Part shown: in pieces, positions 1-64,000 of the stretch
Position numbering within the stretch: the first letter of the stretch is position 1
Layout of the letters: every line of letters begins with the position of its first letter
Source of the DNA: Bacteroidia bacterium
GTDB taxonomy: Bacteria; Bacteroidota; Bacteroidia; UBA4408
Reading direction: 5' to 3'
Length of the DNA stretch: 64,000 bases
NCBI GenBank assembly: GCA_043778625.1
Contig: JAYWFU010000104.1
Span: forward strand, 3,216 to 67,215
The notes under the pieces: generated by a model
Database searches by the model: none
Told to the model about the DNA's origin: nothing
The model's input: the letters and a program-made list of their open reading frames with translations, nothing else
Position numbers and translations under genes: made by a program

Positions 1-142
1 TATCGTCCGCTTCTTTTTGGCGCTTATAATAGCCCTCGGTGGCGTTGCTTAGTTTTCCTTTTTTGTCAAAATAAATAATGTCTTGTGCAAATGCAGTAGT
101 AGCAATTGCCGCTACTAGTAGTGTAATTAATACCTGTTTCAT
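1..142 (-). CDS. hypothetical secreted protein, N-terminal fragment (gene continues past window start)
   Basis: Minus-strand ATG at 140-142. Translation MKQVLITLLVAAIATTAFAQDIIYFDKKGK... is signal-peptide-like. Absent from ORF track because it is truncated at the window edge. Confidence 0.4.
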   Translation of the reverse strand, partial: MKQVLITLLVAAIATTAFAQDIIYFDKKGKLSNATEGYYKRQKEADD

Positions 143-189
143 GTTGTTGTGTTTGGTTAGTTATTGTGTTGATTTAGTTGTTAATTTTT

Positions 190-756
190 TTAATTGAATG
201 GTAGTTTACCAATAATTGAATAGTTGCTTCCTGTAACAAATGAATATCCTCTTGCGTCACAAATAGTAGCATAATACACTCCATTTAATTTTGTTATGTA
301 TAATTTCCCTTTTGTTTGCAAGTCCATATTACCCAATGATGCATCTTTTAACATTATCGTAGTTTGCTCTTCCGTTAGCGAAAAAGTTGGAGCAACTATC
401 GACAGTTCTGTGTATAAACTAGGCGTTTTTCCACTTACTGTTATCGTGTATGAACCTCCTTCATAATTACCATCTATTGTGTACAAATTATTATTGCTAT
501 CGTAACGCCCTATCCCGTTTATTGTAGTAGTGTAGTTAATTGCACCAATACTTAGTTTGTTACCGGTTACGGTACATGTTGGATTTATTAGTTTGCAGGG
601 TTTACATACTCCACCACAATCCATGGCATCTTCGGTGCTATCTCTAAAACTATTGTGGCAATGGGTAATGTATAATGTTTCTTCGGTTTTGGTGCAGCCC
701 ACCATTACAATTATGGAGAGTAATGCAAATATGTTTTTTTTCATTAGGGTTCTCAA
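190..756 (-). CDS. Cys-motif lipoprotein (HCHN..D.TED..DCGG.CKPC), paralog 1 of a tandem pair
   Basis: 188 aa ORF with signal peptide and lipobox (VGC). Conserved 6-Cys/His motif shared with the adjacent ORF 759-1325. Beta-rich Asn/Thr/Tyr body. Confidence 0.6.
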   Translation of the reverse strand: MRTLMKKNIFALLSIIVMVGCTKTEETLYITHCHNSFRDSTEDAMDCGGVCKPCKLINPTCTVTGNKLSIGAINYTTTINGIGRYDSNNNLYTIDGNYEGGSYTITVSGKTPSLYTELSIVAPTFSLTEEQTTIMLKDASLGNMDLQTKGKLYITKLNGVYYATICDARGYSFVTGSNYSIIGKLPFN

Positions 757-758
757 TT

Positions 759-1325
759 TTATTTAGAAGCAAATTTTCCACTAATGTCATAGTTATAAGT
801 TGATTCGATTTTACCATTACAAATAATAGCGTAATAGGTATCGCCAGTTTTTACCATATATAATTGACCTGAGTTTAAATTCGGCGAAGTACTAGTATAA
901 CTACCATTAATGGATACACGAGCAAAATAAGGATAGCTATTATTTAACGCACCTTGCACAATTGAGTACGCACCATACAAATTAGGTACAGCGTCAGATA
1001 ATGTAATGGTATAATTACCCACTTCGGTAGTACCCGACATTACATATTCGTTATTATTATTTAACTTCCCAGTTCTGTTTGTATGATTAGTCCCTACATA
1101 GGTCTGTTGTGGGCTTACACGTGTAATATTAACTACAACATTACTAAAATTGCAAGTGGGTGTTACAGGAACACAAGGTTTGCAGGCTCCGCCGCAATCG
1201 GTACCATCTTCAGTATCGTCCTTAGTTTTGTTGTGGCAATGTTCAATATCAAGCGGCTTTTCGGTTGTTTTGTTACAACTTAAAACACCTACACAAAATA
1301 TAACTAAAAGTAGTTTCGTTCTCAT
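759..1325 (-). CDS. Cys-motif lipoprotein, paralog 2 of tandem pair
   Basis: 188 aa, signal peptide plus lipobox (LSC). Same HCHNKTKDDTEDGTDCGGACKPC motif and identical length to its neighbour. 2 nt spacing between the two genes. Confidence 0.6.
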   Translation of the reverse strand: MRTKLLLVIFCVGVLSCNKTTEKPLDIEHCHNKTKDDTEDGTDCGGACKPCVPVTPTCNFSNVVVNITRVSPQQTYVGTNHTNRTGKLNNNNEYVMSGTTEVGNYTITLSDAVPNLYGAYSIVQGALNNSYPYFARVSINGSYTSTSPNLNSGQLYMVKTGDTYYAIICNGKIESTYNYDISGKFASK

Positions 1326-1830
1326 TTATTTAATTTTCTGCAATGTTAATCTATTTTTTTCGCATTTTGAACGTTTAATAGGTATTTGTACCTGATTTTT
1401 ATTGTACATAAATCAATTTATTTTTTGGATAATTTGTACTGTAGCTTTCTTAATTTTTACGGTATAATTAATAATTATGTACTTCAATAATTTTTTATTT
1501 TTAGTAGTAGCTAGTTACTTAGTGTAAATTGCGCTTACGCAACGCGACAGTAGCTGTATTAATAATAAATTACTAGCAATATCTTTACCAATTATGAACC
1601 TGCTTTGCCAGTACAAGCGTCAGATAGCCGAGCAGTTTAGGCTAGTGCAAGCTTGTAGCTACAAGTATTCGAAACCTTAATTAAGCTGAATTCAATAGGT
1701 GTTTTGCCTTATCGGGGTTAACTCCACGCAGCACTACTATTTCTTTAATAATAAATTTGCCTCAAATTGTAGCAAACTTTCGCCATCAACTCCTATACAA
1801 CATTGAATAACTACTATAAAAAAATAGTAG

Positions 1831-1900
1831 TTATTCATTCACAGCACAACTGGCACTAGCCTCAACTACACAGTTACCTGACGCTTGCGCCAGCGGGGGG
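1831..1900. repeat. partial copy of MITE-like repeat (3' half with terminal inverted repeat GCTTGCGCCAGCGGGGGG) plus shared sub-repeat TTATTCATTCACAGCACAACTGGCACTAGC
   Basis: Direct sequence match to the 3' halves of repeats at 2668-2884, 35817-35986 and 36909-37079. The sub-repeat also occurs at 35178-35219. Confidence 0.6.
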
Positions 1901-1940
1901 TTACATTTTTTGAACCCTCACAAAATATAACCTACACAAA

Positions 1941-1980
1941 ACAAACAAAAAGCCCTGCAACGCAGGGCTTTATACTTTTT
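1941..1980 (-). terminator. rho-independent terminator (bidirectional hairpin AGCCCTGC-AACG-CAGGGCT)
   Basis: GC hairpin at 1951-1969 flanked by an A-run and a T-run. Downstream of minus-strand gene 2056-2595. Confidence 0.6.
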
Positions 1981-1989
1981 ATACCGTTT

Positions 1990-2022
1990 ATGAATACCAG
2001 CAACATGCTGGCACTAGCCTAA
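1990..2022. repeat. internal fragment of MITE-like repeat (TGAATACCAGCAACATGCTGGCACTAGCCT)
   Basis: Matches the central portion of the repeat copies at 2668-2884, 35817-35986 and 36909-37079. Confidence 0.5.
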
Positions 2023-2055
2023 AGAATTATTAGAACTATTTTAAGTTTTTTACTA

Positions 2056-2595
2056 CTAGTCCAAGTCTGTTCTTTTTGGATACCTAACTAATAAATTACT
2101 ATACTTTATGTCTTCTAAGAAAAATTTTGACGAGTATATTATATCTGTAAATTTATCTCCATCACTATCAGTTACAGAACCTTCTGTAAAATAAACTAAT
2201 TGTTTTTTTTTATAAGCAGACAACAATTCTTTATTATATTTTTCATTATAATACGGAACTATAATATACCTAGTTTTTGAATACACAACTAAATTATCAT
2301 AGACGGCTGAAAGAGTCTTAAAAAGTTCATCGTTAATGAGAGCATTGGTTACTTTAACATCAACAACTCTAACGGGAATAAGTATCCATTTGTGTTTTTC
2401 TAAATTAATTCCTGAATATAATGGGATATAATTTGCAGGCAAAGAGTCTAATACAAAAGGGTTTTCTCTTATATAACAATGAACAAAATGGTTACGTCCG
2501 TTTATACTCGAACACCACTTAAATTTATTTGAATGCACTGATTCCTGACAACTACTAAAAAATAAAGATATAACTACGATTGCTATTTTTCTCAT
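2056..2595 (-). CDS. hypothetical lipoprotein
   Basis: 179 aa. N-terminus MRKIAIVVISLFFSSC is a lipoprotein signal. Flanked by MITE-like repeat copies. Confidence 0.5.
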   Translation of the reverse strand: MRKIAIVVISLFFSSCQESVHSNKFKWCSSINGRNHFVHCYIRENPFVLDSLPANYIPLYSGINLEKHKWILIPVRVVDVKVTNALINDELFKTLSAVYDNLVVYSKTRYIIVPYYNEKYNKELLSAYKKKQLVYFTEGSVTDSDGDKFTDIIYSSKFFLEDIKYSNLLVRYPKRTDLD

Positions 2596-2667
2596 TTCCC
2601 TCCTGGCTTCCGTAATGTTGGTGTACCTACAAATCCATTTTTATTCTCTATTCCTTTATTAAAGCAT

Positions 2668-2884
2668 CCCCCGCTGGCGCGAGCTTGCAGCTCGTGTCCA
2701 CTACCACTGTACCAAACCTTATTTTCTTGTTTACTATCATTAATCATTACAATTAGTTTTTATTTTTTAATGAATACGAGCAACATGCTCGCACTAGCCT
2801 AAACTACACGGTTACCTAACGCTCGCACTAGCGGGGGCACTAGCTACAACTGCTCGGTTACCTAACGCTAGAGCTAGCGGGGGG
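2668..2884. repeat. MITE-like repeat copy A (5' TIR CCCCCGCTGGCGCGAGC, 3' TIR GCTAGAGCTAGCGGGGGG; internal duplication of the 3' end)
   Basis: About 217 bp. Near-identical to copies at 35817-35986 and 36909-37079. Internal inverted repeats CGAGCA..TGCTCG. Exactly fills the gap between gene ends 2595 and 2885. Confidence 0.75.
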
Positions 2885-3328
2885 CTAAGTCAAAAATTCT
2901 TTATCTAGAAACAACCAAATTAATGATACTATAAAAGAAAGAATACTGTGTTTTTTCAAAACTTTATCTCCATTAATATTTTTTATTAGGTTATTAAAAA
3001 TTCTGATATATATTAAAATAGGAATAAAAACAAAAAAACCAATAATTCTGAATGAAAAATAGAATGAAATAAATGAAACTAAATAAATTAAAATAAAAAA
3101 GAAGAGTTTGTATTTTTTTTCAAAAACAATCAATAGAGAATTACAACTATAAATAAAAAATATATGTATCAAATAATTAAAAATTAATTCTATTCCAACA
3201 TAACCCATAGTTATACCACTATCCCAGTTTAACCACTCTATTGTCTTAGGTAAAAAATAAAAAATGTTCAACAATACTATTAAAAAATCTAAAAAATGAA
3301 GATTAATGTAATTTTTTAAATTAATCAT
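2885..3328 (-). CDS. small polytopic membrane protein, putative Rhs-toxin immunity protein
   Basis: Highly hydrophobic 147 aa product if started at ATG 3326-3328 (MINLKNYINLHFLDFLIVLL...). ORF track extends it to 3412, overlapping the upstream Rhs gene. Sits immediately downstream of the Rhs toxin tip. Confidence 0.45.
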   Translation of the reverse strand: MINLKNYINLHFLDFLIVLLNIFYFLPKTIEWLNWDSGITMGYVGIELIFNYLIHIFFIYSCNSLLIVFEKKYKLFFFILIYLVSFISFYFSFRIIGFFVFIPILIYIRIFNNLIKNINGDKVLKKHSILSFIVSLIWLFLDKEFLT

Positions 3329-3332
3329 AGTC

Positions 3333-5456
3333 TTATTTGTTTTTTGGTTTGCCTTTATATATATGTAATTTTTGATCAACAGTTTTAATTGCATTAAATG
3401 CTGCTTTATCATCTACTGTTGCAGCATGTGCTGCTTTCCCTTCCTTTTTCCAATTAATATTTTTAGAATTAGCGTCTTCAACATCTTTTAATTCATACCC
3501 ATTTTGTTTAGCCATTGGCTGAACAAGTCCCATATTATCATTGGCGTAAGTAAACTGTATTCCTCTTTTTTTCAGTTCATCTGTCATTTCAATATCGTTA
3601 GGTTGATGAACGGAAAGAAAAACTAAATTTACGGAAACCTTAACCCCCTTACGTGCAGCAGCATCTATGATACCACCTGCAATACCAACGCCTTCTGCAT
3701 TCCCTTGACTATGCATTACCACCGTCATGATATTATTATTTGTACTGACTTTTATCTCTCCTGAATTAACCATTTCCATACCCGTTTGATAACCTTCTGA
3801 TATTCTAGATTTTGCGGTTGAGCCGTGGGCATGATCGCCTGAAACAAAATGACTCTTATCATCGTTAAAATATCTTTCAATTTCTTTTGTAAAACCTTTA
3901 TTTTTTGAATTCCAATAAGAGTCTCGCAATTTATCTTGAAAATCTTGTTCACGATCGCTTGAACTTCTGTACCCTCCCAACCTATAACCATTTACAAAAA
4001 TAATGTCTTTACCATCAGGATCTATTACATTAACTGGGTTATTTGCGGCATAAGAATACGGACTTATGTCAGGGTATTTACTTGCTTTAGCATCACGTTT
4101 TGGTGTTCTTCCTAATCTTAAATCTAACCATCTATCACCCATATCTATTGTATTACCAACTCCACTTACGTCGTTAATTTTTTCTTGCCCTCCAAAACCG
4201 ATTCTTTCTGCCTCGTTAGGGTTTAGCGGTTGTTGTAGTGTGTTTTTACCGCTTTTGTACAGTGTACGTTCGGTCAGGGGTGCTCCGAATCCGCTATAAT
4301 CTGTAGCACTTAATATATCGGCTTTGTAGCCTGTTATTGCATTATTTGTAATAATTGGTATTTTGCGGTCGGAGACGGTGGTAAGCACATTATTCAAATG
4401 ATTACTTAACTCAAAATGCTTGTTGCCTAGCGTGGTGTAATAATTAAGTGTTGGGGTGGGGCTTATTAATTTTACGGTAGTGTAATCAGCCCCTAGGCGT
4501 GCGCTACCGTATAGGTTGCGCTCGGTAAGGTTAAATGTACCTGCAAGCATATCGTAGTGGTACACGGCCATGGTATTGCCCTGCGCATCGCGGGTATAGT
4601 AGTCGCTACTTAGTAGCTGTGGCACTGCATTAGTTGTGGCACTGGTGTACACGTGCTTAGCTATGCGGTTTCCGCTGGCATCGTAGTCAAACTTCAGGTC
4701 GTTTTTAGTGCTATTCATTGCACGACTAATGTACTTAATTTTTCCGTACACTGTCCATTCAATTTTATCTATTTTTTCTTGGGTATCTTTGGTAAGGTTA
4801 CCAATAGGGTCGTAGCTGTAGTTGTTACTACCATTAACATTGCTTGGGTTAAAATTGCCTTGGTCCTCTATGTCGTCAAGTGGAGTACTAGCCAGCACAA
4901 AATCATTTACATGGTATAATCTATTTTGGGTTTTGCCATTAGTAGTGGTGGCGTTGTTGTAGTTATAAGTTAAATTATCAAATGTAGCTCCGCTACCATC
5001 GTTGCGTACCTGTGTAAGTATGTTACCATTGGCATCGTAGGTAAATGTATTAAAATATTTGGTTGAACCTGCAGTTGTTGGTTGCCAAGCATTAGCTGCT
5101 ATATCCAAATTATCATAGGCCTGCGCTTGCATTAGTCTATTTAGCTGGTCGTATTGGTAGGTAAATGCGTTGGGTAGTACGGCACCTGTGGTAGGGTTGG
5201 TAATGGTGGTAACCATAGCACTAATATTACCATTGAACAAGCTTTGTGCGGCGGCTATTGCACTACCTGTTTTGTTGGCATTAAAGGTGGTAGGCGCTAC
5301 GCTTTTATAATCGCCGTTGTAGTAGTTTAGGCTATAGCCCATGGCATCTTTGGGTATTAGTTTATTGGTTCCTACCGTTCTACCGTCTTTTCCTAGGTCG
5401 TTATTGGGGTTTAGGCTTTCGGAGTTTATGCTAATTACATTTATAAAATAGTCCAA
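3333..5456 (-). CDS. Rhs/YD-repeat protein fragment with C-terminal polymorphic toxin domain (alpha/beta-hydrolase/lipase-like); likely orphan Rhs tip module
   Basis: YD repeats (YDANGNILTQ, YDASGNRIAKHVY, DYYTRDAQGNTMAVYHYD). Rhs core-end motif AANNPVNVIDPDG, followed by a unique ~250 aa tip containing a VVMHSQGN nucleophile-elbow-like motif. Only 707 aa. The first codon is TTG at 5454-5456 (no ATG), with the first in-frame ATG ~38 codons in. Confidence 0.75.
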   Translation of the reverse strand: MDYFINVISINSESLNPNNDLGKDGRTVGTNKLIPKDAMGYSLNYYNGDYKSVAPTTFNANKTGSAIAAAQSLFNGNISAMVTTITNPTTGAVLPNAFTYQYDQLNRLMQAQAYDNLDIAANAWQPTTAGSTKYFNTFTYDANGNILTQVRNDGSGATFDNLTYNYNNATTTNGKTQNRLYHVNDFVLASTPLDDIEDQGNFNPSNVNGSNNYSYDPIGNLTKDTQEKIDKIEWTVYGKIKYISRAMNSTKNDLKFDYDASGNRIAKHVYTSATTNAVPQLLSSDYYTRDAQGNTMAVYHYDMLAGTFNLTERNLYGSARLGADYTTVKLISPTPTLNYYTTLGNKHFELSNHLNNVLTTVSDRKIPIITNNAITGYKADILSATDYSGFGAPLTERTLYKSGKNTLQQPLNPNEAERIGFGGQEKINDVSGVGNTIDMGDRWLDLRLGRTPKRDAKASKYPDISPYSYAANNPVNVIDPDGKDIIFVNGYRLGGYRSSSDREQDFQDKLRDSYWNSKNKGFTKEIERYFNDDKSHFVSGDHAHGSTAKSRISEGYQTGMEMVNSGEIKVSTNNNIMTVVMHSQGNAEGVGIAGGIIDAAARKGVKVSVNLVFLSVHQPNDIEMTDELKKRGIQFTYANDNMGLVQPMAKQNGYELKDVEDANSKNINWKKEGKAAHAATVDDKAAFNAIKTVDQKLHIYKGKPKNK

Positions 5457-5475
5457 TAGTTAAATAGCGTTAAGA

Positions 5476-5560
5476 GCACCCCTCCAACGGCGAAGCCCTC
5501 ACGAAACAAAATAATAAAATAAAACTTGAGTAACAAAGGAGGGGAATTCGTGGCGTGAAT
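5476..5560. repeat. GC-rich hairpin element GCACCCCTCC...AAAGGAGGGGAA with an embedded CCTCACGAAACAA / TTCGTG half-site pair
   Basis: The same GCACCCCTCC and AAAGGAGGGGAA arms recur at 53889-53915. The CACGAAAC/TTCGTG palindrome halves recur at 54254-54280 and 61504-61568. Lies 20-80 nt 5' of the Rhs start. Confidence 0.5.
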
Positions 5561-5692
5561 ATCACATTGGACTATGTAGTATTTGTATTTGCTATTATGG
5601 CTTTTTAAAAGTATTAACTAGTTCAAAATAGTATAAAAACTCGCTCCAATAGTGTTTCTAACACTTGTGTTTTGTTAATAGCGGTTACACTC

Positions 5693-5736
5693 AACAAAAA
5701 AGCGATACTAAATTAATAGTATCGCTTTTATTTTGT
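5693..5736 (-). terminator. rho-independent terminator after rplQ
   Basis: Hairpin AAGCGATACT-AAATTAAT-AGTATCGCTT followed on the minus strand by a U-run. 30 nt downstream of the rplQ stop. Confidence 0.65.
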
Positions 5737-5765
5737 GACGTATATAAATATGTAATTTAAGTAAA

Positions 5766-6551
5766 TTACTCTTTACCTCCGTCTAGTTTTTCTTGTAAAT
5801 CTTTCAATTCAGCCCATTTGCCTTCAGCAGCTAATAAGGCTTGCTGTGCCCAAGTTGCTGGATCGTGCATTTTGTAACGATCGCCTCCTGTTAATAATAC
5901 TTCCTTTGATTTTTCTACTGAAGTTTCAGCTAATTGTTTCCAAGTTGAAATACCTGCAGCTACGTACAGTTCTTCAATTTTAGGGCCAATTCCTTCTACT
6001 ATTTTCAAATCATCTAATTTAACTTTTTTACCAAAAGCTTCGCTTGCGGCTTTAGCATTAAAATCGCCTTCAGCAACTGGTGCTGTACTAGCCATATTTG
6101 CATCAGCAACTTTAGCATCAGCAGGTTTAGGGCTACGACGCGTTGTTTTAGCTTTAGCGGGTTCAGCAGCTAATTTTCCGTTTGAGTAAATTTCGTTGAA
6201 ATCAACTAGTTCAATCATGCACATATCAGCATTATCTCCCATACGATTACCCGTTTTAATTATACGAGTATAACCTCCTGGACGAGTTGCAATTTTAGGT
6301 GCAATATCTCTAAACATAGTTGAAACAATGTCTTTATTTTTAACATAAGCAAAAACAGTACGACGATTATGCGTAGTATCAGTTTTTGATTTTGTTAATA
6401 AAGGTTCAACGTATTTTCTTAATTCTTTAGCCTTAGCTACAGTAGTAAATATTCTTTTGTGTATAACCAGTGAAGAAGCTAAATTAGCCAACAACGCTTT
6501 GCGATGTGCCGATGTTCTTCCTAAATGATTTACTTTTGATCCGTGTCTCAT
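5766..6551 (-). CDS. rplQ: 50S ribosomal protein L17 with ~110 aa C-terminal extension (Ala/Lys-rich linker plus helix-hairpin-helix-like domain)
   Basis: N-terminal 150 aa are canonical L17 ([21 protein letters not shown]...). The extension contains [28 protein letters not shown] (HhH GIGxK signature). Last gene of the alpha operon. Confidence 0.85.
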
Positions 6552-6577
6552 AATATTTTTTTAATAACGAATGATTA

Positions 6578-7573
6578 TTATTCTTTTTCTAACTGATATT
6601 TACCAATGTTCATTCCAAAGTGTAAGCTTTTTGAATGTACAAGGTCTTCTAATTCAGTTAATGATTTCTTACCAAAATTTCTAAATTTGAGTAAGTCATT
6701 TTTGTTAAATGATACTAACTGACCCAAAGTATCAACATCAGCCGCTTTTAAGCAATTTAAAGCACGAACTGATAAATCCATGTCCGACAGTTTAGTTTTT
6801 AACAATTGACGCATGTGTAACGTATGCTCGTCAAATTCTTCTTTAGGAGCTTTATCTTCAGTATCCAGCGATATTTTTTCGTCCGAAAACAACATAAAGT
6901 GATGAATCAATATCTTAGCTGATTCTTTTAAGGCTTCCTTAGGATGCACTGAACCATCAGTAGTTATGTCCATAACTAATTTTTCATAATCCGTTTTTTG
7001 CTCAACACGAAAGTTTTCAATCGTATATTTTACATTTTTAATTGGAGTATAAATAGAGTCAATAGCAATAGCTCCAACAACAGTTCCTGCAGGTAATTTT
7101 TGCTCTTCAGCAGGTACATAACCTCTTCCCTTTTCAATAGTTAGTTCTAACTTCATTTTAACAGATGGATCCATTGTAGCTATCACTAAATCAGGGTTTA
7201 ACACCTGAAAAGCGGTTGCATATTTACCAATATCGCCTGCAGTTAAAAATTCTTTTCCTGAAACATTCACAATTACTCTTTCGTTTTCAGTGCCATCAAT
7301 TTGGCGCTTGAAGCGAACTTGTTTTAAATTTAAAATAATTTCAGTAACGTCTTCAACTACTCCTTTTATTGTCGAAAATTCGTGGTCTACACCTTCAATT
7401 TTAACTGAAGTTATAGCAAAACCTTCTAACGAATTTAATAATATTCTACGTAGTGCATTACCAACAGTAATGCCGTAGCCTGGCTCTAGTGGTCTAAATT
7501 CAAACTTACCATCGGTATCATTTGAATTTATCATAATCACCTTATCGGGCTTTTGAAATGGTACAATACTCAT
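6578..7573 (-). CDS. rpoA: DNA-directed RNA polymerase subunit alpha
   Basis: 331 aa; canonical rpoA sequence and operon position. Confidence 0.95.
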
Positions 7574-7602
7574 TATTTATAGTAGATTAAGTAAATTAAA
7601 AA

Positions 7603-8208
7603 TTAGCGTGAGTACAACTCTACAATAAGTTGTTCTTTAATGTTTTCAGGTATTGAAGCCCTTTCAGGAACTTGAACAAATTTACCTTTCATGCCACTAT
7701 TATCCCACTCTAACCACGACCATTTTGATAATTTTTGGTTGCGTACCGATTCAAAAATCTCTAACGATTTTGAACGCTCACGCACCTCAATAACATCACC
7801 CGTTTGCACTTGATACGATGAAATATTTACAACATTACCATTAACCAAAATATGCTTGTGGCTAACTACTTGCTTTGCAGCATCACGAGTAGGCGTAATT
7901 CCTAAACGATACACTACGTTGTCTAAGCGAGATTCAATTAACTGTAATAAAACCTCACCAGTAACACCATGTGCACGAGTAGCTTTATCAAAAGTTATTT
8001 TAAATTGTTTTTCTAATATACCATAAGTATATTTTGCTTTTTGTTTTTCTTGCAACTGAATTGCGTATTCAGATTGCTTCATACGTTTTTTAGCTAAACC
8101 GTGTATCCCTGGAGGATAGTTTTTCTTTTCAACGTATTTATCAGGACCAAAAATTGGCTCACGAAACTTACGTGCAATTTTTGACTTTGGACCAATATAT
8201 CTTGCCAT
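7603..8208 (-). CDS. rpsD: 30S ribosomal protein S4
   Basis: 201 aa; [15 protein letters not shown]... is canonical S4. Confidence 0.95.
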
Positions 8209-8239
8209 TTCTTTTAAAATTACTTTAATTTAGTTAATA

Positions 8240-8641
8240 CTATACTCTTCTTCTTTTTGGTGGACGACAGCCATTGTGTGGCATAGGCGTAATATCAACT
8301 ATTTCAGTAACTTCAATACCTGCACCTGCGATAGTTCTAATAGCCGATTCACGTCCAGCACCAGGGCCTTTTACGTAAACCTTAACTCTTCTTACACCAT
8401 TATCAAAAGCAACTTTTGAACAGTCAGCAGCAGAAATTTGTGCCGCATAAGGAGTATTCTTTTTGGAACCTCTGAATCCTGATTTACCAGCTGAGCTCCA
8501 CGATATTACATCGCCTGTCATATTGGTAAATGATACTATAATGTTATTAAAAGTTGATGATACATGCGCAAGCCCTGTACTCTCAACTTTTACTACACGT
8601 TTCTTAACTGCCTTAGCAGTACCTTTAGATTGTTTTGCCAT
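8240..8641 (-). CDS. rpsK: 30S ribosomal protein S11
   Basis: 133 aa; S11 signature. Confidence 0.95.
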
Positions 8642-8662
8642 CTAATTTTTAAAACTTAGTTA

Positions 8663-9040
8663 TTACTTAGTTACTTTTTTCTTGTTAGCAACTGTCTTTT
8701 TCTTACCTTTTCTAGTACGAGCATTATTTTTAGTTGTTTGCCCACGTACTGGTAAACCTACACGATGTCTAATTCCTCTGTAGCAACCAATATCCATTAA
8801 TCGCTTAATGTTTAGTTGAACTTCCGAACGCAAAACACCTTCAGTTTTGTAGTTATCTCCTATGATACTACGGATTTGACCTAATTCAGTGTCATTCCAC
8901 TCTGAAACCTTTTTATCAATACTGATACCAGCTTCAGTTAAAATTTTCTTAGATGTACTTAATCCTATTCCGAAGATGTAAGTAAGTCCAATTTCACCTC
9001 TTTTATTCTTAGGTAAATCAATTCCTGCAATCCTTGCCAT
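8663..9040 (-). CDS. rpsM: 30S ribosomal protein S13
   Basis: 125 aa; [10 protein letters not shown]... is canonical S13. Confidence 0.95.
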
Positions 9041-9056
9041 TGTTTTTTAACTTAAA

Positions 9057-9173
9057 TTATTTTTGTCTTTGTTTGAATTTAGGATTCTTTTTATTAATCA
9101 CATAAATTCTTCCTTTACGCTTTACGATTTTACAATCAGCGGTTCTTTTTTTGATTGATGTTCTAACTTTCAT
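9057..9173 (-). CDS. rpmJ: 50S ribosomal protein L36
   Basis: Hand-translated 38 aa [41 protein letters not shown] between rpsM and infA. Too small for the ORF track. Confidence 0.9.
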
Positions 9174-9177
9174 TTTT

Positions 9178-9396
9178 TTATTTGTAACGGTATGAAATTC
9201 TTCCTTTTGTTAAATCGTATGGCGACATTTCTACTTTAACTTTATCGCCTGGTAATATTTTAATATAATTCATTCTCATTTTTCCTGAGATATGAGCTGT
9301 AATAACATGTCCGTTTTCTAATTCAAGACGAAACATTGCGTTAGATAATGCCTCTATAATGGTTCCGTCTTGTTCAATCGAAGCTTGTTTTGCCAT
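9178..9396 (-). CDS. infA: translation initiation factor IF-1
   Basis: 72 aa; S1-like IF-1 sequence. Confidence 0.95.
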
Positions 9397-9399
9397 GTA

Positions 9400-10206
9400 T
9401 TAATTAATTATATAACTATTGTTTAAATTACTATTTTTTATTATTTCAGCCTCTATTATCTTAAAATCAGATAGTACATCTGCCTTCTCCTCTCCTATTG
9501 CAACAGTATGCTCAAAGTGTGCTGACATTTTTAAGTCTTTAGTTTTTACCGTCCAACCATCATTATAAAACTTAACGTGTTGTCCTCCCTCATTTATCAT
9601 TGGTTCTATTGCTATAACCATTCCTTTTTTTAATAATACTCCACTTCCTTTCTTTCCAAAATTTGGGACTTCAGGCTCTTCATGTAATGCCTTTCCAACA
9701 CCATGACCAACTAACTCCCTTACCACTCCAAAACCAAAACTTTCACAATAGGATTGAACTGCATTTGATATATCGCCTACTCTATTACCAACTACTGATT
9801 TTTCAATTGCCAAATATAACGAAGTTTTGGTAACTTCCAATAGTTTTTTACTATTTTCCGAAATATCACCCACTGCAAAGGTAAATGCCGAATCTCCGTA
9901 AAAATTATTACTCAAAATACCACAATCTATTGACAGAATATCGCCATTTTGAACTGGTGTTTCGCTAGGCAAACCATGAACTACCTGGTTATTTGGAGAA
10001 ATACACAATGAACCAGGAAATCCTCTATATCCTTTAAAAGCAGGTACAGCATTATTATCTAAAATAAACTGCTCTGCTATTTTATCTAGCGCTGAATAAA
10101 ATACTCCTTCTTTAATGTGTTTAGCAACTTCAGCTAGCGTTTTTGAAACTAATAACGAACTGTGTCGTAGTAATTCTATTTCCTCGTCAGTTTTTAAATA
10201 AACCAT
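9400..10206 (-). CDS. map: type I methionine aminopeptidase
   Basis: 268 aa; MetAP metal-ligand motifs; conserved position after secY. Confidence 0.9.
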   Translation of the reverse strand: MVYLKTDEEIELLRHSSLLVSKTLAEVAKHIKEGVFYSALDKIAEQFILDNNAVPAFKGYRGFPGSLCISPNNQVVHGLPSETPVQNGDILSIDCGILSNNFYGDSAFTFAVGDISENSKKLLEVTKTSLYLAIEKSVVGNRVGDISNAVQSYCESFGFGVVRELVGHGVGKALHEEPEVPNFGKKGSGVLLKKGMVIAIEPMINEGGQHVKFYNDGWTVKTKDLKMSAHFEHTVAIGEEKADVLSDFKIIEAEIIKNSNLNNSYIIN

Positions 10207-10215
10207 TCAACGAAC

Positions 10216-11559
10216 CTATATTGAAATAGCTTCTTTGTCAGCAGTTCTACCTTGCACTCTTCCCTCTTTCATTAAACCATCATAATGACGAACTAACAGA
10301 TAACTTTCGATTTGTTGTAAAGTATCTAACACAACCCCAACTAAAATCAATAGTGATGTACCTCCATAAAATGCTGCAAATTTACCACTTACACCTGCTA
10401 AAGAAGCAAATGCAGGTAATATAGCGATTAACGCTAAGAATAATGCCCCTGGCAAAGTAATAAACGACATTATCTGATCAATAAAAGTAGCTGTGTCGTC
10501 ACCTGGCTTAACACCTGGAATAAAACCATTATTACGTTTCATATCATCAGCCATGTTTTTAGGATTAATCATTATAGCCGTATAAAAATAAGTGAACGCA
10601 ATAATAAGAGTTGCAAATATTAAATTATGCCAAAAACCTGTATAATCCATCAGTGCTGTCGCAATTGAATTTAATGTTTTAGAATCCGTAACGCCTGAAA
10701 TTGCAGCAGGTAAGAACATAATTGCTTGTGCAAATATTATTGGCATAACTCCTGAAGCATTTACCTTTAATGGTATATACTGACGAGCTCCATTAACATC
10801 ATTTGTTCCAACAACACGTTTAGCAAATTGTACTTGTATCTTACGTACACCTTGTACTAACATTATATTAAGTACAACTACCAAAAATAACGCTACCATC
10901 TCTACTAAAAATAATACTAAACCACCTCCTGTATTTGCACTAATCTTAGTATCAAATTCTGACAAAATAGCTTCAGGAAAACGTGCAATAATACCTACAG
11001 CAATGATTAAAGAAACACCATTACCAATACCTCTATCAGTAATCCGCTCTCCTAACCAAAGTACAAACATAGTACCAGCAACAAGTATGATTATAGTACT
11101 AACCCACCACAATTGAGAATTGGGTTCTAACTTAGCTGCTTCAGGTATTTGGGAAAGAATATAGCCAGGTGCTTGAAATAAAGTTACAACAATCGTTAAA
11201 AAACGAGTGTATTGATTCAATTTTTTTCGCCCGCTTTCACCGTCTTTTTGCAAACGAGCTAATGTGGGTACTGCAATTGTTAAAATTTGAATTACAATTG
11301 AAGCCGAAATATAAGGCATAATACCTAATGCAAAAATTGAGGCACGAGAAAATGCACCTCCAGCAAAAACGTTAATTAAAGCTGTAATTCCTGTTGCATC
11401 TGCTTGTTTTTCACTCAAAATTTGAGCATCAATACCTGGTAAAACAACAAATGATCCTATTCTATAAGCAATAAGCAAAAGAATTGTATATACAATCTTT
11501 TGCTTAAGCTCCTCAATAGACCAAATATTTTTTAATGTTTGAATAAATTTTTTCATCAA
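10216..11559 (-). CDS. secY: preprotein translocase subunit SecY
   Basis: 447 aa; 10 TM; canonical SecY. Confidence 0.95.
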   Translation of the reverse strand: MMKKFIQTLKNIWSIEELKQKIVYTILLLIAYRIGSFVVLPGIDAQILSEKQADATGITALINVFAGGAFSRASIFALGIMPYISASIVIQILTIAVPTLARLQKDGESGRKKLNQYTRFLTIVVTLFQAPGYILSQIPEAAKLEPNSQLWWVSTIIILVAGTMFVLWLGERITDRGIGNGVSLIIAVGIIARFPEAILSEFDTKISANTGGGLVLFLVEMVALFLVVVLNIMLVQGVRKIQVQFAKRVVGTNDVNGARQYIPLKVNASGVMPIIFAQAIMFLPAAISGVTDSKTLNSIATALMDYTGFWHNLIFATLIIAFTYFYTAIMINPKNMADDMKRNNGFIPGVKPGDDTATFIDQIMSFITLPGALFLALIAILPAFASLAGVSGKFAAFYGGTSLLILVGVVLDTLQQIESYLLVRHYDGLMKEGRVQGRTADKEAISI

Positions 11560-11562
11560 AAA

Positions 11563-12009
11563 TTATAGTGTAGTAAATGAACCTCCAACTTTCGTTATTG
11601 CTTCTTGCGCTACTGTTGAAAATTTGTTTAATGTTACGTTTACTTTAGCAGTTAGCTCTCCACGCCCCAAAACTTTAACTAAATCATTCTTAGAAGCTAA
11701 ACCAGCATTTAATAATACCTCTTTAGTAATTTCTGTAATATTTTTAGTTTCTGCTAAGTGTTGTAAAGTATCTAAATTAACAACCTTATACTCAATACGG
11801 TTGATGTTTTTGAAGCCAAACTTAGGTAAGCGACGTTGTAATGGAGTTTGTCCACCCTCAAAACTTCTTTTACTTGAATATCCTGAACGTGATTGAGCAC
11901 CTTTGTGACCTCTAGTAGCCGTTCCACCTCCGCCAGAACCTTGTCCGCGCCCCCTTCTATAGTTGTTTTTTGTAGCTCCTAAAGCGGGTTTTAATGTATT
12001 TAAATTCAT
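11563..12009 (-). CDS. rplO: 50S ribosomal protein L15
   Basis: 148 aa; Gly/Arg-rich N-terminus typical of L15. Confidence 0.95.
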   Translation of the reverse strand: MNLNTLKPALGATKNNYRRGRGQGSGGGGTATRGHKGAQSRSGYSSKRSFEGGQTPLQRRLPKFGFKNINRIEYKVVNLDTLQHLAETKNITEITKEVLLNAGLASKNDLVKVLGRGELTAKVNVTLNKFSTVAQEAITKVGGSFTTL

Positions 12010-12010
12010 T

Positions 12011-12184
12011 TTAGATTACTTTAACTAGATGTTTAACTTTATTAATCATACCCAAAATTTGAGGTGTTGGTGTATGCTCAATAATTTGATTATTCTTTTT
12101 AAATCCTAAAGCTATTAATGTATCTTTTTGACGTTTAGGTCTATCGATACCGCTTTTATATTGCTGAATACGTATAGTGCTCAT
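12011..12184 (-). CDS. rpmD: 50S ribosomal protein L30
   Basis: Hand-translated 57 aa ORF MSTIRIQQYKSGIDRPKRQKDTLIALGFKK... between rplO and rpsE. Absent from ORF track. Confidence 0.9.
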   Translation of the reverse strand: MSTIRIQQYKSGIDRPKRQKDTLIALGFKKNNQIIEHTPTPQILGMINKVKHLVKVI

Positions 12185-12195
12185 ATTGTAAATTA

Positions 12196-12714
12196 TTAAC
12201 CGTTAAATACTTTTTGCATGCTTACACCACGTAAAGTTGCAATTGTGAAAGGATCTCTTAACTGTGATAATGCTTCGATAGTAGCTTTAACCACGTTGTG
12301 AGGATTTGATGATCCCTTAGATTTAGCAAGTACGTCAGTGATACCTACACTTTCTAATACTGCACGCATCGCTCCACCCGCAATTACTCCAGTACCATGG
12401 GCAGCTGGTTTAATAAACACTTGTGCTCCTCCGTATTTAGATAACTGCTCATGAGGTATTGTTCCTTTATAAATTGGAACTTTTACCAAATTTTTTTTAG
12501 CATCCTCAATACCTTTAGCAATAGCATCAGCTACTTCTTTGGACTTTCCTAAACCGTAACCTACCACACCGTTTTCATTTCCTACTACTACAATAGCTGA
12601 AAAACTAAATGTGCGTCCACCTTTAGTAACCTTAGTTACGCGTTGGATTCCAACTAAACGATCTTTTAATTCGATATCAGCTGATTTTACTTTTTTTATA
12701 GTTTCTGTTGACAT
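12196..12714 (-). CDS. rpsE: 30S ribosomal protein S5
   Basis: 172 aa; canonical S5. Confidence 0.95.
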
Positions 12715-12725
12715 ATAAATTACGA

Positions 12726-13070
12726 TTAAAATTCTAAACCATTTTCTCTAGCTGCTTCAGCTAAAGATTTAACTCGACCATGATATAAATAACCATTACG
12801 ATCAAATTTAACTTTTTTTACTCCTAATCCTAATGCTTTTTCAGCAATAAGTTTACCAACAGTTTTTGCTTGGTCTACTTTATTTACTTTTGAATCATCA
12901 GTATATTTAGCACTAATCAAAGTCTTTCCTATAGAATCATCAATTAGTTGAGCGTATATATTTTTATTGCTTCTAAAAACGGTTAAGCGAGGTGTTGCTG
13001 CAGTACCTGCAACAATTTGCTTAGAGCGCATTTTTATTTTAACTCTACGAGTTTCTTTTAAACTAGCCAT
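12726..13070 (-). CDS. rplR: 50S ribosomal protein L18
   Basis: 114 aa; canonical L18. Confidence 0.95.
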
Positions 13071-13094
13071 ATTGTAATTAACTACTTTTAATTA

Positions 13095-13649
13095 TTATTT
13101 ACCTGCTGATTTACCAGCTTTTCTTCTTAGAATTTCACCTTCAAATTTAATACCTTTTCCTTTGTATGGTTCAGGCTTACGTAATGAACGAATTTTCGCA
13201 GCTACTAGCCCTAATAATTCTTTGTCAGCTGACTTTAAAGTAATTTTAGGATTCTGACCACGTTCTGTTTTCGTTTCAAATAAAATTTCTTTTGGCATTT
13301 CAACTAAAACGTTGTGTGAAAAACCTAAAGTTAATTCTAAATTTTGACCAACAGCTGCAGCTCTGTAACCAACACCTACTAATTCTTGAACAACTTGATA
13401 TCCCTCAGAAACACCTTTAACCATGTTAAAAATTAATGAACGATATAAACCATGCAAAGCCTTAGCTTCTTTAGTATCATTTGGACGATTGACTGTTAAA
13501 ATAGCACCGTCGATATTTATTGTAATAATTGAGTTAATAGTTCTTGATAATTCACCTAATTTACCTTTAACAGTAATTTCGTTATCATTAGAAACTTTAA
13601 TATCAACACCTGCTGGAATATTTATTGGGAGTTTACCTATACGTGACAT
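13095..13649 (-). CDS. rplF: 50S ribosomal protein L6
   Basis: Canonical start MSRIGKLPINIP at the internal ATG 13647-13649. The ORF track start at 13694 is an upstream over-extension. Confidence 0.9.
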   Translation of the reverse strand: MSRIGKLPINIPAGVDIKVSNDNEITVKGKLGELSRTINSIITINIDGAILTVNRPNDTKEAKALHGLYRSLIFNMVKGVSEGYQVVQELVGVGYRAAAVGQNLELTLGFSHNVLVEMPKEILFETKTERGQNPKITLKSADKELLGLVAAKIRSLRKPEPYKGKGIKFEGEILRRKAGKSAGK

Positions 13650-13659
13650 TTCGTGCGGA

Positions 13660-14058
13660 TTAAAATATGTAACAAATAACTTCGCCACCAACATTTAGAC
13701 GCTTTGCATCTTTATTGGTCATTACACCTTTAGAGGTAGATAATATAGCTACACCTAAACCATTAAATATTTTTGGTAAATTATCATTACCTACATATTT
13801 ACGTAAACCTGGTGAACTCACACGAATTAATGATTTTATAGCTGGTAACTTGGAAGTTGCATTATATTTTAATGCAATTTTAATATTACCTTGCTTAGCA
13901 TCATCCTCAAATTTAAAATTTGTGATGTAGCCTTGATCAAAAAGAATTTCTGTAATTCTTTTTTTGATGTTTGAAGCTGGAATTTCAACTACACGATGCG
14001 CAGCCATCTGGGCGTTACGAATACGTGTTAAATAATCTGATATTGGATCTGTGTTCAT
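13660..14058 (-). CDS. rpsH: 30S ribosomal protein S8
   Basis: 132 aa; canonical S8. Confidence 0.95.
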   Translation of the reverse strand: MNTDPISDYLTRIRNAQMAAHRVVEIPASNIKKRITEILFDQGYITNFKFEDDAKQGNIKIALKYNATSKLPAIKSLIRVSSPGLRKYVGNDNLPKIFNGLGVAILSTSKGVMTNKDAKRLNVGGEVICYIF

Positions 14059-14127
14059 TTTTTTAAATTATGTTAATGCTAAAACATTGCATTAATTATA
14101 TATTTAATATAATTAATTGTACTTTAA

Positions 14128-14397
14128 TTACCAAGATGATTTTGTTACCCCTGGAATTTTTCCATCAAGCGCTAACTCTCTGAAGAAATTTCTAGACAAT
14201 CCAAACATTCGCATATATCCTCTTGGACGTCCAGATAAACTACATCTATTGCGCATACGCACAGGTGACGAGTTTTTAGGTAACAAACTTAATGCGGCTA
14301 AGTCTCCACTTTCTTTCAAAGCTTTACGCTTAGCTGCATACTTTACTACTAATTTTGCACGCTTTACTTCGCGTGCTTTCATTGATTCTTTTGCCAT
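14128..14397 (-). CDS. rpsN: 30S ribosomal protein S14
   Basis: [16 protein letters not shown]... canonical S14. Start trimmed from the ORF-track position 14406. Confidence 0.9.
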
Positions 14398-14411
14398 TTT
14401 ATGCAAATATA

Positions 14412-14969
14412 TTATTTATTTTGATTTCTGAAAGGTAATCCAAATTCTTTTAATAATGCAAATGCTTCTGCATCGTTTTTGGTTGATGTTACAAATGTAA
14501 TATCCATACCTAAAATTTTATTTATCTTGTCAATATTAATTTCAGGAAAAATGATTTGTTCAGTAATACCTAGGGTATAATTACCTCTTCCATCAAAACC
14601 TTTATCATTAATTCCTTTAAAATCACGAATACGAGGTAATGAAACTGAAATTAATCTATCTAAAAATTCGTACATGTTGTCGCCACGAAGAGTAACCTTT
14701 ACTCCTACTGGTACGCCTTTACGTAATTTAAAATTAGAAATGTCTTTTTTAGCTTTAGTTGAAATTGCTTTTTGACCAGTAATAGTTGAAATTTCATTTA
14801 CAGAAATATCTATTAATTTTTTATCAGCAACTGCTATACCCAAACCTTGACTAACAATAATTTTTTCAATTTTAGGAACTTGCATCGAACTTTTAAAGTC
14901 GAATTTTTTTTGCAAATTACTAGCAATCTCTTGCTTGTATTTATGCTTTAAACGAGGAACGTATGTCAT
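14412..14969 (-). CDS. rplE: 50S ribosomal protein L5
   Basis: 185 aa; canonical L5. Confidence 0.95.
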
Positions 14970-14977
14970 TTTATTAA

Positions 14978-15289
14978 TTATTTGATTATTTCGTTAGACT
15001 TTTTAGTAAAACGAACTATTTTACCATCAACTAATTTCCGTCCTATTTTACTGGCAACACCTTTACTATCTAATAACATTAAATTAGATATATGAATTGG
15101 TGCTTCTTTTTTAATAAGACCTCCCTGAGGGTTTTGAGTTGACGGCTTCAACGCACGACTAACCATGTTTACACCCTCTAGTATAGCTTTATTAGCTTTA
15201 GGATCAATTGAAGTTACTTTAGCAACTTTACCTTTTTCATCTCCTGCGATTACTTTAACTGTATCGCCTTTTTTAATATGTAATTTCAT
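14978..15289 (-). CDS. rplX: 50S ribosomal protein L24
   Basis: 103 aa; KOW motif. Confidence 0.95.
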
Positions 15290-15292
15290 TTT

Positions 15293-15661
15293 TTATAGAA
15301 CTTCTGGTGCTAATGAAACAATTTTCATGAATTGCTTTTCACGCAACTCTCTAGCTACTGGCCCAAAAATACGAGTACCGCGTAATTCTTCAGATGCATT
15401 TAACAATACAACTGCATTATCATCAAAACGAATAAATGAACCATCGGCTCTTTTAATTTCTTTTTTGGTGCGCACTACCACAGCTTTTGAAACTGTACCT
15501 TTTTTAACATTACCTGACGGTATTGCATGTTTTACGGTAACAATAATTTTGTCACCAATACTGGCGTATTGTTTTTTAGTACCTCCTAACACACGGATAC
15601 AAAGTACTTCCTTTGCGCCGCTATTATCAGCTACTATTAAACGAGATTCTTGTTGTATCAT
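15293..15661 (-). CDS. rplN: 50S ribosomal protein L14
   Basis: 122 aa; MIQQESRL... canonical L14. Confidence 0.95.
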
Positions 15662-15665
15662 GACT

Positions 15666-15926
15666 TTATTTTACTTTCTCTATTATTTCTACTAATCTCC
15701 ATCTTTTTGTTTTGCTCATTGGGCGAGTTTCCATAATTTTAACTAAATCACCAATGTTACACTCGTTTTTATCATCATGTGCACAAAAAGTAGTTGTACG
15801 TTTAATAAATTTACCATATTTTGGATGCTTTACTTTACGTTCTACAGCAACAATTATAGATTTCTCCATTTTATTGCTAGCGACTATACCTATTCTTTCT
15901 TTTCTAAGATTGCGTTCTAATTCCAT
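15666..15926 (-). CDS. rpsQ: 30S ribosomal protein S17
   Basis: 86 aa; canonical S17. Confidence 0.9.
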
Positions 15927-15929
15927 ATC

Positions 15930-16121
15930 TTACTTATTTTTACGAGCGTTAATCTCTGTTAAAATTTTTGCAACAGTTTTTCTGCTTTTTCTTATCACCA
16001 TTGGATTTTCAAGTGGTGAAAGTGAATGATTAAACTTCATTGAATTTAATCCTGACTTCATTTCAACAAGGGTTTTTGTTAACTCTTGTTCTGATAGCGC
16101 TTTTATATCTTTCGTTTTCAT
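15930..16121 (-). CDS. rpmC: 50S ribosomal protein L29
   Basis: 63 aa; operon position between rplP and rpsQ. Confidence 0.9.
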   Translation of the reverse strand: MKTKDIKALSEQELTKTLVEMKSGLNSMKFNHSLSPLENPMVIRKSRKTVAKILTEINARKNK

Positions 16122-16128
16122 ATCACTG

Positions 16129-16554
16129 TTATGCTTCAGATGAATAATCTCTTCTAACTAAAAACTGAGTTGCAATTGGAAGTTTTTGGGCGGCTAAACG
16201 AAGAGCCTCTTTAGCTACTTCAATAGGAACACCATCTGCTTCAAATATAATTGCTCCTGGCTTACAAACTGCTACCCAATATTCGGGAGCACCTTTACCT
16301 TTACCCATACGTACCTCTGCAGGCTTACTTGTAATTGGTTTATCAGGAAATAAACGTAGCCAAATTTGACCTTCACGTTTCATAAAACGAGTAACTGCTA
16401 CACGAGCAGCTTCAAGTTGACGGCTAGTAAGCCATGTGCCTTCTAAGGCTTTAATTCCGAAAGAACCAAAAGCTAGTTGTGCACCACGATTGGCAACACC
16501 TTTTTGCTTCATTTTATGTTGCTTACGGAATTTTGTTTTTTTAGGTTGTAACAT
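16129..16554 (-). CDS. rplP: 50S ribosomal protein L16
   Basis: 141 aa; canonical L16. Confidence 0.95.
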
Positions 16555-16564
16555 CTTTTAGCTA

Positions 16565-17317
16565 TTACTGAGTTTTTCTTTTCGACTTATTGAATTTTCC
16601 TGGAGTACCTTGTCCTTCACGTTTTGGAGCTGATGAAGCACCTTCATTTTGCTTAAATGAATATGCGCCTAAGTTAGGTGACAAATCACGTTTTCCATAA
16701 ACTTCACCTTTGCAAATCCAAACTTTTAAACCTATACGTCCGAATGAAGTATGCGCTTCAGCAGCTGCATAATCAATATCAGCACGTAAGGTATGTAATG
16801 GGGTTCTACCATCTTTTAGTTGTTCAGCACGTGCCATTTCTGCACCACCTAAGCGACCTGAAATTACAACTTTAATACCTTCAGCTCCCATGCGCATTGC
16901 TGATGAGATAGACATTTTAATTGCTCTACGGTAAGAAATCCTACCTTCAATTTGACGGGCAATTGAATCAGCAACTATTTTAGCATCTAATTCAGGGCGT
17001 TTAATTTCAAATATATTTATTTGAACATCCTTAGCGGTTATCTTTTTTAACTCCTCTTTTAATTTGTCCACTTCTTTACCTCCTTTTCCTATAATAATAC
17101 CAGGACGAGAAGTATGCACAGTAACAGTGATTAACTTTAATGTACGTTCAATAACTATTTTAGAAATACTACCTTTTGATAAACGTGCATTAAGATATCC
17201 TCTGATTTTAAAATCTTCAGCGATTTTGTCTGCGTAGTTTTTACCACCAAACCAATTTGAATCCCAACCACGTATAATTCCTAGACGGAACCCTATTGGA
17301 TTAACTTTTTGTCCCAT
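16565..17317 (-). CDS. rpsC: 30S ribosomal protein S3
   Basis: 250 aa; KH domain; C-terminal extension typical of Bacteroidetes S3. Confidence 0.95.
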
Positions 17318-17324
17318 TTCTTAA

Positions 17325-17717
17325 TTATTTTTGTCCTAAAATTACTGTTACATGATTTGAACGTTTTCTTACTCTGTAACCTCTACCTTGAGGTGCAGTT
17401 CTTAAACGTTTCAACATTGAAGCGCTATCTACAAAGATAGTACTTATGAAAAGATTTGCGTCCTCAAGACGTGCTCCTTCATTTTTTTGAAGATAATTGG
17501 CAACCGCAGATTTTACTAGTTTCTCTAAACGAACACTAGCCTCTTTACTTGAGAATTTTAATAATGCTAAAGCTTCACTTACCCCTTTACCACGTACCAT
17601 GTCAGCAACTAAGCGCATTTTACGGGGTGATGTAGGGCAATTATTTAACTTAGCAATATATTGACTCTTTCTAGCTTCTTTACGAGCTTCAGCTGCATTA
17701 TGTTTTCTAACACTCAT
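17325..17717 (-). CDS. rplV: 50S ribosomal protein L22
   Basis: 130 aa; canonical L22. Confidence 0.95.
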
Positions 17718-17731
17718 TTTATTGTCCTATA

Positions 17732-18004
17732 TTATTTTTTATTTTTATTTCCTGCATGTCCACGGAATGTACGTGTTGGAGAAAACTCTCCTAACTTATG
17801 ACCTACCATATTTTCCGTAACATATACAGGTATAAATTTATTACCATTATGCACAGCAAACGTGTGCCCTACAAAGTCCGGCGAAATTGTTGAGCGACGT
17901 GCCCAAGTTTTAATTACCGTTTTTTTTGATCCTTCATTCATTTTGTCAACTTTCATTTCAAGTTTAACATCAATGAATGGTCCTTTTTTTAACGAACGAG
18001 CCAT
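17732..18004 (-). CDS. rpsS: 30S ribosomal protein S19
   Basis: 90 aa; canonical S19. Confidence 0.95.
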
Positions 18005-18011
18005 CTGTTAT

Positions 18012-18836
18012 CTATTTTTTTCTACGTTGAACAATATAATCATTAGAATATTTTTTAGGTGCTCTAGTTTTGTAACCTTTAGAAGGTATTCCATTACGAG
18101 AACGTGGATGTCCTCCTGAAGCACGACCTTCACCACCGCCCATAGGGTGATCAACAGGATTCATCACTACAGGACGAGTACGTGGACGTACACCTTTCCA
18201 ACGTGAGCGACCTGCTTTACCACTTACTTCAAGACTATGGTCAGGATTTGAAACTGAACCTATAGTAGCTACACAAGTTGATAAAATCATACGAGTTTCA
18301 CTTGAAGGTAATTTGATAATTGCATATTTTCCGTCACGAGCAGCAAGAGTTGCAGATGAACCAGCGCTTCTAACTATTTTACCACCTTGTCCAGGTTTTA
18401 ATTCTACGTTATGTATTGTAGATCCTAGAGGTATTATTGATAAAGGAAGTGTATTGCCAACTTCTGGTGCAACATTTGCACCAGCTTCAATAGTTTGTCC
18501 TACCTTTAAACCGTGTGGAGCAAGTATATAACGTTTATCTCCATTTACGAAGAATACTAATGCAATACGAGCAGAACGATTAGGATCGTACTCTATTGTT
18601 TTAACTGTACCTTTTACTCCTTGATTTTCACGTTTGAAATCAATAATACGATATCTTTGTTTATGACCACCACCGATGTAGCGCATAGTCATTTTACCTG
18701 TATTGTTACGTCCTCCTGATTTAGACTGTTTGTCTAATAATGATTTTTCAGGTCTAGCAGCTGTTACTTCATCAAAAGTATTTGCTACTTTGAAACGTAA
18801 ACTAGGCGTTAAGGGTCTTAATTTTTTTAGTCCCAT
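18012..18836 (-). CDS. rplB: 50S ribosomal protein L2
   Basis: 274 aa; canonical L2. Confidence 0.95.
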
Positions 18837-18841
18837 TTCTA

Positions 18842-19135
18842 TTAAATATTACTGTAAAAATCTATTGTTTCACCTTTCTTTAAGGTTACTATTGCTTTTC
18901 TGCATCTTTTAGCTATACCACTAGCTATTCCTGAACGAGTATATCTTGATTTAAACTTACCACCATAGTTTTGAGTATTAACTGAATCAACAGTTACACC
19001 GTAAGTTTTCTCAATCGTTTTTTTAATTTCTACTTTGTTAGCTTTTTGAGATACAATAAAACCATATTGGTTCAATGTAGTAGCTAGTTTAGTAAACTTT
19101 TCAGTTACAATTGGTTTTAAAATAATTCCTTCCAT
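18842..19135 (-). CDS. rplW: 50S ribosomal protein L23
   Basis: 97 aa; canonical L23. Confidence 0.95.
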
Positions 19136-19136
19136 T

Positions 19137-19763
19137 TTAGTTCAGCATTTTTTCGATGTTAGCAATAGCTCCTTCAACTAATACAAGTTTTTTAGCATTT
19201 AAAATGTCATAAGTATTTAATTGACTTACAGCCATAACTTGCACTCTTTGTATGTTGCGAGACGACAAATATACATTTTTATTTATATCATCAAATATAA
19301 ATAATGTTTTTTGTGCAGAAAGATTCAAATTATCTATGATCGATATAAATTCTTTTGTTTTTGGCTTATCAAAAGTAAATGACTCAACTAAAGTAATGTT
19401 ATTTTCTTTTGCTTTATAACTTAAAGCAGACTTACGAGCAAGATCTTTTACTTTCTTGTTTAATTTGAAAGTATAGTTACGAGGACGAGGACCGAAAGCT
19501 CTACCACCGCCTACAAATAGAGGTGATTTTTTTGAACCCGCACGTGCTCCTCCTGTTCCTTTTTGACGTTTTAACTTTTTGGTAGTTGCTGATATTTCAG
19601 CGCGTTCTTTAGATTTATGTGTACCTTGACGTTGATTAGCTAGATATAATTTTACATCTAAATAGATTGCGTGATCAACTGGTTCAACACCAAATACTGA
19701 TTCAGGTAATGTAACTGACTTTGCAGTTTCTTTTCCTTTTGTGTTATGTACTTTTAATTCCAT
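19137..19763 (-). CDS. rplD: 50S ribosomal protein L4
   Basis: Canonical start MELKVHNTKGKE at the internal ATG. The ORF track start at 19799 overlaps rplC. Confidence 0.9.
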   Translation of the reverse strand: MELKVHNTKGKETAKSVTLPESVFGVEPVDHAIYLDVKLYLANQRQGTHKSKERAEISATTKKLKRQKGTGGARAGSKKSPLFVGGGRAFGPRPRNYTFKLNKKVKDLARKSALSYKAKENNITLVESFTFDKPKTKEFISIIDNLNLSAQKTLFIFDDINKNVYLSSRNIQRVQVMAVSQLNTYDILNAKKLVLVEGAIANIEKMLN

Positions 19764-19770
19764 CTCTCTA

Positions 19771-20391
19771 TTATTTTTCAACTTTAATAAAAGAACCATT
19801 AAATCCTGGGATACTTCCTTTGATAATCAAAAGGTTTTTGTCAGTAATAATTTTAACCACTTCTAAGTTGGTTGCTTTTACTGTTGCATTACCTGTTTGA
19901 CCAGCCATACGCATACCTTTAAATACACGTGAAGGCCAAGATGACGCTCCTAATGAACCTGGTGCACGTTGACGGTCATGCTGACCGTGTGTGCTCCCTC
20001 CTACTCCTGAGAATCCGTGACGTTTTACAACACCTTGGAAACCCTTACCTTTAGACGTACCTGTAACATCGATATAATCTCCTTCTTCAAATATAGAAAC
20101 ATTAATTTCTTGACCTAGAGATATTGATTGAAGTTCAAATTTTTTGAATTCTTGAACTTTACGCATATTTTTAGTTCCAGCTTTTTTAAAGTGCCCTTGT
20201 AGAGCGCCAGTAGTATGCTTATCTTTTTTTTCTTGATAGCCTAATTGTAAGGCTGAATAACCATCTTTTTCGATAGTTTTTATTTGTGTAACAAAGCAAG
20301 GACCTACTTCCAATACAGTGCAAGGAATTAATTTTCCTTTTGCATCGTAAGCACTAGTCATGCCTATTTTTTTACCTATTAAACCTGCCAT
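19771..20391 (-). CDS. rplC: 50S ribosomal protein L3
   Basis: 206 aa; canonical L3. Confidence 0.95.
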
Positions 20392-20422
20392 AATTTCTAT
20401 ATGAGATTTTAATTGTTAACTA

Positions 20423-20728
20423 CTAAACCTTAATTTCTACTTCTACACCGCTTGGTAACTCTAATTTCATTAAAGCATCTACTGTTTTAGTAGTAGAGCT
20501 ATAAATGTCAAGTAAGCGCTTGTATGAACACAATTGGAATTGTTCACGTGCTTTCTTGTTTACGTGTGGTGAACGTAATACAGTGAAAATCTTTTTGTTT
20601 GTAGGAAGTGGAATTGGTCCACTAACAACTGCTCCAGTAGCTTTTACAGTTTTAACAATTTTCTCTGCCGATTTGTCGACTAGATTGTAGTCGTACGATT
20701 TTAATTTAATTCTAATTTTTTGACTCAT
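20423..20728 (-). CDS. rpsJ: 30S ribosomal protein S10
   Basis: 101 aa; canonical S10. Confidence 0.95.
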
Positions 20729-20745
20729 TTCACAGAATGATTTAA

Positions 20746-22860
20746 TTAAACTTTCTCAGTTTTTCCTTTTGATTTTGCGATTACATCATCAGCGACGTTA
20801 CGGGGAGCCTCAGCATAGTGTGAGAATTCCATTGAAGATGTAGCTCTACCAGAGGTAATTGTACGTAATGTTGTTACATAACCAAACATTTCAGATAATG
20901 GAACCTTAGCTTTAACCACTTGGTTATTACCTTTAGAATCCATACCATCCAATTGACCACGGCGTTTATTTAAATCGCCTACAACATCACCCATATTTTG
21001 ATCTGGGGTTACTACTTCAATTTTCATTATTGGCTCTAACAACACCGGATTGGCTTTCGGCAAAGCTTCGCGGAATGCTGTTTTTGCAGCTATTTCGAAT
21101 GATAGTGAATCTGAATCGACAGCATGATAAGATCCATCAATAAGGACAATTTTTAAAGAGTCCATAGGATAGCCAGCTAATACACCATTAACCATGGCAG
21201 CTTTAAATCCTTTTTCTACTGAAGGAATAAATTCTCGAGGAATATTACCACCCTTTACTTCGTTAACAAATTGTAATGGACTTTTTTCAATGTCCCAATC
21301 TTTGTCAACTGGTGATACGGTAAACTGAATATCAGCAAACTTACCGCGACCACCTGATTGTTTTTTGTATACTTCACGGTGGTTTAATGTACCGTTAATA
21401 CTTTCTTTGTAAGATACTTGAGGTGCACCTTGATTGATTTCTACCTTAAACTCACGACGTAAACGGTCAACAATGATCTCTAAGTGAAGTTCACCCATAC
21501 CACTAATGATTGTTTGTCCTGAATCTTCATCCGTTTTAACACGGAATGTAGGATCTTCCTCAGCTAATTTACCTAAAGCCATTCCTAATCTATCTAAGTC
21601 AGCTTGAGTTTTAGGCTCAATAGCTACTCCAATAACTGGTTCAGGAAAGTTCATTGCTTCCAATACTATTGGATTACCTTCATGGCATAAAGTATCACCA
21701 GTTTTGATGTCTTTAAATCCAACCGCTGCTCCAATATCACCTGCTTCAATAAATTCAATTGAATTTTGTTTGTTAGCATGCATTTGGAATATACGTGAAA
21801 TACGCTCTTTGTTTCCTGTGCGTGAATTTAATATATAAGAACCAGCATCTAAACGTCCTGAGTAAACACGGAAGAAGCATAAACGACCTACAAATGGATC
21901 AGTTGCTATTTTAAATGCTAATGCAGTAAATGGCTCTTTGACATCTGGCTTGCGTATAATTTCAGCTTCAGTATCAGGGTGAGTACCTATTATACTTTCT
22001 TTATCAAGTGGGCTAGGCATTAATTCCATTACTAAATCCAACATTGTTTGTACACCTTTATTTTTAAAAGATGAACCACATACCATTGGCACAATTTTGT
22101 TAGCAATACAAGCTTTACGCAATGCAGCTAAAACTTCAGCTTCAGTAATTGAATCAGGATTATCAAAGAACTTCTCCATAATTTGATCATCAAATTCGGA
22201 AACTGCCTCTAACATTTTTTCTCTCCACTCAGTAGCTTCTTCCAACATATCAGCGGGAATTGGCACTACTTCGTAAGTCATACCTTTATCAGTTTCGTTC
22301 CAAACCATTCCACGGAAGTTGATTAAATCAACTACTCCTTTAAATGTTTCTTCGGCACCGATTGGTAATTGTAACGGTATAGCATTACCTCCTAAAACTT
22401 CGCGTACATCTTTAACAACTGATAAAAAATCAGCTCCAGAACGATCCATTTTATTGACGAAACCTATACGAGATACACCGTAATTATCAGCTAAGCGCCA
22501 GTTAGTTTCTGATTGAGGCTCAACACCATCAACGGCAGAAAATAAGAACACTAAGCCATCTAATACACGTAATGAACGATTTACCTCAACAGTAAAATCT
22601 ACGTGACCTGGTGTATCAATAATATTAATTTTATATTTGTTATTGCGATAATCCCAAAAACAAGTTGTAGCTGCAGAAGTAATTGTTATTCCACGCTCTT
22701 GCTCTTGAACCATCCAATCCATAGTAGCTGCACCATCATGTACCTCTCCTATTTTATGGTTAACTCCTGTGTAGTATAAAATACGCTCAGTAGTTGTAGT
22801 TTTACCCGCATCGATATGCGCTGCAATACCTATGTTTCTAGTATATAATAAATCTGACAT
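20746..22860 (-). CDS. fusA: elongation factor G
   Basis: 704 aa; GTPase motifs [17 protein letters not shown]. Confidence 0.97.
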
Positions 22861-22884
22861 TGTTTATCTTTTTTTTATATTAAA

Positions 22885-23352
22885 TTAGAAACGGAAATGA
22901 GAGAATGCTTTGTTAGCCTCTGCCATACGATGTGTATCTTCTTTCTTTTTGTAAGCTGCTCCCTCTTCTTTTGAAGCAGCTACAATTTCGTTAGCCAATT
23001 TAGCTGACATTGATTTATCGTTACGACGGCGTGAAAAAGTTATTAACCACTTCATACCTAATGCTAACTTACGATCAGGGCGAACCTCTATTGGGATTTG
23101 AAAGTTAGCTCCACCTACACGGCGGCTTTTTACTTCAACTGAAGGAGATACGTTTTCGATTGCTTTTTTAAACACATCTAAACCATTCAACTCCGTTTTT
23201 TTAGCTGCTATATCAACTGCATCATAAAACACTTTGTAAGCGGTAGATTTTTTACCTCCGTACATTAAGTTGTTTACAAACTTTGCAACCATTACATCAT
23301 TAAACTTTGGATCAGGCAATACAAGGCGTTTTTTCGCTTTTGCTTTTCTCAT
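22885..23352 (-). CDS. rpsG: 30S ribosomal protein S7
   Basis: 155 aa; canonical S7. Confidence 0.95.
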
Positions 23353-23385
23353 AATTATATACTTTTATTAATTGTAGTGTTACGA

Positions 23386-23793
23386 TTATTTCTTTTTCTT
23401 AGCTGGAGCTGCAGCAGCACCCGCTTTAGGTTTTTTAGTTCCGTATTTAGAACGACGTTGATTACGTCCATCAACTCCCGAAGTATCCAAAGCACCACGT
23501 ACTACGTGATACTTAACACCTGGTAAGTCTTTAACACGACCTCCACGAACAAGTACAATTGAGTGTTCTTGTAAATTATGCCCTTCTCCTGGTATGTAAG
23601 CAGACACTACTGTACTGTTTGTTAAACGTACACGAGCTACTTTACGCATTGCAGAATTAGGTTTTTTTGGAGTTGTAGTGTACACACGTACACATACACC
23701 TCTGCGTTGCGGGCATGCATTTAATGCAGCGGCCTTTTTTCTGTAAGTTTTGTCGGTTCTACCCGTTCTTACTAGTTGCGAAATTGTAGGCAT
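23386..23793 (-). CDS. rpsL: 30S ribosomal protein S12
   Basis: 135 aa; canonical S12 (MPTISQLVR...). First gene of the superoperon. Confidence 0.95.
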
Positions 23794-23880
23794 TTCTTAA
23801 TTTTAGATTGTTTGTTGTTATCTCTATTCTGTATAATCATGCAAAAGTAATATTCTTATTGGAATAACAATACTCTGCTA

Positions 23881-23888
23881 CAAATTTA
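23881..23888 (-). promoter_or_regulatory. candidate Bacteroidetes-type -7 promoter box (TAAATTTG = TAnnTTTG) upstream of rpsL
   Basis: Minus-strand TAAATTTG ~90 nt upstream of the rpsL start, inside a 350 bp AT-rich leader. No clear -33 TTG found. Confidence 0.3.
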
Positions 23889-24149
23889 TTAGCTTTTTAA
23901 AGTCTATTGTTAATAACTTTTGAATTATTTCGGCGACAGTTTTACTCTCCGCTTTGGTTAGCGTTATTGTTTATGGTTTCATTTTTATTCGTTGAGTAAC
24001 TTTATAACCTTGTAGAGGTTGATGCATTATTTTTTAATTTAATTAAAATATGCTACAATTGTGTTATAAGTTCGCTAGAGATAAATTAATGTTTTTTTTT
24101 GCAGTACCGATTTATGTTTATTACCAAGTAATGCTCTTGTTGTTTTTAT

Positions 24150-24989
24150 CTAAACGGTTACTGCTTTTAGTGATAAGTCTAAACTTTTTACGCTATGGGT
24201 GATCCCACCTACTGATATGTAATTAACCCCTGTGCGTGCGTAGGCATTAATAGTTGCTTCGGTTATGCCTCCACTTACTTCTGTAACAAACCTATTATTT
24301 ATTAGTAATAATGCTTGGCTAACATCCTCCACACTAAAGTTGTCTAACATTATGCGTTGCACGTTGCCTGTGGCTAGCACTTGTTGTACTTCGGCTATGT
24401 TGCGAGTTTCTATTTCTATTGGTAACTGTAAGTTATTATCCAGTAGGTATTTATTAGTTTTTACTATGGCTTGGGCTATTCCGCCAGCATAATCAACATG
24501 GTTGTCTTTAAGCATTATCATATCATACAACCCAAAACGGTGGTTATGCCCCCCTCCTATTAGCACCGCTTGTTTTTCGAGCATACGCATGTTGGGGGTA
24601 GTTTTGCGGGTATCAAGTAATTTACAATTTGTATCTTTTATTAATTGTACAAAATAGTTAGTGCGAGTAGCTATGCCACTCATGCGTTGCATTATATTAA
24701 GCACTAAGCGTTCGGCTTTGAGTATGCTTTGCGCGCTACCTTGCACATAAAAAGCTACATCGCCATATTTTACAATAGCCCCATCGTTTAACAATATTTC
24801 TAGTTGCAATTTATCGTCCACCAACTTAAATACTTGTAATGCTATATCAACTCCGGCTAGTATGCCATTATCTTTTACTAAAAGTTTGGCTTTATTGGTG
24901 GTGTCATTAGGCACGCAAGCGAGTGATGAATGGTCGCCTGTGCCTACATCTTCAAGTAATGCTTCAGTTAAAAATTCTGTTACTGTCAT
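24150..24989 (-). CDS. nadC: nicotinate-nucleotide (quinolinate) phosphoribosyltransferase
   Basis: 279 aa; typical NadC length and TIM-barrel motifs. Confidence 0.85.
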   Translation of the reverse strand: MTVTEFLTEALLEDVGTGDHSSLACVPNDTTNKAKLLVKDNGILAGVDIALQVFKLVDDKLQLEILLNDGAIVKYGDVAFYVQGSAQSILKAERLVLNIMQRMSGIATRTNYFVQLIKDTNCKLLDTRKTTPNMRMLEKQAVLIGGGHNHRFGLYDMIMLKDNHVDYAGGIAQAIVKTNKYLLDNNLQLPIEIETRNIAEVQQVLATGNVQRIMLDNFSVEDVSQALLLINNRFVTEVSGGITEATINAYARTGVNYISVGGITHSVKSLDLSLKAVTV

Positions 24990-25002
24990 AGTAAATTATA
25001 TA

Positions 25003-26319
25003 TTATTGTTGTGCTTGCTGCAATGTATGTTCAAATACTTGTCGCCAATTTTTCCAAATAGCATTTTCGCTTAATGTTTCGTTGTGCCAAAGGCTTATAA
25101 ACGTACCATTAACGGCTTTAGTTTCTTGTATGAGTTGGGTTATCACTTTTTGAGCTTCGACAATTGGTAGTTTTTGATACAAATGCAGTGTTGCGTCCAT
25201 AACCTGAAACGGATGAATACATAGTTTTGTTTCGGACTCCAAATCTAAATCATAAAACAAAAATGGTGTACAAGTACCCGCTCTAAACCCCGTTTGCTGG
25301 GCAAAACCCATTGAATAATCATTTTGAATATCCACCTGCAATAGTTTGCGGTAGGTTTCGGGAAATTGTAGTTTTAAAAAATGTTGGCGGCTCATGGTTA
25401 AATCGCGATGAGTTACTTTTTCGAGCGATTGTTTTTCGCGTAACAGATAGCGTTCGGCTGTATTGCTTGCATACGAGGGGTGTAAGCCTATTTGCGACAC
25501 ATCGGCAATGGATTTAATGAGCGATTGAAACGATTTGTTTTTAATGGATAAATTGGTATCGTACTTGCTGTATTGCCCCACCAAAAAAAAGAAAATAACT
25601 TTGGTACTATATTTTTGATGTTGCGTATGAATGTAATTGTAAGTATTGTAAGGATCGTTGGTAAGTTTGGCAAACACTTTAAAACGCTCAGTAAGTTGCT
25701 TTAAATCAAGCCGTACAATATTACGTACAAGCGAAAGTGCGCTACGTATTAGGCCCTTGTGTAAGTAAGCGTAGGCATTGTCAATATCAATGGTAGAAAT
25801 GTATTGATAGCTTCGTTTTTTGATTACTAACGTGGGAAATGCTGTGGTTAATACACTTTGTAATTGGAGTATCCATCTATCTACCACAGCTAATTGCAAA
25901 AAATTATGTTGATAAGCTAATGTGTTTTGTGGGTGAAATCTATCGTGATTATCTCTAATGGTAGGTAAATACTCCTCATACCTACTTATCATATAAAATA
26001 CTGCCGAAAATATATCATAAGGTAACGCCGCATTAACTGAAGTGCTAAAAAATACAGGTGTTTGCAGGTGCTGAAATACCTTAATAGACTGCTCATTAAT
26101 TCCAGTTTCTTTGAGTAATCCGTTAGGGAACACTATTATTTCGTTAGTAACGGTTGATGGTGTACGCGAATAATTGAGTTTGGCTATTACCGAGGAGGAT
26201 TCGTTATAGTCGTTGATGTTGGTGGTAGTAGTATATTGAATGCCTAAAAAATCGTTAAAAATAAAATTTAATGTATACCGCAATCGGTTAGTACTGTATG
26301 GAGTGTATATTAATAACAT
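25003..26319 (-). CDS. conserved hypothetical protein, possibly polysaccharide deacetylase family
   Basis: 438 aa; N-terminus MLLIYTPYSTNRLRYTLNFIF resembles a Bacteroidetes family usually annotated polysaccharide deacetylase-like; recognised from memory only. Confidence 0.4.
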   Translation of the reverse strand: MLLIYTPYSTNRLRYTLNFIFNDFLGIQYTTTTNINDYNESSSVIAKLNYSRTPSTVTNEIIVFPNGLLKETGINEQSIKVFQHLQTPVFFSTSVNAALPYDIFSAVFYMISRYEEYLPTIRDNHDRFHPQNTLAYQHNFLQLAVVDRWILQLQSVLTTAFPTLVIKKRSYQYISTIDIDNAYAYLHKGLIRSALSLVRNIVRLDLKQLTERFKVFAKLTNDPYNTYNYIHTQHQKYSTKVIFFFLVGQYSKYDTNLSIKNKSFQSLIKSIADVSQIGLHPSYASNTAERYLLREKQSLEKVTHRDLTMSRQHFLKLQFPETYRKLLQVDIQNDYSMGFAQQTGFRAGTCTPFLFYDLDLESETKLCIHPFQVMDATLHLYQKLPIVEAQKVITQLIQETKAVNGTFISLWHNETLSENAIWKNWRQVFEHTLQQAQQ

Positions 26320-26414
26320 TGCGTTATAGATTATTATAATTCAAAAACAAAAATAGCTAATATTATTTTTACGGAGATGTATTTTGTCAATTTTTAAAAC
26401 AGTTTTTTTTTAAT

Positions 26415-26450
26415 AAAAAAAGCCCTAACAATTATGTTAGGGCTTTTTTT
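26415..26450 (-). terminator. rho-independent terminator (bidirectional)
   Basis: Hairpin AGCCCTAACA-ATTATG-TTAGGGCT flanked by A6 and T7 runs. Downstream of minus-strand gene 26477-27475. Confidence 0.7.
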
Positions 26451-26476
26451 GTTTAGGAATTAAATTATACTACTAA

Positions 26477-27475
26477 TTACTTAGCTACCGTAAAACGTAC
26501 TGGTGTAGTGTTTCCTACGCGTACTATGTAATTACCATTAGCTAAGTTAGCTATGTTAATGGTATGATTTGTAGCACTTACTTGCTCAGTTAATACTACT
26601 GCGCCTAGAGTATTGTAGACGTTAACTACTGCTCCAGCTTCAACATTACCTAAAGTAATAAAGCTAGTGGCGGGATTAGGGTATAAAGTACTTGTAGTTG
26701 TAGTTGTAGTTACACTTTTAACTCCAACTGTACCATTTTCGACTACTAAAAACTCATCTAAAGCTAAACCATTCATATCATTAGCGTTATGATTTACAAA
26801 TAAATAAGTTATTGCATTGTTAAATGTAGCTGGAATAACCACTGATTTTTTGTACCATTTTTTAAAATTAGAAGTGGTATCACCTTTCGTTGAGTTAGCT
26901 GCAGTAGTATCATTATCCATAATAGTTTTTAATGTAACGCGAGTTGATGCGGCATAATTGTTAGCAGAATCAGGTTTAACATTGCTAGCATATACTACAT
27001 AACCATCACGGAAATCTTTATCAAAATAAGTATGTTTCCAGCTGAATGTAGCACCATTAACGGGCATTTTTAATGCTCCAAAACCTAAATAGTTGTTAGC
27101 TGCTGCTGGACTTGCGTAGTAAGAACTAGCTAGAGCAAATACATTAGTATCGCCAGGAGCTCGTACTACTTGAAAAAAGCCAAAACCAGGCGTACTTTTA
27201 ATTGATCCTGCATTCATAGCCGCTTTGTTAACAGTACCTACAACTAAGCCAAAACCAGGTTGAACTGCCGTAGGCGATATCTTTGGTGATTTTTCAATAT
27301 TATAGAAAAATACAGTATCACCAACTGCTGCTGTGCGTGCTGCCAATAAATTGTTTGATATTAACGAAGCTTCTTTTGCTAAGTTAACTGTTGTTGAAGT
27401 AGTACGTGCATTTTGTGCGTTTGCTACTGTTGCAAGTGCTAGTAAGCTTGCTGCCATTGTGTAAATTTTTTTCAT
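26477..27475 (-). CDS. secreted protein with T9SS C-terminal sorting domain
   Basis: Signal peptide. C-terminal LYPNPATSFITL...GNYIVRV CTD motif typical of Por/T9SS cargo. Confidence 0.7.
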   Translation of the reverse strand: MKKIYTMAASLLALATVANAQNARTTSTTVNLAKEASLISNNLLAARTAAVGDTVFFYNIEKSPKISPTAVQPGFGLVVGTVNKAAMNAGSIKSTPGFGFFQVVRAPGDTNVFALASSYYASPAAANNYLGFGALKMPVNGATFSWKHTYFDKDFRDGYVVYASNVKPDSANNYAASTRVTLKTIMDNDTTAANSTKGDTTSNFKKWYKKSVVIPATFNNAITYLFVNHNANDMNGLALDEFLVVENGTVGVKSVTTTTTTSTLYPNPATSFITLGNVEAGAVVNVYNTLGAVVLTEQVSATNHTINIANLANGNYIVRVGNTTPVRFTVAK

Positions 27476-27550
27476 TTTTTTGTTTTTGGTTTTAATTGAT
27501 TGTTGATTAATTGTTATTTGGCTATTTTTAAAATTACTTTAATTTTTATA

Positions 27551-27580
27551 GAAAAGCCCTAACATGATGATAGGGCTTTA
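27551..27580 (-). terminator. putative terminator hairpin
   Basis: AGCCCTA-ACATGATGA-TAGGGCT hairpin downstream of gene 27602-29275. Weak U-tract. Confidence 0.45.
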
Positions 27581-27601
27581 ATAATATAAGTTAATTGAAA
27601 A

Positions 27602-29275
27602 TTATTGTATTGTAATTTTTTTAGTGATAATTTCGTTAGCAGTGGCAACTTTTACTAAATATGAACCTCTAACAAATATAGACAAATCTACTGTATTAAT
27701 TCCTTTAATTACATTAGTAGTAGTATATATTTTTTCGCCTACTAAGTTATATACTTCAATTGAAGCCGCTGTGTTAACTGTATTAACTGTAAATAAGCCA
27801 TTATTAGGGTTAGGATAAATAACAAAAGTAGCTCTTGTATTTTCCTTAACATCTACTAAGCCCAATTTCATTATTTTGATATCATCAACACGTACATTAA
27901 CTCCTACCGTAGCAGAGTTAGTACCTTTACCTCCAATAGCAAAATAACGAGTTTCAGTAGCTGTAGCTACATAATCAACCGAATCTTTAATCCAAGTGCT
28001 TGCAGGAGTAATTGCTGAGTATGCTTTTAAAACGGTAGTCATTGCTGCAGCTGTGTTAGTTGTACCAGTTAATATAGCTGACTGCCCTACTGAGTTACTA
28101 CGTTTCCAGTAAGATACACGGTAAGTTTCGCCTGCTGTTACATCAACGCATGGGGTTATTGCCACAGCTTGGTAAGTACCCACTGGGAATCCTGCTCCAG
28201 TATTACCTATTGTATAAAATAGTGCTTGAGCACCTGCATGAAAAGTTAATGTAGATGGACCAAAACCAACATTTAAAGGACTAGATGCTACTACTGCACG
28301 CGTTAAACTTGCGTAGTCATAAGCTGACTCTATACCATTAGTATACACTGTTGATGTTAATGCTACAGGTATTGAATTAGTAAATGCTAATTTAGCAGTA
28401 TCGTTACTCATATCAATATCGCTAGTGTCAGATACATAAGCAAGGATGCTATAAACGTTTTGCGCTGAAAAATTAAATGGTACTAAACAGAATACAAAAG
28501 AAGAATCACCTGGCGCAATTGGACCTAGTAAACCTACTGATGTTGATGAAACAACAGTTCCATTTACACTAAATGTAAGTTGGCTTGTACTATCAGCTAC
28601 ATTACCTAAATTTTTAACCAATGCAAATAAAGTATCTTGACCATAATTACACACGCTTAGTGCTGTTAAATGTAACGGTTGTACAAATTTCACATCTAAA
28701 TTTTTAAGTATAGCTCCTACTGGATAAATTACAAAAGAGCCATTTACATTAGCATGAGCTGTAAATCCATCTCCTTGTGCAAAGAATGTAGTAGATTTAT
28801 TACCTGTAATACTTGGTGCAATAGTTACATTAACTGTAAAGCCAATTCCTGTTGAAGAAAAAATACCCCCATATTGATCTGTACCCGTTTTACCCCAAGA
28901 GATAACCTGACCAGCTACACCATTAAATTTTTCTTTTCCGCCTCCTGCATCTTGTGTATTAGGAAAACTATCTGAAGGAGTTACGCTATTTGGAGTAATT
29001 CCTGCTGGAAAAGTTATTGCTAATGAATCTACATATTCTAAATCTGTATTTAAAGTAGTATACGTAAAATTTAAATTCATTGTAGTACCTGCAGTATACT
29101 GCGTATTACAAACTATAGTAGCTGATGCTGCTTGAGTTGAATTAGTACCTCCAATTAATCTTTCGGCACTAATTACAGTTCTTGTTTTTAATGGATTTGC
29201 AATTTTAAAAGTTGTTTGTGCATTTACCATCAAACTAACTAAGGCTACGCCTACTGTTAAGTAAATTTTTTTCAT
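27602..29275 (-). CDS. secreted protein with T9SS C-terminal sorting domain
   Basis: 557 aa; signal peptide; C-terminal VIYPNPNNGLFTV...GSYLVKVATANEIITKKITIQ. Confidence 0.7.
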   Translation of the reverse strand: MKKIYLTVGVALVSLMVNAQTTFKIANPLKTRTVISAERLIGGTNSTQAASATIVCNTQYTAGTTMNLNFTYTTLNTDLEYVDSLAITFPAGITPNSVTPSDSFPNTQDAGGGKEKFNGVAGQVISWGKTGTDQYGGIFSSTGIGFTVNVTIAPSITGNKSTTFFAQGDGFTAHANVNGSFVIYPVGAILKNLDVKFVQPLHLTALSVCNYGQDTLFALVKNLGNVADSTSQLTFSVNGTVVSSTSVGLLGPIAPGDSSFVFCLVPFNFSAQNVYSILAYVSDTSDIDMSNDTAKLAFTNSIPVALTSTVYTNGIESAYDYASLTRAVVASSPLNVGFGPSTLTFHAGAQALFYTIGNTGAGFPVGTYQAVAITPCVDVTAGETYRVSYWKRSNSVGQSAILTGTTNTAAAMTTVLKAYSAITPASTWIKDSVDYVATATETRYFAIGGKGTNSATVGVNVRVDDIKIMKLGLVDVKENTRATFVIYPNPNNGLFTVNTVNTAASIEVYNLVGEKIYTTTNVIKGINTVDLSIFVRGSYLVKVATANEIITKKITIQ

Positions 29276-29311
29276 TTCTGTTTGTGATTTGTTATTAATT
29301 GTTTATTTACT

Positions 29312-30481
29312 CTAGTTTTTAATTACTTTTTTAGTTATAATTTCATTGTCTTTTACAATAGTTACAACATACATACCTTTAGCAAGGTCAGCTATATTAA
29401 TAGTGTTAGTGTAAGTATTAATAGTTTTAACCACTTGCCCTAATGTGTTAGTAATGGTTATACCAGCATTATTAGCTCCTGTAATAGTAAGTAAGTCATT
29501 GGCTGGGTTAGGGTAAACTACTACTGCATTAACATTGTTAGTAACTATGGATGTTGGATTGTTTGCTTCACGAAATAAAATATCATCAAAGAAAACAATA
29601 TCTTGCTGTGTAGCATTGTGGTGTATTGCCACATAAACATCAGTACCACGGTATGCGGTTAAATTAATTGAACGAGAATACATTTTAGCTTTATCAAACG
29701 TAAATGTATAAGGCGTTGCAGGTGTAACTACTGGCTCGGCTAATTCGTCAGTACTGTCAGCGTAGGCTTTTAATATAACCGATGACATTAAAGTAGATTG
29801 TTTAAATCCATTAAAATTATTAGCCACAACATAAGCACTATCATTTAATGTATTGAGCTGCAAACCATTATAATTATTATATTTAGTAGGGAATGAGTAA
29901 TTATTTTTAGCATCTAACTTGCTTGCTTCAACCATGCGTATTTCAAAACCATCACGGCGTACATTATTGGTAAATCCAAACAAAAACTTACAGGTCATAG
30001 CACTTGCAGGCACCGTTATAGGCCCTACTAACATCCAGTTATCTGCTGTTTGACTTGTTACACCTGGAGGATAATTAGATGATGCGGCTAACACTGTATT
30101 ATTATTGTCGTTTGTATTAACAAGTGTATTAAACGAATTAGCTAAACCTAAACTTACCGCATATTGCGTTTGCGCATTGTTATAGCTTTGATAAAAATAG
30201 TGTATCTTTTTAACGTTAGGTATTTTAACGCTGTCTTTTACAATAGTAATAATAGTATCTCCAGTAGCTCCTGAGGCAATTTTAGCGGCTTTGTAGGTAG
30301 CCGTAATTTTAATCATTGTATCGGCACCTGTATACATAGCGTATGCTGTAGGTTTGGTAGGTTGCTTAAAACCAGGGAATTGCAAATAAGCAATAGTATC
30401 ATTAGTTGCTACTGCTTGTGGGCTTTGCCCTTGTGCCGCTATTGAAAGTGTAGATAAAGCAAAAAGTAAAATTTTGTTCAT
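29312..30481 (-). CDS. secreted protein with T9SS C-terminal sorting domain
   Basis: 389 aa; signal peptide; C-terminal VVYPNPANDLLTI...GMYVVTIVKDNEIITKKVIKN. Confidence 0.7.
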   Translation of the reverse strand: MNKILLFALSTLSIAAQGQSPQAVATNDTIAYLQFPGFKQPTKPTAYAMYTGADTMIKITATYKAAKIASGATGDTIITIVKDSVKIPNVKKIHYFYQSYNNAQTQYAVSLGLANSFNTLVNTNDNNNTVLAASSNYPPGVTSQTADNWMLVGPITVPASAMTCKFLFGFTNNVRRDGFEIRMVEASKLDAKNNYSFPTKYNNYNGLQLNTLNDSAYVVANNFNGFKQSTLMSSVILKAYADSTDELAEPVVTPATPYTFTFDKAKMYSRSINLTAYRGTDVYVAIHHNATQQDIVFFDDILFREANNPTSIVTNNVNAVVVYPNPANDLLTITGANNAGITITNTLGQVVKTINTYTNTINIADLAKGMYVVTIVKDNEIITKKVIKN

Positions 30482-30637
30482 AATTGTAAATTTAATGTTA
30501 ACGTATTAATTTGAATAATGTTTACTAATAATTTGTTTCAAATATACAAAATAGATACACCTAAAAAAATATTTTAATAAAAAAAACTGACCACTTATTA
30601 ACTTTTTTAGCACAAACTTAGCTTGCCGCACTAATTT

Positions 30638-31804
30638 TTAGTGCGCAGTTAATGTATTAAACTTAGCAATGTACTGTTTTACAAGCGTTGCCCAGTTAAA
30701 TTGTTGCTGCGTTATAAGTATGCTATTATTTTGTTTTTGAAGCAATGTTTCTCCACTAGTAATGAGTGCTTGTAACAGTGTTTGACTTATAGTAGCTACA
30801 TTACAATTAGGCATTAACCAACCGTTGGTGGTACTCACCATAGCATTTACAGCGCCTACATTAGTGGCTATTATGGCATTGCCACTTGCCATGGCTTCGA
30901 GTATAACATTGGGCATACCCTCGGCGTAACTAGGACAAATTAATACGTCGGTAGTGCACAAAAGTTGTTGTAACTGCGAGGCTTGGCTAATGCTACCGTG
31001 ATATATACAATTGCTAAATTTTAAATGTAGCGAAGTGGGTATTGGCCCTACGAAATGAAACTCGCAATTTAATAGTTCGTTTTGCTGTAATTGTTGTATT
31101 GCTTGGTGTAGTTCCTCAATACCCTTGCGGCGTTCGTAGCGGCCAACAAATATTATTTTACGCACCCCATTTACTTGGGTGCGAGGTGGGCTTATCCAAT
31201 CCAAATCAATACCTGTGGGTATGTTAGTAATGTTAGCTAATTTAACCCCTCGCTGTTGTATAATAGTAGTAATATTACCTCCGTAAGATACTACTGCAGT
31301 GGCTTTGCGTAGGTTGTACTTTACTGCAGGACGGAGTAAGTACTGTTTTAGTTTTTCAGTAAATGATGCTGCCCGTTGCCACATTTCTAGCCCATGAAAC
31401 TTAACTACAACGGGTAATATTACGCCCAAGCGTTTTTTATGGGCTAATAAATACCATGCACTAAATCCCTTAGCAAACACTAGGCTTTCGGTAGTTTTGT
31501 GTTGAATAAAATACTCCGTTAATAATTTAGAATATTGGTACGAATAGTACAAGTAATGCCCTATAAACTTTTTTCCTGTAGGGAATTGAAAACAATTAAA
31601 TGTAATAAAGGCTAACTCTTCGGTAGTAAAATAATGGTTATAATTTAATGATTGTTGTTGCTCATCATTCAACACATGATACAGCGTAACTCTTACCTTA
31701 TTTTGTGCTAAGTGTTTAATTAAATTGTACGAATGTTTTTGCATTCCGCCCATTACGTAGGGGTATATACCATCCGTAAAAAAAGCGATGTGTAACGGTT
31801 GCAT
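30638..31804 (-). CDS. glycosyltransferase family 4 (GT1-fold)
   Basis: 388 aa; EGMPNVILEAMASGNAIIATNVG is the E-x7-E GT4 signature. Confidence 0.75.
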   Translation of the reverse strand: MQPLHIAFFTDGIYPYVMGGMQKHSYNLIKHLAQNKVRVTLYHVLNDEQQQSLNYNHYFTTEELAFITFNCFQFPTGKKFIGHYLYYSYQYSKLLTEYFIQHKTTESLVFAKGFSAWYLLAHKKRLGVILPVVVKFHGLEMWQRAASFTEKLKQYLLRPAVKYNLRKATAVVSYGGNITTIIQQRGVKLANITNIPTGIDLDWISPPRTQVNGVRKIIFVGRYERRKGIEELHQAIQQLQQNELLNCEFHFVGPIPTSLHLKFSNCIYHGSISQASQLQQLLCTTDVLICPSYAEGMPNVILEAMASGNAIIATNVGAVNAMVSTTNGWLMPNCNVATISQTLLQALITSGETLLQKQNNSILITQQQFNWATLVKQYIAKFNTLTAH

Positions 31805-32910
31805 TAGGCTAGTAAGGTTTTGTAATTAGCAATAACAACAGCACTATTTTTACTGTAGTACTTTAGTGCAAATTGCCTATTAGCAGTGCGCTGTGCCTGT
31901 GTTGGCTTTGTTAAAACTATTGGTGTAATAATCTCATCCACTACTACTCCTAAATTATTAGTAAGCACTTGCGCCGAACAATCGCCAATGTTATTGGAAA
32001 TTATTACTTGCAACCCGCACGTCAAGTATTCACCAAACTTAACGGGCGAAGCTACTGTGTTAGTAGTGCTTTTCTCACGAAACAATAGGCCATAATCAGC
32101 TTGTTGTAATAATAGTGGTACTTGGTTGTGTGCTACTTTTTGTTGTGTAACCCGAGTGCCAAATTGTTGTTGCAATTGTATAATTACGGAATGTGCATCG
32201 CTCAAAAAAATGATGCTTGCCGTTGGATTATTAACTAGTATGTTAATGAGCAGTTGCTGTACCAAATTTACCGATTGCCAACCCGCCAACGACCCTGCAT
32301 ACACTAGCTGTATAGTATTGGTGGTGAGTGGTGTAATTTCAGTTTTCAAAAACAAAGTATCAACCGTGCAAGGTATTACTACATGAGTAGTAGCGTTGTA
32401 ACCATAAGTAGTTTGCCAACAATTAACCAGCGCATTACTAACTGATAGGCGGTAATTCGCTTTTGTTATAGCGGTTTGCTCTAGCCTTGTAATATCTTGC
32501 AAATTAATGCTACCGTTGCCTACGCTGTACTCCGCTACTTCGGCAGCTATAGCGCCACGGCCATCGTACACTACTTTTATTTTCTTGAGTAACAACTGTA
32601 CTAGCAATGCTATGTTAGTAGCGTAAACACTACGCGCCACAATAGTTTTGGGGTTGTAATAAAGTGTTATTAATAACAATGTGAGCATATTAAGTTTCCA
32701 TAACTTAACCGTTGGAAACATAGGTGCAACTACAGCTTCGGGCAATAGTTGATATATAGTGTGTTTAGTACTAAAGTAATTACGCACCGATACAAACGCC
32801 ACAAGCTTTGTGGGAGTAGCCAATTGGGTATTCCAACAATTTACTACGTCTATTACCTGCGAATTGTAAATTCCGCTAGGCGCATCGTTAAAGGTTACAT
32901 ACAGTACCAC
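31804..32910 (-). CDS. putative glycosyltransferase
   Basis: 368 aa; FGEYLTCGLQVIISNNIGD resembles the GT4 C-terminal motif. In a polysaccharide gene cluster. Confidence 0.4.
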   Translation of the reverse strand: MVLYVTFNDAPSGIYNSQVIDVVNCWNTQLATPTKLVAFVSVRNYFSTKHTIYQLLPEAVVAPMFPTVKLWKLNMLTLLLITLYYNPKTIVARSVYATNIALLVQLLLKKIKVVYDGRGAIAAEVAEYSVGNGSINLQDITRLEQTAITKANYRLSVSNALVNCWQTTYGYNATTHVVIPCTVDTLFLKTEITPLTTNTIQLVYAGSLAGWQSVNLVQQLLINILVNNPTASIIFLSDAHSVIIQLQQQFGTRVTQQKVAHNQVPLLLQQADYGLLFREKSTTNTVASPVKFGEYLTCGLQVIISNNIGDCSAQVLTNNLGVVVDEIITPIVLTKPTQAQRTANRQFALKYYSKNSAVVIANYKTLLA

Positions 32911-32923
32911 TTAATTTTTGTAG

Positions 32924-34009
32924 TTATAGTTTACTCCACACTTCTACAATACGTTGTGTAGCCTTGCCATCCCAAAGGGGTGGTACTGTGCCCGTTTTGT
33001 AAGTGCCTGCCGTTATTTGATTAATGTATAACTTTACGTTGCTGGCATTGCACAAAGTGTTAGTGCCTAAGATGCATGTAACAGGGCGCTCCGTATTATC
33101 ACGTAGGGTAAGGCATGGTACTTTGTTAAAGGTGGTTTCCTCCTGCACTCCGCCACTATCAGTTACTACAAATGCACTGTGTTTAATTAATTTTTGAAAC
33201 GCAAAATAATCCAACGGGTCAGTAAACAATAGATTCTTAATAGCTGTTAGCTCCTGCAATAAACCAAATTTTTGTAAGTTATTGTGCGTGCGCGGATGTA
33301 TAGGAAACACTACTTGATGCGTAGTGGCAATGTGTTGTATTAAATCAACTATTACTGCTAAACCTTGTGCAGTATCTACGTTTGACGGGCGATGCATCGT
33401 CATCAAACAATAGGTATTAGGCATTATGTTTTTATCAGTAAGTATGGTAGCGGCATCAATTTGGGATTTAAAAGCTACCAAAGTATCAATCATTGTATTA
33501 CCTACAAAATGTAAACTTTCAGGATCTTTTTTATCGTTTAATAAGTTGGTGGTAGCTATTTCCTCCGTAGTAAAAAAACACGTAGCAAGAGCATCGGTTA
33601 CAATGCGGTTGTGCTCTTCGGGCATTGTGTTATCAAAACTACGTAGGCCGCTTTCGAGATGCATGAGTGGTATTTCCATTTTATTAGCTACCAAAGCGCC
33701 CGCAAGGGTAGAGTTTACATCGCCCACCACCATTAAATAATTGGGCTTGCCTATGGTATTAATTAATGTTTCGAGCGAAGAGAGTATAGCTGCCATTTGC
33801 TGTAATGGCGAAGCTTGAGGTATGTTTAATAAATAATCAGGCTGGAGATTAAATTGGTCAAAAAAAACATCAGCCATTGCTGCGCCTGCGTGCTGGCCTG
33901 TATGTATTAGTTGTACTTTTAAGTTGGGGTACTTAGCTACTTCGGTTTTAAATTGTGTTACTTTAATAAAGTTGGGGCGAGTGCCTATGAGTATGTATAC
34001 TTTAATCAT
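32924..34009 (-). CDS. wecB: UDP-N-acetylglucosamine 2-epimerase (non-hydrolysing)
   Basis: 361 aa; MIKVYILIGTRPNFIKV... and HLESGLRSFD motifs are canonical. Confidence 0.85.
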   Translation of the reverse strand: MIKVYILIGTRPNFIKVTQFKTEVAKYPNLKVQLIHTGQHAGAAMADVFFDQFNLQPDYLLNIPQASPLQQMAAILSSLETLINTIGKPNYLMVVGDVNSTLAGALVANKMEIPLMHLESGLRSFDNTMPEEHNRIVTDALATCFFTTEEIATTNLLNDKKDPESLHFVGNTMIDTLVAFKSQIDAATILTDKNIMPNTYCLMTMHRPSNVDTAQGLAVIVDLIQHIATTHQVVFPIHPRTHNNLQKFGLLQELTAIKNLLFTDPLDYFAFQKLIKHSAFVVTDSGGVQEETTFNKVPCLTLRDNTERPVTCILGTNTLCNASNVKLYINQITAGTYKTGTVPPLWDGKATQRIVEVWSKL

Positions 34010-35084
34010 TAATTTCAGAAATTTTTCTAAAATTAGTATTTATTGTGTAATTGCTACTTACGTGTTTTAAAAACAAATTAAGTATAGTTAAATTATGCTT
34101 ATTTACCATTTTGGAATGCGATATAAATTGCATATAATTATTATTTTTAATAAACTTACAATAACATTTTAAATTAAACATGGTGAGGAGTTCCACACTT
34201 ACCATTTCGTAATTATTAGTAACTAGTTTAGTGTTATTATGGGGTGTTTTGGCTGCCTGCCCATCACCCCAAGTGGTATAGCCTAGTTTCCATAATAGTT
34301 TATTAACTAACTTACTTTTAAAATTAAACCACTTACTATTAGGGCGTTGCCAAGCACTTATACTCAGTTCAACAAAAGCTCCATTTTTATTTATTGCAGT
34401 AATATCATCTTCAAACCTGTAGATGTGTTGCTCCACTACTGTACTATAGTCGTAGTAAAAATCTTCGTTTAAATTAACGTGCTTATTCAAGCAACTAAAG
34501 TCGTATTTGATGTTGTTACGCTTAAATGTTTCAACTAAAAATTCAAATGGTTGTATGCTCCAACCTCCGGCTCGGTAGCAATCAAATTGAGCTATAGGCG
34601 CAGCTAATATTGTACTTAATAAGGCTTGACTTTGTTGCACAAGGGTGTTAACTGTATTTATATTAAGTGTGTGCAAGCGGTAATTAGTATAGTTAGTTAA
34701 TTGCCAAGTGTTAGTGTTTTCGCTGTAAGTAGCCTTATTCCAGTGTGGATGTAAGTGTATATGTATTTCCCAGCCATTGCGATGCAAAAATTGTAATTGT
34801 GCACAAATACTCTCGTAATCGTACTGGGCGTTAGCGTTATTAATTGTTTGTAATCGTAATAAATAGGTGGTATCAACAAACAAAATGCCCTTGCAACCAT
34901 AGTTTTCTAAAACTGTAAATAGCGCATTGGTAGGTTCTATAAGGCATTTAGCTACTGAACCACTGTCGTGCCCAAGATACAGTTCATAGTCAAAAGTAAA
35001 GAGTAAATGTTTGCTGTTAGATTTCAAAGCTAAATTATTGATACATATAATATCCAAGCGTAAAATTAATTTTTTGTGGCACAC
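34002..35084 (-). CDS. hypothetical protein in polysaccharide cluster (possibly deacetylase-like)
   Basis: 360 aa; FTFDYELYLGHDSGS is faintly NodB-like. Weak evidence. Confidence 0.3.
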   Translation of the reverse strand: MCHKKLILRLDIICINNLALKSNSKHLLFTFDYELYLGHDSGSVAKCLIEPTNALFTVLENYGCKGILFVDTTYLLRLQTINNANAQYDYESICAQLQFLHRNGWEIHIHLHPHWNKATYSENTNTWQLTNYTNYRLHTLNINTVNTLVQQSQALLSTILAAPIAQFDCYRAGGWSIQPFEFLVETFKRNNIKYDFSCLNKHVNLNEDFYYDYSTVVEQHIYRFEDDITAINKNGAFVELSISAWQRPNSKWFNFKSKLVNKLLWKLGYTTWGDGQAAKTPHNNTKLVTNNYEMVSVELLTMFNLKCYCKFIKNNNYMQFISHSKMVNKHNLTILNLFLKHVSSNYTINTNFRKISEIND

Positions 35085-35177
35085 GTAACAATAAATTAAT
35101 TGCCCTTACGATTAGTTGCTTTATTTAACAGATAAAATGTTAAATTAACTGATGAGTTTATCATTAAATAAGCACTA

Positions 35178-35219
35178 TAGTTATTCATTCACAGCACAAC
35201 TAGGACTAGCAGGGGGAAT
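35178..35219. repeat. sub-repeat AGTTATTCATTCACAGCACAACTAGGACTAGCAGGGGG (MITE-family fragment)
   Basis: Matches 1824-1860 nearly exactly. Ends in a degenerate TIR. Confidence 0.5.
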
Positions 35220-35727
35220 TAAAAATTTCATTCGAATTTAAAGTGTGTTTATACAAAAGATTGTCGTAATCAGCCATATTCCATTCTTTAAATTTGTAAA
35301 ATGCTTTTAAAGCATTTTCGTATCTTATAGGAGAAATTATGGTTTGATAACTTAGCCGTGCAAATTCGTTAGCAGTAGCCTCTCGTAATATTTTCCCTTT
35401 ATAATCTGTTATACTCATATCATTGGGAGATATGCCTAATTTATGGTAAGGTAAAACTATTTGACTTATATTTTCAATAAGATTTCCTATGACAGACCAA
35501 CTATTATGATATAATTTTGCATCTAGTGAATAACCTAAAAATAAAATGGGAGATGAAGAGATGTTAGCTAAATCAACAACATGTTTTAAATCCTGTCTAT
35601 AATCAAAAACAACCATAATAAAACAATCTTTTGTAATGGGAAAGTTCACTATCTGACCAAACCCTACTTGATTATTCGATAAAGGAATAGTAAATATATC
35701 TCCTACGTTTAATTTAAATTTTGCCAT
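35206..35727 (-). CDS. hypothetical protein (cassette gene between MITE-like repeats; possible immunity protein)
   Basis: 173 aa; no signal peptide. Bounded by repeat fragments. Confidence 0.45.
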   Translation of the reverse strand: MAKFKLNVGDIFTIPLSNNQVGFGQIVNFPITKDCFIMVVFDYRQDLKHVVDLANISSSPILFLGYSLDAKLYHNSWSVIGNLIENISQIVLPYHKLGISPNDMSITDYKGKILREATANEFARLSYQTIISPIRYENALKAFYKFKEWNMADYDNLLYKHTLNSNEIFNSPC

Positions 35728-35816
35728 TATTATTATCTCTTTTTTGCATTTCGCTTATTTGATAGTTTTCCATCAGGATTTTTTTTGTTTTTCACTCCCT
35801 CTTCTAAGTCAATATG

Positions 35817-35986
35817 CCCCTGCTGGCGCGAGCATGTTGCTCGTGTCCGCTACCATTGTACCAAACTTTATTTTCTTATTTACTATCATTAATTATTACA
35901 ATTAGTTTTTATTTTTTAATGAATACCAGCAACATGCTCGCACTAGCTTATACTACACGCTTACCTAACGCTAGAGCTAGCGGGGG
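35817..35986. repeat. MITE-like repeat copy B
   Basis: 170 bp, CCCCTGCTGGCGCGAGC...GCTAGAGCTAGCGGGGG. About 90 percent identical to copies A and C. Confidence 0.75.
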
Positions 35987-35994
35987 TAGCATGG

Positions 35995-36888
35995 CTAATA
36001 TTTTTCAAGATACTTTTTCCAATTATTTGGATAATCCTCTTTTATTTTTTTAAGTACAAATTCTGGTACCGGAGCATCTCGATAATCAACACCTTTATTT
36101 TTTAAAAAATCTACAACCGCCATCTTTTCTAAATACTTTTTAGAATGTAAAGGTTGTAAATCCTCCCTTAAAAGTCCAACTATATATATCTTTTCTCCTC
36201 CTTCATAAAAGTTAGCTCTGTCAAAAATCATTAACGAATAATCAGCTCCTTTTTGAAGAAGATACAAAACAACGTCGTAATGCTTAAAAAGCAAAGCTTC
36301 GGCAAGAGGAAAAGCATTAAACTCATTTTTATAATTTATATTAGCTCCAACTTCCACAAGCATTTTTACTTTTTTTATAGGAGATTGTGTTTCGGAGACA
36401 TCACTAATCGCCAATAATAAAGGGGTTTGCCTTGTTGAATTACCAACTCTTCTTTCCCCCGTTTCTTCATCGTTTGGATTACCTTTATAAGCCAGCATTA
36501 ATTGTAAAAAAGATGCGTTTTCATTTTTAAAATCTGTAATACCTGCAGAATAAATAATAGCAGATCTACCGTCATAATTACTATGTTTGTTTGGATCTGC
36601 TCCTAATTCTAACAACACTTTACATTCATTGTACTGTTTGTTTTGTACCGCTAACATTAATAATGTTTGCCCAAATATTACCTCTTGACAATTTACATCT
36701 ACCTTATCTTCAATAATTATTTTTTTAATTTTACCCGTGTCTTCATTCTCTACTGCTTTAGCTAAATCCCATACTTGAGTTCCTTGAAACAACCTATAAT
36801 CATTACCTCTTAAGGTAGATTTGTCTATGTCTTCACATGCGGAAAATAATAATGTTAACAATAGCAAAAGAATTGTTTTTTTATCCAT
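35995..36888 (-). CDS. ankyrin-repeat lipoprotein (possible polymorphic-toxin immunity protein)
   Basis: Lipoprotein signal MDKKTILLLLLTLLFSAC from ATG at 36886-36888; the ORF track start at 36903 is a TTG. Several ANK repeats follow (LLMLAVQNKQYNECKVLLELGADPN...). Confidence 0.65.
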   Translation of the reverse strand: MDKKTILLLLLTLLFSACEDIDKSTLRGNDYRLFQGTQVWDLAKAVENEDTGKIKKIIIEDKVDVNCQEVIFGQTLLMLAVQNKQYNECKVLLELGADPNKHSNYDGRSAIIYSAGITDFKNENASFLQLMLAYKGNPNDEETGERRVGNSTRQTPLLLAISDVSETQSPIKKVKMLVEVGANINYKNEFNAFPLAEALLFKHYDVVLYLLQKGADYSLMIFDRANFYEGGEKIYIVGLLREDLQPLHSKKYLEKMAVVDFLKNKGVDYRDAPVPEFVLKKIKEDYPNNWKKYLEKY

Positions 36889-36908
36889 ACGTATTTTTAC
36901 CAATTTGA

Positions 36909-37079
36909 CCCCCCGCTGGCGCGAGCATTTTGCTCGTGTCCGCTACCATTGTACCTAACCTTAATTTTCTTGTTTACTATCATTAATCATTACAATTAGT
37001 TTTTATTTTTTAATGAATACGAGCAACATGCTGGCACTAGCCTCAACTGCACGCCTACCTAACGCTAGAGCTAGCGGGG
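36909..37079. repeat. MITE-like repeat copy C
   Basis: 171 bp. Both TIRs intact. Abuts the gene start at 36888/36903 and the gene stop at 37083. Confidence 0.75.
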
Positions 37080-37082
37080 AAA

Positions 37083-37547
37083 TTATTCTGGAAAAAAAAC
37101 ATATTGCGGTTCCAACACGTATTTATCATTTAATTTTTTAATCAGATTTTCTACAATCATAATTTCACTAATATAATTGTTTTTTTCAAAATTAAAACTA
37201 TAAAAAACATCATCAAAATTAAAACCCCAACTTATAATTGATTTACCGTGACAAATATTTACTTTTCGCCATCCTGCCTCATCTGCTATTCCACTCACAC
37301 CTGTAAATATCAAAAAAAAACCAGAACATTCTGTACTTTTTTTTAATTCATCAAAATATAAAAAAGTCTCTGGGAAATGTTCATTAATTAAATTTTTTTC
37401 ATCAATAACACATTCTAGATAAGCAATGTTTGAAAAATCAATTGCGTCTATTTGAATCAAATTATCAATTAATTTTAATTTTAATTTTAATTTATTCATT
37501 GTACTATTTTTGATAAAAAGGAAAAATTGAGCTTTTTGAATTATCAA
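37083..37547 (-). CDS. hypothetical protein (cassette gene; possible immunity protein)
   Basis: 154 aa. Alternative start MNKLKL at 37499. Flanked by repeat copies C and D. Confidence 0.45.
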   Translation of the reverse strand: MIIQKAQFFLFIKNSTMNKLKLKLKLIDNLIQIDAIDFSNIAYLECVIDEKNLINEHFPETFLYFDELKKSTECSGFFLIFTGVSGIADEAGWRKVNICHGKSIISWGFNFDDVFYSFNFEKNNYISEIMIVENLIKKLNDKYVLEPQYVFFPE

Positions 37548-37669
37548 TATGATTTATAAATACTTTTACCTGGCTTGTAGGAGTATTTGGGGTACTAATA
37601 TTAAAACCTGCGTTATAAGAATATTTTGTAGCATATTTAATTCCATTCAAATCATAAAAATGTTGTTGG

Positions 37670-37734
37670 CCCCCCGCTGGCGCGAGCATTTTGCTCGTGT
37701 CCGCTACCATTGTACCTAACCTTAATTTTCTTGT
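37670..37734. repeat. MITE-like repeat copy D (5' 65 bp only, truncated)
   Basis: CCCCCCGCTGGCGCGAGCATTTTGCTCGTGTCCGCTACCATTGTACCTAACCTTAATTTTCTTGTT is identical to the 5' end of copy C, then diverges. Confidence 0.65.
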
Positions 37735-37899
37735 TATAATTATTCATTAACCTTACTCTTTTCATAAATAACTTCAACTGCTAGCTTAGCCTAAATTATA
37801 CCGCTACCTAAATAATATCTCTTGGTGTTTTAATACTTATGATAAGTATAAATATTAGCATAAAAACATTTAGTAAATATAGTACTAACAACATAAAAA

Positions 37900-37942
37900 A
37901 TAAAAACAGAATAGTCAAATAATATTTGACTATTCTGTTTTT
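37900..37942 (-). terminator. rho-independent terminator downstream of tRNA-Arg
   Basis: Hairpin ACAGAATAGTCAAAT-AAT-ATTTGACTATTCTGT followed by a T-run on both strands. Confidence 0.65.
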
Positions 37943-37943
37943 G

Positions 37944-38016
37944 TGGTCGCGCAGGGATTCGAACCCCGAACCTTCTCATCCGTAGTGAGATGCTATATCC
38001 ATTAAGCCACGCAACC
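37944..38016 (-). tRNA. tRNA-Arg (anticodon ACG)
   Basis: Hand-folded cloverleaf: acceptor GGTTGCG/CGCGACC, anticodon stem TCTCA/TGAGA with loop CTACGGA, T-arm CGGGG-TTCGAAT-CCCTG. CCA not encoded. Confidence 0.8.
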
Positions 38017-38139
38017 GTTATTATTAATTGTGGTACAAATATATTTTAAATTTATTTATATCCAAATAAAAAAAAAATAATTTATTTACCTCTTTATTAT
38101 CGTTTTTTTTAGTCTGTACTGTTGTATTATTTTTAGGTA

Positions 38140-39612
38140 CTACAAACTTATTAGCTTATCGTATAACATAGCCACAGCAAGCGAATCAGCGGTACAATAG
38201 CTTACCAAAGTTTCTTGCATTTCTACAATTTTAAACATATCGTTTTCGGTTTGCAAGTCTTCGTACATGCTTAATGCCTCTGCTCCTGTTTGTATATTAC
38301 ATAACGTATAAGGGTTAGGCATCAGCAATACTTCGGCTAAGTTTTTGAGTTTTAACGACCCTTGCATTTTTTTGTGGTAGTACCAACGGTTGTCAAATAT
38401 CGTTTTCATATCAACCATTTTATTTTTAATGTCCATAATTTGAGTAGCATATTGCGGAAACGCCGTTTTACACCAATTAAGTACATTGTGCTCTAGCCCA
38501 GTATCGTACACTACCAAAGTATTAAACGGGGTGGTATGTAGTATTAAATGCTGTACAAAAGCCAACGTAGGGTCAGCTCCTGTGGGGGCTATGTAAGCAG
38601 TGTGCAATAACTCAGCTTTGTTAGATTGCTTATGGTGCATACTATACAAAAATGGCAATTGCTGATACGCTTTATGCCCTGTAAATAATGGCACTGCAGG
38701 CATTGTTACTTCAAAATCAATAAATGCTAATGGGTAATTAAACGTACTTATAAAACGTTTAATTTCAGTAGTATTTACATGTAGTTTGTTTTCGGTAGTA
38801 GCTTCTATTTGTATTTTTTGGTTGGGGGTTAATGTTGGTTCGTTAGCCAAGTCGCGCATGTGCAATTTACCACGATTATAGTATTCTACCTTGTTGGCCA
38901 ACGACATCTCGCTTATTTCAAATATACTATCGGTGGGTAAATGTTTCCAGCAAGTTCCTTTAAAATCGCAGGTATACGGGGCATAGCAGTGCGTACCAAT
39001 ATCTACCGTAGGTATTGCAGTACTATTAACTACGGCAGTAAGTGTGGTAATGTTTTGGGCAATGGTATCCCATTTTTCAAGGGCTTCCATTTTCACACTT
39101 TGTTTTTTAAACAAGCTATGCAAGTCTACTTTTTTATCCATAACATACGCAGGGTTCATAGTTACTAAAAAAATATCATGCAATTCGGGCAAACAATTTT
39201 TTATTATATAAAACTGCAAGGCTGCGTCGTTAATATAAGTTGGGGTTATTTTGAGAGAACTTTTAACTTCGTAAGCGTACCATTTGCCATTGTCGTAGTT
39301 TAAAATATCAATCATTACCAGTGTACCATTGTATTTAAAGGTGGCTTCGTACAAGGTAGTAATACCAGCGGCTATGGCTAATTGGGTTTGCTGTTCGGCA
39401 GCGGCATAATCGTATTTTTTTACCACAATTTCTTTCCCTTTGGGGAATAATTGTTGGGCAAGTTCGCCCACCTTATGCCCACGGTTAAATAAAGCACGTT
39501 GCTCCATTGATATTTTATCGCGCCATTCGGGGTGATGTTTGTTTAAAAATAATGCTTTAGTGCATTGTAAACCCTTAATGTAGGTAGATTTACTAAGTAT
39601 ATGCTTTGCCAA
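38140..39612 (-). CDS. DUF2779-like protein (predicted PD-(D/E)XK/Cas4-like nuclease superfamily)
   Basis: 490 aa; N-terminus MAKHILSKSTYIKGLQCTKALFLNKH matches the LSKS..G.QC.K.L.L signature of DUF2779; recalled from memory. Confidence 0.5.
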   Translation of the reverse strand: MAKHILSKSTYIKGLQCTKALFLNKHHPEWRDKISMEQRALFNRGHKVGELAQQLFPKGKEIVVKKYDYAAAEQQTQLAIAAGITTLYEATFKYNGTLVMIDILNYDNGKWYAYEVKSSLKITPTYINDAALQFYIIKNCLPELHDIFLVTMNPAYVMDKKVDLHSLFKKQSVKMEALEKWDTIAQNITTLTAVVNSTAIPTVDIGTHCYAPYTCDFKGTCWKHLPTDSIFEISEMSLANKVEYYNRGKLHMRDLANEPTLTPNQKIQIEATTENKLHVNTTEIKRFISTFNYPLAFIDFEVTMPAVPLFTGHKAYQQLPFLYSMHHKQSNKAELLHTAYIAPTGADPTLAFVQHLILHTTPFNTLVVYDTGLEHNVLNWCKTAFPQYATQIMDIKNKMVDMKTIFDNRWYYHKKMQGSLKLKNLAEVLLMPNPYTLCNIQTGAEALSMYEDLQTENDMFKIVEMQETLVSYCTADSLAVAMLYDKLISL

Positions 39613-39784
39613 TGTAATGCGTAAGTGTTTTTATATTTTGATAAAGATAGTTATATAGCATTAACCACATAATTAAATTAATAACCAGTTATGTGCTATA
39701 ATTTCACGTTCGTTAATTTAATAGCTAATAAACCATAATTTATAGCTATATTTATTGTAGTTAAATTATAAAACCCTAGAAATC

Positions 39785-40048
39785 ATGAAAACAATAGCTC
39801 AAAAAACAAGTAATGTACTACTTACATTAACGGTGTTATTAACTAGTGGTGGTGCTTATGCACAAGTAGTGGCGGTTAAAGATTCTATAAAAGTTAATGC
39901 AACCACCTCTACCTTATTTGAACAAATTAAAAAAATGGCCGAAAAAGGCGGAGACGATAACATGCAAACAATGCTTATTATTGGCTGTGTAGTACTGTTT
40001 TTAGGAAGCGCTATGTATTTTAGCTTTAGAGAAGCTGAGGGTAATTAA
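39785..40048 (+). CDS. small secreted/membrane-anchored hypothetical protein
   Basis: 87 aa; N-terminal signal peptide and C-terminal TM segment. Confidence 0.45.
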   Translation: MKTIAQKTSNVLLTLTVLLTSGGAYAQVVAVKDSIKVNATTSTLFEQIKKMAEKGGDDNMQTMLIIGCVVLFLGSAMYFSFREAEGN

Positions 40049-40055
40049 AAAAAAC

Positions 40056-40457
40056 AAGCAGGTGTATAAGCCGGATTCTGTGCCGTGCAACTTTCGTTGC
40101 ACGGCGCTTATCATTTATCTCGGCAAGTAATCACTTACTTGCTCTAGCAATCTACCCTCTTTGATGCACTTATTGCCCTAAAGCCTTAGTACCAACGAAA
40201 AGCTACGTTTTCTCAAAGTATATTTGATCTTGCTACGCTTAAGGTTTATCAACTAATGTATTACTACACTAGCTCGGGAGCTCTTACCTCTCGTTTTCAC
40301 CCTTACCCAAGGCATTGCTGCTTGTGGGCGGTTTATTTTCTGCGACACTATCTGTATACGTTTTGCAACGCACCCCAGTTATTACCTGGTAAGCTGCTTT
40401 GTTGTAGTCCGGACTTTCCTCTATGTATTACTACGTAGCGATAAGCTCACCTGCTAT
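40056..40457 (-). ncRNA. rnpB: RNase P RNA (bacterial type A)
   Basis: Minus strand carries the P4 halves GAGGAAAGTCCGGACTAC (5') and ACAGAATCCGGCTTATA (3'). P1 pairs AGCAGGTG with CACCTGCT. About 400 nt. Confidence 0.85.
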
Positions 40458-40751
40458 TTTTTTTAAATTATGTGTGGTTTTCAATGAACAATTATTTCTG
40501 TTAAAAGTAGTATATTATCTACTTCCTTTTTAAACTTTTTTTCCAAACTAGCTATTTTAAAATACTTCCAACATATATTATGTTTAAAATCTTTGTTTCA
40601 ATTTATGCCTTTTTTAAAATAGTGTACAACTACAACAACCATTTGGCTCAAAAAAAACAATACCTACATTTTGCATTTTAAACTTTAAATATGTACGTTT
40701 ATCAAATATAAAAAATAACAACTCATTAATTAATTTATACTATATTATACA

Positions 40752-41159
40752 ATGGCATTATTTAATAGTAAAACAGAAACTACCGAAGCCCCTAAAATAA
40801 ATTTAGTGGGTGCGGGCACTACCATTACTGGTAATATTAACTGTGCGGGCGATATTCGTATTGATGGTGCATTAATAGGAAATATTACCTCAACAGGCAA
40901 AATAATTATAGGTGTATCAGGTAAAATTGAAGGCGATATTGTGTGCCTTAATGCTGATTTATTTGGTACTATAGCAGGTAATATTAAAGTAAATGAACTA
41001 CTAACACTTAAAGCTAGTAGCACGCTAAAAGGCGATATTGACACCAATAAACTATCTATTGAACCTGGCGCTAACTTTACAGGTAAATGTACTATGGGCG
41101 CAGTAGTTAAAGAAATTAAAAACAACGCTAAGCCTTACAATGCCGAAAAAACAGCCTAG
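40752..41159 (+). CDS. bactofilin family polymer-forming cytoskeletal protein
   Basis: 135 aa; repetitive beta-helix pattern G.I.G.I.G (GNINCAGDIRIDGALIGNITSTGKIIIGVSGKIEGDI). Confidence 0.7.
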   Translation: MALFNSKTETTEAPKINLVGAGTTITGNINCAGDIRIDGALIGNITSTGKIIIGVSGKIEGDIVCLNADLFGTIAGNIKVNELLTLKASSTLKGDIDTNKLSIEPGANFTGKCTMGAVVKEIKNNAKPYNAEKTA

Positions 41160-41358
41160 CACTACTAATGAACTAGCCAAATATTCAGGCATAGCATTTA
41201 AAATGATGGCAGTAATAGTAGCATTTGTAGTTGCTGGCAAGTGGTGCGATGCTTATTTTAATTGCAAACCATGGTGTACTATTTCGTTTTCAATACTATC
41301 AGTGTTTATAGCATTGTACGCTGCGTTACATGAGTTTATAACAGATACTAAGAAATGA
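41140..41358 (+). CDS. AtpZ/AtpI-like small membrane protein
   Basis: 72 aa; two TM helices; typical partner of bactofilin upstream of atp operons in Bacteroidetes. Confidence 0.5.
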   Translation: MPKKQPSTTNELAKYSGIAFKMMAVIVAFVVAGKWCDAYFNCKPWCTISFSILSVFIALYAALHEFITDTKK

Positions 41359-41768
41359 AAAACGTAGTCTTCAAAAATTTAAGTGTATTCATAGTTATTG
41401 AACTGTTGCTTGTAACAGGTTTTATTATTCTTAACAACTCGTATTTCAAAACCAATCACCCTAGTGTATATAATCCTGCACAGGCATTAATGTTGGTGTT
41501 TTTTGTAGGTATGTGCACACTTATACATGGTGTATTATTGTACTTAAATTCCCAAAGTCCACGCCAATTTATACCTTATTTTATGGGCAGCATGGGCTTA
41601 AAACTATTTGCTACACTAGGATTTATGATACTGTACGTACTATTGCACAAAGCGCAGGCAAAATCGTTTTTAATAAATTGCACCATTAGTTATTTTACTT
41701 TTACAATGGCACACGTAGCATTAATACTTATTGCAGTAAATAATAAGCCCGCAACAATAGGTAAATAA
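41355..41768 (+). CDS. hypothetical polytopic membrane protein
   Basis: 137 aa; 4 predicted TM segments; translationally coupled to the preceding ORF. Confidence 0.45.
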   Translation: MKNVVFKNLSVFIVIELLLVTGFIILNNSYFKTNHPSVYNPAQALMLVFFVGMCTLIHGVLLYLNSQSPRQFIPYFMGSMGLKLFATLGFMILYVLLHKAQAKSFLINCTISYFTFTMAHVALILIAVNNKPATIGK

Positions 41769-41849
41769 TTTAGCCCTTAATACTTGGTAGTTGTTGTTAA
41801 ATAACTATTTTTATAAAAAATCAATTTCAACACAATAATTAATAGCATC

Positions 41850-43757
41850 ATGAACAAAAAAAATCTATTCCTATTCCTATTTTTACTCACAGTTAGCGTA
41901 GTTGCAAATGCTCAATCAAAGATACTAACTAAAGCTGACACTGCTTTTTTTAGCTATAAAGAGTATAACACAGCGTTAGATGGGTACCAAAAATTTTTGA
42001 AAAAAGAACCTAATAGTTCCGAAAAAAAACGTGTACACTACCAAATAGCTGAATGCTACCGTAACGAAAATAAATTTAGAGATGCTGAAAAATGGTATGA
42101 AATAGCAATGGAAGAAGGCTACGACGAACCCTTATTATTAGCTAATTATGGCGAAATGATGATATTGAGTGGTAACTACTTTGGAGCGCGCGAAGCATTT
42201 AAAAAATTTTTAAAAACAAATCCAACACACGAAAAAGCTAACTTACGTTTAAAGTCGTGCGATTTTGCATTAGTTAATCAAAATTATGTGTCCAGTTTTT
42301 CAATTTTAAATCAAGGCGAAATTAATACTCCTGCAAGCGAATATGGGTGCGAAATAATGGCTAACGACAAAATGATTTTTGCAAGCACACGTGCCAACGG
42401 TACCACTGAGCGCTTTGATAATTACACAGGACAAGGGTTTAGCGATTTTTACGAAGCAGCACCAAGTGGAGAGTACAATTGGAAAAACGCTAAAAAATTA
42501 AAAGGTCCAGTAAACACTGATTTCAATGATGGTACAATGACCTACGACCCAACACATAAAGTAGGATATTTTACACAATGTAACGGTACTAACGGCAAAA
42601 AAGAAAACTGTAATGTGTTTCTAGCCACCTTAATTACCAAGGATAACGTGTGGTCAACCCCTCAAATATTAAGTGTAAATAATCCTGATTATAGTATTAA
42701 ACACCCTAGTATAAGCCGCGATGGTAAAACCTTATACTTTGCTAGCGATATGCCAGGAGGTAAAGGTGGTGCTGATATTTGGAAAATAAATAGCCTAGGT
42801 AACAACGTATGGAGCGACCCTATTAACTTAGGTAATAACATAAACACATCGGGTAACGAAATGTTTCCTTTTATAGCAGGTGACTCCGCATTATATTTTT
42901 CGAGCGATGGCTACATAGGTTATGGCGGATTAGACTTATATAAAGCAAAAATTGTAGGCAAAGAATTCCAAAAACCTGTAAATATGTATCCGCCGTTTAA
43001 CTCAAGTGCTGATGATTTTGGAATTGTATTTAGTACCAAACCCGACCGCCAAGGATTATTTTGTAGTAATAGAATTGATGGTTTGGGAGATGATGATATT
43101 TATTCGTTCTTCTTAACCCCTGTTGAAATAGCTGCAAGTGGTAAAGTAGTGGATCAAAAAACAGGCAAACCACTCACTAAAACTAAACTAACACTAACAG
43201 CAGCCGATGGTACTGTAATGGAAACTATGCCCGAGAGCGATGGTACTTATACTTTTAAAGGATTAAAAAAAGACATGATGTACACCATTACCGCAAGTGG
43301 CGATGGCTATTTTAACGACAAAAAAATATTTGAAACCGAAAACGATAAGCGTAGTAAAACATATAATAAAAAATCAAATTATGATTTGGATTTTTCGTTG
43401 TTACGCTTGAGCAAAGAAGAAATTGCAATAAACAATATTTACTACGCACTTAACAGTGCCGATTTAACTGATAGTTCAAAAGCATCGTTAGACCGATTAG
43501 TTACCATATTGAAAGAAACACCTAATGTACGTGTAAGTTTAAATGCACATACCGATGCACAAGGCGATGATGGATATAACATGACATTAAGCCAAAAAAG
43601 AGCGCAAAGTGTAGTTAATTACTTAGTGGCACATGGCATACCAGCCAATAGATTGGAAGCAATAGGGCATGGCGAAACTCAATTAGTGGTTAAAAACGCT
43701 AGTGATGACTTTGAACATCAATTGAACCGAAGAACAATGCTTAAAGTAATTAAGTAA
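41850..43757 (+). CDS. porE: PorE-like T9SS component: TPR + TolB-like beta-propeller + carboxypeptidase-regulatory-like domain + OmpA C-terminal domain
   Basis: 635 aa; signal peptide; TPR region; WD40/TolB-like repeats; a CRD-like segment (VDQKTGKPLTKTKLTLTAADGTVMETMPESDGTYTF); canonical OmpA_C motif (NAHTDAQGDDGYNMTLSQKRAQSV). Confidence 0.65.
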   Translation: MNKKNLFLFLFLLTVSVVANAQSKILTKADTAFFSYKEYNTALDGYQKFLKKEPNSSEKKRVHYQIAECYRNENKFRDAEKWYEIAMEEGYDEPLLLANYGEMMILSGNYFGAREAFKKFLKTNPTHEKANLRLKSCDFALVNQNYVSSFSILNQGEINTPASEYGCEIMANDKMIFASTRANGTTERFDNYTGQGFSDFYEAAPSGEYNWKNAKKLKGPVNTDFNDGTMTYDPTHKVGYFTQCNGTNGKKENCNVFLATLITKDNVWSTPQILSVNNPDYSIKHPSISRDGKTLYFASDMPGGKGGADIWKINSLGNNVWSDPINLGNNINTSGNEMFPFIAGDSALYFSSDGYIGYGGLDLYKAKIVGKEFQKPVNMYPPFNSSADDFGIVFSTKPDRQGLFCSNRIDGLGDDDIYSFFLTPVEIAASGKVVDQKTGKPLTKTKLTLTAADGTVMETMPESDGTYTFKGLKKDMMYTITASGDGYFNDKKIFETENDKRSKTYNKKSNYDLDFSLLRLSKEEIAINNIYYALNSADLTDSSKASLDRLVTILKETPNVRVSLNAHTDAQGDDGYNMTLSQKRAQSVVNYLVAHGIPANRLEAIGHGETQLVVKNASDDFEHQLNRRTMLKVIK

Positions 43758-43765
43758 CGCAATTT

Positions 43766-44551
43766 ATGCCGTTAACTAATTGCAAATTTACCACTGAAGT
43801 AATTAACGAATTAACACTGTTAGCGTTAAAAATTACTCACACAATTACTGAACATTATACCAGCATCAGCGTTAGCCATAAGCTAACGCTGATGCTGTTT
43901 TCGTACCAACAGTTACGCAACCCATATAATACAACCACTACGGAATTAACTAATACACTATGTATCTACGAAGACCAATGGCATACCCATAAAGCAGTGT
44001 TGTTAAGCCGTATACAATCATTATTAGGTAATAATGAAATAATGTATGCACGCCACTGTAAAATCGTTAAAATTAATAGCGTAGATGCTATTAATTTTTT
44101 AAATAAAAATCATTTACTAGGCGGGGTTAGTACTGCGGTGTATTACGCATTGGTACATCAAAATCAACTTGTGGCAGTAGCCGCATTTAGCCATGGGCGT
44201 GCCATGCGTCGCTTGCCTAATAATAAGTTAGGGTACGAGTTGGTAGCTTACGCATCAATAATTGATGTAAATGTAGTGGGAGGATTAAGTAGATTAATAG
44301 CGCAATTTATTACGGATTATTCTCCTGGCGATATTATGACTTATGCTGACGCCACGTTTACTAATAGCGCAAATAATGTTTTTTTGAAACTTGGTTTTAC
44401 CTTTCATAGCCAAAGCCCAGCACTTACTTTTATTATTACTACTAATACGCACAGCCGTATTAAAGCTAAAAGTAATATCTATAATTTAGCTGCGCATGAA
44501 TTAGTTTATACCAACAATGGTAACGCTAAATTTGTACTTAATACACTATAA
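43766..44551 (+). CDS. hypothetical protein (possibly GNAT-like)
   Basis: 261 aa; no strong motifs recognised. Confidence 0.35.
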   Translation: MPLTNCKFTTEVINELTLLALKITHTITEHYTSISVSHKLTLMLFSYQQLRNPYNTTTTELTNTLCIYEDQWHTHKAVLLSRIQSLLGNNEIMYARHCKIVKINSVDAINFLNKNHLLGGVSTAVYYALVHQNQLVAVAAFSHGRAMRRLPNNKLGYELVAYASIIDVNVVGGLSRLIAQFITDYSPGDIMTYADATFTNSANNVFLKLGFTFHSQSPALTFIITTNTHSRIKAKSNIYNLAAHELVYTNNGNAKFVLNTL

Positions 44552-44563
44552 GTAGTTACAAAA

Positions 44564-45112
44564 TTACGGCGTAGCATTAACTATTTCCAGTAATTTCAAT
44601 ATCGTTTTCCAGTTACGGGTAGTGGCGCTAGTTTTTAGTTTGGCTTCTAAATAATTATTACTCAACTTAGTAGTACCATAACCACTAGGGCAGTGTAAAT
44701 ACACGGTAGTGTTATTAATAATATAAGCATCTGCGCCATAATTACCTGCACTTAATAGTGTTAATTTATCAATAGTGGGTGAAGTGTTAAGCAATGTTAC
44801 GTGCAGTGTTTCAATAGAGTGGTTGTTGTTAATTACATACGTATTATTGTGAGCAATATCGTATAAATTAGTAGCCGTAATAACAGTTACAGGCACGTCA
44901 AAGTGGTACTGCGTCTTTATAGCGTTGGAAATTAATTCAGCAATTTTTTGTGTATTGGTTTCAGTGCTTTTAAACACAACATTTCCACTTTGAATATAGG
45001 TGGTAACGTTTGTAAATTGTAGAGTTTCGTACAACGCTTTTAAATCAAGCATTTTAATGCTTTTTTGTCCACTTACGTTTATGCCTCGTAATAATGATAA
45101 GTAGGTGTACAT
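44564..45112 (-). CDS. DUF1697 family protein
   Basis: 182 aa; N-terminal LSLLRGINVSGQKSIKM matches the LLRGINVGG hallmark of DUF1697. Confidence 0.6.
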   Translation of the reverse strand: MYTYLSLLRGINVSGQKSIKMLDLKALYETLQFTNVTTYIQSGNVVFKSTETNTQKIAELISNAIKTQYHFDVPVTVITATNLYDIAHNNTYVINNNHSIETLHVTLLNTSPTIDKLTLLSAGNYGADAYIINNTTVYLHCPSGYGTTKLSNNYLEAKLKTSATTRNWKTILKLLEIVNATP

Positions 45113-45161
45113 TAATTAAATATAGTTAATTTTAATAGGAGTATTGCTTTTTTGCTAATTA

Positions 45162-46808
45162 CTATTTTTGCACTACCATTTTTTTAATAATTATAGTTCC
45201 GTCTTGAGTAGTAATTTTAATACAATACAATCCGTTACTTAATTCGCTAGTAGTAATATCATAAGTTGTAGCCCACGTAGTACATTCGTTTATAACTGTG
45301 CCCGTAGGGCTATAAAGTGTTAGTGTTGTAGCGCCCGCCAATGCTGATAAATTTAACGTGCAATTATTAGTTGCAGGGTTAGGGTACAAGGCAATGTCTT
45401 TAGCGGTTAATTTACCCGTAGCGGTTACACAATTATTAATGGTAATAGTGCTACTAGTAGGTACACTACTACCCGTAGCATTACTTGCCGTAAGTGTTAT
45501 TGTATAAGTGCCTGGGGTATTGTAAGTAAATACAGGGTTGGCAACAGTACTAAAATCAGGCGCTGCACCATTAGCAATCCAACTCCAAGTACTTGGGCTG
45601 TTACTAGAACTATCGTTGAATGTAATAGGTTGAGTTTCGCATTTATTTGTAGTAGTGTCAGTATAACTTGCTATGGGAGGGATATTGGTTACCCCCGTGT
45701 TTTTAGTATACCATATTGGCGATGTCCAAATTACATTGCCATCAGTTTGTGTTATGCGTAAGTAGTAATAATTAGTACTGTTATTAGCTACCACAGGCGT
45801 GTAGTTAAGTATAGCCGTAGTTACTGTTTTAACAATAGTTGGAGTAATACCACTACCCGGTACACCACTGTACACTTCTATTTTGGACACATTATCGCCC
45901 GCATCAGCATCAGTAATAGTAGCGCTTAATGTAGGGTTAGTAGCTTGCTCAATTATGCTACCCATAACTTGATTATTAATAGTGTAGTCAACTTTTGTAT
46001 TCCAATCGTCAGAAGCATAAAAACGCATTTTACGCATTGCCTCCAGTAATGCAGGCTGTGTAAGCTCGGTAGCCATAATTACTAACCTCCCTGCCTGCGA
46101 CCGCCCAAACACTGAGTTGTGGGTGTCGTGGTCGAGGCCTGCACCCAAATGATAGCCTTGCGCCAAAGCAGCATGATAGCGTATGGCGTAGGTTGATGTA
46201 CTATTATCAGTATAAGTAGTGTTGGTTGAAAAAGCTGGGCCACTACGCAATGCCCCACCTATTACACAACTATCAGCAAGGGAGGTATAGGTAGTAAAAA
46301 AATTACTATAATCGCTTGCTTGTGGGTGTGCCAAGTAAGCAAAAGCACCTGGTTTTTTAGTTATTGTTTTCCATAAATTAATGTAATCGTTTTGCGCCAC
46401 AAACACATCGTAGTTGTTAGGAATCCAACTTATTAAAGAATCGTAACCATATATTAGCACGTGCCCTCCGTTAGATATAACGCCAAACTCCATACCGTAT
46501 AACGCCACAAAAGCTCCGTTAGTTGTGGCCGCTTGTGCATCATTCCAACCTTTATGGTAGTTAGCAGGTGTCATTTGTACCGAGGTGTAATGGTTATGCT
46601 CCGAAACACCATAAAAATCAATATGCTGTGATGCTTTAGCATACACAAATGCTTGATAAGGAGTAGTCATAAGTGATGTAGCACTATCCTTATTACCATC
46701 GGAATAAGACGTGTGTGCATGTATATTGCCGTAATAATAATTATAGCTTTGACCATTAACTAATGTTGCACTACACAATATTAATAATGCAAGGAATACA
46801 TATTTCAT
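45162..46808 (-). CDS. secreted PHP-domain (metal-dependent phosphoesterase-like) protein with PKD domain and T9SS C-terminal sorting domain
   Basis: 548 aa; signal peptide; GNIHAHTSYSDG PHP motif; PKD-like FTYNTPGTYTITLTASN; T9SS CTD LYPNPATNNCTLNL...GLYCIKITT. Confidence 0.6.
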   Translation of the reverse strand: MKYVFLALLILCSATLVNGQSYNYYYGNIHAHTSYSDGNKDSATSLMTTPYQAFVYAKASQHIDFYGVSEHNHYTSVQMTPANYHKGWNDAQAATTNGAFVALYGMEFGVISNGGHVLIYGYDSLISWIPNNYDVFVAQNDYINLWKTITKKPGAFAYLAHPQASDYSNFFTTYTSLADSCVIGGALRSGPAFSTNTTYTDNSTSTYAIRYHAALAQGYHLGAGLDHDTHNSVFGRSQAGRLVIMATELTQPALLEAMRKMRFYASDDWNTKVDYTINNQVMGSIIEQATNPTLSATITDADAGDNVSKIEVYSGVPGSGITPTIVKTVTTAILNYTPVVANNSTNYYYLRITQTDGNVIWTSPIWYTKNTGVTNIPPIASYTDTTTNKCETQPITFNDSSSNSPSTWSWIANGAAPDFSTVANPVFTYNTPGTYTITLTASNATGSSVPTSSTITINNCVTATGKLTAKDIALYPNPATNNCTLNLSALAGATTLTLYSPTGTVINECTTWATTYDITTSELSNGLYCIKITTQDGTIIIKKMVVQK

Positions 46809-46897
46809 TATTGAAATTTAATAATTTAATTGAACTTATTTTATTGCAAAATAAAATAAGTATTCTAAAGAAATTTAGTGTATTAAAATACTAAATA

Positions 46898-48034
46898 TTA
46901 TTCTGTTACACATTTTAGTACTTGTGTTGCCAAGCCTTGTTGCAACTGTGCAATATATAATCCTTTGGGTAAATGACTAAGGTTAATAGTTTGATTAGTG
47001 TTATTAATTAATTCGTTAATAACCGTTTTGCCTGCCCCGTCTATCACTACTAATGTGGTAGCAACGGTAGTTGTTTTGTTTATAATTAATTGATGTGAAG
47101 TGTTGCTATAATACATGGTTACCCCATCAATTTTAGTTAAACTAGGCAAGGCATTTGTTGGATTAAGTTTTTGATATTCCACCGTAGTAAGCAACCCAAG
47201 TGTTGTGGGGTTGGTGGAGTTATAGGTAACTTTTAGTACAGGTTCTTTTTTGCCTGCTACTATCCACTTGTATTCTGTAATGTATTGTGTAAATATAATA
47301 CCTGGCAATGCCCCAGCAATGCCCGATTTTAGTTTTAACGAATCGTTTAGCACGCTATACGATTTTACACGCAAGCAGTTAAACGTACCTAGCGGAGTAG
47401 TTACCATGCCCCAGCCATCTACTTGGTTGTAGCGGTGTCGTTTCTCTTCTACAAAAGCTACATTGGGTACATCAATTTTCCAGGTACTGTAACAGCTATC
47501 TACATTACCATAATTTAATGGGAATTTAAACCACACGTCCATATCGTATTGTGGGTCGAGTGCTACTGAAAGTGGTAACCCATTAACCATTGCGCCAAAA
47601 CCTGTTTGCGCATACAAGCGCTCAGGGTTAGGATTGATGATAGGTATTACGGGCTTATTAGGGTTTTTGTAAAAACCATATACCTTAGTTATTTGTATGG
47701 GCGATAGCGCGGGCAACGGAATATCATCAATTTTAATGGCTACATCCGAACTATTTTTGGTTATTTGATTATTAAAATATAATTGATAGGCTATGGGTGC
47801 CGAGGTTACACTTACAAAAGTATCTAAGCGCGTAGTGGTTGAATTTAACTGCGAAAAATCCCACATAAAATCAGCTCCTGTAAGCGTAGCGTCAACACCG
47901 TTTAGGTTAGTGGTAATGCCCATATACACCGTGTCTTGTGCCTTGGGCATATCAGTACGTTTTATGGTTATTTGCGCAAGGCCTAGCTGTGCAGTAAGCA
48001 TTAATAGTGCGGTAGTTATTGGTTTACTGTTCAT
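46898..48034 (-). CDS. secreted protein with T9SS C-terminal sorting domain
   Basis: 378 aa; signal peptide; C-terminal HLPKGLYIAQLQQ CTD-like. Confidence 0.55.
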   Translation of the reverse strand: MNSKPITTALLMLTAQLGLAQITIKRTDMPKAQDTVYMGITTNLNGVDATLTGADFMWDFSQLNSTTTRLDTFVSVTSAPIAYQLYFNNQITKNSSDVAIKIDDIPLPALSPIQITKVYGFYKNPNKPVIPIINPNPERLYAQTGFGAMVNGLPLSVALDPQYDMDVWFKFPLNYGNVDSCYSTWKIDVPNVAFVEEKRHRYNQVDGWGMVTTPLGTFNCLRVKSYSVLNDSLKLKSGIAGALPGIIFTQYITEYKWIVAGKKEPVLKVTYNSTNPTTLGLLTTVEYQKLNPTNALPSLTKIDGVTMYYSNTSHQLIINKTTTVATTLVVIDGAGKTVINELINNTNQTINLSHLPKGLYIAQLQQGLATQVLKCVTE

Positions 48035-48120
48035 AATTTAAGTTAATTAATAATTTACAATGAATGGTTAATACTGTTTACTTACTGAATAAGCGTCTTA
48101 CACGAGTTTTGTTTATTTAA

Positions 48121-48300
48121 AATAGGTGTCTTTTAACAATTATTTTTTTTTCTAACACTTCAATACGTTTAAGTAATTGTTCAATTAGCAATTGTTGTTG
48201 TTCGTTTTTTAATTTTTCGGTTTAATGTTGTGCATTAAGTTCTTTTATTGCTTCAATTAATATGGGAGTAAATTTGCTATCATCTACGTTTTGTAGTATT
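48121..48300 (-). pseudogene. decayed 3' remnant of a second tail-fiber/peptidase-S74 gene
   Basis: 48215-48300 is ~80 percent identical to 49745-49830, the 3' end of the 1430 aa gene. It encodes VDDSKFTPILIEAIKEL, then frameshifts into a coiled-coil LKNEQQQLLIEQLLKRIEVLEKK. Confidence 0.55.
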
Positions 48301-48304
48301 GGTA

Positions 48305-48826
48305 TTAATACGCACGAATGGTACTTGCGTTTACTTCCATTAAGTCGCCTTTTTGCTTGAGCACAGCTATACCTAGGTCTAGGGCTTCTTGCTCCAATTC
48401 GGCATAAAAACTAAAACTAGCTAAGCCACAGTATATGGTATAGTCAGCATAATCAGGATTAAGTGCTCTAAAATTTGGTACTTTACTTTCCACCAGCTTT
48501 ATAAGGTCGTTTTTGTGCGCTTTGTATTTACATTCGATAAGTGCTATGCTATTACCGTTGTACATTACCACATCAAATTCGTCCTGTAGGCGTTTGGTAC
48601 GTTGTTTTACGTTACGGTCCACATAATCGTAACTAATGCCCGCAAACAATTTAGACGTTTCAAGAGCGTTATAAAAATAATATTCGGCAAAGTCACCGTT
48701 GTTATGCCCTACATTTGATAATTCCCTGCTTGTGCGCTCTACTTGTGCTTCAGTTTGGGCAAAACGCAAAGCGTTTTGGGCTATAAGTTCTGCTAATGAT
48801 TGCTCTATTCTATCTATACGTTCCAT
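48305..48826 (-). CDS. PD-(D/E)XK-like nuclease-fold protein with N-terminal coiled coil (paralog 2)
   Basis: 173 aa; motif DEFDVVMYNGNSIALIECKYK (D..E.K). C-terminal ~60 aa nearly identical to 48959-49528. Confidence 0.5.
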   Translation of the reverse strand: MERIDRIEQSLAELIAQNALRFAQTEAQVERTSRELSNVGHNNGDFAEYYFYNALETSKLFAGISYDYVDRNVKQRTKRLQDEFDVVMYNGNSIALIECKYKAHKNDLIKLVESKVPNFRALNPDYADYTIYCGLASFSFYAELEQEALDLGIAVLKQKGDLMEVNASTIRAY

Positions 48827-48871
48827 GTGTAGTATATTTTTAATTTTAACACAAATATAATTATATTTTAT

Positions 48872-48907
48872 ACAACAAAGGCTACCTATCAGGTAGCCTT
48901 TGTTTGT
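48872..48907 (-). terminator. long conserved hairpin (ACAACAAAGGCTACCT-ATC-AGGTAGCCTTTGTTTGT) between the paralogs: terminator/attenuator-like
   Basis: 16 bp stem. A near-identical element at 49626-49661 precedes paralog 1. No strong U-run. Confidence 0.45.
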
Positions 48908-48958
48908 TATGTTTTAGCACAATGCACTAAGAAATTTATTCATTAAGATGGAGCTTAA

Positions 48959-49528
48959 CTAATACGCACGTATTGTACTTGCGTTTACTTCCATTAGGTC
49001 GCCTTTTTGCTTAAGTACTGCTACACCTAGGTCTAATGCTTGCTGTTCTAATTCAGAGTAAAAACTAAAGCTCGCTAAGCCACAGTATATAGTGTAGTTA
49101 GCGTAGTCGGTGTTGAGCTCTCTAAAATTACTTACCTTTTTTTCTACTAATTTCTTCAAGTCCTTTTCATGCGCTTTGTACTTGCATTCTATTAAGGCTA
49201 TGCTGTTGCCGTTGTACATTACTAAGTCAAATTCGTCTTCTAATCGGTGGCGTTTAATGTGTATGTTTTTGCTAATTGTGTCGTACTTAATTCCTGCAAA
49301 TACCATAGTTTCGCTAAGCGAATTATAAAAATAATCCTCCGCATAATCGCCATTATTGTGCCCTATGTTAGATAGTAAAGCTTCCGTTTTAGCAAAACGC
49401 TCGTCGCCTTTGGCAAACAATGCTTTGGTTTCGGCAAAGCCTCTTTGTGTTTGGGCTTGGGCTTTTTGATTTTCGGCTTGCATTAGGAGTATGCTTGCCA
49501 CTAGGTCTTTAAGTTCTTGGTCGGTCAT
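48959..49528 (-). CDS. PD-(D/E)XK-like nuclease-fold protein with N-terminal coiled coil (paralog 1)
   Basis: 189 aa; DEFDLVMYNGNSIALIECKYK; same C-terminus as paralog 2. Confidence 0.5.
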   Translation of the reverse strand: MTDQELKDLVASILLMQAENQKAQAQTQRGFAETKALFAKGDERFAKTEALLSNIGHNNGDYAEDYFYNSLSETMVFAGIKYDTISKNIHIKRHRLEDEFDLVMYNGNSIALIECKYKAHEKDLKKLVEKKVSNFRELNTDYANYTIYCGLASFSFYSELEQQALDLGVAVLKQKGDLMEVNASTIRAY

Positions 49529-49625
49529 GGGGATAGATTGGGTTTTAGATATTAGACACTAAATTTTAGACGTTAGATATATAGATGGTAGGTTTTTGTA
49601 AGTACAACAAATGTAGTTATTTTAT

Positions 49626-49661
49626 ACAACAAAGGCTACCTGTCAGGTAGCCTTTGTTTGT
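49626..49661 (-). terminator. long conserved hairpin downstream of the tail-fiber-like gene
   Basis: ACAACAAAGGCTACC-TGTC-AGGTAGCCTTTGTTTG; duplicated at 48872-48907. Confidence 0.45.
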
Positions 49662-49686
49662 TATGTTTTAGCACAAGTCGTTATTT

Positions 49687-52600
49687 TTACTTACGTTTTA
49701 AGGCTTCTATTTCTTTGCGTAGTTCTTCAATAGCTTTTTTATCAGTATCGCGCTCAGCTTTTAGCTCTTTTATTGCTTCAATAAGTATTGGAGTAAATTT
49801 GCTATAATCTACACCTTTGTAGCCATCGGCACTAGTGTTAATTAGTTGTGGGTACACTGCCTCTACCTCTTGGGCTATTACGCCTACTTGTGTGCCTTGG
49901 CCAAAGCCTTTGTCTTTGTACTCGGCTTTCATATCGTAGGTTACGCCACGTAGCTTTAGCACATTGGTTAGTGCACCTTGCAAGGTAGTAACGTTTTGCT
50001 TATAACGAGCATCACTTGGGGTAATAGTACCACTGGCTAGTATGTTGCCTATTACGTGGAGTTTTTGGGTAGGAGCATTAGTACCCATACCTATGTTACC
50101 ATTATCATAGCGAATAGCCAAACTATTAAGTGCAAGAGTTGATTCCATAACTAATACTTGATTTACTACATTACCTAGCGGGTTGTATTGAGATATTCTA
50201 AAATCTAAATCATCAGCTGCATTATCTTTAAAATCAATATAAGCTTTAGTAAAAGGTGTAGATAACTGATTACGGAATATCTCCAATTGTCCATCAGTAG
50301 ATATAATGGCTGAGCTTAGCCCATTACTATTTTCTGTAAGTACAGAACCATCTACCAAGTGGAGCTTTTGTGTGGGTGAAGCTGTACCAATACCTACGTT
50401 GCCAGTAGGTTGTATTACTATTGCGTGCGATGAGTTAGTTCTATTACCAATAGCGAAACTACCGTTAGCACTAAATCCTCCATAGGTACCTACAGATTCC
50501 AATACCCACTGTTGTCCACCTCCCCCTGTATTTTCTAATACAAAATCAACACTACCTGCTGGTGCCGCATCCTTAATATATAACTTAGCGCTTGGCGCAG
50601 TAGTACCAATACCTATGTTACCCGATGGGGCTTGCAATGTCAAAGCTACATTTGGAAACGGTAAGGTAGAGTTCCAAAAATGTAAATCTTTAGTGCCAGC
50701 GTTACTGTACATTTGCCAAGTATTGTTGTTTAAGCCTGCTGTTACGTTTTTAGCTAATGTTAAGCCAAAGTTATTTTCGGCAGTTTGTGTTATGTTTATT
50801 CGGTCGTCGGAGTTTACTAGCACGCTTAGTTTATTAGGGGGGGTTAATGTACCTATACCTACCGTGTGAGCAGCTGTTAGCACCATGGTTGTATTGTTAA
50901 TTAAGTCGTTAGTATTATTTTGTTGGCTTACTGCTCCACCTGTTATGGGGAAATTAGCTATGCCCAACGACCCACTCGAATGCTGATATATGGCACTACC
51001 TGCGTTAGATGACCCACCATCATGATCGCTTACAAACTTATTTAAAGTGGAGTTGTAATAGGTATTAAACCCTAAAAAGCCTCTGTAATTATAAAGGGCA
51101 TAAGCCCCTGTGCCTGCCGCTAAATCTCCTAACGAGTGTAAAAATATCTTGCTAGGCTCAAACGTTCCGCCCACCATAAGGGTAGCATCATTTGTAGCGT
51201 CGGTAGATACGTGTAGTTTAGCACTAGGCGCAGTTGTACCAATACCTACATTAACTTTATTAGCGGCAGTACCGCCTAATATTAAGCTATTACTTGCACC
51301 TACTTTGGCATTGTAGCCTATGGCGGTAGCGTTGGTAAATATGCTATCAGTGGCATCGGCAAGCGCACCCAAAAAGGTGTTGTTGCCCGTAGTGCTTACA
51401 AAAGCACCTGAGTTGTAACCTATGCTTGTATTGTAGTTACCAGTGGTATTGTTATACAAGGCTGATAAACCCAATGCAGTGTTGTAGCTGCCTACAGTAT
51501 TACGGCGTAGGTTAGTGTGGCCTAGCCCCACGTTTTCGTTACCTGTAGTGTTGTTAGCTAAGGCTTGGTCGCCCAATGCTACGTTTAGCGTGCCTGTAGT
51601 GTTTTGCTTTAATGCAGCTGCCCCTACAGCAGTGTTTGCGCTGGCTAAGCTATTAGTTAATGCTAAAGCTCCGATGGCTACGTTGCCTGCACCAGTGGTA
51701 TTAAGCTGCAAAGTACCCGTACCCACTGCTGTGTTAGTAGTGCCTGTGGTATTTTGTGCAAGCGAAGCGTAACCGTAAGCGGTGTTTTGTGTACCTGTGG
51801 TGGCTGGGTTTAATGCACTTACGCCAAAAGCAGTGTTTTGTAATGCGTTGTTAATTAATCCGCTCTGTAAGCCATTACGCTTAAACACTACATCTTGGTT
51901 GTCAGTTGTGCCCATAAAGTTGATAGCCGAGTTAGTACCACTATTGCCTGTAAGCCCCCAAAACAAACCGTTAGTTGGGGTGCTGGCGGTAGAAGCTGGT
52001 ATTACATCGCCATTGGCATCGGTACTTAGTACGCTTGCATTAGGTAAGTTGGTTAGGCGCAAACCACTGTTGCCTGTTGTGCCGTGGGTAATTTCTAACT
52101 TATTGTTGGGAGCATTTTGCCCAATGCCTACATTACCATTATTTAATATTGTTAGGCGAGATAAGTTGGGTGTAATATCATATATTGCTAAACCATTTAC
52201 ATCAGTTTGTATTCTAAATAAATCGCCAGCGGTAACACTCATATCAATAACTGTGTTTGTTGTATTGAATAGGTTTATACCATCGCCATTTATATCTAAT
52301 TTCCGTATAGGGGTAGTTGTACCTATACCTACGTTGCCATTGCTTTCAATGCGCATTTTTTCAGTAGCCAAAATAACTCCATTGTTGGTAGTTAAAAATT
52401 TTAAATTAGAACCTGCCTGTGTTGCGCTATGGTTTTCGGAAGTTTCACTTGTGATACCTGTTAACGAATTAGAAGTATTAAACGCTGTACCCAAATAACT
52501 TGCAAATGAAAGATAGCCCAAGCCGTCGCCTAACTGAAGAGGCGTTGGTGTGCTTAATGTGCCTCGTGCACCTTGCATGCCAAGCACACCGCCATAGGCA

Positions 52601-53979
52601 GGGGTTGTACTCATGTAATTAGTGTGGTATATACCTCTGTTATAGCCTTGGTCAACTACTTCTAATGTACCTGTTGGTGTAAACGGAGTACCTATGGCAA
52701 CAGCACCAGTAGTAAAAATACGCATGTTTTCAACTCCGTTGGTTTTAAGTACAAAATCTTGCGCATCGGTTGTACCAATAAAATTAGTGCCTGCTACTGT
52801 GCCTGCATTGCCCTTGAGTAGCCATGCTTGGGCTTTAATACTATCAGTTATGGTAGTGTTGGTTACGTTGGGTGGTGTTGTCCAAGTTGGGGCTACACCT
52901 GCGCCTGCGCTAGTAAGCACTTGCCCAGTAGTGCCAGCAAGGGTGTTAGGCATTAGTGCACCTGTAAAGCGTAGGTTACCCGTTACATCCAACGGTTGGC
53001 TGGGCAATGCTTGGTTAATACCTACGTAACCAGTACCACTTAGTATGGTTATTTTTTCGGCACTGTTGGCCACTATGTGCAAGTCGCGCGCATTAAGTGT
53101 ACCTAGTTTGTTAGTGGCACTGGCATTATTACCCTTGAGCAACCACGCTTGTGCGGCTATACTATCGGTAATAGTTTGTAGTATGTTTTGCCCGCCAATG
53201 TACAGGCTATCCATGTTGCTAACTCCTCCGTTAAATGTATTAGCAGTAATGCTATTGGTGGTTATTGTGTTGCTTTTTAGGGTATCAATTTGCCCGTTTT
53301 TAATGTAGGCATAGTTGGTGGTGCTACTATCTACTTTTAATATATTAATGTTAGCGTTGTTAATTATTGCTATATTGGTTATGCTGGTGTCTACGGTTAA
53401 TATATTAATTACGGCGTTATTAATGTTGGTATAATTAAATAGGGCAGTATCACCCTTGAGTATATTAATTATGGTGGTGCTGTTGCTATTCAAATATTTT
53501 TTAATGGCTTTGTTAAGCAAGGCGGTATCAATACTCTTGTCGCATAGATTTTTCCACGCCGTGCCGTTATAAAAATGGTAGCACGCGCTGTCGGTGTTAT
53601 ATATTAATAAGGCAGCTTCGGTGGTAGTGGTGGCTATGGCTAACATTGCGGGGGTGTTCATGCGTGGTGCCATAAAACCTTTGTCAGTTGCTTTTAGTTC
53701 CAATATAGCTTTGCTATTGGGGGTGGTGGTACCTATGCCTACGTTGTTTTGGGCTTGGGTGGTTACAAATGAACACGCAACAATTAGTAGGGTTAGATAA
53801 TAGTATTTAGATGTTAGACAGTACAGGCTAGATTTTATGCTGTTAGCTACTAGGCTTATGTGGCGGGTGATACCACCCCGCCCTGCGGGCACCCCTCCTA
53901 AAAAAGGAGGGGAACAGCATGGTGTGAGTGTGTTAGTTTGAGTGACTTGATTTGCGATGGTGAGTAATAGTGTTTTCAT
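49687..53979 (-). CDS. giant tail-fiber-like surface protein with VGIGTT..P..KL repeats, Hep_Hag/YadA-head-like NTA.G..AL..NTTG repeats and C-terminal peptidase S74 (endosialidase intramolecular chaperone) domain
   Basis: 1430 aa. Repeats such as NVGIGTTTPNSKAILEL, NIGIGTTAPSAKLYI. C-terminus SDARYKQNVTTLQGALTNVLKLRGVTYDM...GVIAQEVEAVYPQLI...ILIEAIKELKAE is a typical S74 chaperone domain. The annotated N-terminal 60 aa translate a GC-rich hairpin element, so the true start is uncertain. Confidence 0.7.
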   Translation of the reverse strand: MKTLLLTIANQVTQTNTLTPCCSPPFLGGVPAGRGGITRHISLVANSIKSSLYCLTSKYYYLTLLIVACSFVTTQAQNNVGIGTTTPNSKAILELKATDKGFMAPRMNTPAMLAIATTTTEAALLIYNTDSACYHFYNGTAWKNLCDKSIDTALLNKAIKKYLNSNSTTIINILKGDTALFNYTNINNAVINILTVDTSITNIAIINNANINILKVDSSTTNYAYIKNGQIDTLKSNTITTNSITANTFNGGVSNMDSLYIGGQNILQTITDSIAAQAWLLKGNNASATNKLGTLNARDLHIVANSAEKITILSGTGYVGINQALPSQPLDVTGNLRFTGALMPNTLAGTTGQVLTSAGAGVAPTWTTPPNVTNTTITDSIKAQAWLLKGNAGTVAGTNFIGTTDAQDFVLKTNGVENMRIFTTGAVAIGTPFTPTGTLEVVDQGYNRGIYHTNYMSTTPAYGGVLGMQGARGTLSTPTPLQLGDGLGYLSFASYLGTAFNTSNSLTGITSETSENHSATQAGSNLKFLTTNNGVILATEKMRIESNGNVGIGTTTPIRKLDINGDGINLFNTTNTVIDMSVTAGDLFRIQTDVNGLAIYDITPNLSRLTILNNGNVGIGQNAPNNKLEITHGTTGNSGLRLTNLPNASVLSTDANGDVIPASTASTPTNGLFWGLTGNSGTNSAINFMGTTDNQDVVFKRNGLQSGLINNALQNTAFGVSALNPATTGTQNTAYGYASLAQNTTGTTNTAVGTGTLQLNTTGAGNVAIGALALTNSLASANTAVGAAALKQNTTGTLNVALGDQALANNTTGNENVGLGHTNLRRNTVGSYNTALGLSALYNNTTGNYNTSIGYNSGAFVSTTGNNTFLGALADATDSIFTNATAIGYNAKVGASNSLILGGTAANKVNVGIGTTAPSAKLHVSTDATNDATLMVGGTFEPSKIFLHSLGDLAAGTGAYALYNYRGFLGFNTYYNSTLNKFVSDHDGGSSNAGSAIYQHSSGSLGIANFPITGGAVSQQNNTNDLINNTTMVLTAAHTVGIGTLTPPNKLSVLVNSDDRINITQTAENNFGLTLAKNVTAGLNNNTWQMYSNAGTKDLHFWNSTLPFPNVALTLQAPSGNIGIGTTAPSAKLYIKDAAPAGSVDFVLENTGGGGQQWVLESVGTYGGFSANGSFAIGNRTNSSHAIVIQPTGNVGIGTASPTQKLHLVDGSVLTENSNGLSSAIISTDGQLEIFRNQLSTPFTKAYIDFKDNAADDLDFRISQYNPLGNVVNQVLVMESTLALNSLAIRYDNGNIGMGTNAPTQKLHVIGNILASGTITPSDARYKQNVTTLQGALTNVLKLRGVTYDMKAEYKDKGFGQGTQVGVIAQEVEAVYPQLINTSADGYKGVDYSKFTPILIEAIKELKAERDTDKKAIEELRKEIEALKRK
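53861..53915. repeat. GC-rich hairpin element (GGCGGGTG-ATAC-CACCCCGCC; GCACCCCTCC-TAAAAA-AGGAGGGGAA) inside the annotated 5' end of the tail-fiber-like gene
   Basis: Shares the GCACCCCTCC and AAAGGAGGGGAA arms with the element at 5476-5560. GC content sharply above local background. Confidence 0.55.
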
Positions 53980-54253
53980 GATTATTTTGTTGTTTATTGA
54001 GTGAGTTATTAAATTATTTAGTGTGGTGTGTGTTTTGTTGTATTAATGTGTACGATATTTACTTAAACTGGCATTAATTTACGCTTAATTGATATTTATT
54101 AATTACGTTTTTAATTTGTTATTGCTAAGTAAAGCATAAATAAATATACGACCAAATCTATTTAGAATTCGCTGGGATTTAGTTAAAATTCGTTGTGTAA
54201 GTATTAGTGCTACTATTAGTTTGAATTAGATTAGTGATGTTATAAGGTATGTT

Positions 54254-54280
54254 CTTGTTTCGTGAGGACACGAACCAAGG
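54254..54280. promoter_or_regulatory. palindromic motif CTTGTTTCGTG-AGGA-CACGAACCAAGG (candidate operator or REP-like element)
   Basis: 11 bp imperfect inverted repeat ~275 nt upstream of the tail-fiber-like gene. Related copies at 61504-61568 and 5496-5559. Confidence 0.45.
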
Positions 54281-54347
54281 CGTATATAATTCGTGCTCTC
54301 ACTAACTAATGTGTAATAGTACTATACGAATCAATATTTAATAGTAA

Positions 54348-54575
54348 TTATACCTCTTTTTCTAGTTTAGTTAGGCGTTTGTCCATACTTACTATATAGG
54401 CTACAATACAAGTAAATACGATAACTAGGCAGGTTACTACAACGTATATTTTGCCGTTGCTACGCATTACGTTGGCCATTTCAGGTTGTTGTTGGTCAGG
54501 GCATTGTGCCGCTTGCTGTGCGGTTACGTATAGACTGGTGAGGGTGGTAAGGAGTAAAATAAGTACTTTTTTCAT
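54348..54575 (-). CDS. small membrane-anchored protein (CcmD-like?)
   Basis: 75 aa; signal/TM at N-terminus and a second TM. Adjacent to the CcmC-like gene. Confidence 0.35.
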   Translation of the reverse strand: MKKVLILLLTTLTSLYVTAQQAAQCPDQQQPEMANVMRSNGKIYVVVTCLVIVFTCIVAYIVSMDKRLTKLEKEV

Positions 54576-54625
54576 GCTGATGTTTATACGTTAGTTAATG
54601 GTAAATACTGTGTTAGTTGTGTGGG

Positions 54626-55294
54626 TTACGCGTCTTTACTCGCTATTAAATTAGCCGTACGCACACGTAGTTGTACTAGCCATGCCGCTATTAATATCCA
54701 ACCAATAATAGCAGGGTAAAACACTAGGCGCATATTGTTATCGAGGTCGTACTTGCCAAAGCCAGGGTTGCCACCATTGCCAGGGTGTAAGCTGTCTGTT
54801 AAACGTGGGCGTACCCAAATAAACACCACCAACATTACAAAACAAAATATGTTATACACGGCTGCTATACGTGCCCGTTTTTGATAATCGTCAATACTAT
54901 TACGCAATACAAAATAAGCTAGGTAAAACAGCATGGAAGCCGCTACTCCGTTAAGTTTGGCGTCGTCAGTCCACCAAGCACCCCATGTGTAGCGTGCCCA
55001 CAACGAGCCTGTAAGTATGCCACACGTGCCTAATAGCATAGCTACGTGTGCAGTGTGAGTGGCGCGTAAGTCGTGGTGTAGGCTGGTATTACTACCCAAT
55101 TGTTTAATGCTATAATATACTGATGCCATTAGCAAGCCCATCATGGCAAACCACATAGTTACATGAAAATATAGGTTACGTATAGTTTCGTGTAGTATGG
55201 GCTGCGCAGGCACTGCGCCTAACATTCCTGCTATTATGGAGTAGCACACCAGTAGTATGCCCAGCCATTTCCACCAATTAATGTTTAGTATCAT
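54626..55294 (-). CDS. CcmC-like heme exporter / cytochrome c assembly membrane protein
   Basis: 222 aa polytopic; Trp-rich motif ARYTWGAWWTDDAKLNG resembles the WWD domain of CcmC/CcsA. Confidence 0.5.
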   Translation of the reverse strand: MILNINWWKWLGILLVCYSIIAGMLGAVPAQPILHETIRNLYFHVTMWFAMMGLLMASVYYSIKQLGSNTSLHHDLRATHTAHVAMLLGTCGILTGSLWARYTWGAWWTDDAKLNGVAASMLFYLAYFVLRNSIDDYQKRARIAAVYNIFCFVMLVVFIWVRPRLTDSLHPGNGGNPGFGKYDLDNNMRLVFYPAIIGWILIAAWLVQLRVRTANLIASKDA

Positions 55295-55314
55295 ATTAGT
55301 TCAGTTATAAATTA

Positions 55315-57177
55315 TTAGTTTTTGGTAAATCGGTTATAATAGCTTTGCTCTCTTACGTTTTTAGTGTCTTTAATTTTTAAGTAATTTTTTATGCTGTTTT
55401 CGCCCAGTTGTGTTTTGTACTTTATGGTGGTACGTTTATTATCACGAATAATGTCTAGCGCCACTTCATCGCCAAGTTTTACGTCTTGCTTTGCTAACAC
55501 TTTATCAGCTAAGGCCTCCACTATAATATCGCCTTTTTTTAACCCAACAAAATCATTAGCACCTACACTTTTTACTAGGTATAGGCCGCCTTGCTGTGCC
55601 ATGTATTTATACTTTACATCGTTGCCTAGTACTGGGTGTTTGGCACCCGCTATTTTAATTTCGGGTTTATACTCTACACCAATGCTAGCAAATGATGCCT
55701 CGTAAGGTAACGCCTGCGAACCGTTAATATAGTTGTTAAAAAATTGTTTTAAATTAGGGTGTACCTGCGCCACAAATTCATCAATAAATGTAGCTTCGTC
55801 AAACGATTGATTAGGTCCATATTTTTTGCTTAACGTAAGTACTACATCACGCAATGTTTTTTTGCCTTGGGTTAAGTTTATAATTTCAATATCAAGCAAC
55901 ATACCCAGCACAGCACCACGCTGATATACTTGGTCGTATTGTTTTTTGTAGGGTTCTACCAATACGTTTTCGCTCATTTGTGTAAATGTCATTGTGGTAG
56001 GGAACTCGTCACCTTCTAGCATTTTGGCTTTCATGCGTGTAAAGTACTTTTCGGGAGTAGTTAGTTCTCCTTTCATTTGTATGATGCCTGCAAAATATTC
56101 GGTAATGCCTTCGTACAACCACAAATGCTTGCTCATTACGGGGTTACTGTAATTAAAATTACCTATATACTGGCTATGTAAGTTCAGCGGCGTTACTATG
56201 TGTAAGAACTCGTGTATGCACACATCTTTCATTTGTTTAATATACTCTTCGTGTCCAAAATCAGGCATAAAATATAACGATGATGTAGGATGTTCTAAGG
56301 CTCCAAAGCCTTGTCCTTTGAGGTTTTTCATGGCTTTAAGTTTTTTAAACAAACCACCTTTGCCCTCTAGCACTTCTTTGTACTCGCTAAAATCTTTTAC
56401 GTACACCAAAAAATTATAATTTTTAACAGGCAATTCGCCCAAAAATTTTTCGGCCGCTATTATCGATTCTTTTACTTCGGTTAATATTTTTTGTGCGCCA
56501 CCTTTTGCCCCAGTTTCGTTTATCACACCAATGGTTATTACTGTTTTACCCACCAAAAATTGTGCAGTATCGGGTGTGCACACTATTATGGGGCAATCCA
56601 TTAACTGATGATAGTCGCGGGCTTTATACATAATTTCGCCAGCGGCGGTGGTAGTGCCCTCTAACGAGGTTATGCCTATCATATTAATTGGAGTTGATAG
56701 GTTAATGATACACGAATTTTTTTCCATTCCCTCAAAAAAACCAAAGAACCCAGCATTGTTTAGTACGTAGTTTTTGTTAGCATCGATGTTAGTACCTGCG
56801 GGCTCAAATATTTTATTTTTTTTAATGCCCGAATCCCAACTATCGTTTACGTCGTACGTAATTTTACTTACTGCTTTAGCATTAGTTATTAGGTACGAAT
56901 TTATGTTTTGTTTTTTTATTTTTAACTTATTCCCTTGGCTATCAAAAGCTTGTACGTGTTGTATGTACGTGCCATAATTAAGGGTAGCATAAGTGCCAGG
57001 CACAGTAGCCGGGAAGTTAAATAGTATGGTTTCGGTGTCGATACTTGGGCAATTAAGTGTTACCGTTATTTTATCATTAACTACATTACGCAAATTTAAC
57101 GAGTAGTTGTAAGTGTTGTTTGCGTAAGCTCCTAAACTTATACAAAGTGTAATTATAGCTATGCTAATTTTTTTCAT
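55315..57177 (-). CDS. peptidase M61 family (glycyl aminopeptidase-like) with C-terminal PDZ domain
   Basis: 620 aa; signal peptide; HEFLH zinc motif; C-terminal PDZ (GLYLVKSVGANDFVGLKKGDIIVEA). Confidence 0.7.
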   Translation of the reverse strand: MKKISIAIITLCISLGAYANNTYNYSLNLRNVVNDKITVTLNCPSIDTETILFNFPATVPGTYATLNYGTYIQHVQAFDSQGNKLKIKKQNINSYLITNAKAVSKITYDVNDSWDSGIKKNKIFEPAGTNIDANKNYVLNNAGFFGFFEGMEKNSCIINLSTPINMIGITSLEGTTTAAGEIMYKARDYHQLMDCPIIVCTPDTAQFLVGKTVITIGVINETGAKGGAQKILTEVKESIIAAEKFLGELPVKNYNFLVYVKDFSEYKEVLEGKGGLFKKLKAMKNLKGQGFGALEHPTSSLYFMPDFGHEEYIKQMKDVCIHEFLHIVTPLNLHSQYIGNFNYSNPVMSKHLWLYEGITEYFAGIIQMKGELTTPEKYFTRMKAKMLEGDEFPTTMTFTQMSENVLVEPYKKQYDQVYQRGAVLGMLLDIEIINLTQGKKTLRDVVLTLSKKYGPNQSFDEATFIDEFVAQVHPNLKQFFNNYINGSQALPYEASFASIGVEYKPEIKIAGAKHPVLGNDVKYKYMAQQGGLYLVKSVGANDFVGLKKGDIIVEALADKVLAKQDVKLGDEVALDIIRDNKRTTIKYKTQLGENSIKNYLKIKDTKNVREQSYYNRFTKN

Positions 57178-57251
57178 TCGATAGTGTTTTTAATTAGATT
57201 TTAAGAATATAAAACTATTCAATTTTATTGAACCTACCCAAGTACCTTACA

Positions 57252-57296
57252 CAAAAAAAGTGCTAATAACTTAATAAGTTATCAGCACTTTTTTAG
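57252..57296 (-). terminator. rho-independent terminator (bidirectional)
   Basis: AGTGCTAATAACTT-AAT-AAGTTATCAGCACT hairpin flanked by A7 and T6. Confidence 0.65.
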
Positions 57297-57320
57297 AGGC
57301 TTAATTTTTTATTGCAGGAT

Positions 57321-60008
57321 TTAGTTACAAGTAATACGTGTAAACTGATGTTTCTCAAACTTATCTTTGTTTTCAATAAAATCGTGGTTATACTCGGGGC
57401 CACCCACTATGTTTTCTATTTTGTTAAACTTAATTGCTTTAGCTTTTACACCACGTGCTATTAATGCTTTAATAACAGCTACTTTGGCTTCGTTAGCACG
57501 TTTTAGTGCCAGCAAGTCGTTTGTTTTAAATGTTTTGGTAGGCACATTTGATGCTGACGAAAGTATATTTAACGTAATAGATTTATCTAATTTAATACAA
57601 GGTAATAAGGCATCAACAAAATCGTTAAATTCTTTGTCCTTTTGTGCTATATTATTTTTGTTGTACTTAAAGTATATTTCGTAGTTGGCGGTTTTATCAG
57701 CACAATTACCCACACCTGTAGTTGGTGTTTCGGTGCTTGCCACAGGCAAGTTAATTACTTTTTTGCCTGTACCTATCGTAATATATACTTTGGCTTCGTT
57801 AGATACTAATCCTTTAGCATCTTTTACGGTGTATATAAATTCATCTTCGCCTGAGTAATCTAAATTTGGCGAATATTTAATGCTACCAGTTTTAACATCA
57901 ACTTCAACATCGCCATTAGCTGGTGCTTTCACAACAGTTACTGTAGCTACATCAATAGTGCTCGCTTTAACCTTATCATTAGCTAGTATATTAATGTCAA
58001 TTGCTTTATTGATAGGCGTTTTAATTTTATCATCAATAGCTAAAATACTGTTTACAAATATAATGACTGTAGCATCGTTAGACGTTAATTTATCGCTATT
58101 TTTAAAGTTATACTTAAACGAATCTTTACCTGTAAAACCCTTGTTAGGAGTGTATTTTACTACATTAGTTTTAGGGTTTAGTTCCACCTTGCCATTAGCA
58201 GGGGCGGTTACAAATTCAACACTTTGTAATTTACCTTTCTTAATTTCGTCGTTGCTTGTTGGGTTTAACTCAATTGCAGTTTCGGGCGATGTGCTATACA
58301 CATCGTCTATTGCTAACAAATCTTTAGTTGCATTTTTGCTCTTAGGGTGCATAGGGTCAGGTTGTGTTAAATCAATTTCTTGATCAATTTCGCGGTATGA
58401 TGATTTTTTAGGCACCATAACCGTATCCGAATACGTACCATATTTACCCAAGTTGTAAGTTATGCGGTAATCTTTACCTGGAGGCATTATTATCAAAAAC
58501 TTACCTGTTTTGGTATTTACACGAGTTTCTACTTCAATAGGGTCGCCACTGTTAGCATCCGCTAAATCGATAACTGTTTTACCTAAAATATCGTTGTCTT
58601 CGCCTGGTTTAATAACACCTTTTAGTATGGTAACGTTAGCTAGATCTCTATCTACTAGGTTTAGCACATAAATATCTTTTTCGCCAAACATCTTATCAGT
58701 AGAGTTAGTGGCTACTTCCTTAGCGCTTGAGTAGTAGGCTCTACGACCATCAGCTGATACTACAAAAAACACGTCGTCGTCAGTAGAGTTAATAGGGTAA
58801 CCAATGTTTGATGGGGCAGTAAACGTTCCGTCCTCTTGTATTTCAGTTAAAAATATATCAAACCCTCCCATACTTTTGTGTCCTTTTGAAGCAAAATATA
58901 CGTGTGTTCCGTCAGGGTGAAGGAATATACCATCTTCGTCGTACTCAGTATTAATTGTTGGCCCTACGTTTGTTGCCAAGCTCCATTCGCCGTTAGGTAA
59001 TTTAGTACAACGGTATATATCACGTCCGCCTAATCCGCCGGGTCTGTCGCTTACAAAATATAAAGTTTGCCCATTAGCCGTAAGCGCGCAATGTGTTTCC
59101 CAATATTTTGAATTAATGTTTGACCCTAATTTTTGCGGTACACTCCACACATCGCCATTAAGTTCAGAGGTGTATACATCGCCATCTTTAGCACTTTGCC
59201 CACGATAAATAAATAATTGTTGTCCGTCGGCTGATAGGTTTACTACAGCATCATGGTTGGCTGTATTTACGTTACTACCAATAGGTTCAGCTTGCGACCA
59301 CACGCCATCTTCCGACTGATGCGACACGTAAATATCTTCATAAAAACGACCGTCATCTTCCTGTGCAGGGTGCTCAGGGTTTTCTCGGCGTGAAGTAAAT
59401 GTTAATGTTGATTCATCCGCCGAAATTGTTGGTGAAAAATCGCTGGCTGATGAATTTATTTTTTCGCCTAAATTTTGCACCACAATATTAACAGGAAACT
59501 GCATTAGCTCCTTAGCATTGTTACACATTTCAATTTGGCGGTCAATTTCCTTATATTCTTCTTTTTTGTTTACCTTAACACTCGCACGATAGTTAGTATA
59601 GGTTTGTATTGCCTCGTCCACACGACCATCTAGGTGGTAAGCCATGGCTAAGTATTTTAATACTGAGGTAGGCGCTTTTTTCTCTGAAGCATCAAATTCT
59701 TCATAATTCTCTGACATATTTTTACTCGCTACCTCTAACAAAGGGATAGATTTTAAACGCTCGCCTGATGATTTTAAATAACAATACCCTAACTTATAAT
59801 TTACGTTAGCATTACTATTATCAGCAGCATATAATTCTAACCATTTTTTAAGTGCGGCATCATAATTATCATACACCATATCGTAATCAGCCTCGCTAAA
59901 TTTCTTTTTAAATTCGTTGCTCGAAAGTTGCCCATACGAACTTGCAAAGCTTAGTATAGTTATGCAAGATAGTAGTAATAGGCGTACTGCTGTTTTTTTA
60001 GTAGTCAT
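57321..60008 (-). CDS. TPR + TolB-like beta-propeller + Ig/cadherin-like repeats protein with degenerate OmpA-like C-terminus (PorE paralog-like)
   Basis: 895 aa; signal peptide; TPR segment; propeller repeats (DGRFYEDIYVS..., DGQTLYFVSDRPGGLGGRDIY); beta-sandwich repeats; C-terminal NDLLALKRANEA resembles the OmpA N..LS..RA motif. Confidence 0.55.
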   Translation of the reverse strand: MTTKKTAVRLLLLSCITILSFASSYGQLSSNEFKKKFSEADYDMVYDNYDAALKKWLELYAADNSNANVNYKLGYCYLKSSGERLKSIPLLEVASKNMSENYEEFDASEKKAPTSVLKYLAMAYHLDGRVDEAIQTYTNYRASVKVNKKEEYKEIDRQIEMCNNAKELMQFPVNIVVQNLGEKINSSASDFSPTISADESTLTFTSRRENPEHPAQEDDGRFYEDIYVSHQSEDGVWSQAEPIGSNVNTANHDAVVNLSADGQQLFIYRGQSAKDGDVYTSELNGDVWSVPQKLGSNINSKYWETHCALTANGQTLYFVSDRPGGLGGRDIYRCTKLPNGEWSLATNVGPTINTEYDEDGIFLHPDGTHVYFASKGHKSMGGFDIFLTEIQEDGTFTAPSNIGYPINSTDDDVFFVVSADGRRAYYSSAKEVATNSTDKMFGEKDIYVLNLVDRDLANVTILKGVIKPGEDNDILGKTVIDLADANSGDPIEVETRVNTKTGKFLIIMPPGKDYRITYNLGKYGTYSDTVMVPKKSSYREIDQEIDLTQPDPMHPKSKNATKDLLAIDDVYSTSPETAIELNPTSNDEIKKGKLQSVEFVTAPANGKVELNPKTNVVKYTPNKGFTGKDSFKYNFKNSDKLTSNDATVIIFVNSILAIDDKIKTPINKAIDINILANDKVKASTIDVATVTVVKAPANGDVEVDVKTGSIKYSPNLDYSGEDEFIYTVKDAKGLVSNEAKVYITIGTGKKVINLPVASTETPTTGVGNCADKTANYEIYFKYNKNNIAQKDKEFNDFVDALLPCIKLDKSITLNILSSASNVPTKTFKTNDLLALKRANEAKVAVIKALIARGVKAKAIKFNKIENIVGGPEYNHDFIENKDKFEKHQFTRITCN

Positions 60009-60052
60009 TGTTGGTATTTGTTAAGTATAATGTAGTATTTTATTGTTTTTAT

Positions 60053-61363
60053 TTAAAAAGGACGATTTACATCAAACTGCTCCAAATAATCGGCAATTTT
60101 ACGTAAGAAACTTCCACCTAACGAACCATCAACCACACGATGATCATAGGATAATGAAAGAAACATTATTTGACGTACTGCTATCACATCGCCAAACTCG
60201 GTTTCCATTACTGCTGGTTTTTTGCGTATTGCACCCGTGGCTAATATAGCTACCTGTGGCTGATTAATAATCGGCGTACCCATTACGTTGCCAAAGTTAC
60301 CTACGTTGCTTATAGTAAATGTTCCGCCCTGTATTTCATCGGGCTGTAATTTATTGGCACGTGCACGTGCTGCAAAATCGTTAACGGCTTTGGTTAAACC
60401 TAGTAAGTTTTTTTGGTCGGCATTTTTTATAACTGGTACAATTAAGTTACCTGTTGGTAATGCCGCTGCCATACCTATGTTAATGTCGTTATGCTTAATA
60501 ATTCGGTTGCCATCTACTGATATATTTATCATAGGATAGTCTTTAATGGCGCGAGCTACCGCCTCTACAAATAATGGAGTAAATGTTATTTTTTCTTTCT
60601 CGCGTTTCTCAAATTCTTTTTTGTTTTTCTCTCTCCAGTTTACCATGTTGGTAACATCACATTCAACAAACGAAGTTACGTGTGGCGATGTTTGTTTGCT
60701 CATTATCATGTGGTCGGCAATTAGCTTGCGCATACGATCCATTTCAATAATTTCGTCGTTAGCACCTATCCACACATTTGATTTTGTTGGCGCAGCTTTA
60801 ACTTCAGCTATTGTGGCTGTAGTAATTGCTGGTGCAGCGTTATTATTGGCTACTGTGGCAGGTTGTGCGCCACGTTGTGGTATGTAGCCTAACACGTCAT
60901 TTTTGGTTACACGTCCGTTAGCCCCAGAGCCTTTAATAGTTTCGAGTTCTTGTAATGATAGTCCTTCGGCTTTAGCTATGTTTTTAACCAATGGCGAATA
61001 AAATTTATTGCTGTCGGCGTAATTGTTTTGTTCAGTAGTAGGGGTAACAACAGCTAGCTCAGGCGTTGTTGCCGCAACGGTTGTAGTAGTTGCAACTGGC
61101 GTGGCAGTAGTAGTTGGGACATCACCATCGCCAATTATGGCAATAACTTTACCCACTTGTACAACATCTCCCTCGTTAAATAATTTTTTAATAAGCTTGC
61201 CTGCAAACGGTGAGGGTACTTCGGTATCCACTTTATCAGTGGCTATTTCTAACACTGTTTCGTCAGTGTTAATAGTATCTCCTTCGTTTTTACTCCATTT
61301 AATAATGGTAGCTTCTGCAACGCTTTCGCCCATTTTGGGCATTATAAGTTCATGTTGAGCCAT
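60053..61363 (-). CDS. 2-oxoacid dehydrogenase E2 component (dihydrolipoamide acyltransferase)
   Basis: 436 aa; N-terminal lipoyl domain (IMPKMGESVAEATI..ATDKV); Ala/Thr/Pro linker; catalytic DHRVVDG motif. Confidence 0.85.
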   Translation of the reverse strand: MAQHELIMPKMGESVAEATIIKWSKNEGDTINTDETVLEIATDKVDTEVPSPFAGKLIKKLFNEGDVVQVGKVIAIIGDGDVPTTTATPVATTTTVAATTPELAVVTPTTEQNNYADSNKFYSPLVKNIAKAEGLSLQELETIKGSGANGRVTKNDVLGYIPQRGAQPATVANNNAAPAITTATIAEVKAAPTKSNVWIGANDEIIEMDRMRKLIADHMIMSKQTSPHVTSFVECDVTNMVNWREKNKKEFEKREKEKITFTPLFVEAVARAIKDYPMINISVDGNRIIKHNDINIGMAAALPTGNLIVPVIKNADQKNLLGLTKAVNDFAARARANKLQPDEIQGGTFTISNVGNFGNVMGTPIINQPQVAILATGAIRKKPAVMETEFGDVIAVRQIMFLSLSYDHRVVDGSLGGSFLRKIADYLEQFDVNRPF

Positions 61364-61503
61364 AATCTTTAATTATATTATTTTACTCACAAAAGTAATG
61401 TAATTATTGATATTGCAAAGTGTATAAAATTTGGGGTTTATTGCGCTAAAATTAAGGTATTAAAACATCGTTTTTAGTAGTTAAAAATTACTTTGTCCGC
61501 TGG

Positions 61504-61568
61504 CCTTGTTTCGTGTCCCCACGAAACAATTGAATACTGTTTTGTTTCATGAAGACACGAACCAAGGC
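61504..61568. promoter_or_regulatory. tandem palindromic motifs CCTTGTTTCGTG-TCCC-CACGAAACAA and GTTTCATG-AAGA-CACGAACCAAGGC upstream of the E2 gene
   Basis: Same GTTTCGTG/CACGAAAC family as 54254-54280. 140-200 nt upstream of the minus-strand gene start at 61363. Confidence 0.45.
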
Positions 61569-61601
61569 AGTAAAAATTAATGTTTGGTGTGCTAATAGTT
61601 G

Positions 61602-63041
61602 CTAATACTTAACGCATACGTTTTTAGGTTCGGTAAAAAAGTCAAATGCCTCAAAACCTCCCTCACGCCCTACCCCACTTTGTTTTACACCCCCAAATGG
61701 GGTGCGTAAGTCGCGTACCATCCAGCAATTAATCCATACAATACCTGCGTGTAAGTTACTGGCTATGCGGTGTGCGGTGGTTATGTTTTGTGTCCATACG
61801 GTAGCTGCCAAACCATATTTGGTGCTATTGGCTTTGTGTAGTGCATCAGCCTCATCATCAAACGGCTCAAGGGTAACTACTGGGCCAAATATTTCTTCTT
61901 GATTAACACGGCAAGTATGCGTAAGCCCCTCTATTACAGTAGGTTCAAGGTAATAGCCGTTGGCATATTCGCCAGCTAACAACACCCTATTGCCGCCTGT
62001 AAGTACCGTTCCGCCTTCGGTTTTAGCTAGTTCAATATATGATAGTATTTTATGTAAATGCCCCTCGCTTACTACAGCGCCGAGGTTTACGGCTTCGGTG
62101 GGTATGCCTACTTTTAGTTTGTTAACCTCAGCTACAAACAGTTCTTTAAATTTTTGATAACTGTTTTTTTGCACGTAAATTCGGCTACCGCAAAGGCATA
62201 TTTGTCCTTGGTTGGCAAATGAGGAGTGTACGCTAGTTTTAACGGCTTGTGCCATATCGCAATCGTCAAATATGATGTTGGGATTTTTGCCTCCTAATTC
62301 CAATGATAATTTTTTAAACATAGGTGCTGCTTTAGCGGCAATGTGTTTACCGGTGGCTGTACCGCCCGTAAACGATATTGCGTGCACGGCTTCGTGGCCC
62401 ACAATGGCATCGCCTACCGTATGCCCAAGCCCGTGTACAATATTTAATACGCCTGGTGGCAACCCTGCTTCAATGGCTAATTCGCTTAATAAATAAGCCG
62501 TCATAGGGGTTATTTCCGACGGCTTGGCTACCACACAATTGCCTGATGCTAAGGCAGGCGCTATTTTCCAAGTAAATAAATACAACGGTAAATTCCACGG
62601 ACTAATACACCCAACAACACCAATAGGCTGGCGCAAGGTATAGTTAATATAACCTTCCTCCATACTATGGCTATGTGCTGCGTAATGCAAAATACCCGTA
62701 GCATAAAAATTAAAATTAGCTGCGGCCCTTGGTATATCTACCGTTGATGCTAACTTTAAGGGTTTGCCGTTATCAGTACTTTCGGCTAATGCAAGCCTTG
62801 GCAAATTAAGTTCAATTAACGCCGCCAGTTTTAGTAATATTTTGCTGCGTTGTTCTTTAGGTGTGCTACTCCAGCCTTCAAATGCTTGGTGCGCTGCCGT
62901 TACGGCTAGTTCCACATCATTAGCATTGCTATTGGGTATTTGGCTATATACCTTGCCTGTGGCGGGATTGTAGCCATCAATATAGGTTTGGGTGCTGGGT
63001 TCAACTAACTGCCCATTAATATAGTTTTTTAAATAAATCAT
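61602..63041 (-). CDS. NAD(P)-dependent aldehyde dehydrogenase family protein
   Basis: 479 aa; ALDH motifs FTGGTATGKHI, ELGGKNP, catalytic Cys in ICLCGSR. Confidence 0.85.
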   Translation of the reverse strand: MIYLKNYINGQLVEPSTQTYIDGYNPATGKVYSQIPNSNANDVELAVTAAHQAFEGWSSTPKEQRSKILLKLAALIELNLPRLALAESTDNGKPLKLASTVDIPRAAANFNFYATGILHYAAHSHSMEEGYINYTLRQPIGVVGCISPWNLPLYLFTWKIAPALASGNCVVAKPSEITPMTAYLLSELAIEAGLPPGVLNIVHGLGHTVGDAIVGHEAVHAISFTGGTATGKHIAAKAAPMFKKLSLELGGKNPNIIFDDCDMAQAVKTSVHSSFANQGQICLCGSRIYVQKNSYQKFKELFVAEVNKLKVGIPTEAVNLGAVVSEGHLHKILSYIELAKTEGGTVLTGGNRVLLAGEYANGYYLEPTVIEGLTHTCRVNQEEIFGPVVTLEPFDDEADALHKANSTKYGLAATVWTQNITTAHRIASNLHAGIVWINCWMVRDLRTPFGGVKQSGVGREGGFEAFDFFTEPKNVCVKY

Positions 63042-63062
63042 AGTGTTTTTTTGGTTGAAAAA

Positions 63063-63689
63063 TTATAATTGAGTAATAATAAATTGCACCACAAAACCTA
63101 GTGCAAGCCCAGCATATACTTGTGCAGGCGTGTGTACACGTAGTACTAAGCGTGCGCTTGCAATAGTACCACACAATAAAAATGCTATGCTTAAATACAA
63201 AGGTATATACAACCCCATACGCAAACTTAGTCCTACTAGTAAGCCTGTAAAACCACCAATACCAATACTATGGGCACTTATTTTCCAAAATAAATTAATA
63301 ACCATGGCGCATAACAAGGTAACCGTGGCGCCTAATAACACATAATATAGTAGTGATGGCAGATGAAACTTGTGTAGTAAATAATAATTAAACGAGTAGG
63401 CGGTAGCCGTTACTAAATAAGGTATGCGGCGTTCGTTATAATTGGTAATATCCATGTTACTAATTACATTAAATTGGATCATAAAACCAATAATAGCTCC
63501 AGGCACAGCGCAGGTAATAAAAAAAACGAATGCTAAAATAATAGCTTGCGATTGCACAGGTAATGCTCCCGTAATGTATGTACCCAAACCAAACAATGCA
63601 GCTATGCTATAAAAAGCCATGAGCAAGGGGTGAAACACATACGAAATTATAGTAGCTAGTTTTTGCATAATTATTAAAATTGTACTCAC
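63063..63689 (-). CDS. polytopic membrane protein (possibly PAP2-like)
   Basis: 208 aa; ~6 TM segments; KISAHSIG is weakly PAP2-like. Confidence 0.4.
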   Translation of the reverse strand: MSTILIIMQKLATIISYVFHPLLMAFYSIAALFGLGTYITGALPVQSQAIILAFVFFITCAVPGAIIGFMIQFNVISNMDITNYNERRIPYLVTATAYSFNYYLLHKFHLPSLLYYVLLGATVTLLCAMVINLFWKISAHSIGIGGFTGLLVGLSLRMGLYIPLYLSIAFLLCGTIASARLVLRVHTPAQVYAGLALGFVVQFIITQL

Positions 63690-63837
63690 AAAATTAGACG
63701 TTGATATAGCGCAAAAATAGGAATAAAGTTAAGTTATTAGTACTTAAACTTAATTTGCATACAATGGCTAATTCAATTATATTTGTGAGTAATTAAACAA
63801 CACATTTTATCATCATTTTAATATACTTAAAAACACA

Positions 63838-64000
63838 ATGGCAGAAGTAGTAAGAATGCCCAAATTAAGCGATACCATGACAGATGGAGTAGTAGCTAAA
63901 TGGCACAAAAAAGTGGGCGACACAGTGAAATCAGGCGAATTATTAGCTGATATTGAAACCGACAAAGCCACTATGGAATTTGAATCGTTTCAGGACGGTG
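63838..64000 (+). CDS. lipoyl-domain protein, N-terminal part of a dihydrolipoamide acyltransferase (E2) (continues past window end)
   Basis: ATG at 63838. MAEVVRMPKLSDTMTDGVVAKWHKKVGDTVKSGELLADIETDKATMEFESF is a canonical lipoyl domain. Truncated by the window, so absent from the ORF track. Confidence 0.7.
   Translation, partial: MAEVVRMPKLSDTMTDGVVAKWHKKVGDTVKSGELLADIETDKATMEFESFQDG

Follow-up and report, generated by a model that had tools for sequence, protein, structure and literature searches.

Repeats between toxin/immunity-type genes of a Bacteroidia bacterium are probably REPINs of a Bacteroidota RAYT clade

According to the usual description, REPs co-evolve with a RAYT of their own and are confined to narrow lineages; in E. 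coli, they stabilise mRNA. MITEs, in turn, derive from insertion sequences (IS) with a DDE transposase and make target-site duplications (TSDs). The REPINs that go with RAYTs in Pseudomonas and the BIMEs of E. coli consist of two inverted REPs that give rise to a long hairpin; these elements are extragenic, lack TSDs and are presumed to be mobilised in trans by a single-copy, REP-bracketed HUH transposase (Bertels and Rainey 2011; Nunvar 2010). The REPs of TnpA_REP subclass 2.6, which belong to RAYT group 5 and occur in Aequorivita, Spirosoma and others, have the foot GCTGG or GCTAG, the stem CGCGAGC/GCTCGTG and a 3-nt loop of the TCY type, are documented without the tetranucleotide GT[AG]G and flank a Y1 protein of about 180 aa with the motif YIH[QN]NP (PMC6006769). 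Two such REPs, GCTAGCGCGAGCGTCCCGCTCGTG and GCTGGCGCGAGCATATGCTCGTGCC, are given in Table S1 of that work. Another type of repeat is known from the rAID-1 arrays of Bacteroidales, whose repetitive intergenic sequences are reminiscent of integrons (Ross et al. 2019; bioRxiv 10.1101/471110).

Here, we analysed a family of repeats in a 64-kb stretch of DNA, in the following called the window, which an earlier note had interpreted as MITE-like. We conclude, with a probability of about 80%, that these repeats are REPINs, i.e. inverted doublets of REP hairpins of the Bacteroidota RAYT clade known as TnpA_REP subclass 2.6 or Bertels group 5. Two observations carry this assignment: the hairpin of the repeats flanks RAYT genes in other genomes, and it matches the catalogued subclass 2.6 REPs (PMC6006769, Table S1). 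Together, they make the element a REPIN rather than a classical MITE of the DDE type. With it, a clade that is already catalogued and little studied gains a lineage-specific REPIN of 170 nt, and the label 'MITE' is mended.

The window contains three full copies of the repeat with about 90% identity, termed A (2668-2884), B (35817-35986) and C (36910-37079), one half-degenerate copy, D (37671-37811), and four fragments, E (1768-1899), F (1973-2023), G (1607-1660) and H (35178-35215), all on the plus strand apart from G, which is on the minus strand. The visible total within these 64 kb is therefore eight copies and fragments, at two loci only. The repeat unit measures 170 nt, over which B and C are each about 90% identical to A, instead of the 175 bp reported before; copy A reaches 217 nt because of a tandem duplication of 46 nt. 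Each full copy is composed, in this order, of a perfect 27-nt hairpin, GCTGGCGCGAGC-N5-GCTCGTGTCC, referred to as REP(+), an AT-rich spacer, which keeps the two REPs at a distance of 72 nt in all three, an inverted and slightly degenerate hairpin, REP(-), with 4-5 mismatches, and a 39-nt extension, of which GGGGG are the last letters. Four perfect and four to five degenerate units were counted in the window. In a search for the hairpin motif allowing up to 7 mismatches, the window yielded 13 matches, palindromic double counts included, compared to 0-2 per shuffle in 20 shuffles, so that the repeat family is borne out at the places named in the earlier note, far above chance. Both internal stem-loops noticed there, hairpins of the form CGAGC..GCTCG, are present as well, and folding, which had been proposed as a check, predicts a long hairpin in which the two REPs of the element pair with each other (z = -4.4 for DNA and -4.8 for RNA).

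The inverted termini are less perfect than had been claimed. The element terminus CCCCCGCTGGCGCGAGC agrees with the reverse complement of GCTAGAGCTAGCGGGGG at 14 of 17 positions and, compared to the internal GCTCGCACTAGCGGGGG, at 15 of 17. The 3' foot of fragment E, GCTTGCGCCAGCGGGGGG (1883-1900), which had been taken for the exact reverse complement of the 5' foot, is complementary to it at 16 of 17 positions (GCGCAAGC versus GCGCGAGC). Inspection of the flanking sequences revealed no TSDs, for which a search had been recommended, around copy A (AAAGCAT before and CTAAGTC after the element), copy B (CAATATG and TAGCATG) or copy C (AATTTGA and AAATTAT). These flanks are unrelated to one another and, since they share no homology, the copies are not products of segmental duplication. 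Same-strain contigs from independent metagenome assemblies break off within the elements, as is expected of a multi-copy repeat. Two patterns specific for the 170-nt element had no matches in JGI metagenomes, and the element is absent from 108 fetched Bacteroidota loci, which have only the 27-30-nt hairpin in common with the window. Look-ups of exact proteins for strain variants of the arrays returned same-strain contigs only.

The first locus adjoins the gene for an N-terminally truncated Rhs/YD-repeat protein of 707 aa (3333-5456, minus strand; RHS_repeat match), which carries the core-end motif ...NPVNVIDPDGKD and, after it, a C-terminal toxin region, and has rplQ directly upstream. Directly after the toxin, a small, AT-rich ORF for a hydrophobic product without Pfam match (2885-3328, minus strand) represents the putative cognate immunity gene. 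Its stop codon at 2885 is touched by the right end of copy A. This copy has the foot CCCCC and comprises, within its 170-nt unit (2668-2837), a perfect REP(+) at 2673-2699 (plus strand), the AT-rich spacer at 2700-2771, the inverted REP(-) with 4 mismatches at 2772-2798 and the 39-nt extension up to 2837, the 46-nt tandem repeat of which lies at 2836-2884. On the other side, 72 nt remain before the ATG at 2595 of a lipoprotein-like ORF of 179 aa (2056-2595, minus strand; no Pfam match) and, for this reason, the gap between the immunity gene and the lipoprotein gene is, contrary to the earlier note, not exactly filled by repeats. The position of the lipoprotein-like ORF makes it a cassette gene, possibly one for orphan immunity. 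The approximately 24 codons between the left end of copy A and this gene (2592-2667, minus strand) form the 3' part of a 51-aa ORF (2592-2747), the 5' part of which falls inside the repeat and the stop codon of which overlaps the lipoprotein ATG (ATGA); they are probably what is left of the 3' end of a toxin gene. The 51-aa ORF was also considered as a conserved peptide gene within the repeat and rejected because its frame is broken in copy B. Fragment F starts 33 nt past the stop codon of the lipoprotein gene and has retained the inverted REP(-) alone (1992-2018, 6 mismatches). Between F and E lies a hairpin with a T-run (1946-1972, minus strand), which, as read from the sequence, resembles an intrinsic terminator for the minus-strand genes. 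Fragment E is a degenerate REPIN with 68% identity to A, and fragment G, which is inverted, corresponds to the right-end module (80% over 54 nt); a repeat fragment had rightly been noticed there, its true span being 1607-1660, inverted, in place of about 1636-1680.

The second array begins just 3' of a tRNA-Arg (ACG) gene (37943-38016, minus strand). Copy D, about 130 nt 3' of the tRNA gene, has an intact 5' half with a perfect REP(+) at 37676-37702 and a degenerate 3' half. Within the REP of this copy is the start of a 68-aa ORF (37504-37710, minus strand; gene call in L113 mapped back to the window), which we infer to be a truncated toxin C-terminal remnant joined to the REP. It precedes a cassette gene coding for 138 aa (37083-37499, minus strand; no Pfam match), and 3 nt past the stop codon of the latter begins copy C, with a perfect REP(+) at 36915-36941 and REP(-) at 37015-37041. 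The following ankyrin-repeat lipoprotein ORF (35995-36903, minus strand; a mechanical ORF call with the likely ATG near 36890) is, by its position, a cassette of the orphan-immunity type. Copy B (perfect REP(+) at 35822-35848, REP(-) at 35921-35947) is located 8 nt past its stop codon and 89 nt ahead of the ATG of an orphan immunity gene of the Imm26 family (35206-35727, minus strand; PF15428, E = 3.5e-11), whose stop codon is overlapped by fragment H, a degenerate right-end module with 94% identity to 1828-1860 of fragment E. In total, three genes at this locus and two at the first are each followed by a repeat; all of these genes are short, point in the same direction and have a low GC content. 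The repeat-punctuated cassette array seen previously beside the Rhs fragment is hence upheld for co-oriented toxin/immunity-type cassettes and has a counterpart 33 kb away.

By genome scan, the exact 27-mer was detected in more than 108 genome stretches of Cytophagia, Flavobacteriia, Sphingobacteriia and Bacteroidia, and a REP hairpin that is almost invariant over four classes of Bacteroidota is a lead in its own right. Instead of few copies with no conservation of the inverted termini, the outcome that the earlier note had set against a mobile element, we found a hairpin conserved across the phylum. It reads GCTGG-CGCGAGC-N-NNN-N'-GCTCG-TGTCC with a 3-nt loop, is strand-asymmetric because of two G.T pairs and has the foot GCTGG or GCTAG where classical REPs have GTAG. 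The absence of GT[AG]G from this foot is compatible with subclass 2.6, since the REPs of that subclass lack it. The closing base pair covaries, being of the Watson-Crick type in 132 of 137 instances (GC 56, CG 44, TA 26, AT 6). Convergent doublets are the commonest arrangement, with a REP(-) within 500 nt for 55 of 103 REP(+) units; in Hymenobacteraceae, such doublets are found throughout the genomes and the hairpin occurs by the dozen beside housekeeping genes.

The hairpin flanks a Y1/HUH RAYT gene in inverted orientation in Chryseobacterium and in one Bacteroidales MAG, and REP doublets lie just upstream of the RAYT gene in Rufibacter. At four loci from two classes (L007, L099, L013 and L093), REP(+) and REP(-) enclose the gene for a 184-aa protein, and REP doublets adjoin the RAYT gene at one more locus, L031, which represents a third class. 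The proteins from these loci match Y1_Tnp; for L007, L093 and L031, the score also exceeds the curated threshold of the NCBIfam model NF047646 ('REP-associated tyrosine transposase'). With its 184 aa and the motifs SHIH, WQ, YIHQNP and SS, the L007 protein fits subclass 2.6. This bracketing was observed in other genomes, the gene having been noticed in a non-systematic look at the 108 fetched loci; no RAYT homologue was found in the 64-kb window, which was searched by tblastn, or, in the extending contig, within 3 kb beyond its left edge. The RAYT of L070, which was picked up by a RAYT-motif regex, was rejected as partner of the window REP because it bears a different palindrome, CCTCACAGGT..ACCTGTGAGG.

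Compared to the subclass 2.6 REPs, the window hairpin has the same foot and stem, likewise a 3-nt TCY-type loop without GTAG, and, in other genomes, likewise flanks a Y1 protein with the YIH[QN]NP motif. In contrast to them, the REPs of the window form doublets of 170 nt whose AT-rich spacer is lineage-specific and whose right end is extended by 39-46 nt, and there is no RAYT in the window. The 39-nt right-end extension, duplicated in A, is also foreign to the canonical REPIN. With Pseudomonas REPINs and E. coli BIMEs, the element shares the long hairpin of two inverted REPs, the extragenic location, the lack of TSDs and the presumed mobilisation in trans. Unlike these, it has no GTAG guide, its hairpin is conserved phylum-wide and not species-specific, and the window lineage is low-copy, with the elements concentrated in toxin/immunity arrays.

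As REPINs, the repeats may have arisen through a single-copy RAYT that the source genome encodes, or once encoded, at another place and that would nick and rejoin the folded single-stranded REP. Given the presumed mobility of subclass 2.6 REPs, such a RAYT would spread REP doublets in trans and without TSDs. Copies of 170 nt with about 90% identity after each immunity gene would then offer homology for RecA-dependent deletion and shuffling, which would account both for the toxin-less immunity array by tRNA-Arg and for the vestigial 3' ends of toxins that are joined to REPIN ends. On the sense strand, the hairpin could possibly have a putative secondary role as mRNA 3' stabiliser or insulator.

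The explanation that comes closest to the REPIN reading, improbable as we consider it, is a purely cis-acting RNA element, i.e. an inter-cistronic stabiliser, terminator or insulator that is itself immobile and was segmentally duplicated together with the cassettes. The location of the repeats at gene 3' ends, the RNA fold (z = -4.8) and the known role of E. coli REPs as mRNA stabilisers are in line with it, as are, in other genomes, a roughly twofold excess of REPs co-oriented with the gene upstream of them over anti-oriented ones and, in Chryseobacterium, an intrinsic terminator that follows the REP. Segmental duplication is, however, contradicted by the unrelated flanks, the perfect REP of the window is on the antisense strand, and no Rfam family matches: at the gathering threshold, nothing was found at the repeats, and a search of 1500-3000 at an E-value threshold gave only weak terminator-type matches at 1934-2011, the weak leader- and sRNA-type matches all being centred on the hairpin at 1946-1972. 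Moreover, a role as RNA alone would leave both the association with RAYTs and the doublet structure unaccounted for.

Even less credible is an integron-like or rAID-1-like site, in which every cassette would carry an attC-like 3' site used by a tyrosine recombinase for capturing immunity genes. The window arrays resemble both systems in that a hairpin repeat, starting 0-8 nt past each stop codon, closes short, co-oriented cassettes of low GC and in that the arrays contain orphan immunity genes; with regard to the integron-like intergenic repeats of rAID-1 arrays, the window REP was compared by description. Yet no recombinase-like gene adjoins either array in the window and the extending contig, where the family matches of the neighbouring genes were Imm26, ankyrin repeats, DUF2779, trypsin or none. 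There is no R''/R' core-site pair either: looking by eye for the attC cores RYYYAAC and GTTRRRY, we found GTTAGGT once, on the minus strand of the right-end module, without a partner inverse core. In addition, the hairpin spreads outside arrays, being abundant by housekeeping genes of Hymenobacteraceae, and brackets a gene for an HUH enzyme, the RAYT, instead of an integrase. The least probable origin of all is a classical MITE, which would descend by deletion from an insertion sequence with a DDE transposase and move by cut-and-paste via 17-bp terminal inverted repeats. The element is indeed dispersed, small, non-coding, probably non-autonomous, AT-rich in its interior and located at gene boundaries like Correia elements and other MITEs, with internal hairpins and inverted termini agreeing at 14-16 of 17 positions, but copies A, B and C have no TSDs, each supposed 'TIR' is the foot of one of two inverted REP hairpins with a covarying closing pair, and the gene seen bracketed by such ends is a Y1/HUH RAYT, no DDE transposase having been noticed in a non-systematic look at the fetched loci.

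Regarding the REPIN reading, the company that the REP keeps is of further interest. Outside the high-copy Hymenobacteraceae, the REP comes after the immunity gene of toxin/immunity cassettes with Rhs-CT modules or Tae4-like toxins, an arrangement mapped at nine loci of several genera, and Rhs homology was detected at 11 of 48 REP loci outside Hymenobacteraceae versus 0 of 60 within this family. In low-copy genomes, the REP is concentrated in two settings, by the RAYT gene and in polymorphic-toxin arrays, each cassette of which it closes. A literature search for a connection between REPs and Rhs, and for the motif string, turned up nothing relevant in main texts, and the association seems to be a new lead. 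If functional, it would provide a testable mechanism for the assembly and pruning of Rhs orphan modules and orphan-immunity islands and would address the standing question of what 'domesticated' RAYTs do in the cell. A speculative and rather unlikely extension is that the REP hairpin serves as a functional 3' boundary by which toxin/immunity modules become cassettes, and that these would be captured, swapped or deleted by a RAYT acting on folded single-stranded REPs or by recombination between REPs. In that case, the cassette-boundary REP would be the hairpin-based counterpart of integron attC sites and would build Rhs orphan arrays, from which removal of toxins would leave toxin-less orphan-immunity arrays such as the one beside tRNA-Arg. 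REPIN ends abut apparent remnants of toxin genes in the window and form fusions with truncated toxin or Rhs fragments, and between Chryseobacterium species homology picks up again at the REP.

The repeat family that an earlier note had located in the window was confirmed with small corrections, in that we found three full copies, A (2668-2837, or to 2884 with a 46-nt tandem unit), B (35817-35986) and C (36910-37079), with approximately 90% identity across 170 nt, a partial copy D (37671-37811) retaining the 5' half, and the degenerate fragments E (1768-1899), F (1973-2023), G (1607-1660, inverted) and H (35178-35215). Each full copy is composed of a foot CCCCC, a perfect 27-nt unit, GCTGGCGCGAGC-N5-GCTCGTGTCC, an AT-rich spacer of 72 nt, an inverted copy of this unit with 4-5 mismatches that reads GCTAGTGCGAGCATGTTGCTCGTATTC on the opposite strand, and a 39-nt extension in which the final 12 nt of the inverted copy recur and which terminates in GGGGG. 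The two units are predicted to pair together when the element is folded as a whole (z = -4.4 for DNA and -4.8 for RNA). The outer termini are inverted repeats matching at 14-16 of 17 positions; the end at 1883-1900, previously called the exact reverse complement of the 5' end, is complementary at 16 of 17 positions. The frame of a 51-aa ORF starting in copy A is not kept in copy B and the repeat is therefore non-coding; Rfam contained no family matching it. Independent metagenome assemblies contain contigs of the same strain that break off within copies A, C, D and E, which is what a multi-copy repeat should produce. Segmental duplication as the origin of the copies was ruled out, since their flanking sequences are unrelated to one another. 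The 170-nt element itself was not found in the 108 fetched loci (L-numbers below) or in JGI metagenomes.

When genomes were scanned, one for each species, the exact 27-mer was present in more than 108 stretches, which among the matches listed were nearly all from Bacteroidota. Copy numbers were high in Rufibacter and Sabulibacter; Chryseobacterium, Flavobacterium, Capnocytophaga, Sphingobacterium, Maribacter, Owenweeksia, Marinifilum, Bacteroidales MAGs and others had a few copies each. The two end bases of N5 are a Watson-Crick pair in 132 of 137 instances, and all four types occur (GC 56, CG 44, TA 26, AT 6), so the hairpin is under selection as a structure, with a loop of 3 nt. A convergent inverted unit follows at most 500 nt after 55 of the 103 forward units, the doublet layout by which REPINs are defined. 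The sole non-Bacteroidota match among those listed, in a Gemmatimonadota MAG (L044, 3083-3109), falls within an ORF of 886 aa in GC-rich DNA and is probably due to chance rather than a REP. In Chryseobacterium (L011, ~837-848; L098, ~7923-7935), a run of at least 12 C, potentially a slippage or phase-variable tract, precedes the REP, compared to only CCCCC or CCCCCC in the window.

Several of the fetched loci link the unit to a REP-associated tyrosine transposase (RAYT). In Chryseobacterium kimseyorum (L007), a 184-aa ORF lies between inverted 27-nt units on either side, the same bracketing is found in L099, L013 and L093 (Bacteroidales MAG), and in Rufibacter sediminis (L031) doublets lie immediately upstream of the RAYT gene. 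The C. kimseyorum protein matches Pfam Y1_Tnp and, together with those of L093 and L031, scores above the curated cut-off of NCBIfam NF047646 ('REP-associated tyrosine transposase'). Its motifs (SHIH, WQ, YIHQNP, SS), length and HuH-to-Y spacing agree with TnpA_REP subclass 2.6 (Bertels group 5), described as occurring mostly in Bacteroidetes and as flanked by 'atypical secondary structures' without GT[AG]G (PMC6006769). The REPs tabulated for this subclass in the supplement, GCTAGCGCGAGCGTCCCGCTCGTG (Aequorivita) and GCTGGCGCGAGCATATGCTCGTGCC (Spirosoma) (PMC6006769), and the 27-nt unit of the window are one and the same hairpin. A second RAYT type in Sabulibacter ruber (L070, 5248-5883) has its own palindrome, CCTCACAGGT-N-ACCTGTGAGG, unrelated to the window REP, and the REP-RAYT pairing is therefore specific. 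This palindrome is found next to the gene and also within it, where its insertion resembles the 'inserted in tnpAREP' feature described for subclass 2.4; the same genome carries many subclass 2.6-type REP copies. Tandem remnants of the RAYT 3' end (last 22-27 codons), each between REPs, lie beside the intact gene in L007 (87-230 and 1196-1330), and L099 has two near-complete RAYT copies, which suggests that the RAYT locus is itself subject to local REP-mediated duplication and deletion.

We conclude that the window elements are REPINs of the subclass 2.6 REP family and belong to a HUH/Y1 single-strand system. The MITE reading of the earlier note is partly supported: the elements have inverted termini and are non-autonomous, but they are not MITEs of the DDE type. 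Inspection of the flanks of copies A, B and C revealed no target-site duplications. No RAYT is present in the 64-kb window; we infer that the source genome encodes a cognate RAYT and that it moves these doublets.

All genes adjoining the repeats are on the minus strand. Locus 1 comprises, in order of transcription, rplQ with its terminator, a truncated Rhs gene (3333-5456; 707 aa, N-terminally truncated, with an RHS_repeat match and, in its translation, the core-end motif DPDG), a putative immunity ORF that is small and hydrophobic, and REPIN A. A lipoprotein ORF comes 72 nt later, and fragment F, a terminator and fragments E and G complete the locus. Locus 2, in the same order, begins approximately 130 nt 3' of tRNA-Arg with copy D and a 68-aa ORF starting within it, followed by a 138-aa gene, REPIN C, an ankyrin-repeat lipoprotein gene, REPIN B, an Imm26 immunity gene and fragment H. 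The element starts 0, 8 and 3 nt past the upstream stop codons. Both the 24 codons between the REPIN left end and the lipoprotein gene and the 68-aa ORF preceding the 138-aa gene resemble, and may represent, vestigial toxin 3' ends. No recombinase or transposase was found beside either array in the window or in a contig reaching 3 kb past its left edge. In other parts of the window, Por_Secre_tail domains assign the organism to Bacteroidota. The Rhs ORF start adjoins a non-coding stretch (5457-5765) that directly follows the rplQ terminator; this position, where an operon of ribosomal protein genes and rpoA ends, is unusual for an orphan Rhs module. The product of rplQ (L17; 5766-6551) has 261 aa, its C-terminus being extended by a long region rich in Lys and Ala.

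In order to assess this context elsewhere, ORFs at most 900 nt from a REP were collected from the 48 loci outside Hymenobacteraceae. The commonest Pfam families were Y1_Tnp (5), RHS_repeat (4) and DUF6443 (3), and Tae4 had two members, as had many unrelated families; a like analysis of Hymenobacteraceae loci (123 ORFs) yielded housekeeping families only. Rhs-core homology was detected in 11 of the 48 loci versus none of 60 Hymenobacteraceae loci. The general place of REPs is the 3' end of a gene, with roughly two co-oriented cases for every anti-oriented one. In most of nine mapped loci (L047, L055, L011, L107, L077, L046, L003, L066 and L025), a REP co-oriented with the genes soon follows the immunity gene of each Rhs-CT/immunity or Tae4-like/immunity module, and in L047 an Rhs remnant is joined to the REP directly after ...DANDYYPFGMN. 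Between Chryseobacterium species, the variable toxin/immunity segment stops and homology returns at a block of poly-C, REP and terminator. The repeat-punctuated arrays of the window are therefore one case of a wider pattern, on which a literature search of main texts found no paper. The hairpin is conserved phylum-wide and has a recurrent place 3' of toxin/immunity cassettes. REPs may simply persist in, and arrive by import into, such fast-turnover islands. Alternatively, they may delimit the cassettes on which recombination or RAYT processing acts, much like the attC sites of integrons and the 'repetitive intergenic sequences' described in the rAID-1 orphan-immunity arrays of Bacteroidales; this functional reading seems rather unlikely to us.

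The window also contains a second REP-like hairpin family, GCTGG-CCTTGTTTCGTG-TCC-CCACGAAACAA, which has the foot GCTGG and the loop TCC in common with the main REP but differs in its stem. It occurs as a convergent doublet (61497-61571) and a single unit (54255-54281), three matches versus none expected by chance, and as a half copy (5497-5512). The half copy precedes the truncated Rhs ORF by approximately 40 nt and may mark the truncation point. No REP was found at 48305-53979, where a tail-fibre-like protein of 1430 aa (49687-53979, minus strand) with internal repeats of ~40 nt and a C-terminal Peptidase_S74 domain (endosialidase chaperone) is followed by two paralogous ORFs with Card1-like endonuclease domains (48959-49528 and 48305-48826). 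A 59-nt palindromic hairpin, 98% identical between its two copies (49618-49676 and 48864-48922), trails each of these ORFs.

Follow-up and report, generated by a model that had tools for sequence, protein, structure and literature searches.

A probable stranded Rhs toxin-immunity cassette behind rplQ in a Bacteroidia bacterium

Gene content of the locus behind rplQ

The window, the whole 64-kb stretch of Bacteroidia DNA analysed here, carries a 707-aa open reading frame (ORF) close behind rplQ and, directly downstream of it, the gene for a small polytopic membrane protein (Table 1). The ORF divides into a shell (residues 1-482) and a toxin tip (residues 483-707). Both the closeness to rplQ and the 4 nt between the stop codon of the ORF and the downstream ATG at 3328 are as first described.

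Table 1. Features of the locus, with positions in the window
Feature	Position	Strand	Basis or remark
Tandem GC-rich repeats, units of about 50-90 nt	2767..2883	.	abut the end of the immunity gene
Polytopic inner-membrane protein, presumed cognate immunity protein	2885..3328	-	147 aa; ORF list, homologue synteny
Rhs C-terminal shell fragment plus toxin tip	3333..5456	-	707-aa ORF; stop codon 3333-3335
Toxin tip of 225 aa, predicted minimal α/β hydrolase	3336..4010	-	AF2 model, alignment, weak structural matches
Rhs/YD-repeat shell fragment, aa 1-482	4011..5456	-	RHS_repeat, YD_repeat, structure model
Rhs core end, aa 443-482 (WLDLRLGRTPKRDAKASKYPDISPYSYAANNPVNVIDPDG)	4011..4130	-	profile match, alignment
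Non-coding gap, rplQ to Rhs fragment	5457..5765	-	309 nt; terminator hairpin 5698-5729
rplQ (L17 with C-terminal extension)	5766..6551	-	Ribosomal_L17 E=7e-36; last gene of conserved operon

The ORF is an Rhs/YD-repeat protein by its repeats and by its cocoon-like model. It matches Pfam RHS_repeat PF05593 with E=1.4e-5 and 25.8 bits (cut-off 22) and TIGR01643 YD_repeat with 24.5 bits (cut-off 15.8), and it contains six YD dipeptides. The Rhs_assc_core profile TIGR03696 matches residues 415-482 with E=6e-7 and 29.9 bits, under its cut-off of 32.5. The shell ends in AANNPVNVIDPDG; the DPDG of this core end is at residues 479-482 (nt 4011-4022), and Asp445 and Asp455 appear to occupy the two acidic positions of the aspartyl autoprotease motif. 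The sole sequence-level PDB match is to the segment of TccC3 that corresponds to this core end (aa 443-482). The shell was modelled as an open β-sheet spiral (pLDDT 82.7). Its best Foldseek matches are TcB-TcC cocoons, the C component YenC2, teneurin and T6SS Rhs cores, and the matches to Rhs, Tc and teneurin cocoons have E values of 1e-13 to 1e-9 with a probability of 1.0.

The nominal start codon is TTG, as the original prediction had it, but the in-frame stop lies two codons before it (TAA-CTA-TTG) and is not adjacent. The further statement that the ORF has no ATG was imprecise; an in-frame ATG first occurs at codon 39 (5340-5342), from which another gene caller obtains a 669-aa product (L020/P0029). 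The TTG aligns with the Leu/Met of a conserved shell motif, G[ML]DYAYTLQGW. An ATG-bearing upstream extension with N-terminal Rhs domains was sought and is absent: stop codons occur in all three frames of 5457-5765, so that the ORF has no N-terminal extension. The ORF and its junction to the rplQ region are also found in two further, independent assemblies, one 100% identical to the locus (L001, Logan SRR14689469) and the other 99.98% identical over 5,833 nt (L020, ENA ERZ28573911). Common to three assemblies, the junction is not an assembly artefact.

Comparison of synteny behind rplQ with a related genome (L021), as had been suggested, points to a variable site. RpoA is identical in the two genomes, the terminator hairpin of rplQ is conserved and the DNA is 92% identical up to about 5691, beyond which L021 carries unrelated genes. 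Since all similarity is lost just past the terminator in a genome with identical RpoA, the site is variable. A match of the upstream spacer to a second locus (L040) is weak (E=6e-4) and AT-rich and was not considered meaningful. Neither a sigma-70-like nor a Bacteroidota TAnnTTTG promoter motif was found in 5457-5690 upstream of the ORF, by scans that are crude and capture Bacteroidota promoters poorly. Because it lies behind the rplQ terminator and has no recognisable promoter, the Rhs fragment is probably poorly expressed.

The GC-rich repeat at the downstream edge has further copies at 1607-1660, 1850-1899, 1987-2023, 35899-35986 and 36993-37079. Such copies occur throughout the genome and do not mark the cassette in particular; since some lie as far away as 35.9 kb and 37.0 kb, while upstream of the ORF there are none, the repeat was rejected as a cassette boundary or attachment site. 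No tRNA that could mark an integration was found in window positions 1-12000, no recombinase-sized ORF in the visible flank (1-2885), and an Rfam scan gave sub-threshold chance matches only. The downstream ORFs of 51 and 179 aa have no Pfam or NCBIfam match. These two and a pair of 188-aa ORFs have homologues in none of the compared loci and could not be linked to the cassette.

Truncation of the Rhs fragment and its relatives

The relatives of the ORF belong to the giant Bacteroidota Rhs proteins with DUF6443-type N-termini. Full-length members measure 2,917-4,803 aa, and eight giants are single continuous ORFs with a C-terminal half of their own. Complete relatives of intermediate length (~800-840 aa) begin 117 aa earlier than the window ORF, with a signal peptide. 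Similarity to the relatives begins at the first codon of the window ORF, which lacks the signal peptide and ~90 mature residues of the ~800-aa class. A plug at the N-terminus and a domain for delivery or export are also absent, and the shell is only 482 aa long. Starting 117 aa inside modules that bear a signal peptide, the ORF therefore has neither an export signal nor a delivery domain. On sequence comparison it is best regarded as a copy of a ~800-840-aa module minus its N-terminal 117 aa. The original prediction, that of an Rhs ORF with YD repeats and a core end that is far too short and consists of a C-terminal fragment without N-terminal shell or delivery part, agrees with the upstream stops and with the length of the relatives.

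Modules of 600-690 aa are arrayed behind giant (3,000-4,800 aa) Rhs genes of Bacteroidota. One locus (L042) has modules of 689, 601 and 633 aa behind its main Rhs gene; in another (L015), an Rhs gene of >4,190 aa is followed by small genes and then by a tip homologue (P0001) with an immunity homologue. Arrays of core-end modules also occur in L006 and L019. In addition, lone Rhs modules adjoin housekeeping genes in L040, L041 and L019, and the module in L040 (P0173), whose core comes nearest among the proteins of the database (51% identity), adjoins the tuf-rpoB region. The window holds no other Rhs sequence, and neither its 64 kb nor a scan of the genome-contig collection yielded a full-length rhs whose core matches; exact look-ups of the protein gave the same locus only. 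The usual position of an orphan, downstream of a core-sharing full-length rhs, is not seen here, the upstream neighbour being rplQ. An apparent 'hot spot' among the starts of related fragments was rejected: the clusters match conserved Met residues (MVTTI, GMDYAY, MKGVN) and were judged to be gene-calling artefacts.

A half-shell of this kind might be a working gene. Translated from the TTG or from the ATG at codon 39, it would join a separate N-terminal Rhs partner, as TcC joins TcB, and serve as a swappable toxin-bearing 'C subunit'. The intact ORF would suit this role, and so would the presence of YenC2 (4igl_B, 666 aa) and TccC2/3 among the best structural matches of the shell and the finding that the ~800-aa signal-peptide modules, which are naturally split relatives, start exactly at a linker of the continuous proteins (L042, L044). 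However, the window ORF begins well past the natural start of those modules, and in its first ~15 residues the conserved DYAYTLQGWIKGVNS motif is present in degraded form. Related fragments have scattered starts, at -132 to +276 aa, as truncations would, the eight giants are continuous ORFs that possess a C-terminal half already, and a partner gene is absent from the window. A working split protein is very improbable on these grounds.

The predicted hydrolase tip and its membrane partner

As predicted from the letters of the sequence, the tip has a nucleophile elbow of the α/β-hydrolase type. In the AF2 model, a confident one (pLDDT 84, tip blocks mostly >90), S583, within MHSQGN, lies between strand 134-141 and helix 143-160, and D640 follows strand 190-193 (model numbering). 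HSQGN (aa 582-586) is an invariant motif. Ser583 (codon 3708-3710), Asp640 (3537-3539) and His677 (3426-3428) form a candidate triad. The first two are invariant across a broad superfamily alignment, and His677 never varies within the close family and is kept by most of the distant members. The elbow is kept as [GSTAM]HSxG[GAN] in 126 relatives and is conserved together with the Asp in the broad alignment, whose 17 sequences were drawn from a superfamily with 1,132 cluster representatives.

Foldseek matches of the tip to solved hydrolases are weak, with E about 1e-3 and TM 0.25-0.37. They are nevertheless consistent, since the top Foldseek and profile matches are all cutinases/PETases, thioesterases and small lipases, and distant members touch the Abhydrolase_1, Lipase_3 and Thioesterase models. 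The tip of the window protein matches no model for Tle, for lipases or for any other Pfam/NCBIfam family; the only trace, of Tle3 (PF24322, E=0.013), appears in 3 of 22 relatives and not in the window protein. The proposed identity as a Tle-like lipase was thus not upheld by the HMM search. The predicted structure and the motifs support assignment of the tip as a serine hydrolase, at weak structural scores and with no curated family matched; that it is a lipase we infer.

The 147-aa partner has about 4-5 hydrophobic spans and is encoded by a gene of 18.5% GC. Residues E47, N51 and H55 are invariant and lie on one helix face. In L015/L022 and L024/L025 the closest tip homologues have a homologue of this protein (47-50% identity) immediately behind them, so that the same pairing of toxin and membrane protein is found at two other distinct loci. 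The family is rare, with only 5 clusters in 5.8 billion proteins. As a conserved partner of the tip, the protein fits the immunity role that had been thought plausible for it. The partners of more distant tip relatives are polytopic, membrane-anchored or lipoproteins, none of them clearly soluble and cytoplasmic. A common origin of these different membrane partners was rejected after hhalign found no homology between the 147-aa family and the 4-5-TM partners in L019 and L030. The membrane and lipoprotein partners point to a target of the tip in the envelope or membrane. The tip domain also occurs in stand-alone lipoproteins (P0012, P0013, P0016), and these together with the membrane-type partners fit an extracytoplasmic site of action.

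According to Zhang et al. (2012, PMC3482391), a toxin tip with an α/β-hydrolase fold is not necessarily a lipase. The best tip matches, all about equally weak in score, range over cutinases/PETases, type II thioesterases and small lipases, and the tip could act, for example, as a thioesterase, as a peptidase or as an esterase on peptidoglycan or lipoproteins, or could have no catalytic function. The membrane-embedded and lipoprotein partners, on the other hand, favour a membrane-proximal substrate, and a Ser and an Asp that are invariant at canonical topological positions, with a His invariant in the close family, argue for catalysis. A tip that is either non-catalytic or active on a non-lipid substrate is the less likely reading, though with a substantial minority chance.

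A wider proposal is likewise tentative. The tip would found a family of small α/β-hydrolase toxins (~1,100 cluster representatives, mostly Bacteroidota Rhs) whose integral-membrane immunity protein presents E47/N51/H55 on a polar helix face, and the ~800-aa signal-peptide relatives would be autonomous proteins or TcC-like split subunits and not dead orphans. If this is true, it would imply a membrane-embedded substrate and a protection unlike that of Tle-Tli pairs, for example by shielding of the substrate or by capture of the toxin within the bilayer.

A probable stranded cassette among known systems

The locus is most probably a stranded (orphan) toxin-immunity cassette of a Bacteroidota Rhs polymorphic-toxin system (probability roughly 0.7). 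Its layout is that of orphan rhs-CT/immunity pairs, a core fragment, a tip and an adjacent small immunity gene without a delivery part of their own. The ORF retains the last 482 shell residues, with the core-end autoprotease/DPDG segment, and its 225-residue toxin domain is intact. Measured against the giant Rhs proteins (2,900-4,800 aa) it lacks their N-terminal domains and the greater part of the shell, and against the ~800-aa modules the first 117 residues with the signal peptide. The fragment alone is most likely undeliverable, besides its probably poor expression. In full-length relatives the tip would be cut free of the shell behind the DPxG motif and would then attack an ester or thioester substrate in the envelope of the target cell, most likely a membrane lipid. 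The 147-aa inner-membrane protein may neutralise it, either by binding the toxin at the membrane or by shielding the substrate. The pair may be kept as a reservoir that can recombine onto a full-length rhs, or for immunity against neighbours that deliver the toxin; as no matching full-length rhs was found, the reservoir role has no partner to name. The ORF is unbroken over 707 codons and keeps all invariant residues of the tip family, so the fragment is not visibly decaying. It may be expressed or functional, which counts against a stranded cassette.

The pair could also be kept for use inside the cell, the immunity gene alone as an acquired defence against the toxin of neighbours or both genes as a toxin-antitoxin (TA)-like module expressed from internal starts. 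There is a precedent in Salmonella, where an orphan Rhs-CT/RhsI pair has internal promoters and behaves in a TA-like manner (Starsta et al. 2020, PMC7043789). The immunity gene of the window is intact and tightly linked to the toxin, and related cassettes adjoin tyrosine recombinases or mobile-element genes (L015, L029, L041); the visible flank of the window (1-2885), however, contains no recombinase. One TAnnTTTG motif lies at 4002..3995, just past the DPDG codons, but with about 0.95 such motifs expected per kb per strand it is within chance. A toxin that acts in the envelope, as predicted here, could not reach its target from the cytoplasm. Intracellular use is an unlikely explanation, and one that overlaps with a stranded cassette without contradicting it.

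Orphan Rhs toxin-immunity cassettes are a familiar feature of genomes. The present one adds an ordinary further example, misplaced behind a ribosomal operon at a site that varies. It flags a widespread α/β-hydrolase toxin domain that has no curated model, with S583/D640/H677 as a hypothetical triad, and its rare, conserved polytopic membrane partner could show what the toxin attacks. The ~800-aa signal-peptide modules raise the question of whether many 'orphans' in Bacteroidota are real, separately exported proteins.

Among known systems, the acquired or orphan immunity islands of gut Bacteroidales, reportedly described by Ross et al. in 2019, resemble the cassette in having toxin fragments and immunity genes away from a secretion locus, sometimes by tyrosine recombinases. 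In contrast, the flank of the window has neither a recombinase nor a multi-gene immunity array, and the adjoining repeats are genome-wide. The TcC components (TccC3, YenC2) are alike in size and in the order of a cocoon C-terminal part with autoprotease segment and then a variable toxin. TcC, however, is a full gene with a complete TcB interface, whereas the window ORF is cut short in comparison with the complete members of its own kind and lacks a partner nearby.

With Tle1-Tle4/Tli and Tox-ABhydrolase-1/2/3 (Zhang et al. 2012, PMC3482391) the tip shares the character of an interbacterial α/β-hydrolase toxin with a GxSxG-type elbow, although the first Gly is Met here (MHSQGN) and the tip is small, about 225 aa. 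Unlike the Tle lipases, the window protein matches no Tle, DUF2235 or Lipase_3 model. Its partner is located in the envelope, as Tli is, but as a polytopic membrane protein and not a periplasmic protein or lipoprotein. Imm66 and Imm69, the partners listed for Tox-ABhydrolase-2/3 (PMC3482391), are by description soluble, unlike the membrane protein of the window.

The orphan rhs-CT/rhsI modules of Enterobacteriaceae, in Salmonella Typhimurium and E. coli (Koskiniemi et al. 2014, PMC3967940; Starsta et al. 2020, PMC7043789), likewise consist of a core piece through DPxG, a variable tip and a linked, very AT-rich immunity gene, without a delivery part or a proper start codon. Those modules come immediately after a full-length rhs with which they have the core in common, whereas the window cassette stands by itself behind rplQ and the 64 kb contain no rhs. 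Compared with them the window cassette retains 482 aa of core, and its relatives are the giant Rhs proteins of Bacteroidota and not the PAAR/VgrG-linked Rhs proteins of T6SS.

The Rhs fragment and its relatives

The gene behind rplQ encodes part of an Rhs shell (aa 1-482, here called the core) joined to a toxin tip (aa 483-707). The core matched RHS_repeat and YD_repeat above cut-off and, at aa 415-482, the Rhs-associated core domain just under cut-off. The DPDG motif that closes it lies at aa 479-482. Modelled with AlphaFold (pLDDT 82.7), the entire ORF comes out as a long beta-sheet spiral. Significant structural matches (E 1e-13 to 1e-9, probability 1.0) were TcB-TcC cocoons, YenC2 and TccC2/3 as C components, teneurins and T6SS Rhs cores. 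The genomic relatives each consist of one ORF, 2,917-4,803 aa long, and the window ORF aligns to their C-terminal region. No further Rhs-like sequence was found in the 64-kb window.

All three frames of the spacer contain stop codons, and an upstream extension with an ATG and N-terminal Rhs domains is absent. The original prediction had the ORF starting at a TTG right after an in-frame stop, with no ATG. The stop, a TAA, is indeed near, but a CTA codon stands between it and the TTG, and there is an in-frame ATG at codon 39, the first in the ORF, which the gene caller of another assembly uses to give a 669-aa product (P0029). The sequence and its junction were recovered in two independent assemblies, SRR14689469 (100% identity) and ERZ28573911 (99.98% over 5.8 kb), so the truncation cannot be put down to a single assembly.

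The core as query gave 435 matches. The best 120 of these all fall within 433-844 aa and differ widely in their tips, among which are toxin, peptidase and lipase domains known to Pfam; contig ends truncate some of these proteins, but many are on long contigs. They occur in two contexts. First, arrays of 600-690-aa modules follow a giant Rhs gene (L042, L015). Second, lone modules lie amid housekeeping genes (L040, L041, L019): P0173, the closest core relative among the matches listed (51% identity), adjoins a tuf-rpoB region, P0185 has a small gene downstream and an integrase, and P0021 lies behind ccm genes. The called starts of the core relatives spread from -132 to +276 aa relative to the start of the window ORF and cluster at conserved Met residues, a clustering that we attribute to gene calling.

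Six relatives of 790-839 aa have a clear Sec signal peptide fused straight to the repeat QRFKRIDYxYDLISGKVN, at a spot occupied by a short linker in continuous Rhs proteins. In the continuous giants this linker comes after ...YDIHGNVxTLLQD, exactly where the signal-peptide modules start, and in L042 the preceding 924-aa ORF stops at the linker, 15 nt ahead of the signal-peptide start. These modules may reflect a natural split like that of TcB/TcC, or they may be mini-Rhs proteins of a class that is secreted autonomously. The window ORF starts 117 aa downstream of their signal-peptide start. Over the first ~15 residues it has a degraded form of the conserved motif G[ML]DYAYTLQGWIKGVNS, the TTG aligning with the Leu/Met. 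By comparison with either the giant or the complete mid-length form it is therefore truncated, and it has no export signal. Since the signal peptide and the N-terminal 117 aa are missing, it is unlikely to be a working half-shell of the TcC kind.

Fold and family of the toxin tip

A search of the tip against Pfam and NCBIfam gave no match. Its close homologues form 28 clusters (27-70% identity), all short proteins of 144-378 aa, most of which begin ~75 aa upstream of DPDG. Three differ in their N-terminal region and are lipoproteins; in P0012, P0013 and P0016 (L017:8001-9137) the hydrolase domain is the C-terminal half of a stand-alone lipoprotein, which suggests secreted-enzyme use of the domain outside Rhs. 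No immunity-like gene adjoins P0012. One of 22 aligned family members has a weak PEGA match. Another homologue (P0019, 48% identity) comes from the annotation of an assembly of the rotifer Rotaria socialis (JACCDQ011742476.1) and could be bacterial contamination or a horizontal transfer into the rotifer.

An exhaustive profile search gave 1,132 cluster representatives at E<=1e-3, 17 of them at E<=1e-30. Proteins of the close group do not exceed 871 aa. Distant members lie at the C-termini of 1,100-3,400-aa proteins; three long ones scanned against Pfam all had DUF6443 (one below threshold) and one had RHS repeats.

AlphaFold modelled the tip with confidence (overall pLDDT 84, tip blocks mostly >90). 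In the model beta and alpha elements alternate, and Ser583 sits in a nucleophile elbow right at the junction of a strand and a helix; Asp640 comes after a later strand, and His677 is near the C-terminus. The close family shows no variation at HSQGNA, Asp640 or His677, and the broad alignment none at H-S-x-G-x-A and the Asp; in 126 relatives the elbow reads [GSTAM]HSxG[GAN]. Residue conservation thus supports a predicted catalytic role. Matches to solved structures were weak yet uniform in kind: Foldseek gave cutinases/PETases, the thioesterases TesA and YbtT, and lipases (E about 1e-3, TM 0.25-0.37), and a profile search gave Bacillus LipA, class-3 lipases, esterases and thioesterases (E 0.07-1). 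Distant members touch Abhydrolase_1, Lipase_3 and Thioesterase. The elbow and fold model bear out the hydrolase predicted originally, but its assignment as a Tle-like lipase was over-specific, Tle3 appearing in just 3 of 22 family members at E=0.013. We conclude that the tip belongs to an uncurated family of alpha/beta-fold serine hydrolases; its lipase activity is an inference. The family may coincide with one of Tox-ABhydrolase-1 to -3, a known class of polymorphic-toxin domains (Zhang et al. 2012, PMC3482391).

The putative membrane immunity partner

The predicted 4-nt gap between the Rhs stop and the small membrane-protein gene was confirmed. This protein, imm147, has ~4-5 hydrophobic spans, no Pfam or NCBIfam match, and only five resembling clusters in a set of 5.8 billion proteins. 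In L015/L022 and L024/L025 the gene right after the closest tip homologues encodes a homologue of imm147 (47-50% identity); such recurrent pairing is the signature expected of a putative cognate immunity gene. The family alignment has invariant E47, N51 and H55, spaced i/i+4/i+8 on one face of a predicted transmembrane helix, which would give a conserved polar face within the membrane. An S61-C62-x-S64 motif is invariant as well.

Tip relatives of lower identity have other partners: 4-5-TM proteins without homology to imm147, so that shared origin was rejected (L019, L030), lipoproteins (L016, L029, L032-L039) and a small protein with an N-terminal hydrophobic anchor (L026). None of the partners examined is clearly a soluble cytoplasmic protein. 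The membrane and lipoprotein partners, and the occurrence of the tip in stand-alone lipoproteins, point to a periplasmic or membrane site of action.

Flanks and meaning of the cassette

Features of the locus and of related modules
Feature	Position	Strand	Remarks
Tandem paralogous 188-aa lipoproteins	190-756, 759-1325	-	Cys-rich N-terminal motif (CHN...TED..DCGG.CKPC)
GC-rich dispersed intergenic repeat	1607-1660, 1850-1899, 1987-2023, 2767-2883, 35899-35986, 36993-37079		~50-90 nt; genome 36% GC
179-aa lipoprotein-like ORF	2056-2595	-	27.8% GC
51-aa ORF	2592-2747	-	Overlaps 179-aa ORF; crosses GC-rich hairpin-forming sequence
imm147 ORF	2885..3328	-	147 aa; directly after window ORF
Window ORF (Rhs fragment and tip)	3333..5456	-	707 aa
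Spacer, rplQ to window ORF		-	309 nt; rplQ terminator hairpin at 5698-5729
rplQ	5766..6551	-	Ribosomal_L17, E=7e-36
Signal-peptide-bearing ~800-aa Rhs modules	L042:9900-10100, L044:7319-12445, L043:10001-12514		P0179, P0192, P0196, P0215, P0230, P0242

Synteny was compared downstream of rplQ. A relative encoding an identical RpoA (L021) has 92% DNA identity up to window 5691, just beyond the rplQ terminator, and then unrelated genes, a GDSL lipase on the opposite strand and a NUMOD4 protein. Relatives therefore differ in what they carry behind rplQ. GC is mosaic (core 41%, tip 34%, immunity gene 18.5%; window 35.6%). No tRNA, recombinase or cassette-specific repeat was found as an insertion marker at the locus, and no sigma-70-like or TAnnTTTG motif upstream of the ORF. 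Related cassettes elsewhere adjoin tyrosine recombinases, as pairs in L015 and L029 and singly in L041. The adjacent pairs directly flank Rhs-fragment/immunity cassettes of the tip family (L029:1048-2938, L015:12293-14147), that of L029 amid mobile-element-like genes.

The rplQ product L17 has a ~140-aa C-terminal extension with weak HHH_5/DUF4332-like matches. In the GC-rich repeat, a small hairpin has changed in a compensatory way from copy to copy (CGAGCA...TGCTCG vs CCAGCA...TGCTGG); the repeat looks REP- or MITE-like and had no Rfam match. Several copies in both orientations lie in a 730-nt stretch (1326-2055) with no ORF >81 aa and two strong hairpin terminators (1804-1837, 1949-1971). 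The tandem lipoproteins have no homologues in the fetched loci. Neither the 179-aa nor the 51-aa ORF has a family match; the former may be an orphan immunity gene and the latter is probably not a gene.

The evidence best supports reading the locus as a stranded orphan toxin-immunity cassette, with toxin and immunity parts intact and the delivery part lost. The originally predicted orphan is real and was largely read rightly. Orphan Rhs cassettes are a known kind of feature; what merits further work here is the uncharacterised family of hydrolases, the membrane protein paired with it as immunity partner, and the mid-length Rhs modules that carry a signal peptide. The cassette may be kept for its immunity gene. 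Alternatively, it may be a reservoir for recombination, a role that orphans in Salmonella have been shown to play (Koskiniemi et al. 2014, PMC3967940), or may behave as an internally expressed toxin-antitoxin pair, like the orphan Rhs pair of Starsta et al. (2020, PMC7043789).

Follow-up and report, generated by a model that had tools for sequence, protein, structure and literature searches.

Probable decaying toxin-immunity islet with REPIN-like intergenic repeats beside a tRNA-Arg gene of an uncultured Bacteroidia bacterium

Introduction

REP and REPIN elements with their RAYT enzymes are a known class of bacterial repeats, and Bacteroidetes have a RAYT subclass of their own (subclass 2.6 / group 5; PMC3116915, PMC5581495, PMC6006769). 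According to PMC3733652, one end of the REP palindrome bears a conserved tag, GTAG or CGTC. Here we analysed 64 kb of DNA from an uncultured Bacteroidia bacterium (64,000 nucleotides, referred to below as the window), in which three minus-strand genes of immunity type, on the 3' side of a tRNA-Arg gene, form what is probably a decaying islet separated by such repeats. These share with REP/REPIN elements a short, GC-rich, intergenic and repeated hairpin, a position behind stop codons and the lack of a target-site duplication. As in REPINs, two inverted copies form a doublet that would fold as one long hairpin, and in related contigs the same hairpin flanks a single Y1/HUH transposase gene. Unlike classical REPINs, they have a spacer of ~85 nt and an extra 46-nt tail unit (tandem in one copy); unlike typical REP/RAYT systems, the 64-kb window holds no RAYT gene and all local copies lie in toxin/immunity loci. 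They also resemble the BIMEs of Enterobacteria, being mosaics in which REP hairpins alternate in orientation and are combined with further short motifs, and which cluster in 3' intergenic regions, but belong to another sequence family and another phylum.

In Bacteroidales, arrays in which repetitive sequence separates orphan immunity genes are already known as rAID-1 (bioRxiv 10.1101/471110; PMC12247911). The islet matches them in its short (~100–300 codon), co-oriented, low-GC orphan immunity genes, its repetitive intergenic sequence and its affiliation with Bacteroidota. Unlike rAID-1, it has only three genes, its intergenic repeat is a REP doublet and thus possibly distinct from the rAID motifs, its host is not a gut Bacteroidales, and a XerD-like recombinase is absent both from its 5' end, where tRNA-Arg and a DUF2779 gene are found, and throughout the 64 kb. 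Orphan Rhs-CT/immunity arrays are a further known system (PMC3150448, PMC3967940). Common to these and the islet are a truncated toxin C-terminus directly followed by its immunity gene, more immunity genes alongside, and, elsewhere in the window, a full-length gene of Rhs type accompanied by the same repeat. In contrast to classical Rhs orphans, the toxin stump lacks Rhs core homology, 33 kb separate it from the nearest Rhs-type gene (3333-5456), and the junctions are REPIN-like rather than core fragments.

Chromosomal integron arrays, for example the Vibrio VCRs, also have near-identical attC sites. The earlier note on this DNA had set the near-identical repeats of the islet against variable attC sites; the repeats are indeed not attC, but this contrast is a weak one. 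Similar to VCR arrays, the islet consists of promoterless, co-oriented small genes with a similar imperfect palindrome behind each, but it differs from integrons by the lack of IntI and of inverted R''/R' core sites (RYYYAAC/GTTRRRY), by a longer repeat unit and by a hairpin linked to a Y1 transposase. Small repeats with inverted ends also occur near silent cassettes in Neisseria, namely NIMEs/dRS3 and Correia elements, and presumably promote recombination there. PMC10210955 mentions Correia elements. The window repeats are likewise small inverted-end elements clustering around variable surface or toxin cassettes, but are unrelated to the Neisseria elements in sequence and phylum, and the latter are not of REP/RAYT type.

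Results

The islet and its toxin remnant

The three small genes that the earlier note had placed next to tRNA-Arg and a DUF2779 gene are co-oriented, all on the minus strand (Table 1). Comparison of their products with immunity families, as suggested in that note, identified the 173-aa protein as Imm26 (PF15428; E 3.5e-11, 43.8 bits, cut-off 23.3). The ankyrin-repeat lipoprotein (Pfam Ank_2, 8.3e-18) is a candidate immunity protein. The third gene had been read as 154 aa; this ORF is present, but a 138-aa protein starting with ATG at 37499, as called in the public assembly, is more likely, and it had no match in Pfam, NCBIfam or PADLOC. The GC content of the three genes is 23–31%, compared with 35.6% across the window. 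The terminator hairpin of the tRNA is the sole terminator-like site within 34900-38100.

The 138-aa gene starts 4 nt past the stop codon of a toxin remnant, the last 52 codons of a Rhs-delivered toxin C-terminal domain from an unnamed family (residues ...SRVIINH...QFPFY). An exhaustive phmmer search returned 22 matches at 31–58% identity (41–58% in 20 of them); these same 20 align with the last ~50 residues of proteins of 63–513 aa, and in the remaining two, long repetitive proteins are matched in several stretches. Rhs_assc_core scored above cut-off in four of the seven matching proteins tested. In gene orientation the remnant begins exactly at the end of repeat D, which supplies the ATG and the first 15 codons of the 68-aa ORF called at 37504-37710. 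Homologues of the 138-aa protein lie directly behind Rhs-core toxins on two unrelated contigs, L128 (5122-5562; 39% identity, E 4e-35) and L130 (1123-1548; 42%, E 5e-35), and both overlap the 3' ends of the toxin genes (P0125 and P0139). Judging from this shared gene order, the 138-aa protein probably represents the cognate type of immunity for the toxin remnant.

The absence of a toxin gene, stated in the earlier note, is correct for an intact gene in the islet, but overlooks the 52-codon stump and a Rhs toxin gene in a second locus of the window. The likeness to an immunity island, on the other hand, is borne out: the region is supported as an immunity-gene islet because of the Imm26 gene, the toxin-following homologues of the 138-aa protein, the toxin remnant, the low GC content and the lack of conservation in relatives.

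Table 1. Features of the two toxin/immunity loci, in window coordinates.
Feature	Position	Strand	Remarks
Repeat piece H	1607-1660		Inverted copy
Repeat piece E	1828-1898		Tail with degenerate hairpin
Repeat piece F	1987-2023		Solo right hairpin, compensated stem CCAGCA/TGCTGG
179-aa lipoprotein ORF	2056-2595	(-)	Followed by repeat pieces F and E
Repeat A	2667-2884	(+)	Full REPIN-like composite, 46-nt tail unit tandemly duplicated
175-aa membrane ORF	2885-3412	(-)	Overlaps 3' end of Rhs gene
Rhs/YD-repeat toxin gene, 707 aa	3333-5456	(-)	Pfam RHS_repeat; TIGR03696, TIGR01643
Repeat remnant G	35178-35216	(+)	Degenerate right hairpin and tail end
Imm26-family immunity protein, 173 aa	35206-35727	(-)	PF15428
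Repeat B	35817-35986	(+)	REPIN-like composite, ~91-92% identical to A and C
Ankyrin-repeat lipoprotein, 297 aa from ATG 36888	35995-36888 (36903 with TTG start)	(-)	Lipobox LLFSAC
Repeat C	36909-37079	(+)	REPIN-like composite
138-aa immunity-family protein	37083-37499 (37547 with longer 154-aa start)	(-)	
Toxin remnant, last 52 codons of Rhs-delivered C-terminal domain	37504-37665	(-)	phmmer
Repeat D	37670-37830 (end approximate)	(+)	Left part 37670-37735, right part degenerate
Intrinsic terminator hairpin of tRNA	37902-37942	(-)	
tRNA-Arg (anticodon ACG)	37943-38016	(-)	ARAGORN, Rfam tRNA
DUF2779 gene	38140-39612		

The second toxin/immunity locus

Repeat A sits 33 kb from the islet, downstream of a Rhs-type toxin gene (3333-5456) that has rplQ directly upstream and encodes a Rhs core end (...NPVNVIDPDGKD) followed by a C-terminal toxin domain. 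The 175-aa membrane ORF overlapping this gene has a GC content of 19% and is a candidate for its cognate immunity gene. The 179-aa lipoprotein ORF, for which no family matched among Pfam, NCBIfam and PADLOC, is a candidate orphan immunity gene.

Structure and position of the repeats

The earlier description of near-identical repeats of 170 bp, the last one truncated, applies in part. Gapped identity among repeats A, B and C is ~91% and repeat D is 100% identical to C over the left 65 nt, both far beyond chance, but D is not simply truncated, as its degenerate right part (~65% alike) extends to about 37830, making it a hybrid or gene-converted copy. The ~170-bp unit comprises two inverted REP hairpins (CGAGCN-3 nt-N'GCTCG) and a 46-nt tail. 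In repeat C, CCCCCC is followed by the left hairpin (36923-36936), an AT-rich spacer, the inverted right hairpin (37021-37034) and the tail, which ends GCTAGCGGGG. The window contains eight hairpins of this form, left and right being inverted in the full copies A, B and C; all eight are confined to the two toxin/immunity loci, and each of the five candidate immunity genes has a repeat copy or remnant behind it. Remnant G in the islet is 94% identical to positions 1828-1860 of the second locus.

Single-strand DNA folding is predicted to pair the two ends of the unit (for repeat C, dG -29.2 and -24.9 kcal/mol, z -3.6 and -3.5), and the predicted RNA fold reaches -53.2 kcal/mol (z -2.7). Stem differences between window copies are compensatory, and two paired sites occur in all four combinations among the right hairpins of copies A, B, C and F. 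The inverted termini (CCCCGCTGGC / GCTAGCGGGG) are present as in an IS-derived MITE, but this assignment was rejected on the flanks of A, B, C and D, which share no common duplication; neither a target-site preference nor a transposition footprint was identified for the repeats.

Of the two kinds of codons that the repeats had been said to abut, this is true of the stops (gaps of 3 nt for the 138/154-aa ORF, 8 nt for the ankyrin gene and 0 nt for the 175-aa ORF), and the last three codons and the TAG stop of the Imm26 gene even fall within remnant G. It generally does not extend to the starts: 20 nt separate a repeat from the likely ankyrin ATG at 36888 (5 nt with the TTG) and 89 nt from the Imm26 ATG.

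Comparison with relatives

The closest relative, contig L125, has a DUF2779 protein with 96% identity; its blastn alignment with the window (40513-37943, 87.5% nucleotide identity) stops exactly at the tRNA 3' end (37943), and it carries neither cassettes nor REPs. Contigs L126 and L127 have different neighbours. L127 has an ankyrin gene beside DUF2779, but comparison showed that it is not an orthologue of the islet lipoprotein. The islet genes are not core genes with fixed synteny, a case that the earlier note had considered, and they are not conserved in relatives. The sample's public assemblies (L001, L124) break off at the repeats, which hints at multiple copies.

The REP family in other metagenome contigs

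The hairpin pattern GCTGGCGCGAGCN5GCTCGTGTCC was found in more than 120 metagenome contigs, all Bacteroidota-like. Among 118 non-redundant copies, 117 keep a Watson-Crick pair at the innermost stem position, where four pair types occur, and convergent short doublets are the most frequent arrangement (19 cases). Many family members carry CGTC in the loop (GAGCGTCTCGCTC), which is absent from the window copies. At ~30 loci a 183-aa ORF lies between or beside inverted hairpins (in L009, REPs at 5831 (+) and 6467 (-) bracket it) and matches Pfam Y1_Tnp and NCBIfam NF047646, 'REP-associated tyrosine transposase' (90.4 bits, cut-off 80). By hairpin sequence and doublet architecture, the ~170-bp repeat is a REPIN/BIME-type element, kin to the RAYT-flanking REPs of Bacteroidota.

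Of 185 non-redundant REP copies, 165 do not fall in any ORF of 80 aa or more; 46 have a stop codon within 50 nt and 7 a start codon within that distance. Their neighbours are of many kinds (141 ORFs, 102 Pfam families), and the genes followed by REPs include PdxA, MsrA/B, topoisomerase, thioesterase and toxin-antitoxin genes. Ordinary BIME-like clusters also occur, with seven REPs in a single gap of L113. Because REPs follow the stops of many unrelated genes, the stop-codon position of the window repeats needs no special cassette mechanism. An undescribed, MITE-based way of assembling cassettes, as proposed in the earlier note, is not upheld: the repeat is of REP/REPIN class, the family stands behind many unrelated genes, and the rAID-1 arrays are already on record. 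The exact composite (tail, spacer and sequence past the left hairpin) was absent from every other contig searched and could be confined to toxin/immunity loci.

Discussion

The locus is, in our view, quite likely a decaying orphan toxin-immunity islet with REPIN/BIME-type intergenic repeats that were presumably mobilised by a RAYT and at which recombination may have trimmed the toxin gene. The repeats would derive from the REP family that flanks the RAYT, an HUH/Y1 enzyme, in related Bacteroidota, and a RAYT encoded elsewhere in the same genome would mobilise them in trans. They would settle right behind stop codons, as do other family members, and accumulate in dispensable, horizontally acquired DNA. 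Co-oriented copies that are ~90–100% identical and a few hundred bases apart would be substrates for homologous recombination and gene conversion, which could trim toxin genes and delete or reshuffle gene-plus-repeat units; the hybrid make-up of repeat D and the four site combinations seen among the right hairpins speak for recombination. The truncation of the toxin next to repeat D may have arisen in this way, and the repeats may also influence transcripts. Passive accumulation explains only loosely why 8/8 hairpins of the window are in two toxin/immunity loci.

This last point bears on a possible but unlikely alternative, in which REPs/REPINs are not just passengers but functional 3' boundaries and recombination junctions of toxin-immunity modules in Bacteroidota. 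A module would then travel as [toxin CT - immunity gene - REP] and be captured, stacked or swapped between loci or strains, with the Rhs core as upstream homology and the REP as downstream crossover point or RAYT-made break. The restriction of all hairpins to such loci, the repeat behind each of the five candidate immunity genes and the toxin stump beginning exactly where repeat D ends agree with this. In REP-selected metagenome DNA, Rhs core ends were found in 11 of 119 loci (20 matches, 634 kb), and at eight loci a REP lies 7–72 nt behind a small ORF that follows a Rhs or orphan Rhs-CT gene on the same strand. In the array of L086, 4/4 inter-module gaps open with a REP-like hairpin of another variant, and gap homology begins straight past the hairpin, which places the REP at the breakpoint between variable and constant sequence; L038 and L107 are similar. 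However, the family also stands behind unrelated genes and in ordinary BIME-like clusters, and the same-family toxin/immunity pairs of L128 and L130 have no REP. Rhs-end density near and far from REPs differs only ~2.3-fold, within fetched loci and with counts that are not independent, and this estimate of enrichment comes from REP-selected loci without a proper genome-wide control. No strain pair was found with a cassette swap breaking in the repeats.

A considerably less probable reading is that the repeats are kept mainly for a role in RNA, as 3'-UTR or intercistronic stem-loops that would stabilise, process or insulate the immunity transcripts, modelled on some enterobacterial REPs for which such a function has been shown. 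It would suit their position 0–8 nt behind stops, on the transcribed strand between co-oriented genes without recognisable promoters (ahead of the three genes, minus-strand TAnnTTTG occurs only within the 138-aa ORF), as well as the strong predicted RNA fold and the conservation of the stem through covariation. However, the repeats lack a U-tract and are therefore not intrinsic terminators, Rfam gave no match for them, and recognition of single-stranded DNA by the RAYT would explain the covariation equally well; such a role would, moreover, be compatible with a decaying islet containing RAYT-mobilised repeats.

Least probable of all is an integron-like or rAID-like array whose repeats are sites for a tyrosine recombinase, encoded elsewhere, that inserts and excises cassettes: short co-oriented low-GC immunity-type genes with repetitive intergenic sequence account for three published rAID-1 features, the repeat is an imperfect palindrome like attC, and the homologous toxin/immunity pair in L128 adjoins two Phage_integrase genes, but the locus is not an integron, an integrase is absent, as the earlier note had stated, the window holds no recombinase (Pfam of neighbours and larger ORFs; best E 1.4 for the L128 integrases in tblastn), the RYYYAAC-type ACCTAAC (GTTAGGT on the gene strand) occurs twice as direct copies (36953 and 37057) with the inverted partner absent, the ~170-bp unit exceeds attC (57–141 bp), the enzyme to which the hairpin family is linked is a Y1 transposase, and the far side of the array lacks a direct repeat of the tRNA 3' end.

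The decaying islet with REPIN-like repeats brings together REP/REPIN elements and orphan immunity-gene islets, both already known, and its description is mainly good annotation. As both parts are ordinary, the modest new lead is limited to their repeated co-occurrence. The analysis provides a definite sequence, CCCC-GCTGGCGC-GAGCN-3nt-N'GCTC-GTGTCC, for the REPs, so far poorly described, of a Bacteroidetes-specific RAYT group, and newly defines a putative pair of toxin domain and immunity protein without a Pfam entry. REPs may be markers or sources of the junctions at which toxin/immunity modules recombine, which raises the question of whether they are breakpoints of toxin-immunity module exchange in Bacteroidota. 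If this were true, it would account for the REPIN punctuation of immunity-only islets and the trimming of toxins at REP boundaries, REPs would do without a recombinase what attC sites do in integrons or intergenic motifs in rAID clusters, and a 'domesticated' transposase system would be tied to the evolution of interbacterial defence.

Gene content of the tRNA-Arg islet

Between positions 34002 and 39612 every gene lies on the minus strand, and three small, co-oriented genes downstream of tRNA-Arg are separated by near-identical intergenic repeats. As repeats A, B and C are mutually ~91% identical and repeats C and D share 65 nt without a mismatch, this arrangement, described in an earlier note on the sequence, is real and far beyond chance. 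The repeats were also said to abut both stop and start codons; this holds for the stops, at gaps of 0, 3 and 8 nt and with the end of the Imm26 gene falling within remnant G, but not for the starts, which lie 20 to 89 nt away. An ORF is indeed present at the third gene, although the ATG at 37499 is its most likely start and gives 138 rather than 154 aa.

Features of the two repeat-bearing loci and of the toxin/immunity pair, with the tRNA-Arg islet listed in gene direction
Feature	Position	Strand	Remark
DUF2779 gene	38140-39612	-	first in gene direction
tRNA-Arg(ACG)	37943-38016	-	second
tRNA terminator hairpin	37902-37942	-	belongs to tRNA-Arg
Repeat D			between tRNA terminator and 68-aa ORF
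68-aa ORF	37504-37710	-	
138/154-aa ORF	37083-37499/37547	-	
Repeat C	36909-37079		
Ankyrin-repeat lipoprotein gene	35995-36888	-	
Repeat B	35817-35986		
173-aa gene	35206-35727	-	
Repeat remnant G	35178-35216		short
Polysaccharide-type gene cluster	starts 35084	-	beyond remnant G
Rhs/YD protein, 707 aa	3333-5456		core end + C-terminal domain
Membrane ORF, 175 aa			overlaps Rhs/YD gene; stop codon touches repeat A
Repeat A	2667-2884		full copy
Lipoprotein gene, 179 aa			repeat pieces behind it
Repeat pieces	1987-2023, 1828-1898, 1607-1660		
Toxin/immunity pair	37504-37665 + 37083-37499		window
Toxin/immunity pair	L128:4001-5562; L130:132-1548		other contigs

The encoded proteins bear out the proposal of an immunity-gene islet. 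The 173-aa protein matches Pfam Imm26 (E 3.5e-11), the ankyrin protein carries a lipoprotein signal and ankyrin repeats, and the GC content of the cassette genes is 23–31% compared with 35.6% for the window. The 138-aa protein had no match in any family library searched, a word-indexed homologue search returned only the protein itself, and AlphaFold2 run without an alignment gave an unusable model (pLDDT 33). An exhaustive phmmer search with the 68-aa ORF, whose ATG and first 15 codons are supplied by repeat D, matched 22 other proteins. In 20 of these (63–513 aa long) the last ~50 residues align to ORF residues 16–68 with 41–58% identity; the other two are multi-stretch alignments to long repetitive proteins. 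In four of seven tested matches the common C-terminal domain is preceded by an RHS repeat-associated core domain that scores above the NCBIfam cut-off, and the matches are therefore Rhs-delivered toxin modules. On two unrelated contigs, L128 and L130, the gene overlapping the toxin 3' end encodes a homologue of the window's 138-aa protein (39% identity, E 4e-35, and 42%, E 5e-35, respectively), which identifies the segment 37083–37665 as a decayed toxin–immunity module in which only 4 nt separate a 52-codon toxin stump from the immunity gene behind it. The stump starts at the exact end of repeat D. Hence, the earlier statement that neither integrase nor toxin gene is present was correct for the integrase but overlooked the stump at 37504–37665.

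The toxin domain spans ~100 aa (DF[VI]SxHAYxRHKYD...SRVIINH...QFPFY), has no match in Pfam or NCBIfam, and is found on Rhs core ends or other N-termini in about 20 representative proteins (P0123–P0144). Its partner is a conserved protein of ~140 aa encoded downstream, to which the window's 138-aa ORF is homologous, and the two look like an undescribed toxin/immunity pair. In L128 (1028–5562) the pair directly follows two tyrosine recombinase genes, a SocA_Panacea gene and a 155-aa ORF, and the contig ends 55 nt past the immunity gene.

The second repeat-bearing locus of the window is likewise a toxin locus. Its 707-aa Rhs/YD toxin gene, short for Rhs and with a TTG start, lies directly 3' of rplQ (3333–6551), and the end of the rpoA–rplQ ribosomal operon is an unusual place for a polymorphic toxin. 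Adjoining this locus, at 190–1325, is a tandem pair of paralogous 188-aa lipoproteins that bear a cysteine-rich motif (CGG.CKPC) and match no family. Separately, 48305–49676 encodes two paralogous proteins (173 and 189 aa) consisting of a Card1/Csx1-type PD-(D/E)xK nuclease domain alone, without CARF. Behind each gene stands a terminator-like palindrome of 59 nt (48864–48922 and 49618–49676, 98% identical to each other), and upstream of both a 1430-aa protein with a C-terminal Peptidase_S74 (endosialidase chaperone) domain is encoded (49687–53979).

Structure and family of the repeat

A full copy consists of a C-run, a hairpin (CGAGCN-3nt-N'GCTCG) set within GCTGGCGC...TGTCC, an AT-rich spacer of ~85 nt, an inverted hairpin (GAATAC...GCACTAGC) and a 46-nt tail ending in GCTAGCGGGG. 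Because its two ends pair, the whole unit folds as one long hairpin (−29.2 and −24.9 kcal/mol as ssDNA; z −3.6 and −3.5). Stem changes are compensatory, with GAGCT/AGCTC in A versus GAGCA/TGCTC in B–D, and CGAGCA/TGCTCG versus CCAGCA/TGCTGG among copies. Repeat D, previously regarded as truncated, is complete but hybrid: its stretch identical to C adjoins an old half that has decayed, and precisely at this junction the toxin is truncated. The right hairpins of A, B, C and F, the last a repeat piece, display all four combinations of two paired sites.

The repeats had no match in Rfam at the gathering threshold or at E ≤ 1. Scanning public metagenome contigs with the pattern GCTGGCGCGAGCN5GCTCGTGTCC retrieved at least 120 stretches, nearly all of low-GC, Bacteroidota-like DNA. 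The innermost stem pair is Watson–Crick in 117 of 118 non-redundant copies among the matches listed (T:A 49, G:C 43, A:T 23, C:G 2). The hairpin is the only part common to other contigs; tail, spacer and the stretch that follows the left hairpin are absent from the 120 metagenome loci listed and are lineage-specific. A pattern scan of genome contigs with the post-left-hairpin sequence CTCGTGTCCRCTACCAYTGTACC gave a single chance match inside aroA of a proteobacterial MAG, a search with the translated repeat for spurious ORFs in other copies gave nothing, and a viral contig scan with the right hairpin gave no matches.

Among the loci listed, the hairpin stands beside, or as inverted pairs around, an ORF of ~183 aa in at least about 30 cases. 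Both Pfam Y1_Tnp and the NCBIfam equivalog 'REP-associated tyrosine transposase' (RAYT; 90.4 bits, cut-off 80) match this ORF, which in size and in its WQ and YVHQNP motifs agrees with RAYT subclass 2.6 / group 5. Members of this group occur mostly in Bacteroidetes, and their flanking atypical secondary structures recur in the genome (PMC6006769). Among the matches listed, the arrangement met most often is the short convergent doublet, and clusters of up to seven hairpins were seen among the loci listed. Since the hairpin flanks a RAYT-type ORF and forms such doublets and clusters, the 170-bp unit is a REPIN/BIME-type composite of a REP (hairpin repeat) family; it passes the structural REP/REPIN tests. 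No RAYT was found in the 64-kb window, the RAYT-flanking copies being on other contigs. Although called MITE-like earlier, the repeat is not an IS-derived MITE, as it lacks a target-site duplication. Segmental duplication of gene plus repeat was also rejected: the three genes are unrelated and similarity ends at the repeat ends. In contig L113 (4216–4678) seven REP hairpins in mixed orientation crowd the 545 nt that separate topA from a RAYT gene, a BIME-like cluster beside a transposase gene.

Position relative to genes

Among the matches listed, 46 of 185 copies have a stop codon within 50 nt but only 7 a start codon, so that abutment on stop codons characterises the family as a whole. Its neighbouring genes are very diverse (102 Pfam families among 141 non-redundant neighbours of the listed loci, including topoisomerase, PdxA, glutamate dehydrogenase and malate dehydrogenase), and the 41 genes whose stop abuts a REP include PdxA, MsrA/B, thioesterase, RelE/ParE, AIPR and numerous small lipoproteins lacking annotation. 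Clearly, the repeat is no element reserved for immunity cassettes. A role as intrinsic terminator or sigma-70 promoter was rejected: scans for terminators (the sole one being that of the tRNA) and for promoters did not rise above chance, and TAnnTTTG, the −7 motif of Bacteroidetes, was neither enriched nor placed before the genes.

Relatives and source sample

The closest DUF2779 homologues are 96%, 84% and 76% identical; the remaining ones, named Bacteroidia/Bacteroidota MAG proteins, reach at most 53%. The 96% relative aligns to window positions 40513–37943 (87.5% nucleotide identity); its similarity breaks off exactly where the tRNA ends (3' side), and neither cassettes nor REP lie beyond. 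In the other two this position is taken by a sulfatase gene, or by rpmG together with an unrelated ankyrin gene; the DUF2779-adjacent ankyrin gene of contig L127 is not orthologous to that of the window. Being absent or replaced in the three closest relatives, the cassette genes are not the conserved core genes of fixed synteny that would have spoken against the earlier proposal, but this absence is weak evidence for an island because synteny is poor on both sides in this lineage. Short-read assemblies of the source sample, a metagenome (SAMN19433746; ENA BUSI22-1, Logan SRR14689469) break at the repeats, the expected behaviour of a multi-copy repeat. The Logan contigs L001 and L124 end at the edges of the array (35100–37750), ~430 nt past DUF2779 and 125 nt before a 360-aa gene.

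Origin of the islet

We consider it probable that the locus is an orphan toxin–immunity islet colonised by REPIN-type elements, which would insert or persist directly behind stop codons and whose similar, co-oriented copies would then recombine. We infer both mobilisation by a RAYT and recombination at the repeats; the latter fits hybrid D with the toxin cut at its junction, and the paired-site combinations among the right hairpins. The islet resembles an Rhs orphan array, except that its core homology is lost, and is possibly the remains of one.

That REPs are genuine cassette junction modules is unlikely, though some observations favour it. All eight window hairpins (8/8) lie in the two toxin/immunity loci, and Rhs core ends occur in 11 of the 119 REP-selected loci listed (20 matches in 634 kb), a density that, judged from general Rhs numbers, seems well above the genome average. 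In eight loci listed, a REP lies 7–72 nt behind a small ORF following an Rhs or orphan Rhs-CT gene. In contig L086, whose array counts five modules, all four inter-module gaps open with a REP-like hairpin, each a different variant, and mutual similarity of the gaps begins directly past it. However, the near-versus-far contrast in Rhs ends inside loci is only ~2.3-fold, with counts that are not independent, and the homologous pairs in L128 and L130 have no REP. The L086 locus (1–10478; similarly L038 and L107) is of Flavobacteriia type with four orphan CT/immunity modules, and its gaps run from immunity stop through REP-like hairpin (four variants, two types) and a conserved terminator (AAACCACTGC..GCGGTGGTTTT) to an Rhs-core 3' fragment.

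Retention of the repeats mainly for an RNA-level role is compatible with colonisation by REPIN-type elements but as the principal explanation very improbable. It is hardly credible that they serve a distant recombinase, as in integrons or the recombinase-associated rAID-1 clusters: the array agrees with rAID-1 in gene content but lacks the defining recombinase, and it fails the tests for an integron. No integrase, recombinase, RAYT or other transposase was found anywhere in the 64-kb window, and RYYYAAC-type motifs occur twice in direct, not inverted, orientation, so that the repeat is not an attC site, as the earlier note also stated. A classical tRNA-integrated island was likewise rejected, with no integrase and no direct repeat of the tRNA 3' end at the far side of the array.

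Overall, the repeat is best filed as a REPIN family of a Bacteroidetes RAYT group residing in an orphan immunity islet, both kinds already known, and the recurrence of REPs at toxin–immunity module boundaries is a lead, as yet unproven.

What the first reader, a model, noticed from the sequence alone, without database searches (positions are those of the whole stretch)
48121..49680. Tandem, partially homogenised PD-(D/E)XK-like paralogs, each with a conserved 36 nt hairpin leader, plus a decayed second fiber-gene 3' end: a local recombination hotspot
Genes 48959-49528 and 48305-48826 share a nearly identical C-terminal third and the motif DEFD(L/V)VMYNGNSIALIECKYK (a D...E.K nuclease-fold signature), but have diverged coiled-coil N-termini. 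Each is preceded by the same long hairpin (ACAACAAAGGCTACC..GGTAGCCTTTGTTTG). Downstream of the second paralog lies an ~85 bp remnant ~80 percent identical to the last codons of the tail-fiber gene's S74 domain, followed by a frameshifted coiled-coil tail. This implies repeated duplication and deletion of a unit comprising fiber 3' end, hairpin and small nuclease-like gene. The unit could be a small addiction, defence or specificity-swapping cassette coupled to the fiber gene.
Basis: seen in the sequence. Interest (0 to 1): 0.6.

Follow-up and report, generated by a model that had tools for sequence, protein, structure and literature searches.

The report
Tandem mobile nuclease-gene cassettes behind fibre gene
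Two copies of a small, self-contained gene for a coiled-coil nuclease-like protein sit behind a surface-fibre gene, and comparison with other genomes suggests they belong to a widespread, multi-copy, apparently mobile cassette that lodges at the conserved ends of surface-protein genes.

Summary
Two minus-strand genes, A (48959-49528) and B (48305-48826), encode coiled-coil plus PD-(D/E)XK-fold proteins. Each follows a 59-nt block that is 98% identical between copies and holds a 31-nt perfect palindrome. A decayed relic of the fibre gene's S74 3' end follows B.

Some details need correcting:
- The hairpin lies upstream of a Bacteroidota-type -7 box and just after the preceding stop codon. It is a terminator-type hairpin, not a leader.
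- C-terminal protein identity reflects purifying selection (dS about 3, dN/dS 0.06), not homogenisation.
- The relic carries an in-frame stop, not a frameshift.

Sister loci from the same metagenomes repeat the unit [S74 3' fragment + hairpin/promoter block + gene] behind four other fibre genes. They share junctions, and N-terminal and core modules are shuffled.

The protein family is large (about 2,700 clusters at 50% identity), multi-copy per genome and patchy across phyla. Elsewhere it sits behind T9SS sorting-domain genes. It is flanked by direct repeats in 22 of 75 loci, against 10 of 210 control positions.

Best reading: an autonomous, recombination-spread selfish nuclease cassette. A nuclease-driven, homing-like mechanism is inferred and untested.

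The parts
49687..53979 (-). Fibre-like chromosomal protein (1430 aa as the longest ORF). Its Peptidase_S74 intramolecular-chaperone domain spans aa 1322-1379 (nt 49843-50016), followed by a coiled-coil tail.
   Evidence: Pfam PF13884, E 2.3e-15. PHROG tail fibre/spike families match. Neighbouring genes are ordinary chromosomal genes, not a prophage.
49687..49812 (-). 3' end of the fibre gene (..VDYSKFTPILIEAIKEL..LRKEIEALKRK*). This is the segment that recurs as relics inside the cassette arrays.
   Evidence: Repeat D2. Alignments. Identity to the L091 fibre rises from ~40-50% to 76-86% toward the stop codon.
49618..49676 (-). Conserved non-coding block, copy 1. It contains the 31-nt perfect palindrome 49628-49658, a terminator-type hairpin.
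   Evidence: 98% identical to copy 2. dG -27.7, z -5.4. Flagged as terminator-like. Nine copies across the window, L088 and L091.
49608..49615 (-). TACATTTG, a putative Bacteroidota -7 promoter box (TAnnTTTG) for paralog A. It is followed by a ~75-nt unstructured leader.
   Evidence: Read directly from the sequence. Conserved in all block copies. The promoter consensus is from my own knowledge of Bacteroidetes promoters. The TSS has not been mapped.
48959..49528 (-). Paralog A, 189 aa: MTDQELKDLVA-type coiled-coil N-terminus joined to a PD-(D/E)XK core of clade I.
   Evidence: Catalytic E64, D101, E114 and K116 are conserved.
48923..48958 (-). 36-nt spacer between the A stop codon and block 2. 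Probably a strongly decayed piece of the S74 fragment (..TPILIEAIKELNA..).
   Evidence: The same spacer occurs in L088. Its resemblance to the relic sequence is by eye, so this is an inference.
48864..48922 (-). Conserved non-coding block, copy 2. It contains the palindrome 48874-48904.
48852..48859 (-). TATATTTG, a putative -7 promoter box for paralog B, with a ~20-nt leader.
   Evidence: Analogous GGTATATTTGTAGAAA boxes lie just upstream of homologues in other MAGs.
48305..48826 (-). Paralog B, 173 aa: MERIDRIEQ-type N-terminus joined to a PD-(D/E)XK core of clade II.
   Evidence: (PF09002, 26.5 bits against a cutoff of 26.4).
48121..48304 (-). Orphan relic of an S74 gene 3' end. It starts directly after B's stop codon and has an in-frame stop at 48222-48224.
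   Evidence: The same junction is found in L091, and a related one in L088.

Best explanation
The region is a two-copy tandem array of an autonomous, moron-like gene cassette.

Each cassette has three parts:
1. A relic of the 3' end of an S74-domain fibre gene.
2. A ~60-80-nt conserved block. It combines a bidirectional terminator-type hairpin with a Bacteroidota promoter box.
3. An ORF for a protein with a variable heptad coiled-coil stalk and a 126-aa PD-(D/E)XK nuclease core with intact catalytic residues.

The gene family is multi-copy within genomes and patchy between phyla. It behaves as a selfish or mobile unit. It lodges immediately downstream of genes that end in a conserved C-terminal domain repeated across the genome: S74 in this lineage, and the T9SS sorting domain in Chitinophagaceae.

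Spread and rearrangement go through homologous recombination in these shared 3' ends and hairpin blocks (Campbell-type insertion, unequal crossing-over, gene conversion). This leaves flanking direct repeats, displaced orphan 3' ends, tandem arrays and chimeric genes.

Shown: the anatomy, the fold and catalytic motif, purifying selection, multi-copy dispersal, shared junctions, mosaicism and enrichment of flanking repeats.

Inferred: that the encoded nuclease itself promotes the recombination by making homing-like breaks in the conserved 3' end or at the palindrome. Also inferred: that the hairpin terminates the upstream gene.
For: Fold and motif:
- The AF2 model has pLDDT 87.
- Foldseek top hits are VC1899, AF1548, Card1, Can2, the R2 endonuclease domain, BspD6I and NucS.
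- E64, E114 and K116 are invariant and D101 nearly invariant in 34 homologues.
- PADLOC and Pfam match only the nuclease part of CARF nucleases.

Selection: dN/dS is 0.01-0.20 in all 36 pairwise comparisons of 9 copies.

Unit and junctions:
- In the same metagenomes the cassette follows five different fibre genes: the window, L088 (x3), L091 (x2), L094 and L006.
- S74 relics and hairpin blocks repeat between copies, and the stop/relic junction is shared.
- Identity between fibre genes rises toward the cassette.

Recombination: two N-terminal types and two core clades occur in all four combinations, with clear breakpoints.

Dispersal:
- 158 relatives in GTDB genomes are concentrated in roughly 30 MAGs, with up to 9 loci each.
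- Three copies that are 94-98% identical lie at dispersed sites of one Spirochaetia chromosome. Homology is limited to ~0.9 kb and bounded by a repeated block.
- Flanking direct repeats occur in 22 of 75 loci against 10 of 210 control positions (p 1e-7).
- Strong hairpins lie within 160 nt in 35-39% of loci against 7% of random windows.

Conserved 3' ends: a T9SS sorting domain ends 73-520 nt upstream on the same strand in 12 loci, and an orphan sorting-domain tail lies 57 nt downstream in L037.

Presence/absence: the nearest relative, L097, has a fibre-like gene with a different (Collar-type) C-terminus and no cassette at the same position.
Against: - No cleavage or mobility has been observed.
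- Most intragenomic copies in Chitinophagaceae and in this lineage are old (dS 0.35 to over 3; 65-72% nt identity), so there is no sign of recent movement here.
- About 70% of GTDB loci show neither flanking repeats nor a sorting-domain gene upstream.
- The sorting-domain HMM was built from cassette-adjacent examples. This inflates the apparent enrichment.
- Strong purifying selection on many old paralogues fits a host-beneficial function as well as a selfish one.
- No empty and occupied alleles were found within one species.
- The high conservation of the hairpin block could simply reflect gene conversion between nearby repeats.
Confidence: 0.55

Rival explanations
1. This is an ordinary cellular or defence gene family that has merely been duplicated locally. 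The proteins would be stand-alone effector nucleases, for example an abortive-infection or DNA-repair function related to the Card1/Can2 nuclease domain. Their position behind fibre genes would reflect segmental duplication of fibre loci, and the hairpins would simply be terminators.
For: - The nuclease core matches Card1/Can2/Csx1-type models.
- Strong purifying selection acts on old paralogues.
- Each gene has its own promoter.
- The hairpin core is a generic terminator.
Against: - There is no CARF or other sensor domain and no partner gene.
- There is no match to a complete defence-system model. PADLOC hits cover only the nuclease part.
- Up to 9 dispersed copies per genome, a patchy phyletic spread, flanking direct repeats, truncated copies and orphan 3' ends are atypical for a housekeeping or single defence gene.
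- Fibre genes next to cassettes are unrelated upstream of the last ~300 nt, which argues against simple segmental duplication.
Confidence: 0.25
2. The cassette is a functional partner of the fibre gene. It would be a programmed recombination device that swaps fibre C-termini (specificity or antigenic variation), with the relics serving as silent donor cassettes.
For: - In this lineage 5 of 5 loci are next to S74/fibre genes.
- The nearest relative has a different fibre C-terminus and no cassette.
- Relics of S74 ends persist in the arrays.
Against: - The relics encode the conserved chaperone tail that is cleaved off, not a variable receptor-binding part. They are decayed by stops and truncations.
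- Most family members elsewhere are not next to fibre genes.
- No invertase or recombinase is nearby.
Confidence: 0.08
3. The hairpin is a regulatory RNA leader (attenuator, riboswitch or sRNA) controlling the paralogues.
For: The block is highly conserved (88-98% across nine copies) and one copy shows compensatory change (L088, AAAGGGCTACC..GGTAGCCCTTT).
Against: - The hairpin lies upstream of the conserved TAnnTTTG box.
- No Rfam family reaches threshold, and the weak hits are terminator-bearing sRNAs.
- In L091 one block has lost the hairpin yet the gene is intact, and L094 has no hairpin at all.
- The same core occurs as a terminator in at least 120 unrelated contexts.
Confidence: 0.04

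Closest known systems
Coiled-coil PD-(D/E)XK endonucleases grouped under Pfam DUF3782 (mentioned by Hartmann et al., eLife 2016, PMC4786415)
   Same: The architecture matches: an N-terminal coiled-coil stalk followed by a PD-(D/E)XK endonuclease domain, with bacterial members showing plain heptad periodicity. The family is uncharacterised functionally.
   Different: The PF12644 match is only 12.6 bits against a cutoff of 24.4. That paper deals with coiled-coil structure and says nothing about genomic behaviour, copy number or association with gene 3' ends.
Card1/Can2 (VC1899-like) CRISPR ancillary nucleases, Pfam PF09002
   Same: This is the best sequence and structure match for the nuclease core.
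   Different: There is no CARF domain and no type III CRISPR context. The proteins here are 170-240 aa with a coiled coil instead of a sensor.
Free-standing homing endonuclease genes and intron-less homing (e.g. phage T4 seg/mob genes; own knowledge)
   Same: A small autonomous nuclease gene sits in an intergenic position next to a conserved coding sequence. Similarity of the flanking gene rises toward the insertion, resembling a co-conversion tract. There is presence/absence between relatives.
   Different: Target cleavage is untested. The family is multi-copy within one genome, whereas classical homing genes occupy one site. The inserted unit carries a replacement 3' end and leaves the old one as a relic.
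Rhs/CDI-type arrays of displaced 'orphan' C-terminal cassettes (polymorphic toxin systems, PMC3482391)
   Same: There is recombination at a conserved region near the 3' end of a large surface or secreted protein gene. Displaced 3' fragments accumulate downstream.
   Different: No toxin/immunity pair is present. The displaced pieces are conserved chaperone or sorting-domain tails, not variable toxin domains. The accompanying gene is a nuclease-fold protein with its own promoter.
Phage 'morons' (promoter-gene-terminator units inserted between genes; own knowledge)
   Same: It is a self-contained transcription unit bracketed by terminator-type hairpins and inserted between unrelated genes.
   Different: It is chromosomal rather than prophage-borne, and one gene family is repeated many times.
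Rpn/YhgA-like PD-(D/E)XK 'recombination-promoting nucleases' (own knowledge)
   Same: These are multi-copy PD-(D/E)XK genes without classical transposon ends, and are suspected to promote recombination.
   Different: No sequence relationship was detected (no Transposase_31 hit). The architecture and size differ.

Membership tests
PD-(D/E)XK nuclease superfamily | Restriction-endonuclease-like alpha-beta-beta-beta-alpha-beta core fold | tested here: met
   The AF2 model (pLDDT 87; core above 90) has the element order H-E-E-E-H-E-H-E-E. All significant Foldseek PDB hits are PD-(D/E)XK nucleases.
PD-(D/E)XK nuclease superfamily | Catalytic signature E ... D ... (D/E)-x-K on helix 1 and strands 2-3 | tested here: met
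   E64, E114 and K116 are invariant and D101 at least 90% conserved in 34 homologues. All are present in both A and B.
PD-(D/E)XK nuclease superfamily | Metal-dependent phosphodiesterase activity | not testable with these tools
   Needs biochemistry.
Card1/Can2 CARF nucleases | N-terminal CARF domain binding cyclic oligoadenylate | tested here: not met
   Residues 3-53 are a single long helix. PADLOC and Pfam alignments cover only the nuclease part of the CARF-nuclease models.
Card1/Can2 CARF nucleases | Card1_endonuc (PF09002) domain above the curated cutoff | tested here: inconclusive
   B scores 26.5 bits against a cutoff of 26.4. A scores 22.1 bits, below the cutoff.
DUF3782 coiled-coil endonucleases | N-terminal coiled-coil stalk fused to a PD-(D/E)XK domain | tested here: met
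   N-terminal length varies from 42 to 116 aa and is 0 mod 7 in 77 of 116 homologues, while the core is fixed at 126 aa.
DUF3782 coiled-coil endonucleases | Match to PF12644 above the cutoff | tested here: not met
   E 0.16, 12.6 bits against a cutoff of 24.4, for A only.
Free-standing homing endonuclease gene | Site-specific cleavage of the cassette-free allele | not testable with these tools
Free-standing homing endonuclease gene | Presence/absence polymorphism at an otherwise conserved site | tested here: inconclusive
   L097 (neighbour gene 88% aa identical) lacks the cassette. Its fibre gene also has a different C-terminus, and orthology of the fibre is unproven.
Integron gene cassette | Promoterless ORF plus attC site, with an IntI integrase and attI nearby | tested here: not met
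   Each unit carries its own promoter box. No recombinase lies among the neighbouring genes. The hairpin is a perfect palindrome of terminator type.
CoCoNuT / McrBC-type coiled-coil nuclease systems (PMC11090510) | Association with an McrB GTPase and McrC, and large multi-domain proteins | tested here: not met
   The proteins are 173-189 aa. The neighbours are a fibre gene and T9SS cargo genes.
Intrinsic (Rho-independent) terminator (the hairpin) | G+C-rich stem-loop followed by a U-run | tested here: met
   The scan flags both hairpins (14-bp stems, 6 GC pairs), with the T-run on the + strand. On the gene strand the core stem GGCUACC/GGUAGCC is followed by UUUGUUGUAU. The same core occurs with A- and T-tracts in at least 120 unrelated contigs. 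Termination itself was not measured.

The most novel reading that the evidence does not exclude
This would be a previously undescribed class of self-propagating gene cassette. A coiled-coil PD-(D/E)XK nuclease would cut at the palindromic blocks, or at the conserved 3' end of genes sharing a common C-terminal domain (the S74 chaperone domain or the T9SS sorting domain). The cassette would then be copied in together with a replacement 3' end. In this way it would home between paralogous surface-protein genes of one genome and drive exchange of their C-terminal modules.
Probability: 0.17. Interest if true: 0.8.

Novelty: new variant of a known kind. Interest (0 to 1): 0.55.

Why it matters
Surface fibres and T9SS cargo proteins are the main interface of Bacteroidota with their environment, and their genes form large paralogous families that share C-terminal domains.

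A selfish nuclease cassette that rides on, and perhaps breaks, those shared 3' ends would be a new driver of recombination and domain exchange in these families. It would also be a new example of intragenomic homing.

It would assign a biological role to a sizeable uncharacterised protein family: about 2,700 clusters at 50% identity, known so far only as a coiled-coil curiosity.

Even if the nuclease proves passive, the locus is a clear, well-resolved case of cassette arrays built by recombination at terminator and 3'-end repeats.

Tried and rejected
- NCBIfam and PHROGs gave no meaningful hit for A or B.
- Rfam with permissive thresholds gave nothing above gathering scores.
- tblastn with the window's S74 tail found no S74 next to family genes in 80 GTDB loci. 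An S74-specific coupling is therefore rejected as a general rule. Pfam on the upstream ORFs then revealed the T9SS sorting domain instead.
- A metagenome scan for the hairpin core returned at least 120 unrelated terminator-like sites. None had the family gene or the extended block. The hairpin core is therefore not a specific mobile repeat.
- Tandem Repeats Finder found no DNA tandem repeats in the window's A or B. A 21-nt x3.6 array occurs in L088 copy 1.
- Integron, CARF-nuclease, CoCoNuT and regulatory-leader readings were considered and rejected (see the membership tests).
- Literature searches for the family, for T9SS C-terminal-domain gene conversion and for PF09002 found no description of this cassette behaviour. 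One search failed on syntax.
- Orthologue loci L098 and L099 were uninformative, as they have no fibre gene at that position.
Full report
**What is in the window**

All relevant genes are on the minus strand. Reading in the gene direction, the order is:
1. A 1430-aa fibre-like protein (53979 to 49687) with a Peptidase_S74 chaperone domain at aa 1322-1379 and a coiled-coil tail.
2. A 59-nt block (49676 to 49618) containing a 31-nt perfect palindrome (49658 to 49628).
3. Paralog A (49528 to 48959, 189 aa).
4. A 36-nt spacer.
5. A second copy of the block (48922 to 48864; palindrome 48904 to 48874).
6. Paralog B (48826 to 48305, 173 aa).
7. Directly after B's stop codon, a relic of an S74 3' end (48304 to about 48121).

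The two blocks are 98% identical. A and B are 71% identical over 160 aa. The relic matches the fibre 3' end at 73% over 94 nt without gaps and is found by tblastn at E 3e-5.

The surrounding genes are ordinary chromosomal genes: T9SS cargo proteins, a cytochrome c assembly protein, an M61 peptidase, an E2 acyltransferase and an aldehyde dehydrogenase. The window has 35.6% G+C. This is a Bacteroidota chromosome, not a prophage.

- *Position of the hairpin.* On the coding strand each palindrome lies 28-54 nt after the preceding stop codon. It is followed by a conserved TAnnTTTG box (TACATTTG at 49615-49608; TATATTTG at 48859-48852). TAnnTTTG is the Bacteroidetes -7 promoter element (my own knowledge). 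The hairpin is therefore upstream of the likely transcription start and is not a leader.
- *Nature of the hairpin.* The hairpin is very stable (dG -27.7, z -5.4), while the true leaders are unstructured. The consensus scan flags both as terminator-like. Rfam gives nothing above threshold. The core AAAGGCTACC-N5-GGTAGCCTTT occurs in at least 120 unrelated metagenome contigs, typically between A- and T-tracts and never with the family gene.
- *The 'nearly identical C-terminal third'.* This is protein conservation. Third-position identity is 0.40-0.55 over most of the gene. Core dS is 3.1 and dN/dS 0.06. Only the last ~40-50 nt are 92-94% identical at the DNA level.
- *The relic.* It is not frameshifted. 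It reads DDSKFTPILIEAIKELNAQH*TEKLKNEQQQLLIEQLLKRIEVLEKK in one frame, with a premature stop.

**The protein**

- Pfam gives a borderline Card1_endonuc match (B 26.5 bits against a cutoff of 26.4) and weak DUF234 and DUF3782 hits.
- PADLOC matches only the nuclease part of CARF-PD-(D/E)XK and Csx1 models.
- An AF2 model (pLDDT 87) shows a 50-residue N-terminal helix and a compact alpha/beta core.
- Foldseek against the PDB returns VC1899, AF1548, Card1, Can2, the R2 endonuclease domain, BspD6I and NucS.
- E64, E114 and K116 are invariant and D101 nearly so across 34 homologues.
- The family is large: more than 500 hits at 90% clustering. Among 50%-identity representatives, 2,701 score E<=1e-3 and 440 score E<=1e-30.
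- In 114 of 116 homologues the catalytic part is exactly 126 aa. The N-terminal stalk varies from 42 to 116 aa and is a multiple of 7 in 77 of 116.
- The closest description in the literature is a remark by Hartmann et al. (PMC4786415). They note a family of prokaryotic PD-(D/E)XK endonucleases with N-terminal coiled-coil stalks grouped under DUF3782. No function is given.

**Sister loci define the repeat unit**

Contigs from the same metagenomes carry relatives of A and B behind four other fibre genes:
- L088: three tandem copies plus a decayed fourth start.
- L091: two copies behind a 1573-aa S74 protein.
- L094: one copy 47 nt after a 935-aa S74 protein, just upstream of murC-ftsQAZ.
- L006: an S74 gene, DUF5618, one copy, then PBP2/RodA.

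Reading the intergenic DNA shows the recurring unit: [S74 3' fragment] + [TTGTGCTAAAAC..hairpin..TTGTAYAAAATAA..TAnnTTTG block] + [gene].

- L091 keeps a mini-relic (LRKEIEALKRK*) between its two copies.
- After its second copy, L091 has the same stop/relic junction as the window (TAA-TACCAATA.CTACAAAAC.GTAGAT).
- L088 has an S74 relic in front of its first copy, behind a fibre ORF that has lost its own S74 domain.
- Nine block copies are 88-98% identical. One shows a compensatory G:C insertion in the stem, and one has a precise collapse of the palindrome.
- The window and L091 fibre genes are essentially unrelated at the DNA level (about 40-50%). Over the last ~300 nt identity climbs to 76-86%, and the final 36 nt plus the block are about 90% identical.

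**Recombination**

The nine cores fall into two clades:
- Clade I: W_A, L088_1, L091_2, L006.
- Clade II: W_B, L088_2, L088_3, L091_1.

The two N-terminal types (MTDQELKDLVA and MERIDRIEQ) combine with both clades. Sliding-window identity shows the switch. W_A has the leader and N-terminus of L091_1 but the core of L091_2 (88-98%). W_B has the N-terminus of L091_2 and L088_1-2 but the core of L091_1 and L088_3 (92-100%).

The locus is therefore a recombination hotspot. The tandem neighbours, however, are ancient and both are maintained by selection (dN/dS 0.01-0.20).

**The wider family**

- A scan of one genome per species found 158 relatives concentrated in about 30 MAGs. These are Chitinophagaceae, Cytophagales, termite-gut Bacteroidia and Spirochaetia, plus single Planctomycetaceae and Comamonadaceae, with up to 9 loci per MAG.
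- S74 is not the general neighbour.
- Of 18 large upstream ORFs tested, 9 end in a T9SS sorting domain and one in a tail Collar domain.
- A profile of that sorting-domain subtype finds it ending 73-520 nt upstream on the same strand in 12 loci. An orphan tail of it lies 57 nt downstream of the gene in L037, the same layout as the S74 relic here. The profile was built from cassette-adjacent examples, so the enrichment is an upper estimate.
- Family genes are flanked by direct repeats in 22 of 75 loci against 10 of 210 control positions (Fisher p 1e-7).
- Strong hairpins (<= -18 kcal/mol) lie within 160 nt on either side in 35-39% of loci against 7% of random windows.
- Promoter boxes such as GGTATATTTGTAGAAA lie just upstream of the ATG.
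- Intragenomic copies are mostly old (median 65-72% nt identity).
- In one complete Spirochaetia chromosome, three copies at 0.13, 0.68 and 1.45 Mb are 94-98% identical. Homology is confined to ~0.9 kb and bounded by a repeated 110-230-nt block. The block is on both sides in two copies and on one side in the third. That is a discrete unit that has recently multiplied.

**Presence and absence**

The closest relative found for the downstream 378-aa gene (88% aa identity, L097) has a fibre-like gene in the same position. It ends in a Collar-type C-terminus (..RPRNVAMMPCIKF*), is followed by a 100-nt gap, and has no cassette. More distant relatives have no fibre gene there.

**Interpretation**

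The best-supported reading (confidence 0.55) is an autonomous, moron-like nuclease cassette. It persists and spreads as a selfish unit and moves or rearranges through recombination. The recombination substrates are sequences repeated around the genome: the conserved 3' ends of S74 or T9SS-sorting-domain genes and its own hairpin and promoter blocks. This accounts for the flanking repeats, orphan 3' ends, arrays, truncated copies and chimeras.

Whether the encoded nuclease triggers these events, in a homing-like way, is inferred from its fold and context only.

Rivals:
- A stand-alone defence or repair nuclease that has merely been duplicated (0.25).
- A device for swapping fibre C-termini (0.08).
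- A regulatory leader role for the hairpin (0.04).

It is not a Card1/Can2 member (no CARF domain), not an integron cassette and not a CoCoNuT system.

**Verdict**

The finding is real and more than a local duplication. The protein family has been mentioned before, but its cassette behaviour and its preference for conserved gene ends do not appear in the searched literature. I rate it a new variant of a known kind (a free-standing selfish nuclease gene, or moron), with interest 0.55.

Noticed in passing
Family-wide (proteins P0001-P0120); window 49370-49528 and 48690-48826: The catalytic part is fixed at 126 aa in 114 of 116 homologues. The N-terminal coiled coil ranges from 42 to 116 aa in steps of 7 (77 of 116 are 0 mod 7; the rest fall in registers +1, +4 or +5). 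L088 copy 1 has a 21-nt x3.6 DNA tandem repeat encoding AQIAKTE heptads.
   Followed up: partly
window 53870-53930 (minus strand): A GC-rich palindromic element, TTCCCCTCCTTTTTTAGGAGGGGTGCCCGCAGGGCGGGGTGG, lies inside the annotated 5' end of the fibre ORF. Similar copies lie in intergenic DNA of L091, L094 and L006. It looks MITE-like, and the true fibre start codon may be further downstream.
   Followed up: partly
L094:3147-8316 and L006:1-4352: In sister loci, fibre gene plus cassette sit next to core cell-wall and division genes: directly upstream of murC-ftsQ-ftsA-ftsZ in L094, and next to PBP2/RodA in L006.
   Followed up: no
L097:3-1041: In the nearest relative, the gene at the fibre position ends in a phage-tail Collar-type C-terminus instead of S74 and has no cassette. 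The same Collar-type ending precedes a family gene in L008.
   Followed up: partly
L071, L073, L078 (Spirochaetia chromosome OZ253665): Three copies are 94-98% identical at dispersed sites. Each ~0.9-kb unit is bounded by a 110-230-nt block rich in ACGAA / TTTCGTG motifs that can pair as a long imperfect palindrome.
   Followed up: partly
L091:5172-5200: One hairpin block has lost exactly the loop and one arm of the palindrome (AAAGGCTA|GCTTTG), while the downstream gene stays intact. A ~170-nt unrelated repeat element is inserted between the two blocks.
   Followed up: no
L088:4200-4260: The 681-aa fibre ORF, which has lost its S74 domain, ends ..IIRAMRRF*. This resembles the paralog C-terminus ..TIRAY*. 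It is followed by the standard TA(C/T)CAATA plus S74-relic junction, which suggests a deletion fusing the fibre gene to a former cassette copy.
   Followed up: partly
L094:6590-6860 and L006:960-1060: A further inverted-repeat element, CCTTGGTTCGTGTCCCCAC(G/A)AAACAA ... TTGTTTCGTGGGGACACGAACCAAGG, flanks cassette regions in two sister loci.
   Followed up: no
window 190-1325 (minus strand): Two adjacent 188-aa lipoprotein-like ORFs are paralogues (33% identity, E 1e-29). Both carry a CHN..TED..DCGG.CKPC motif.
   Followed up: no
P0191 (487 aa): The best-scoring representative in the 50%-cluster library matches the family profile in three stretches. It may be a fused tandem copy.
   Followed up: no
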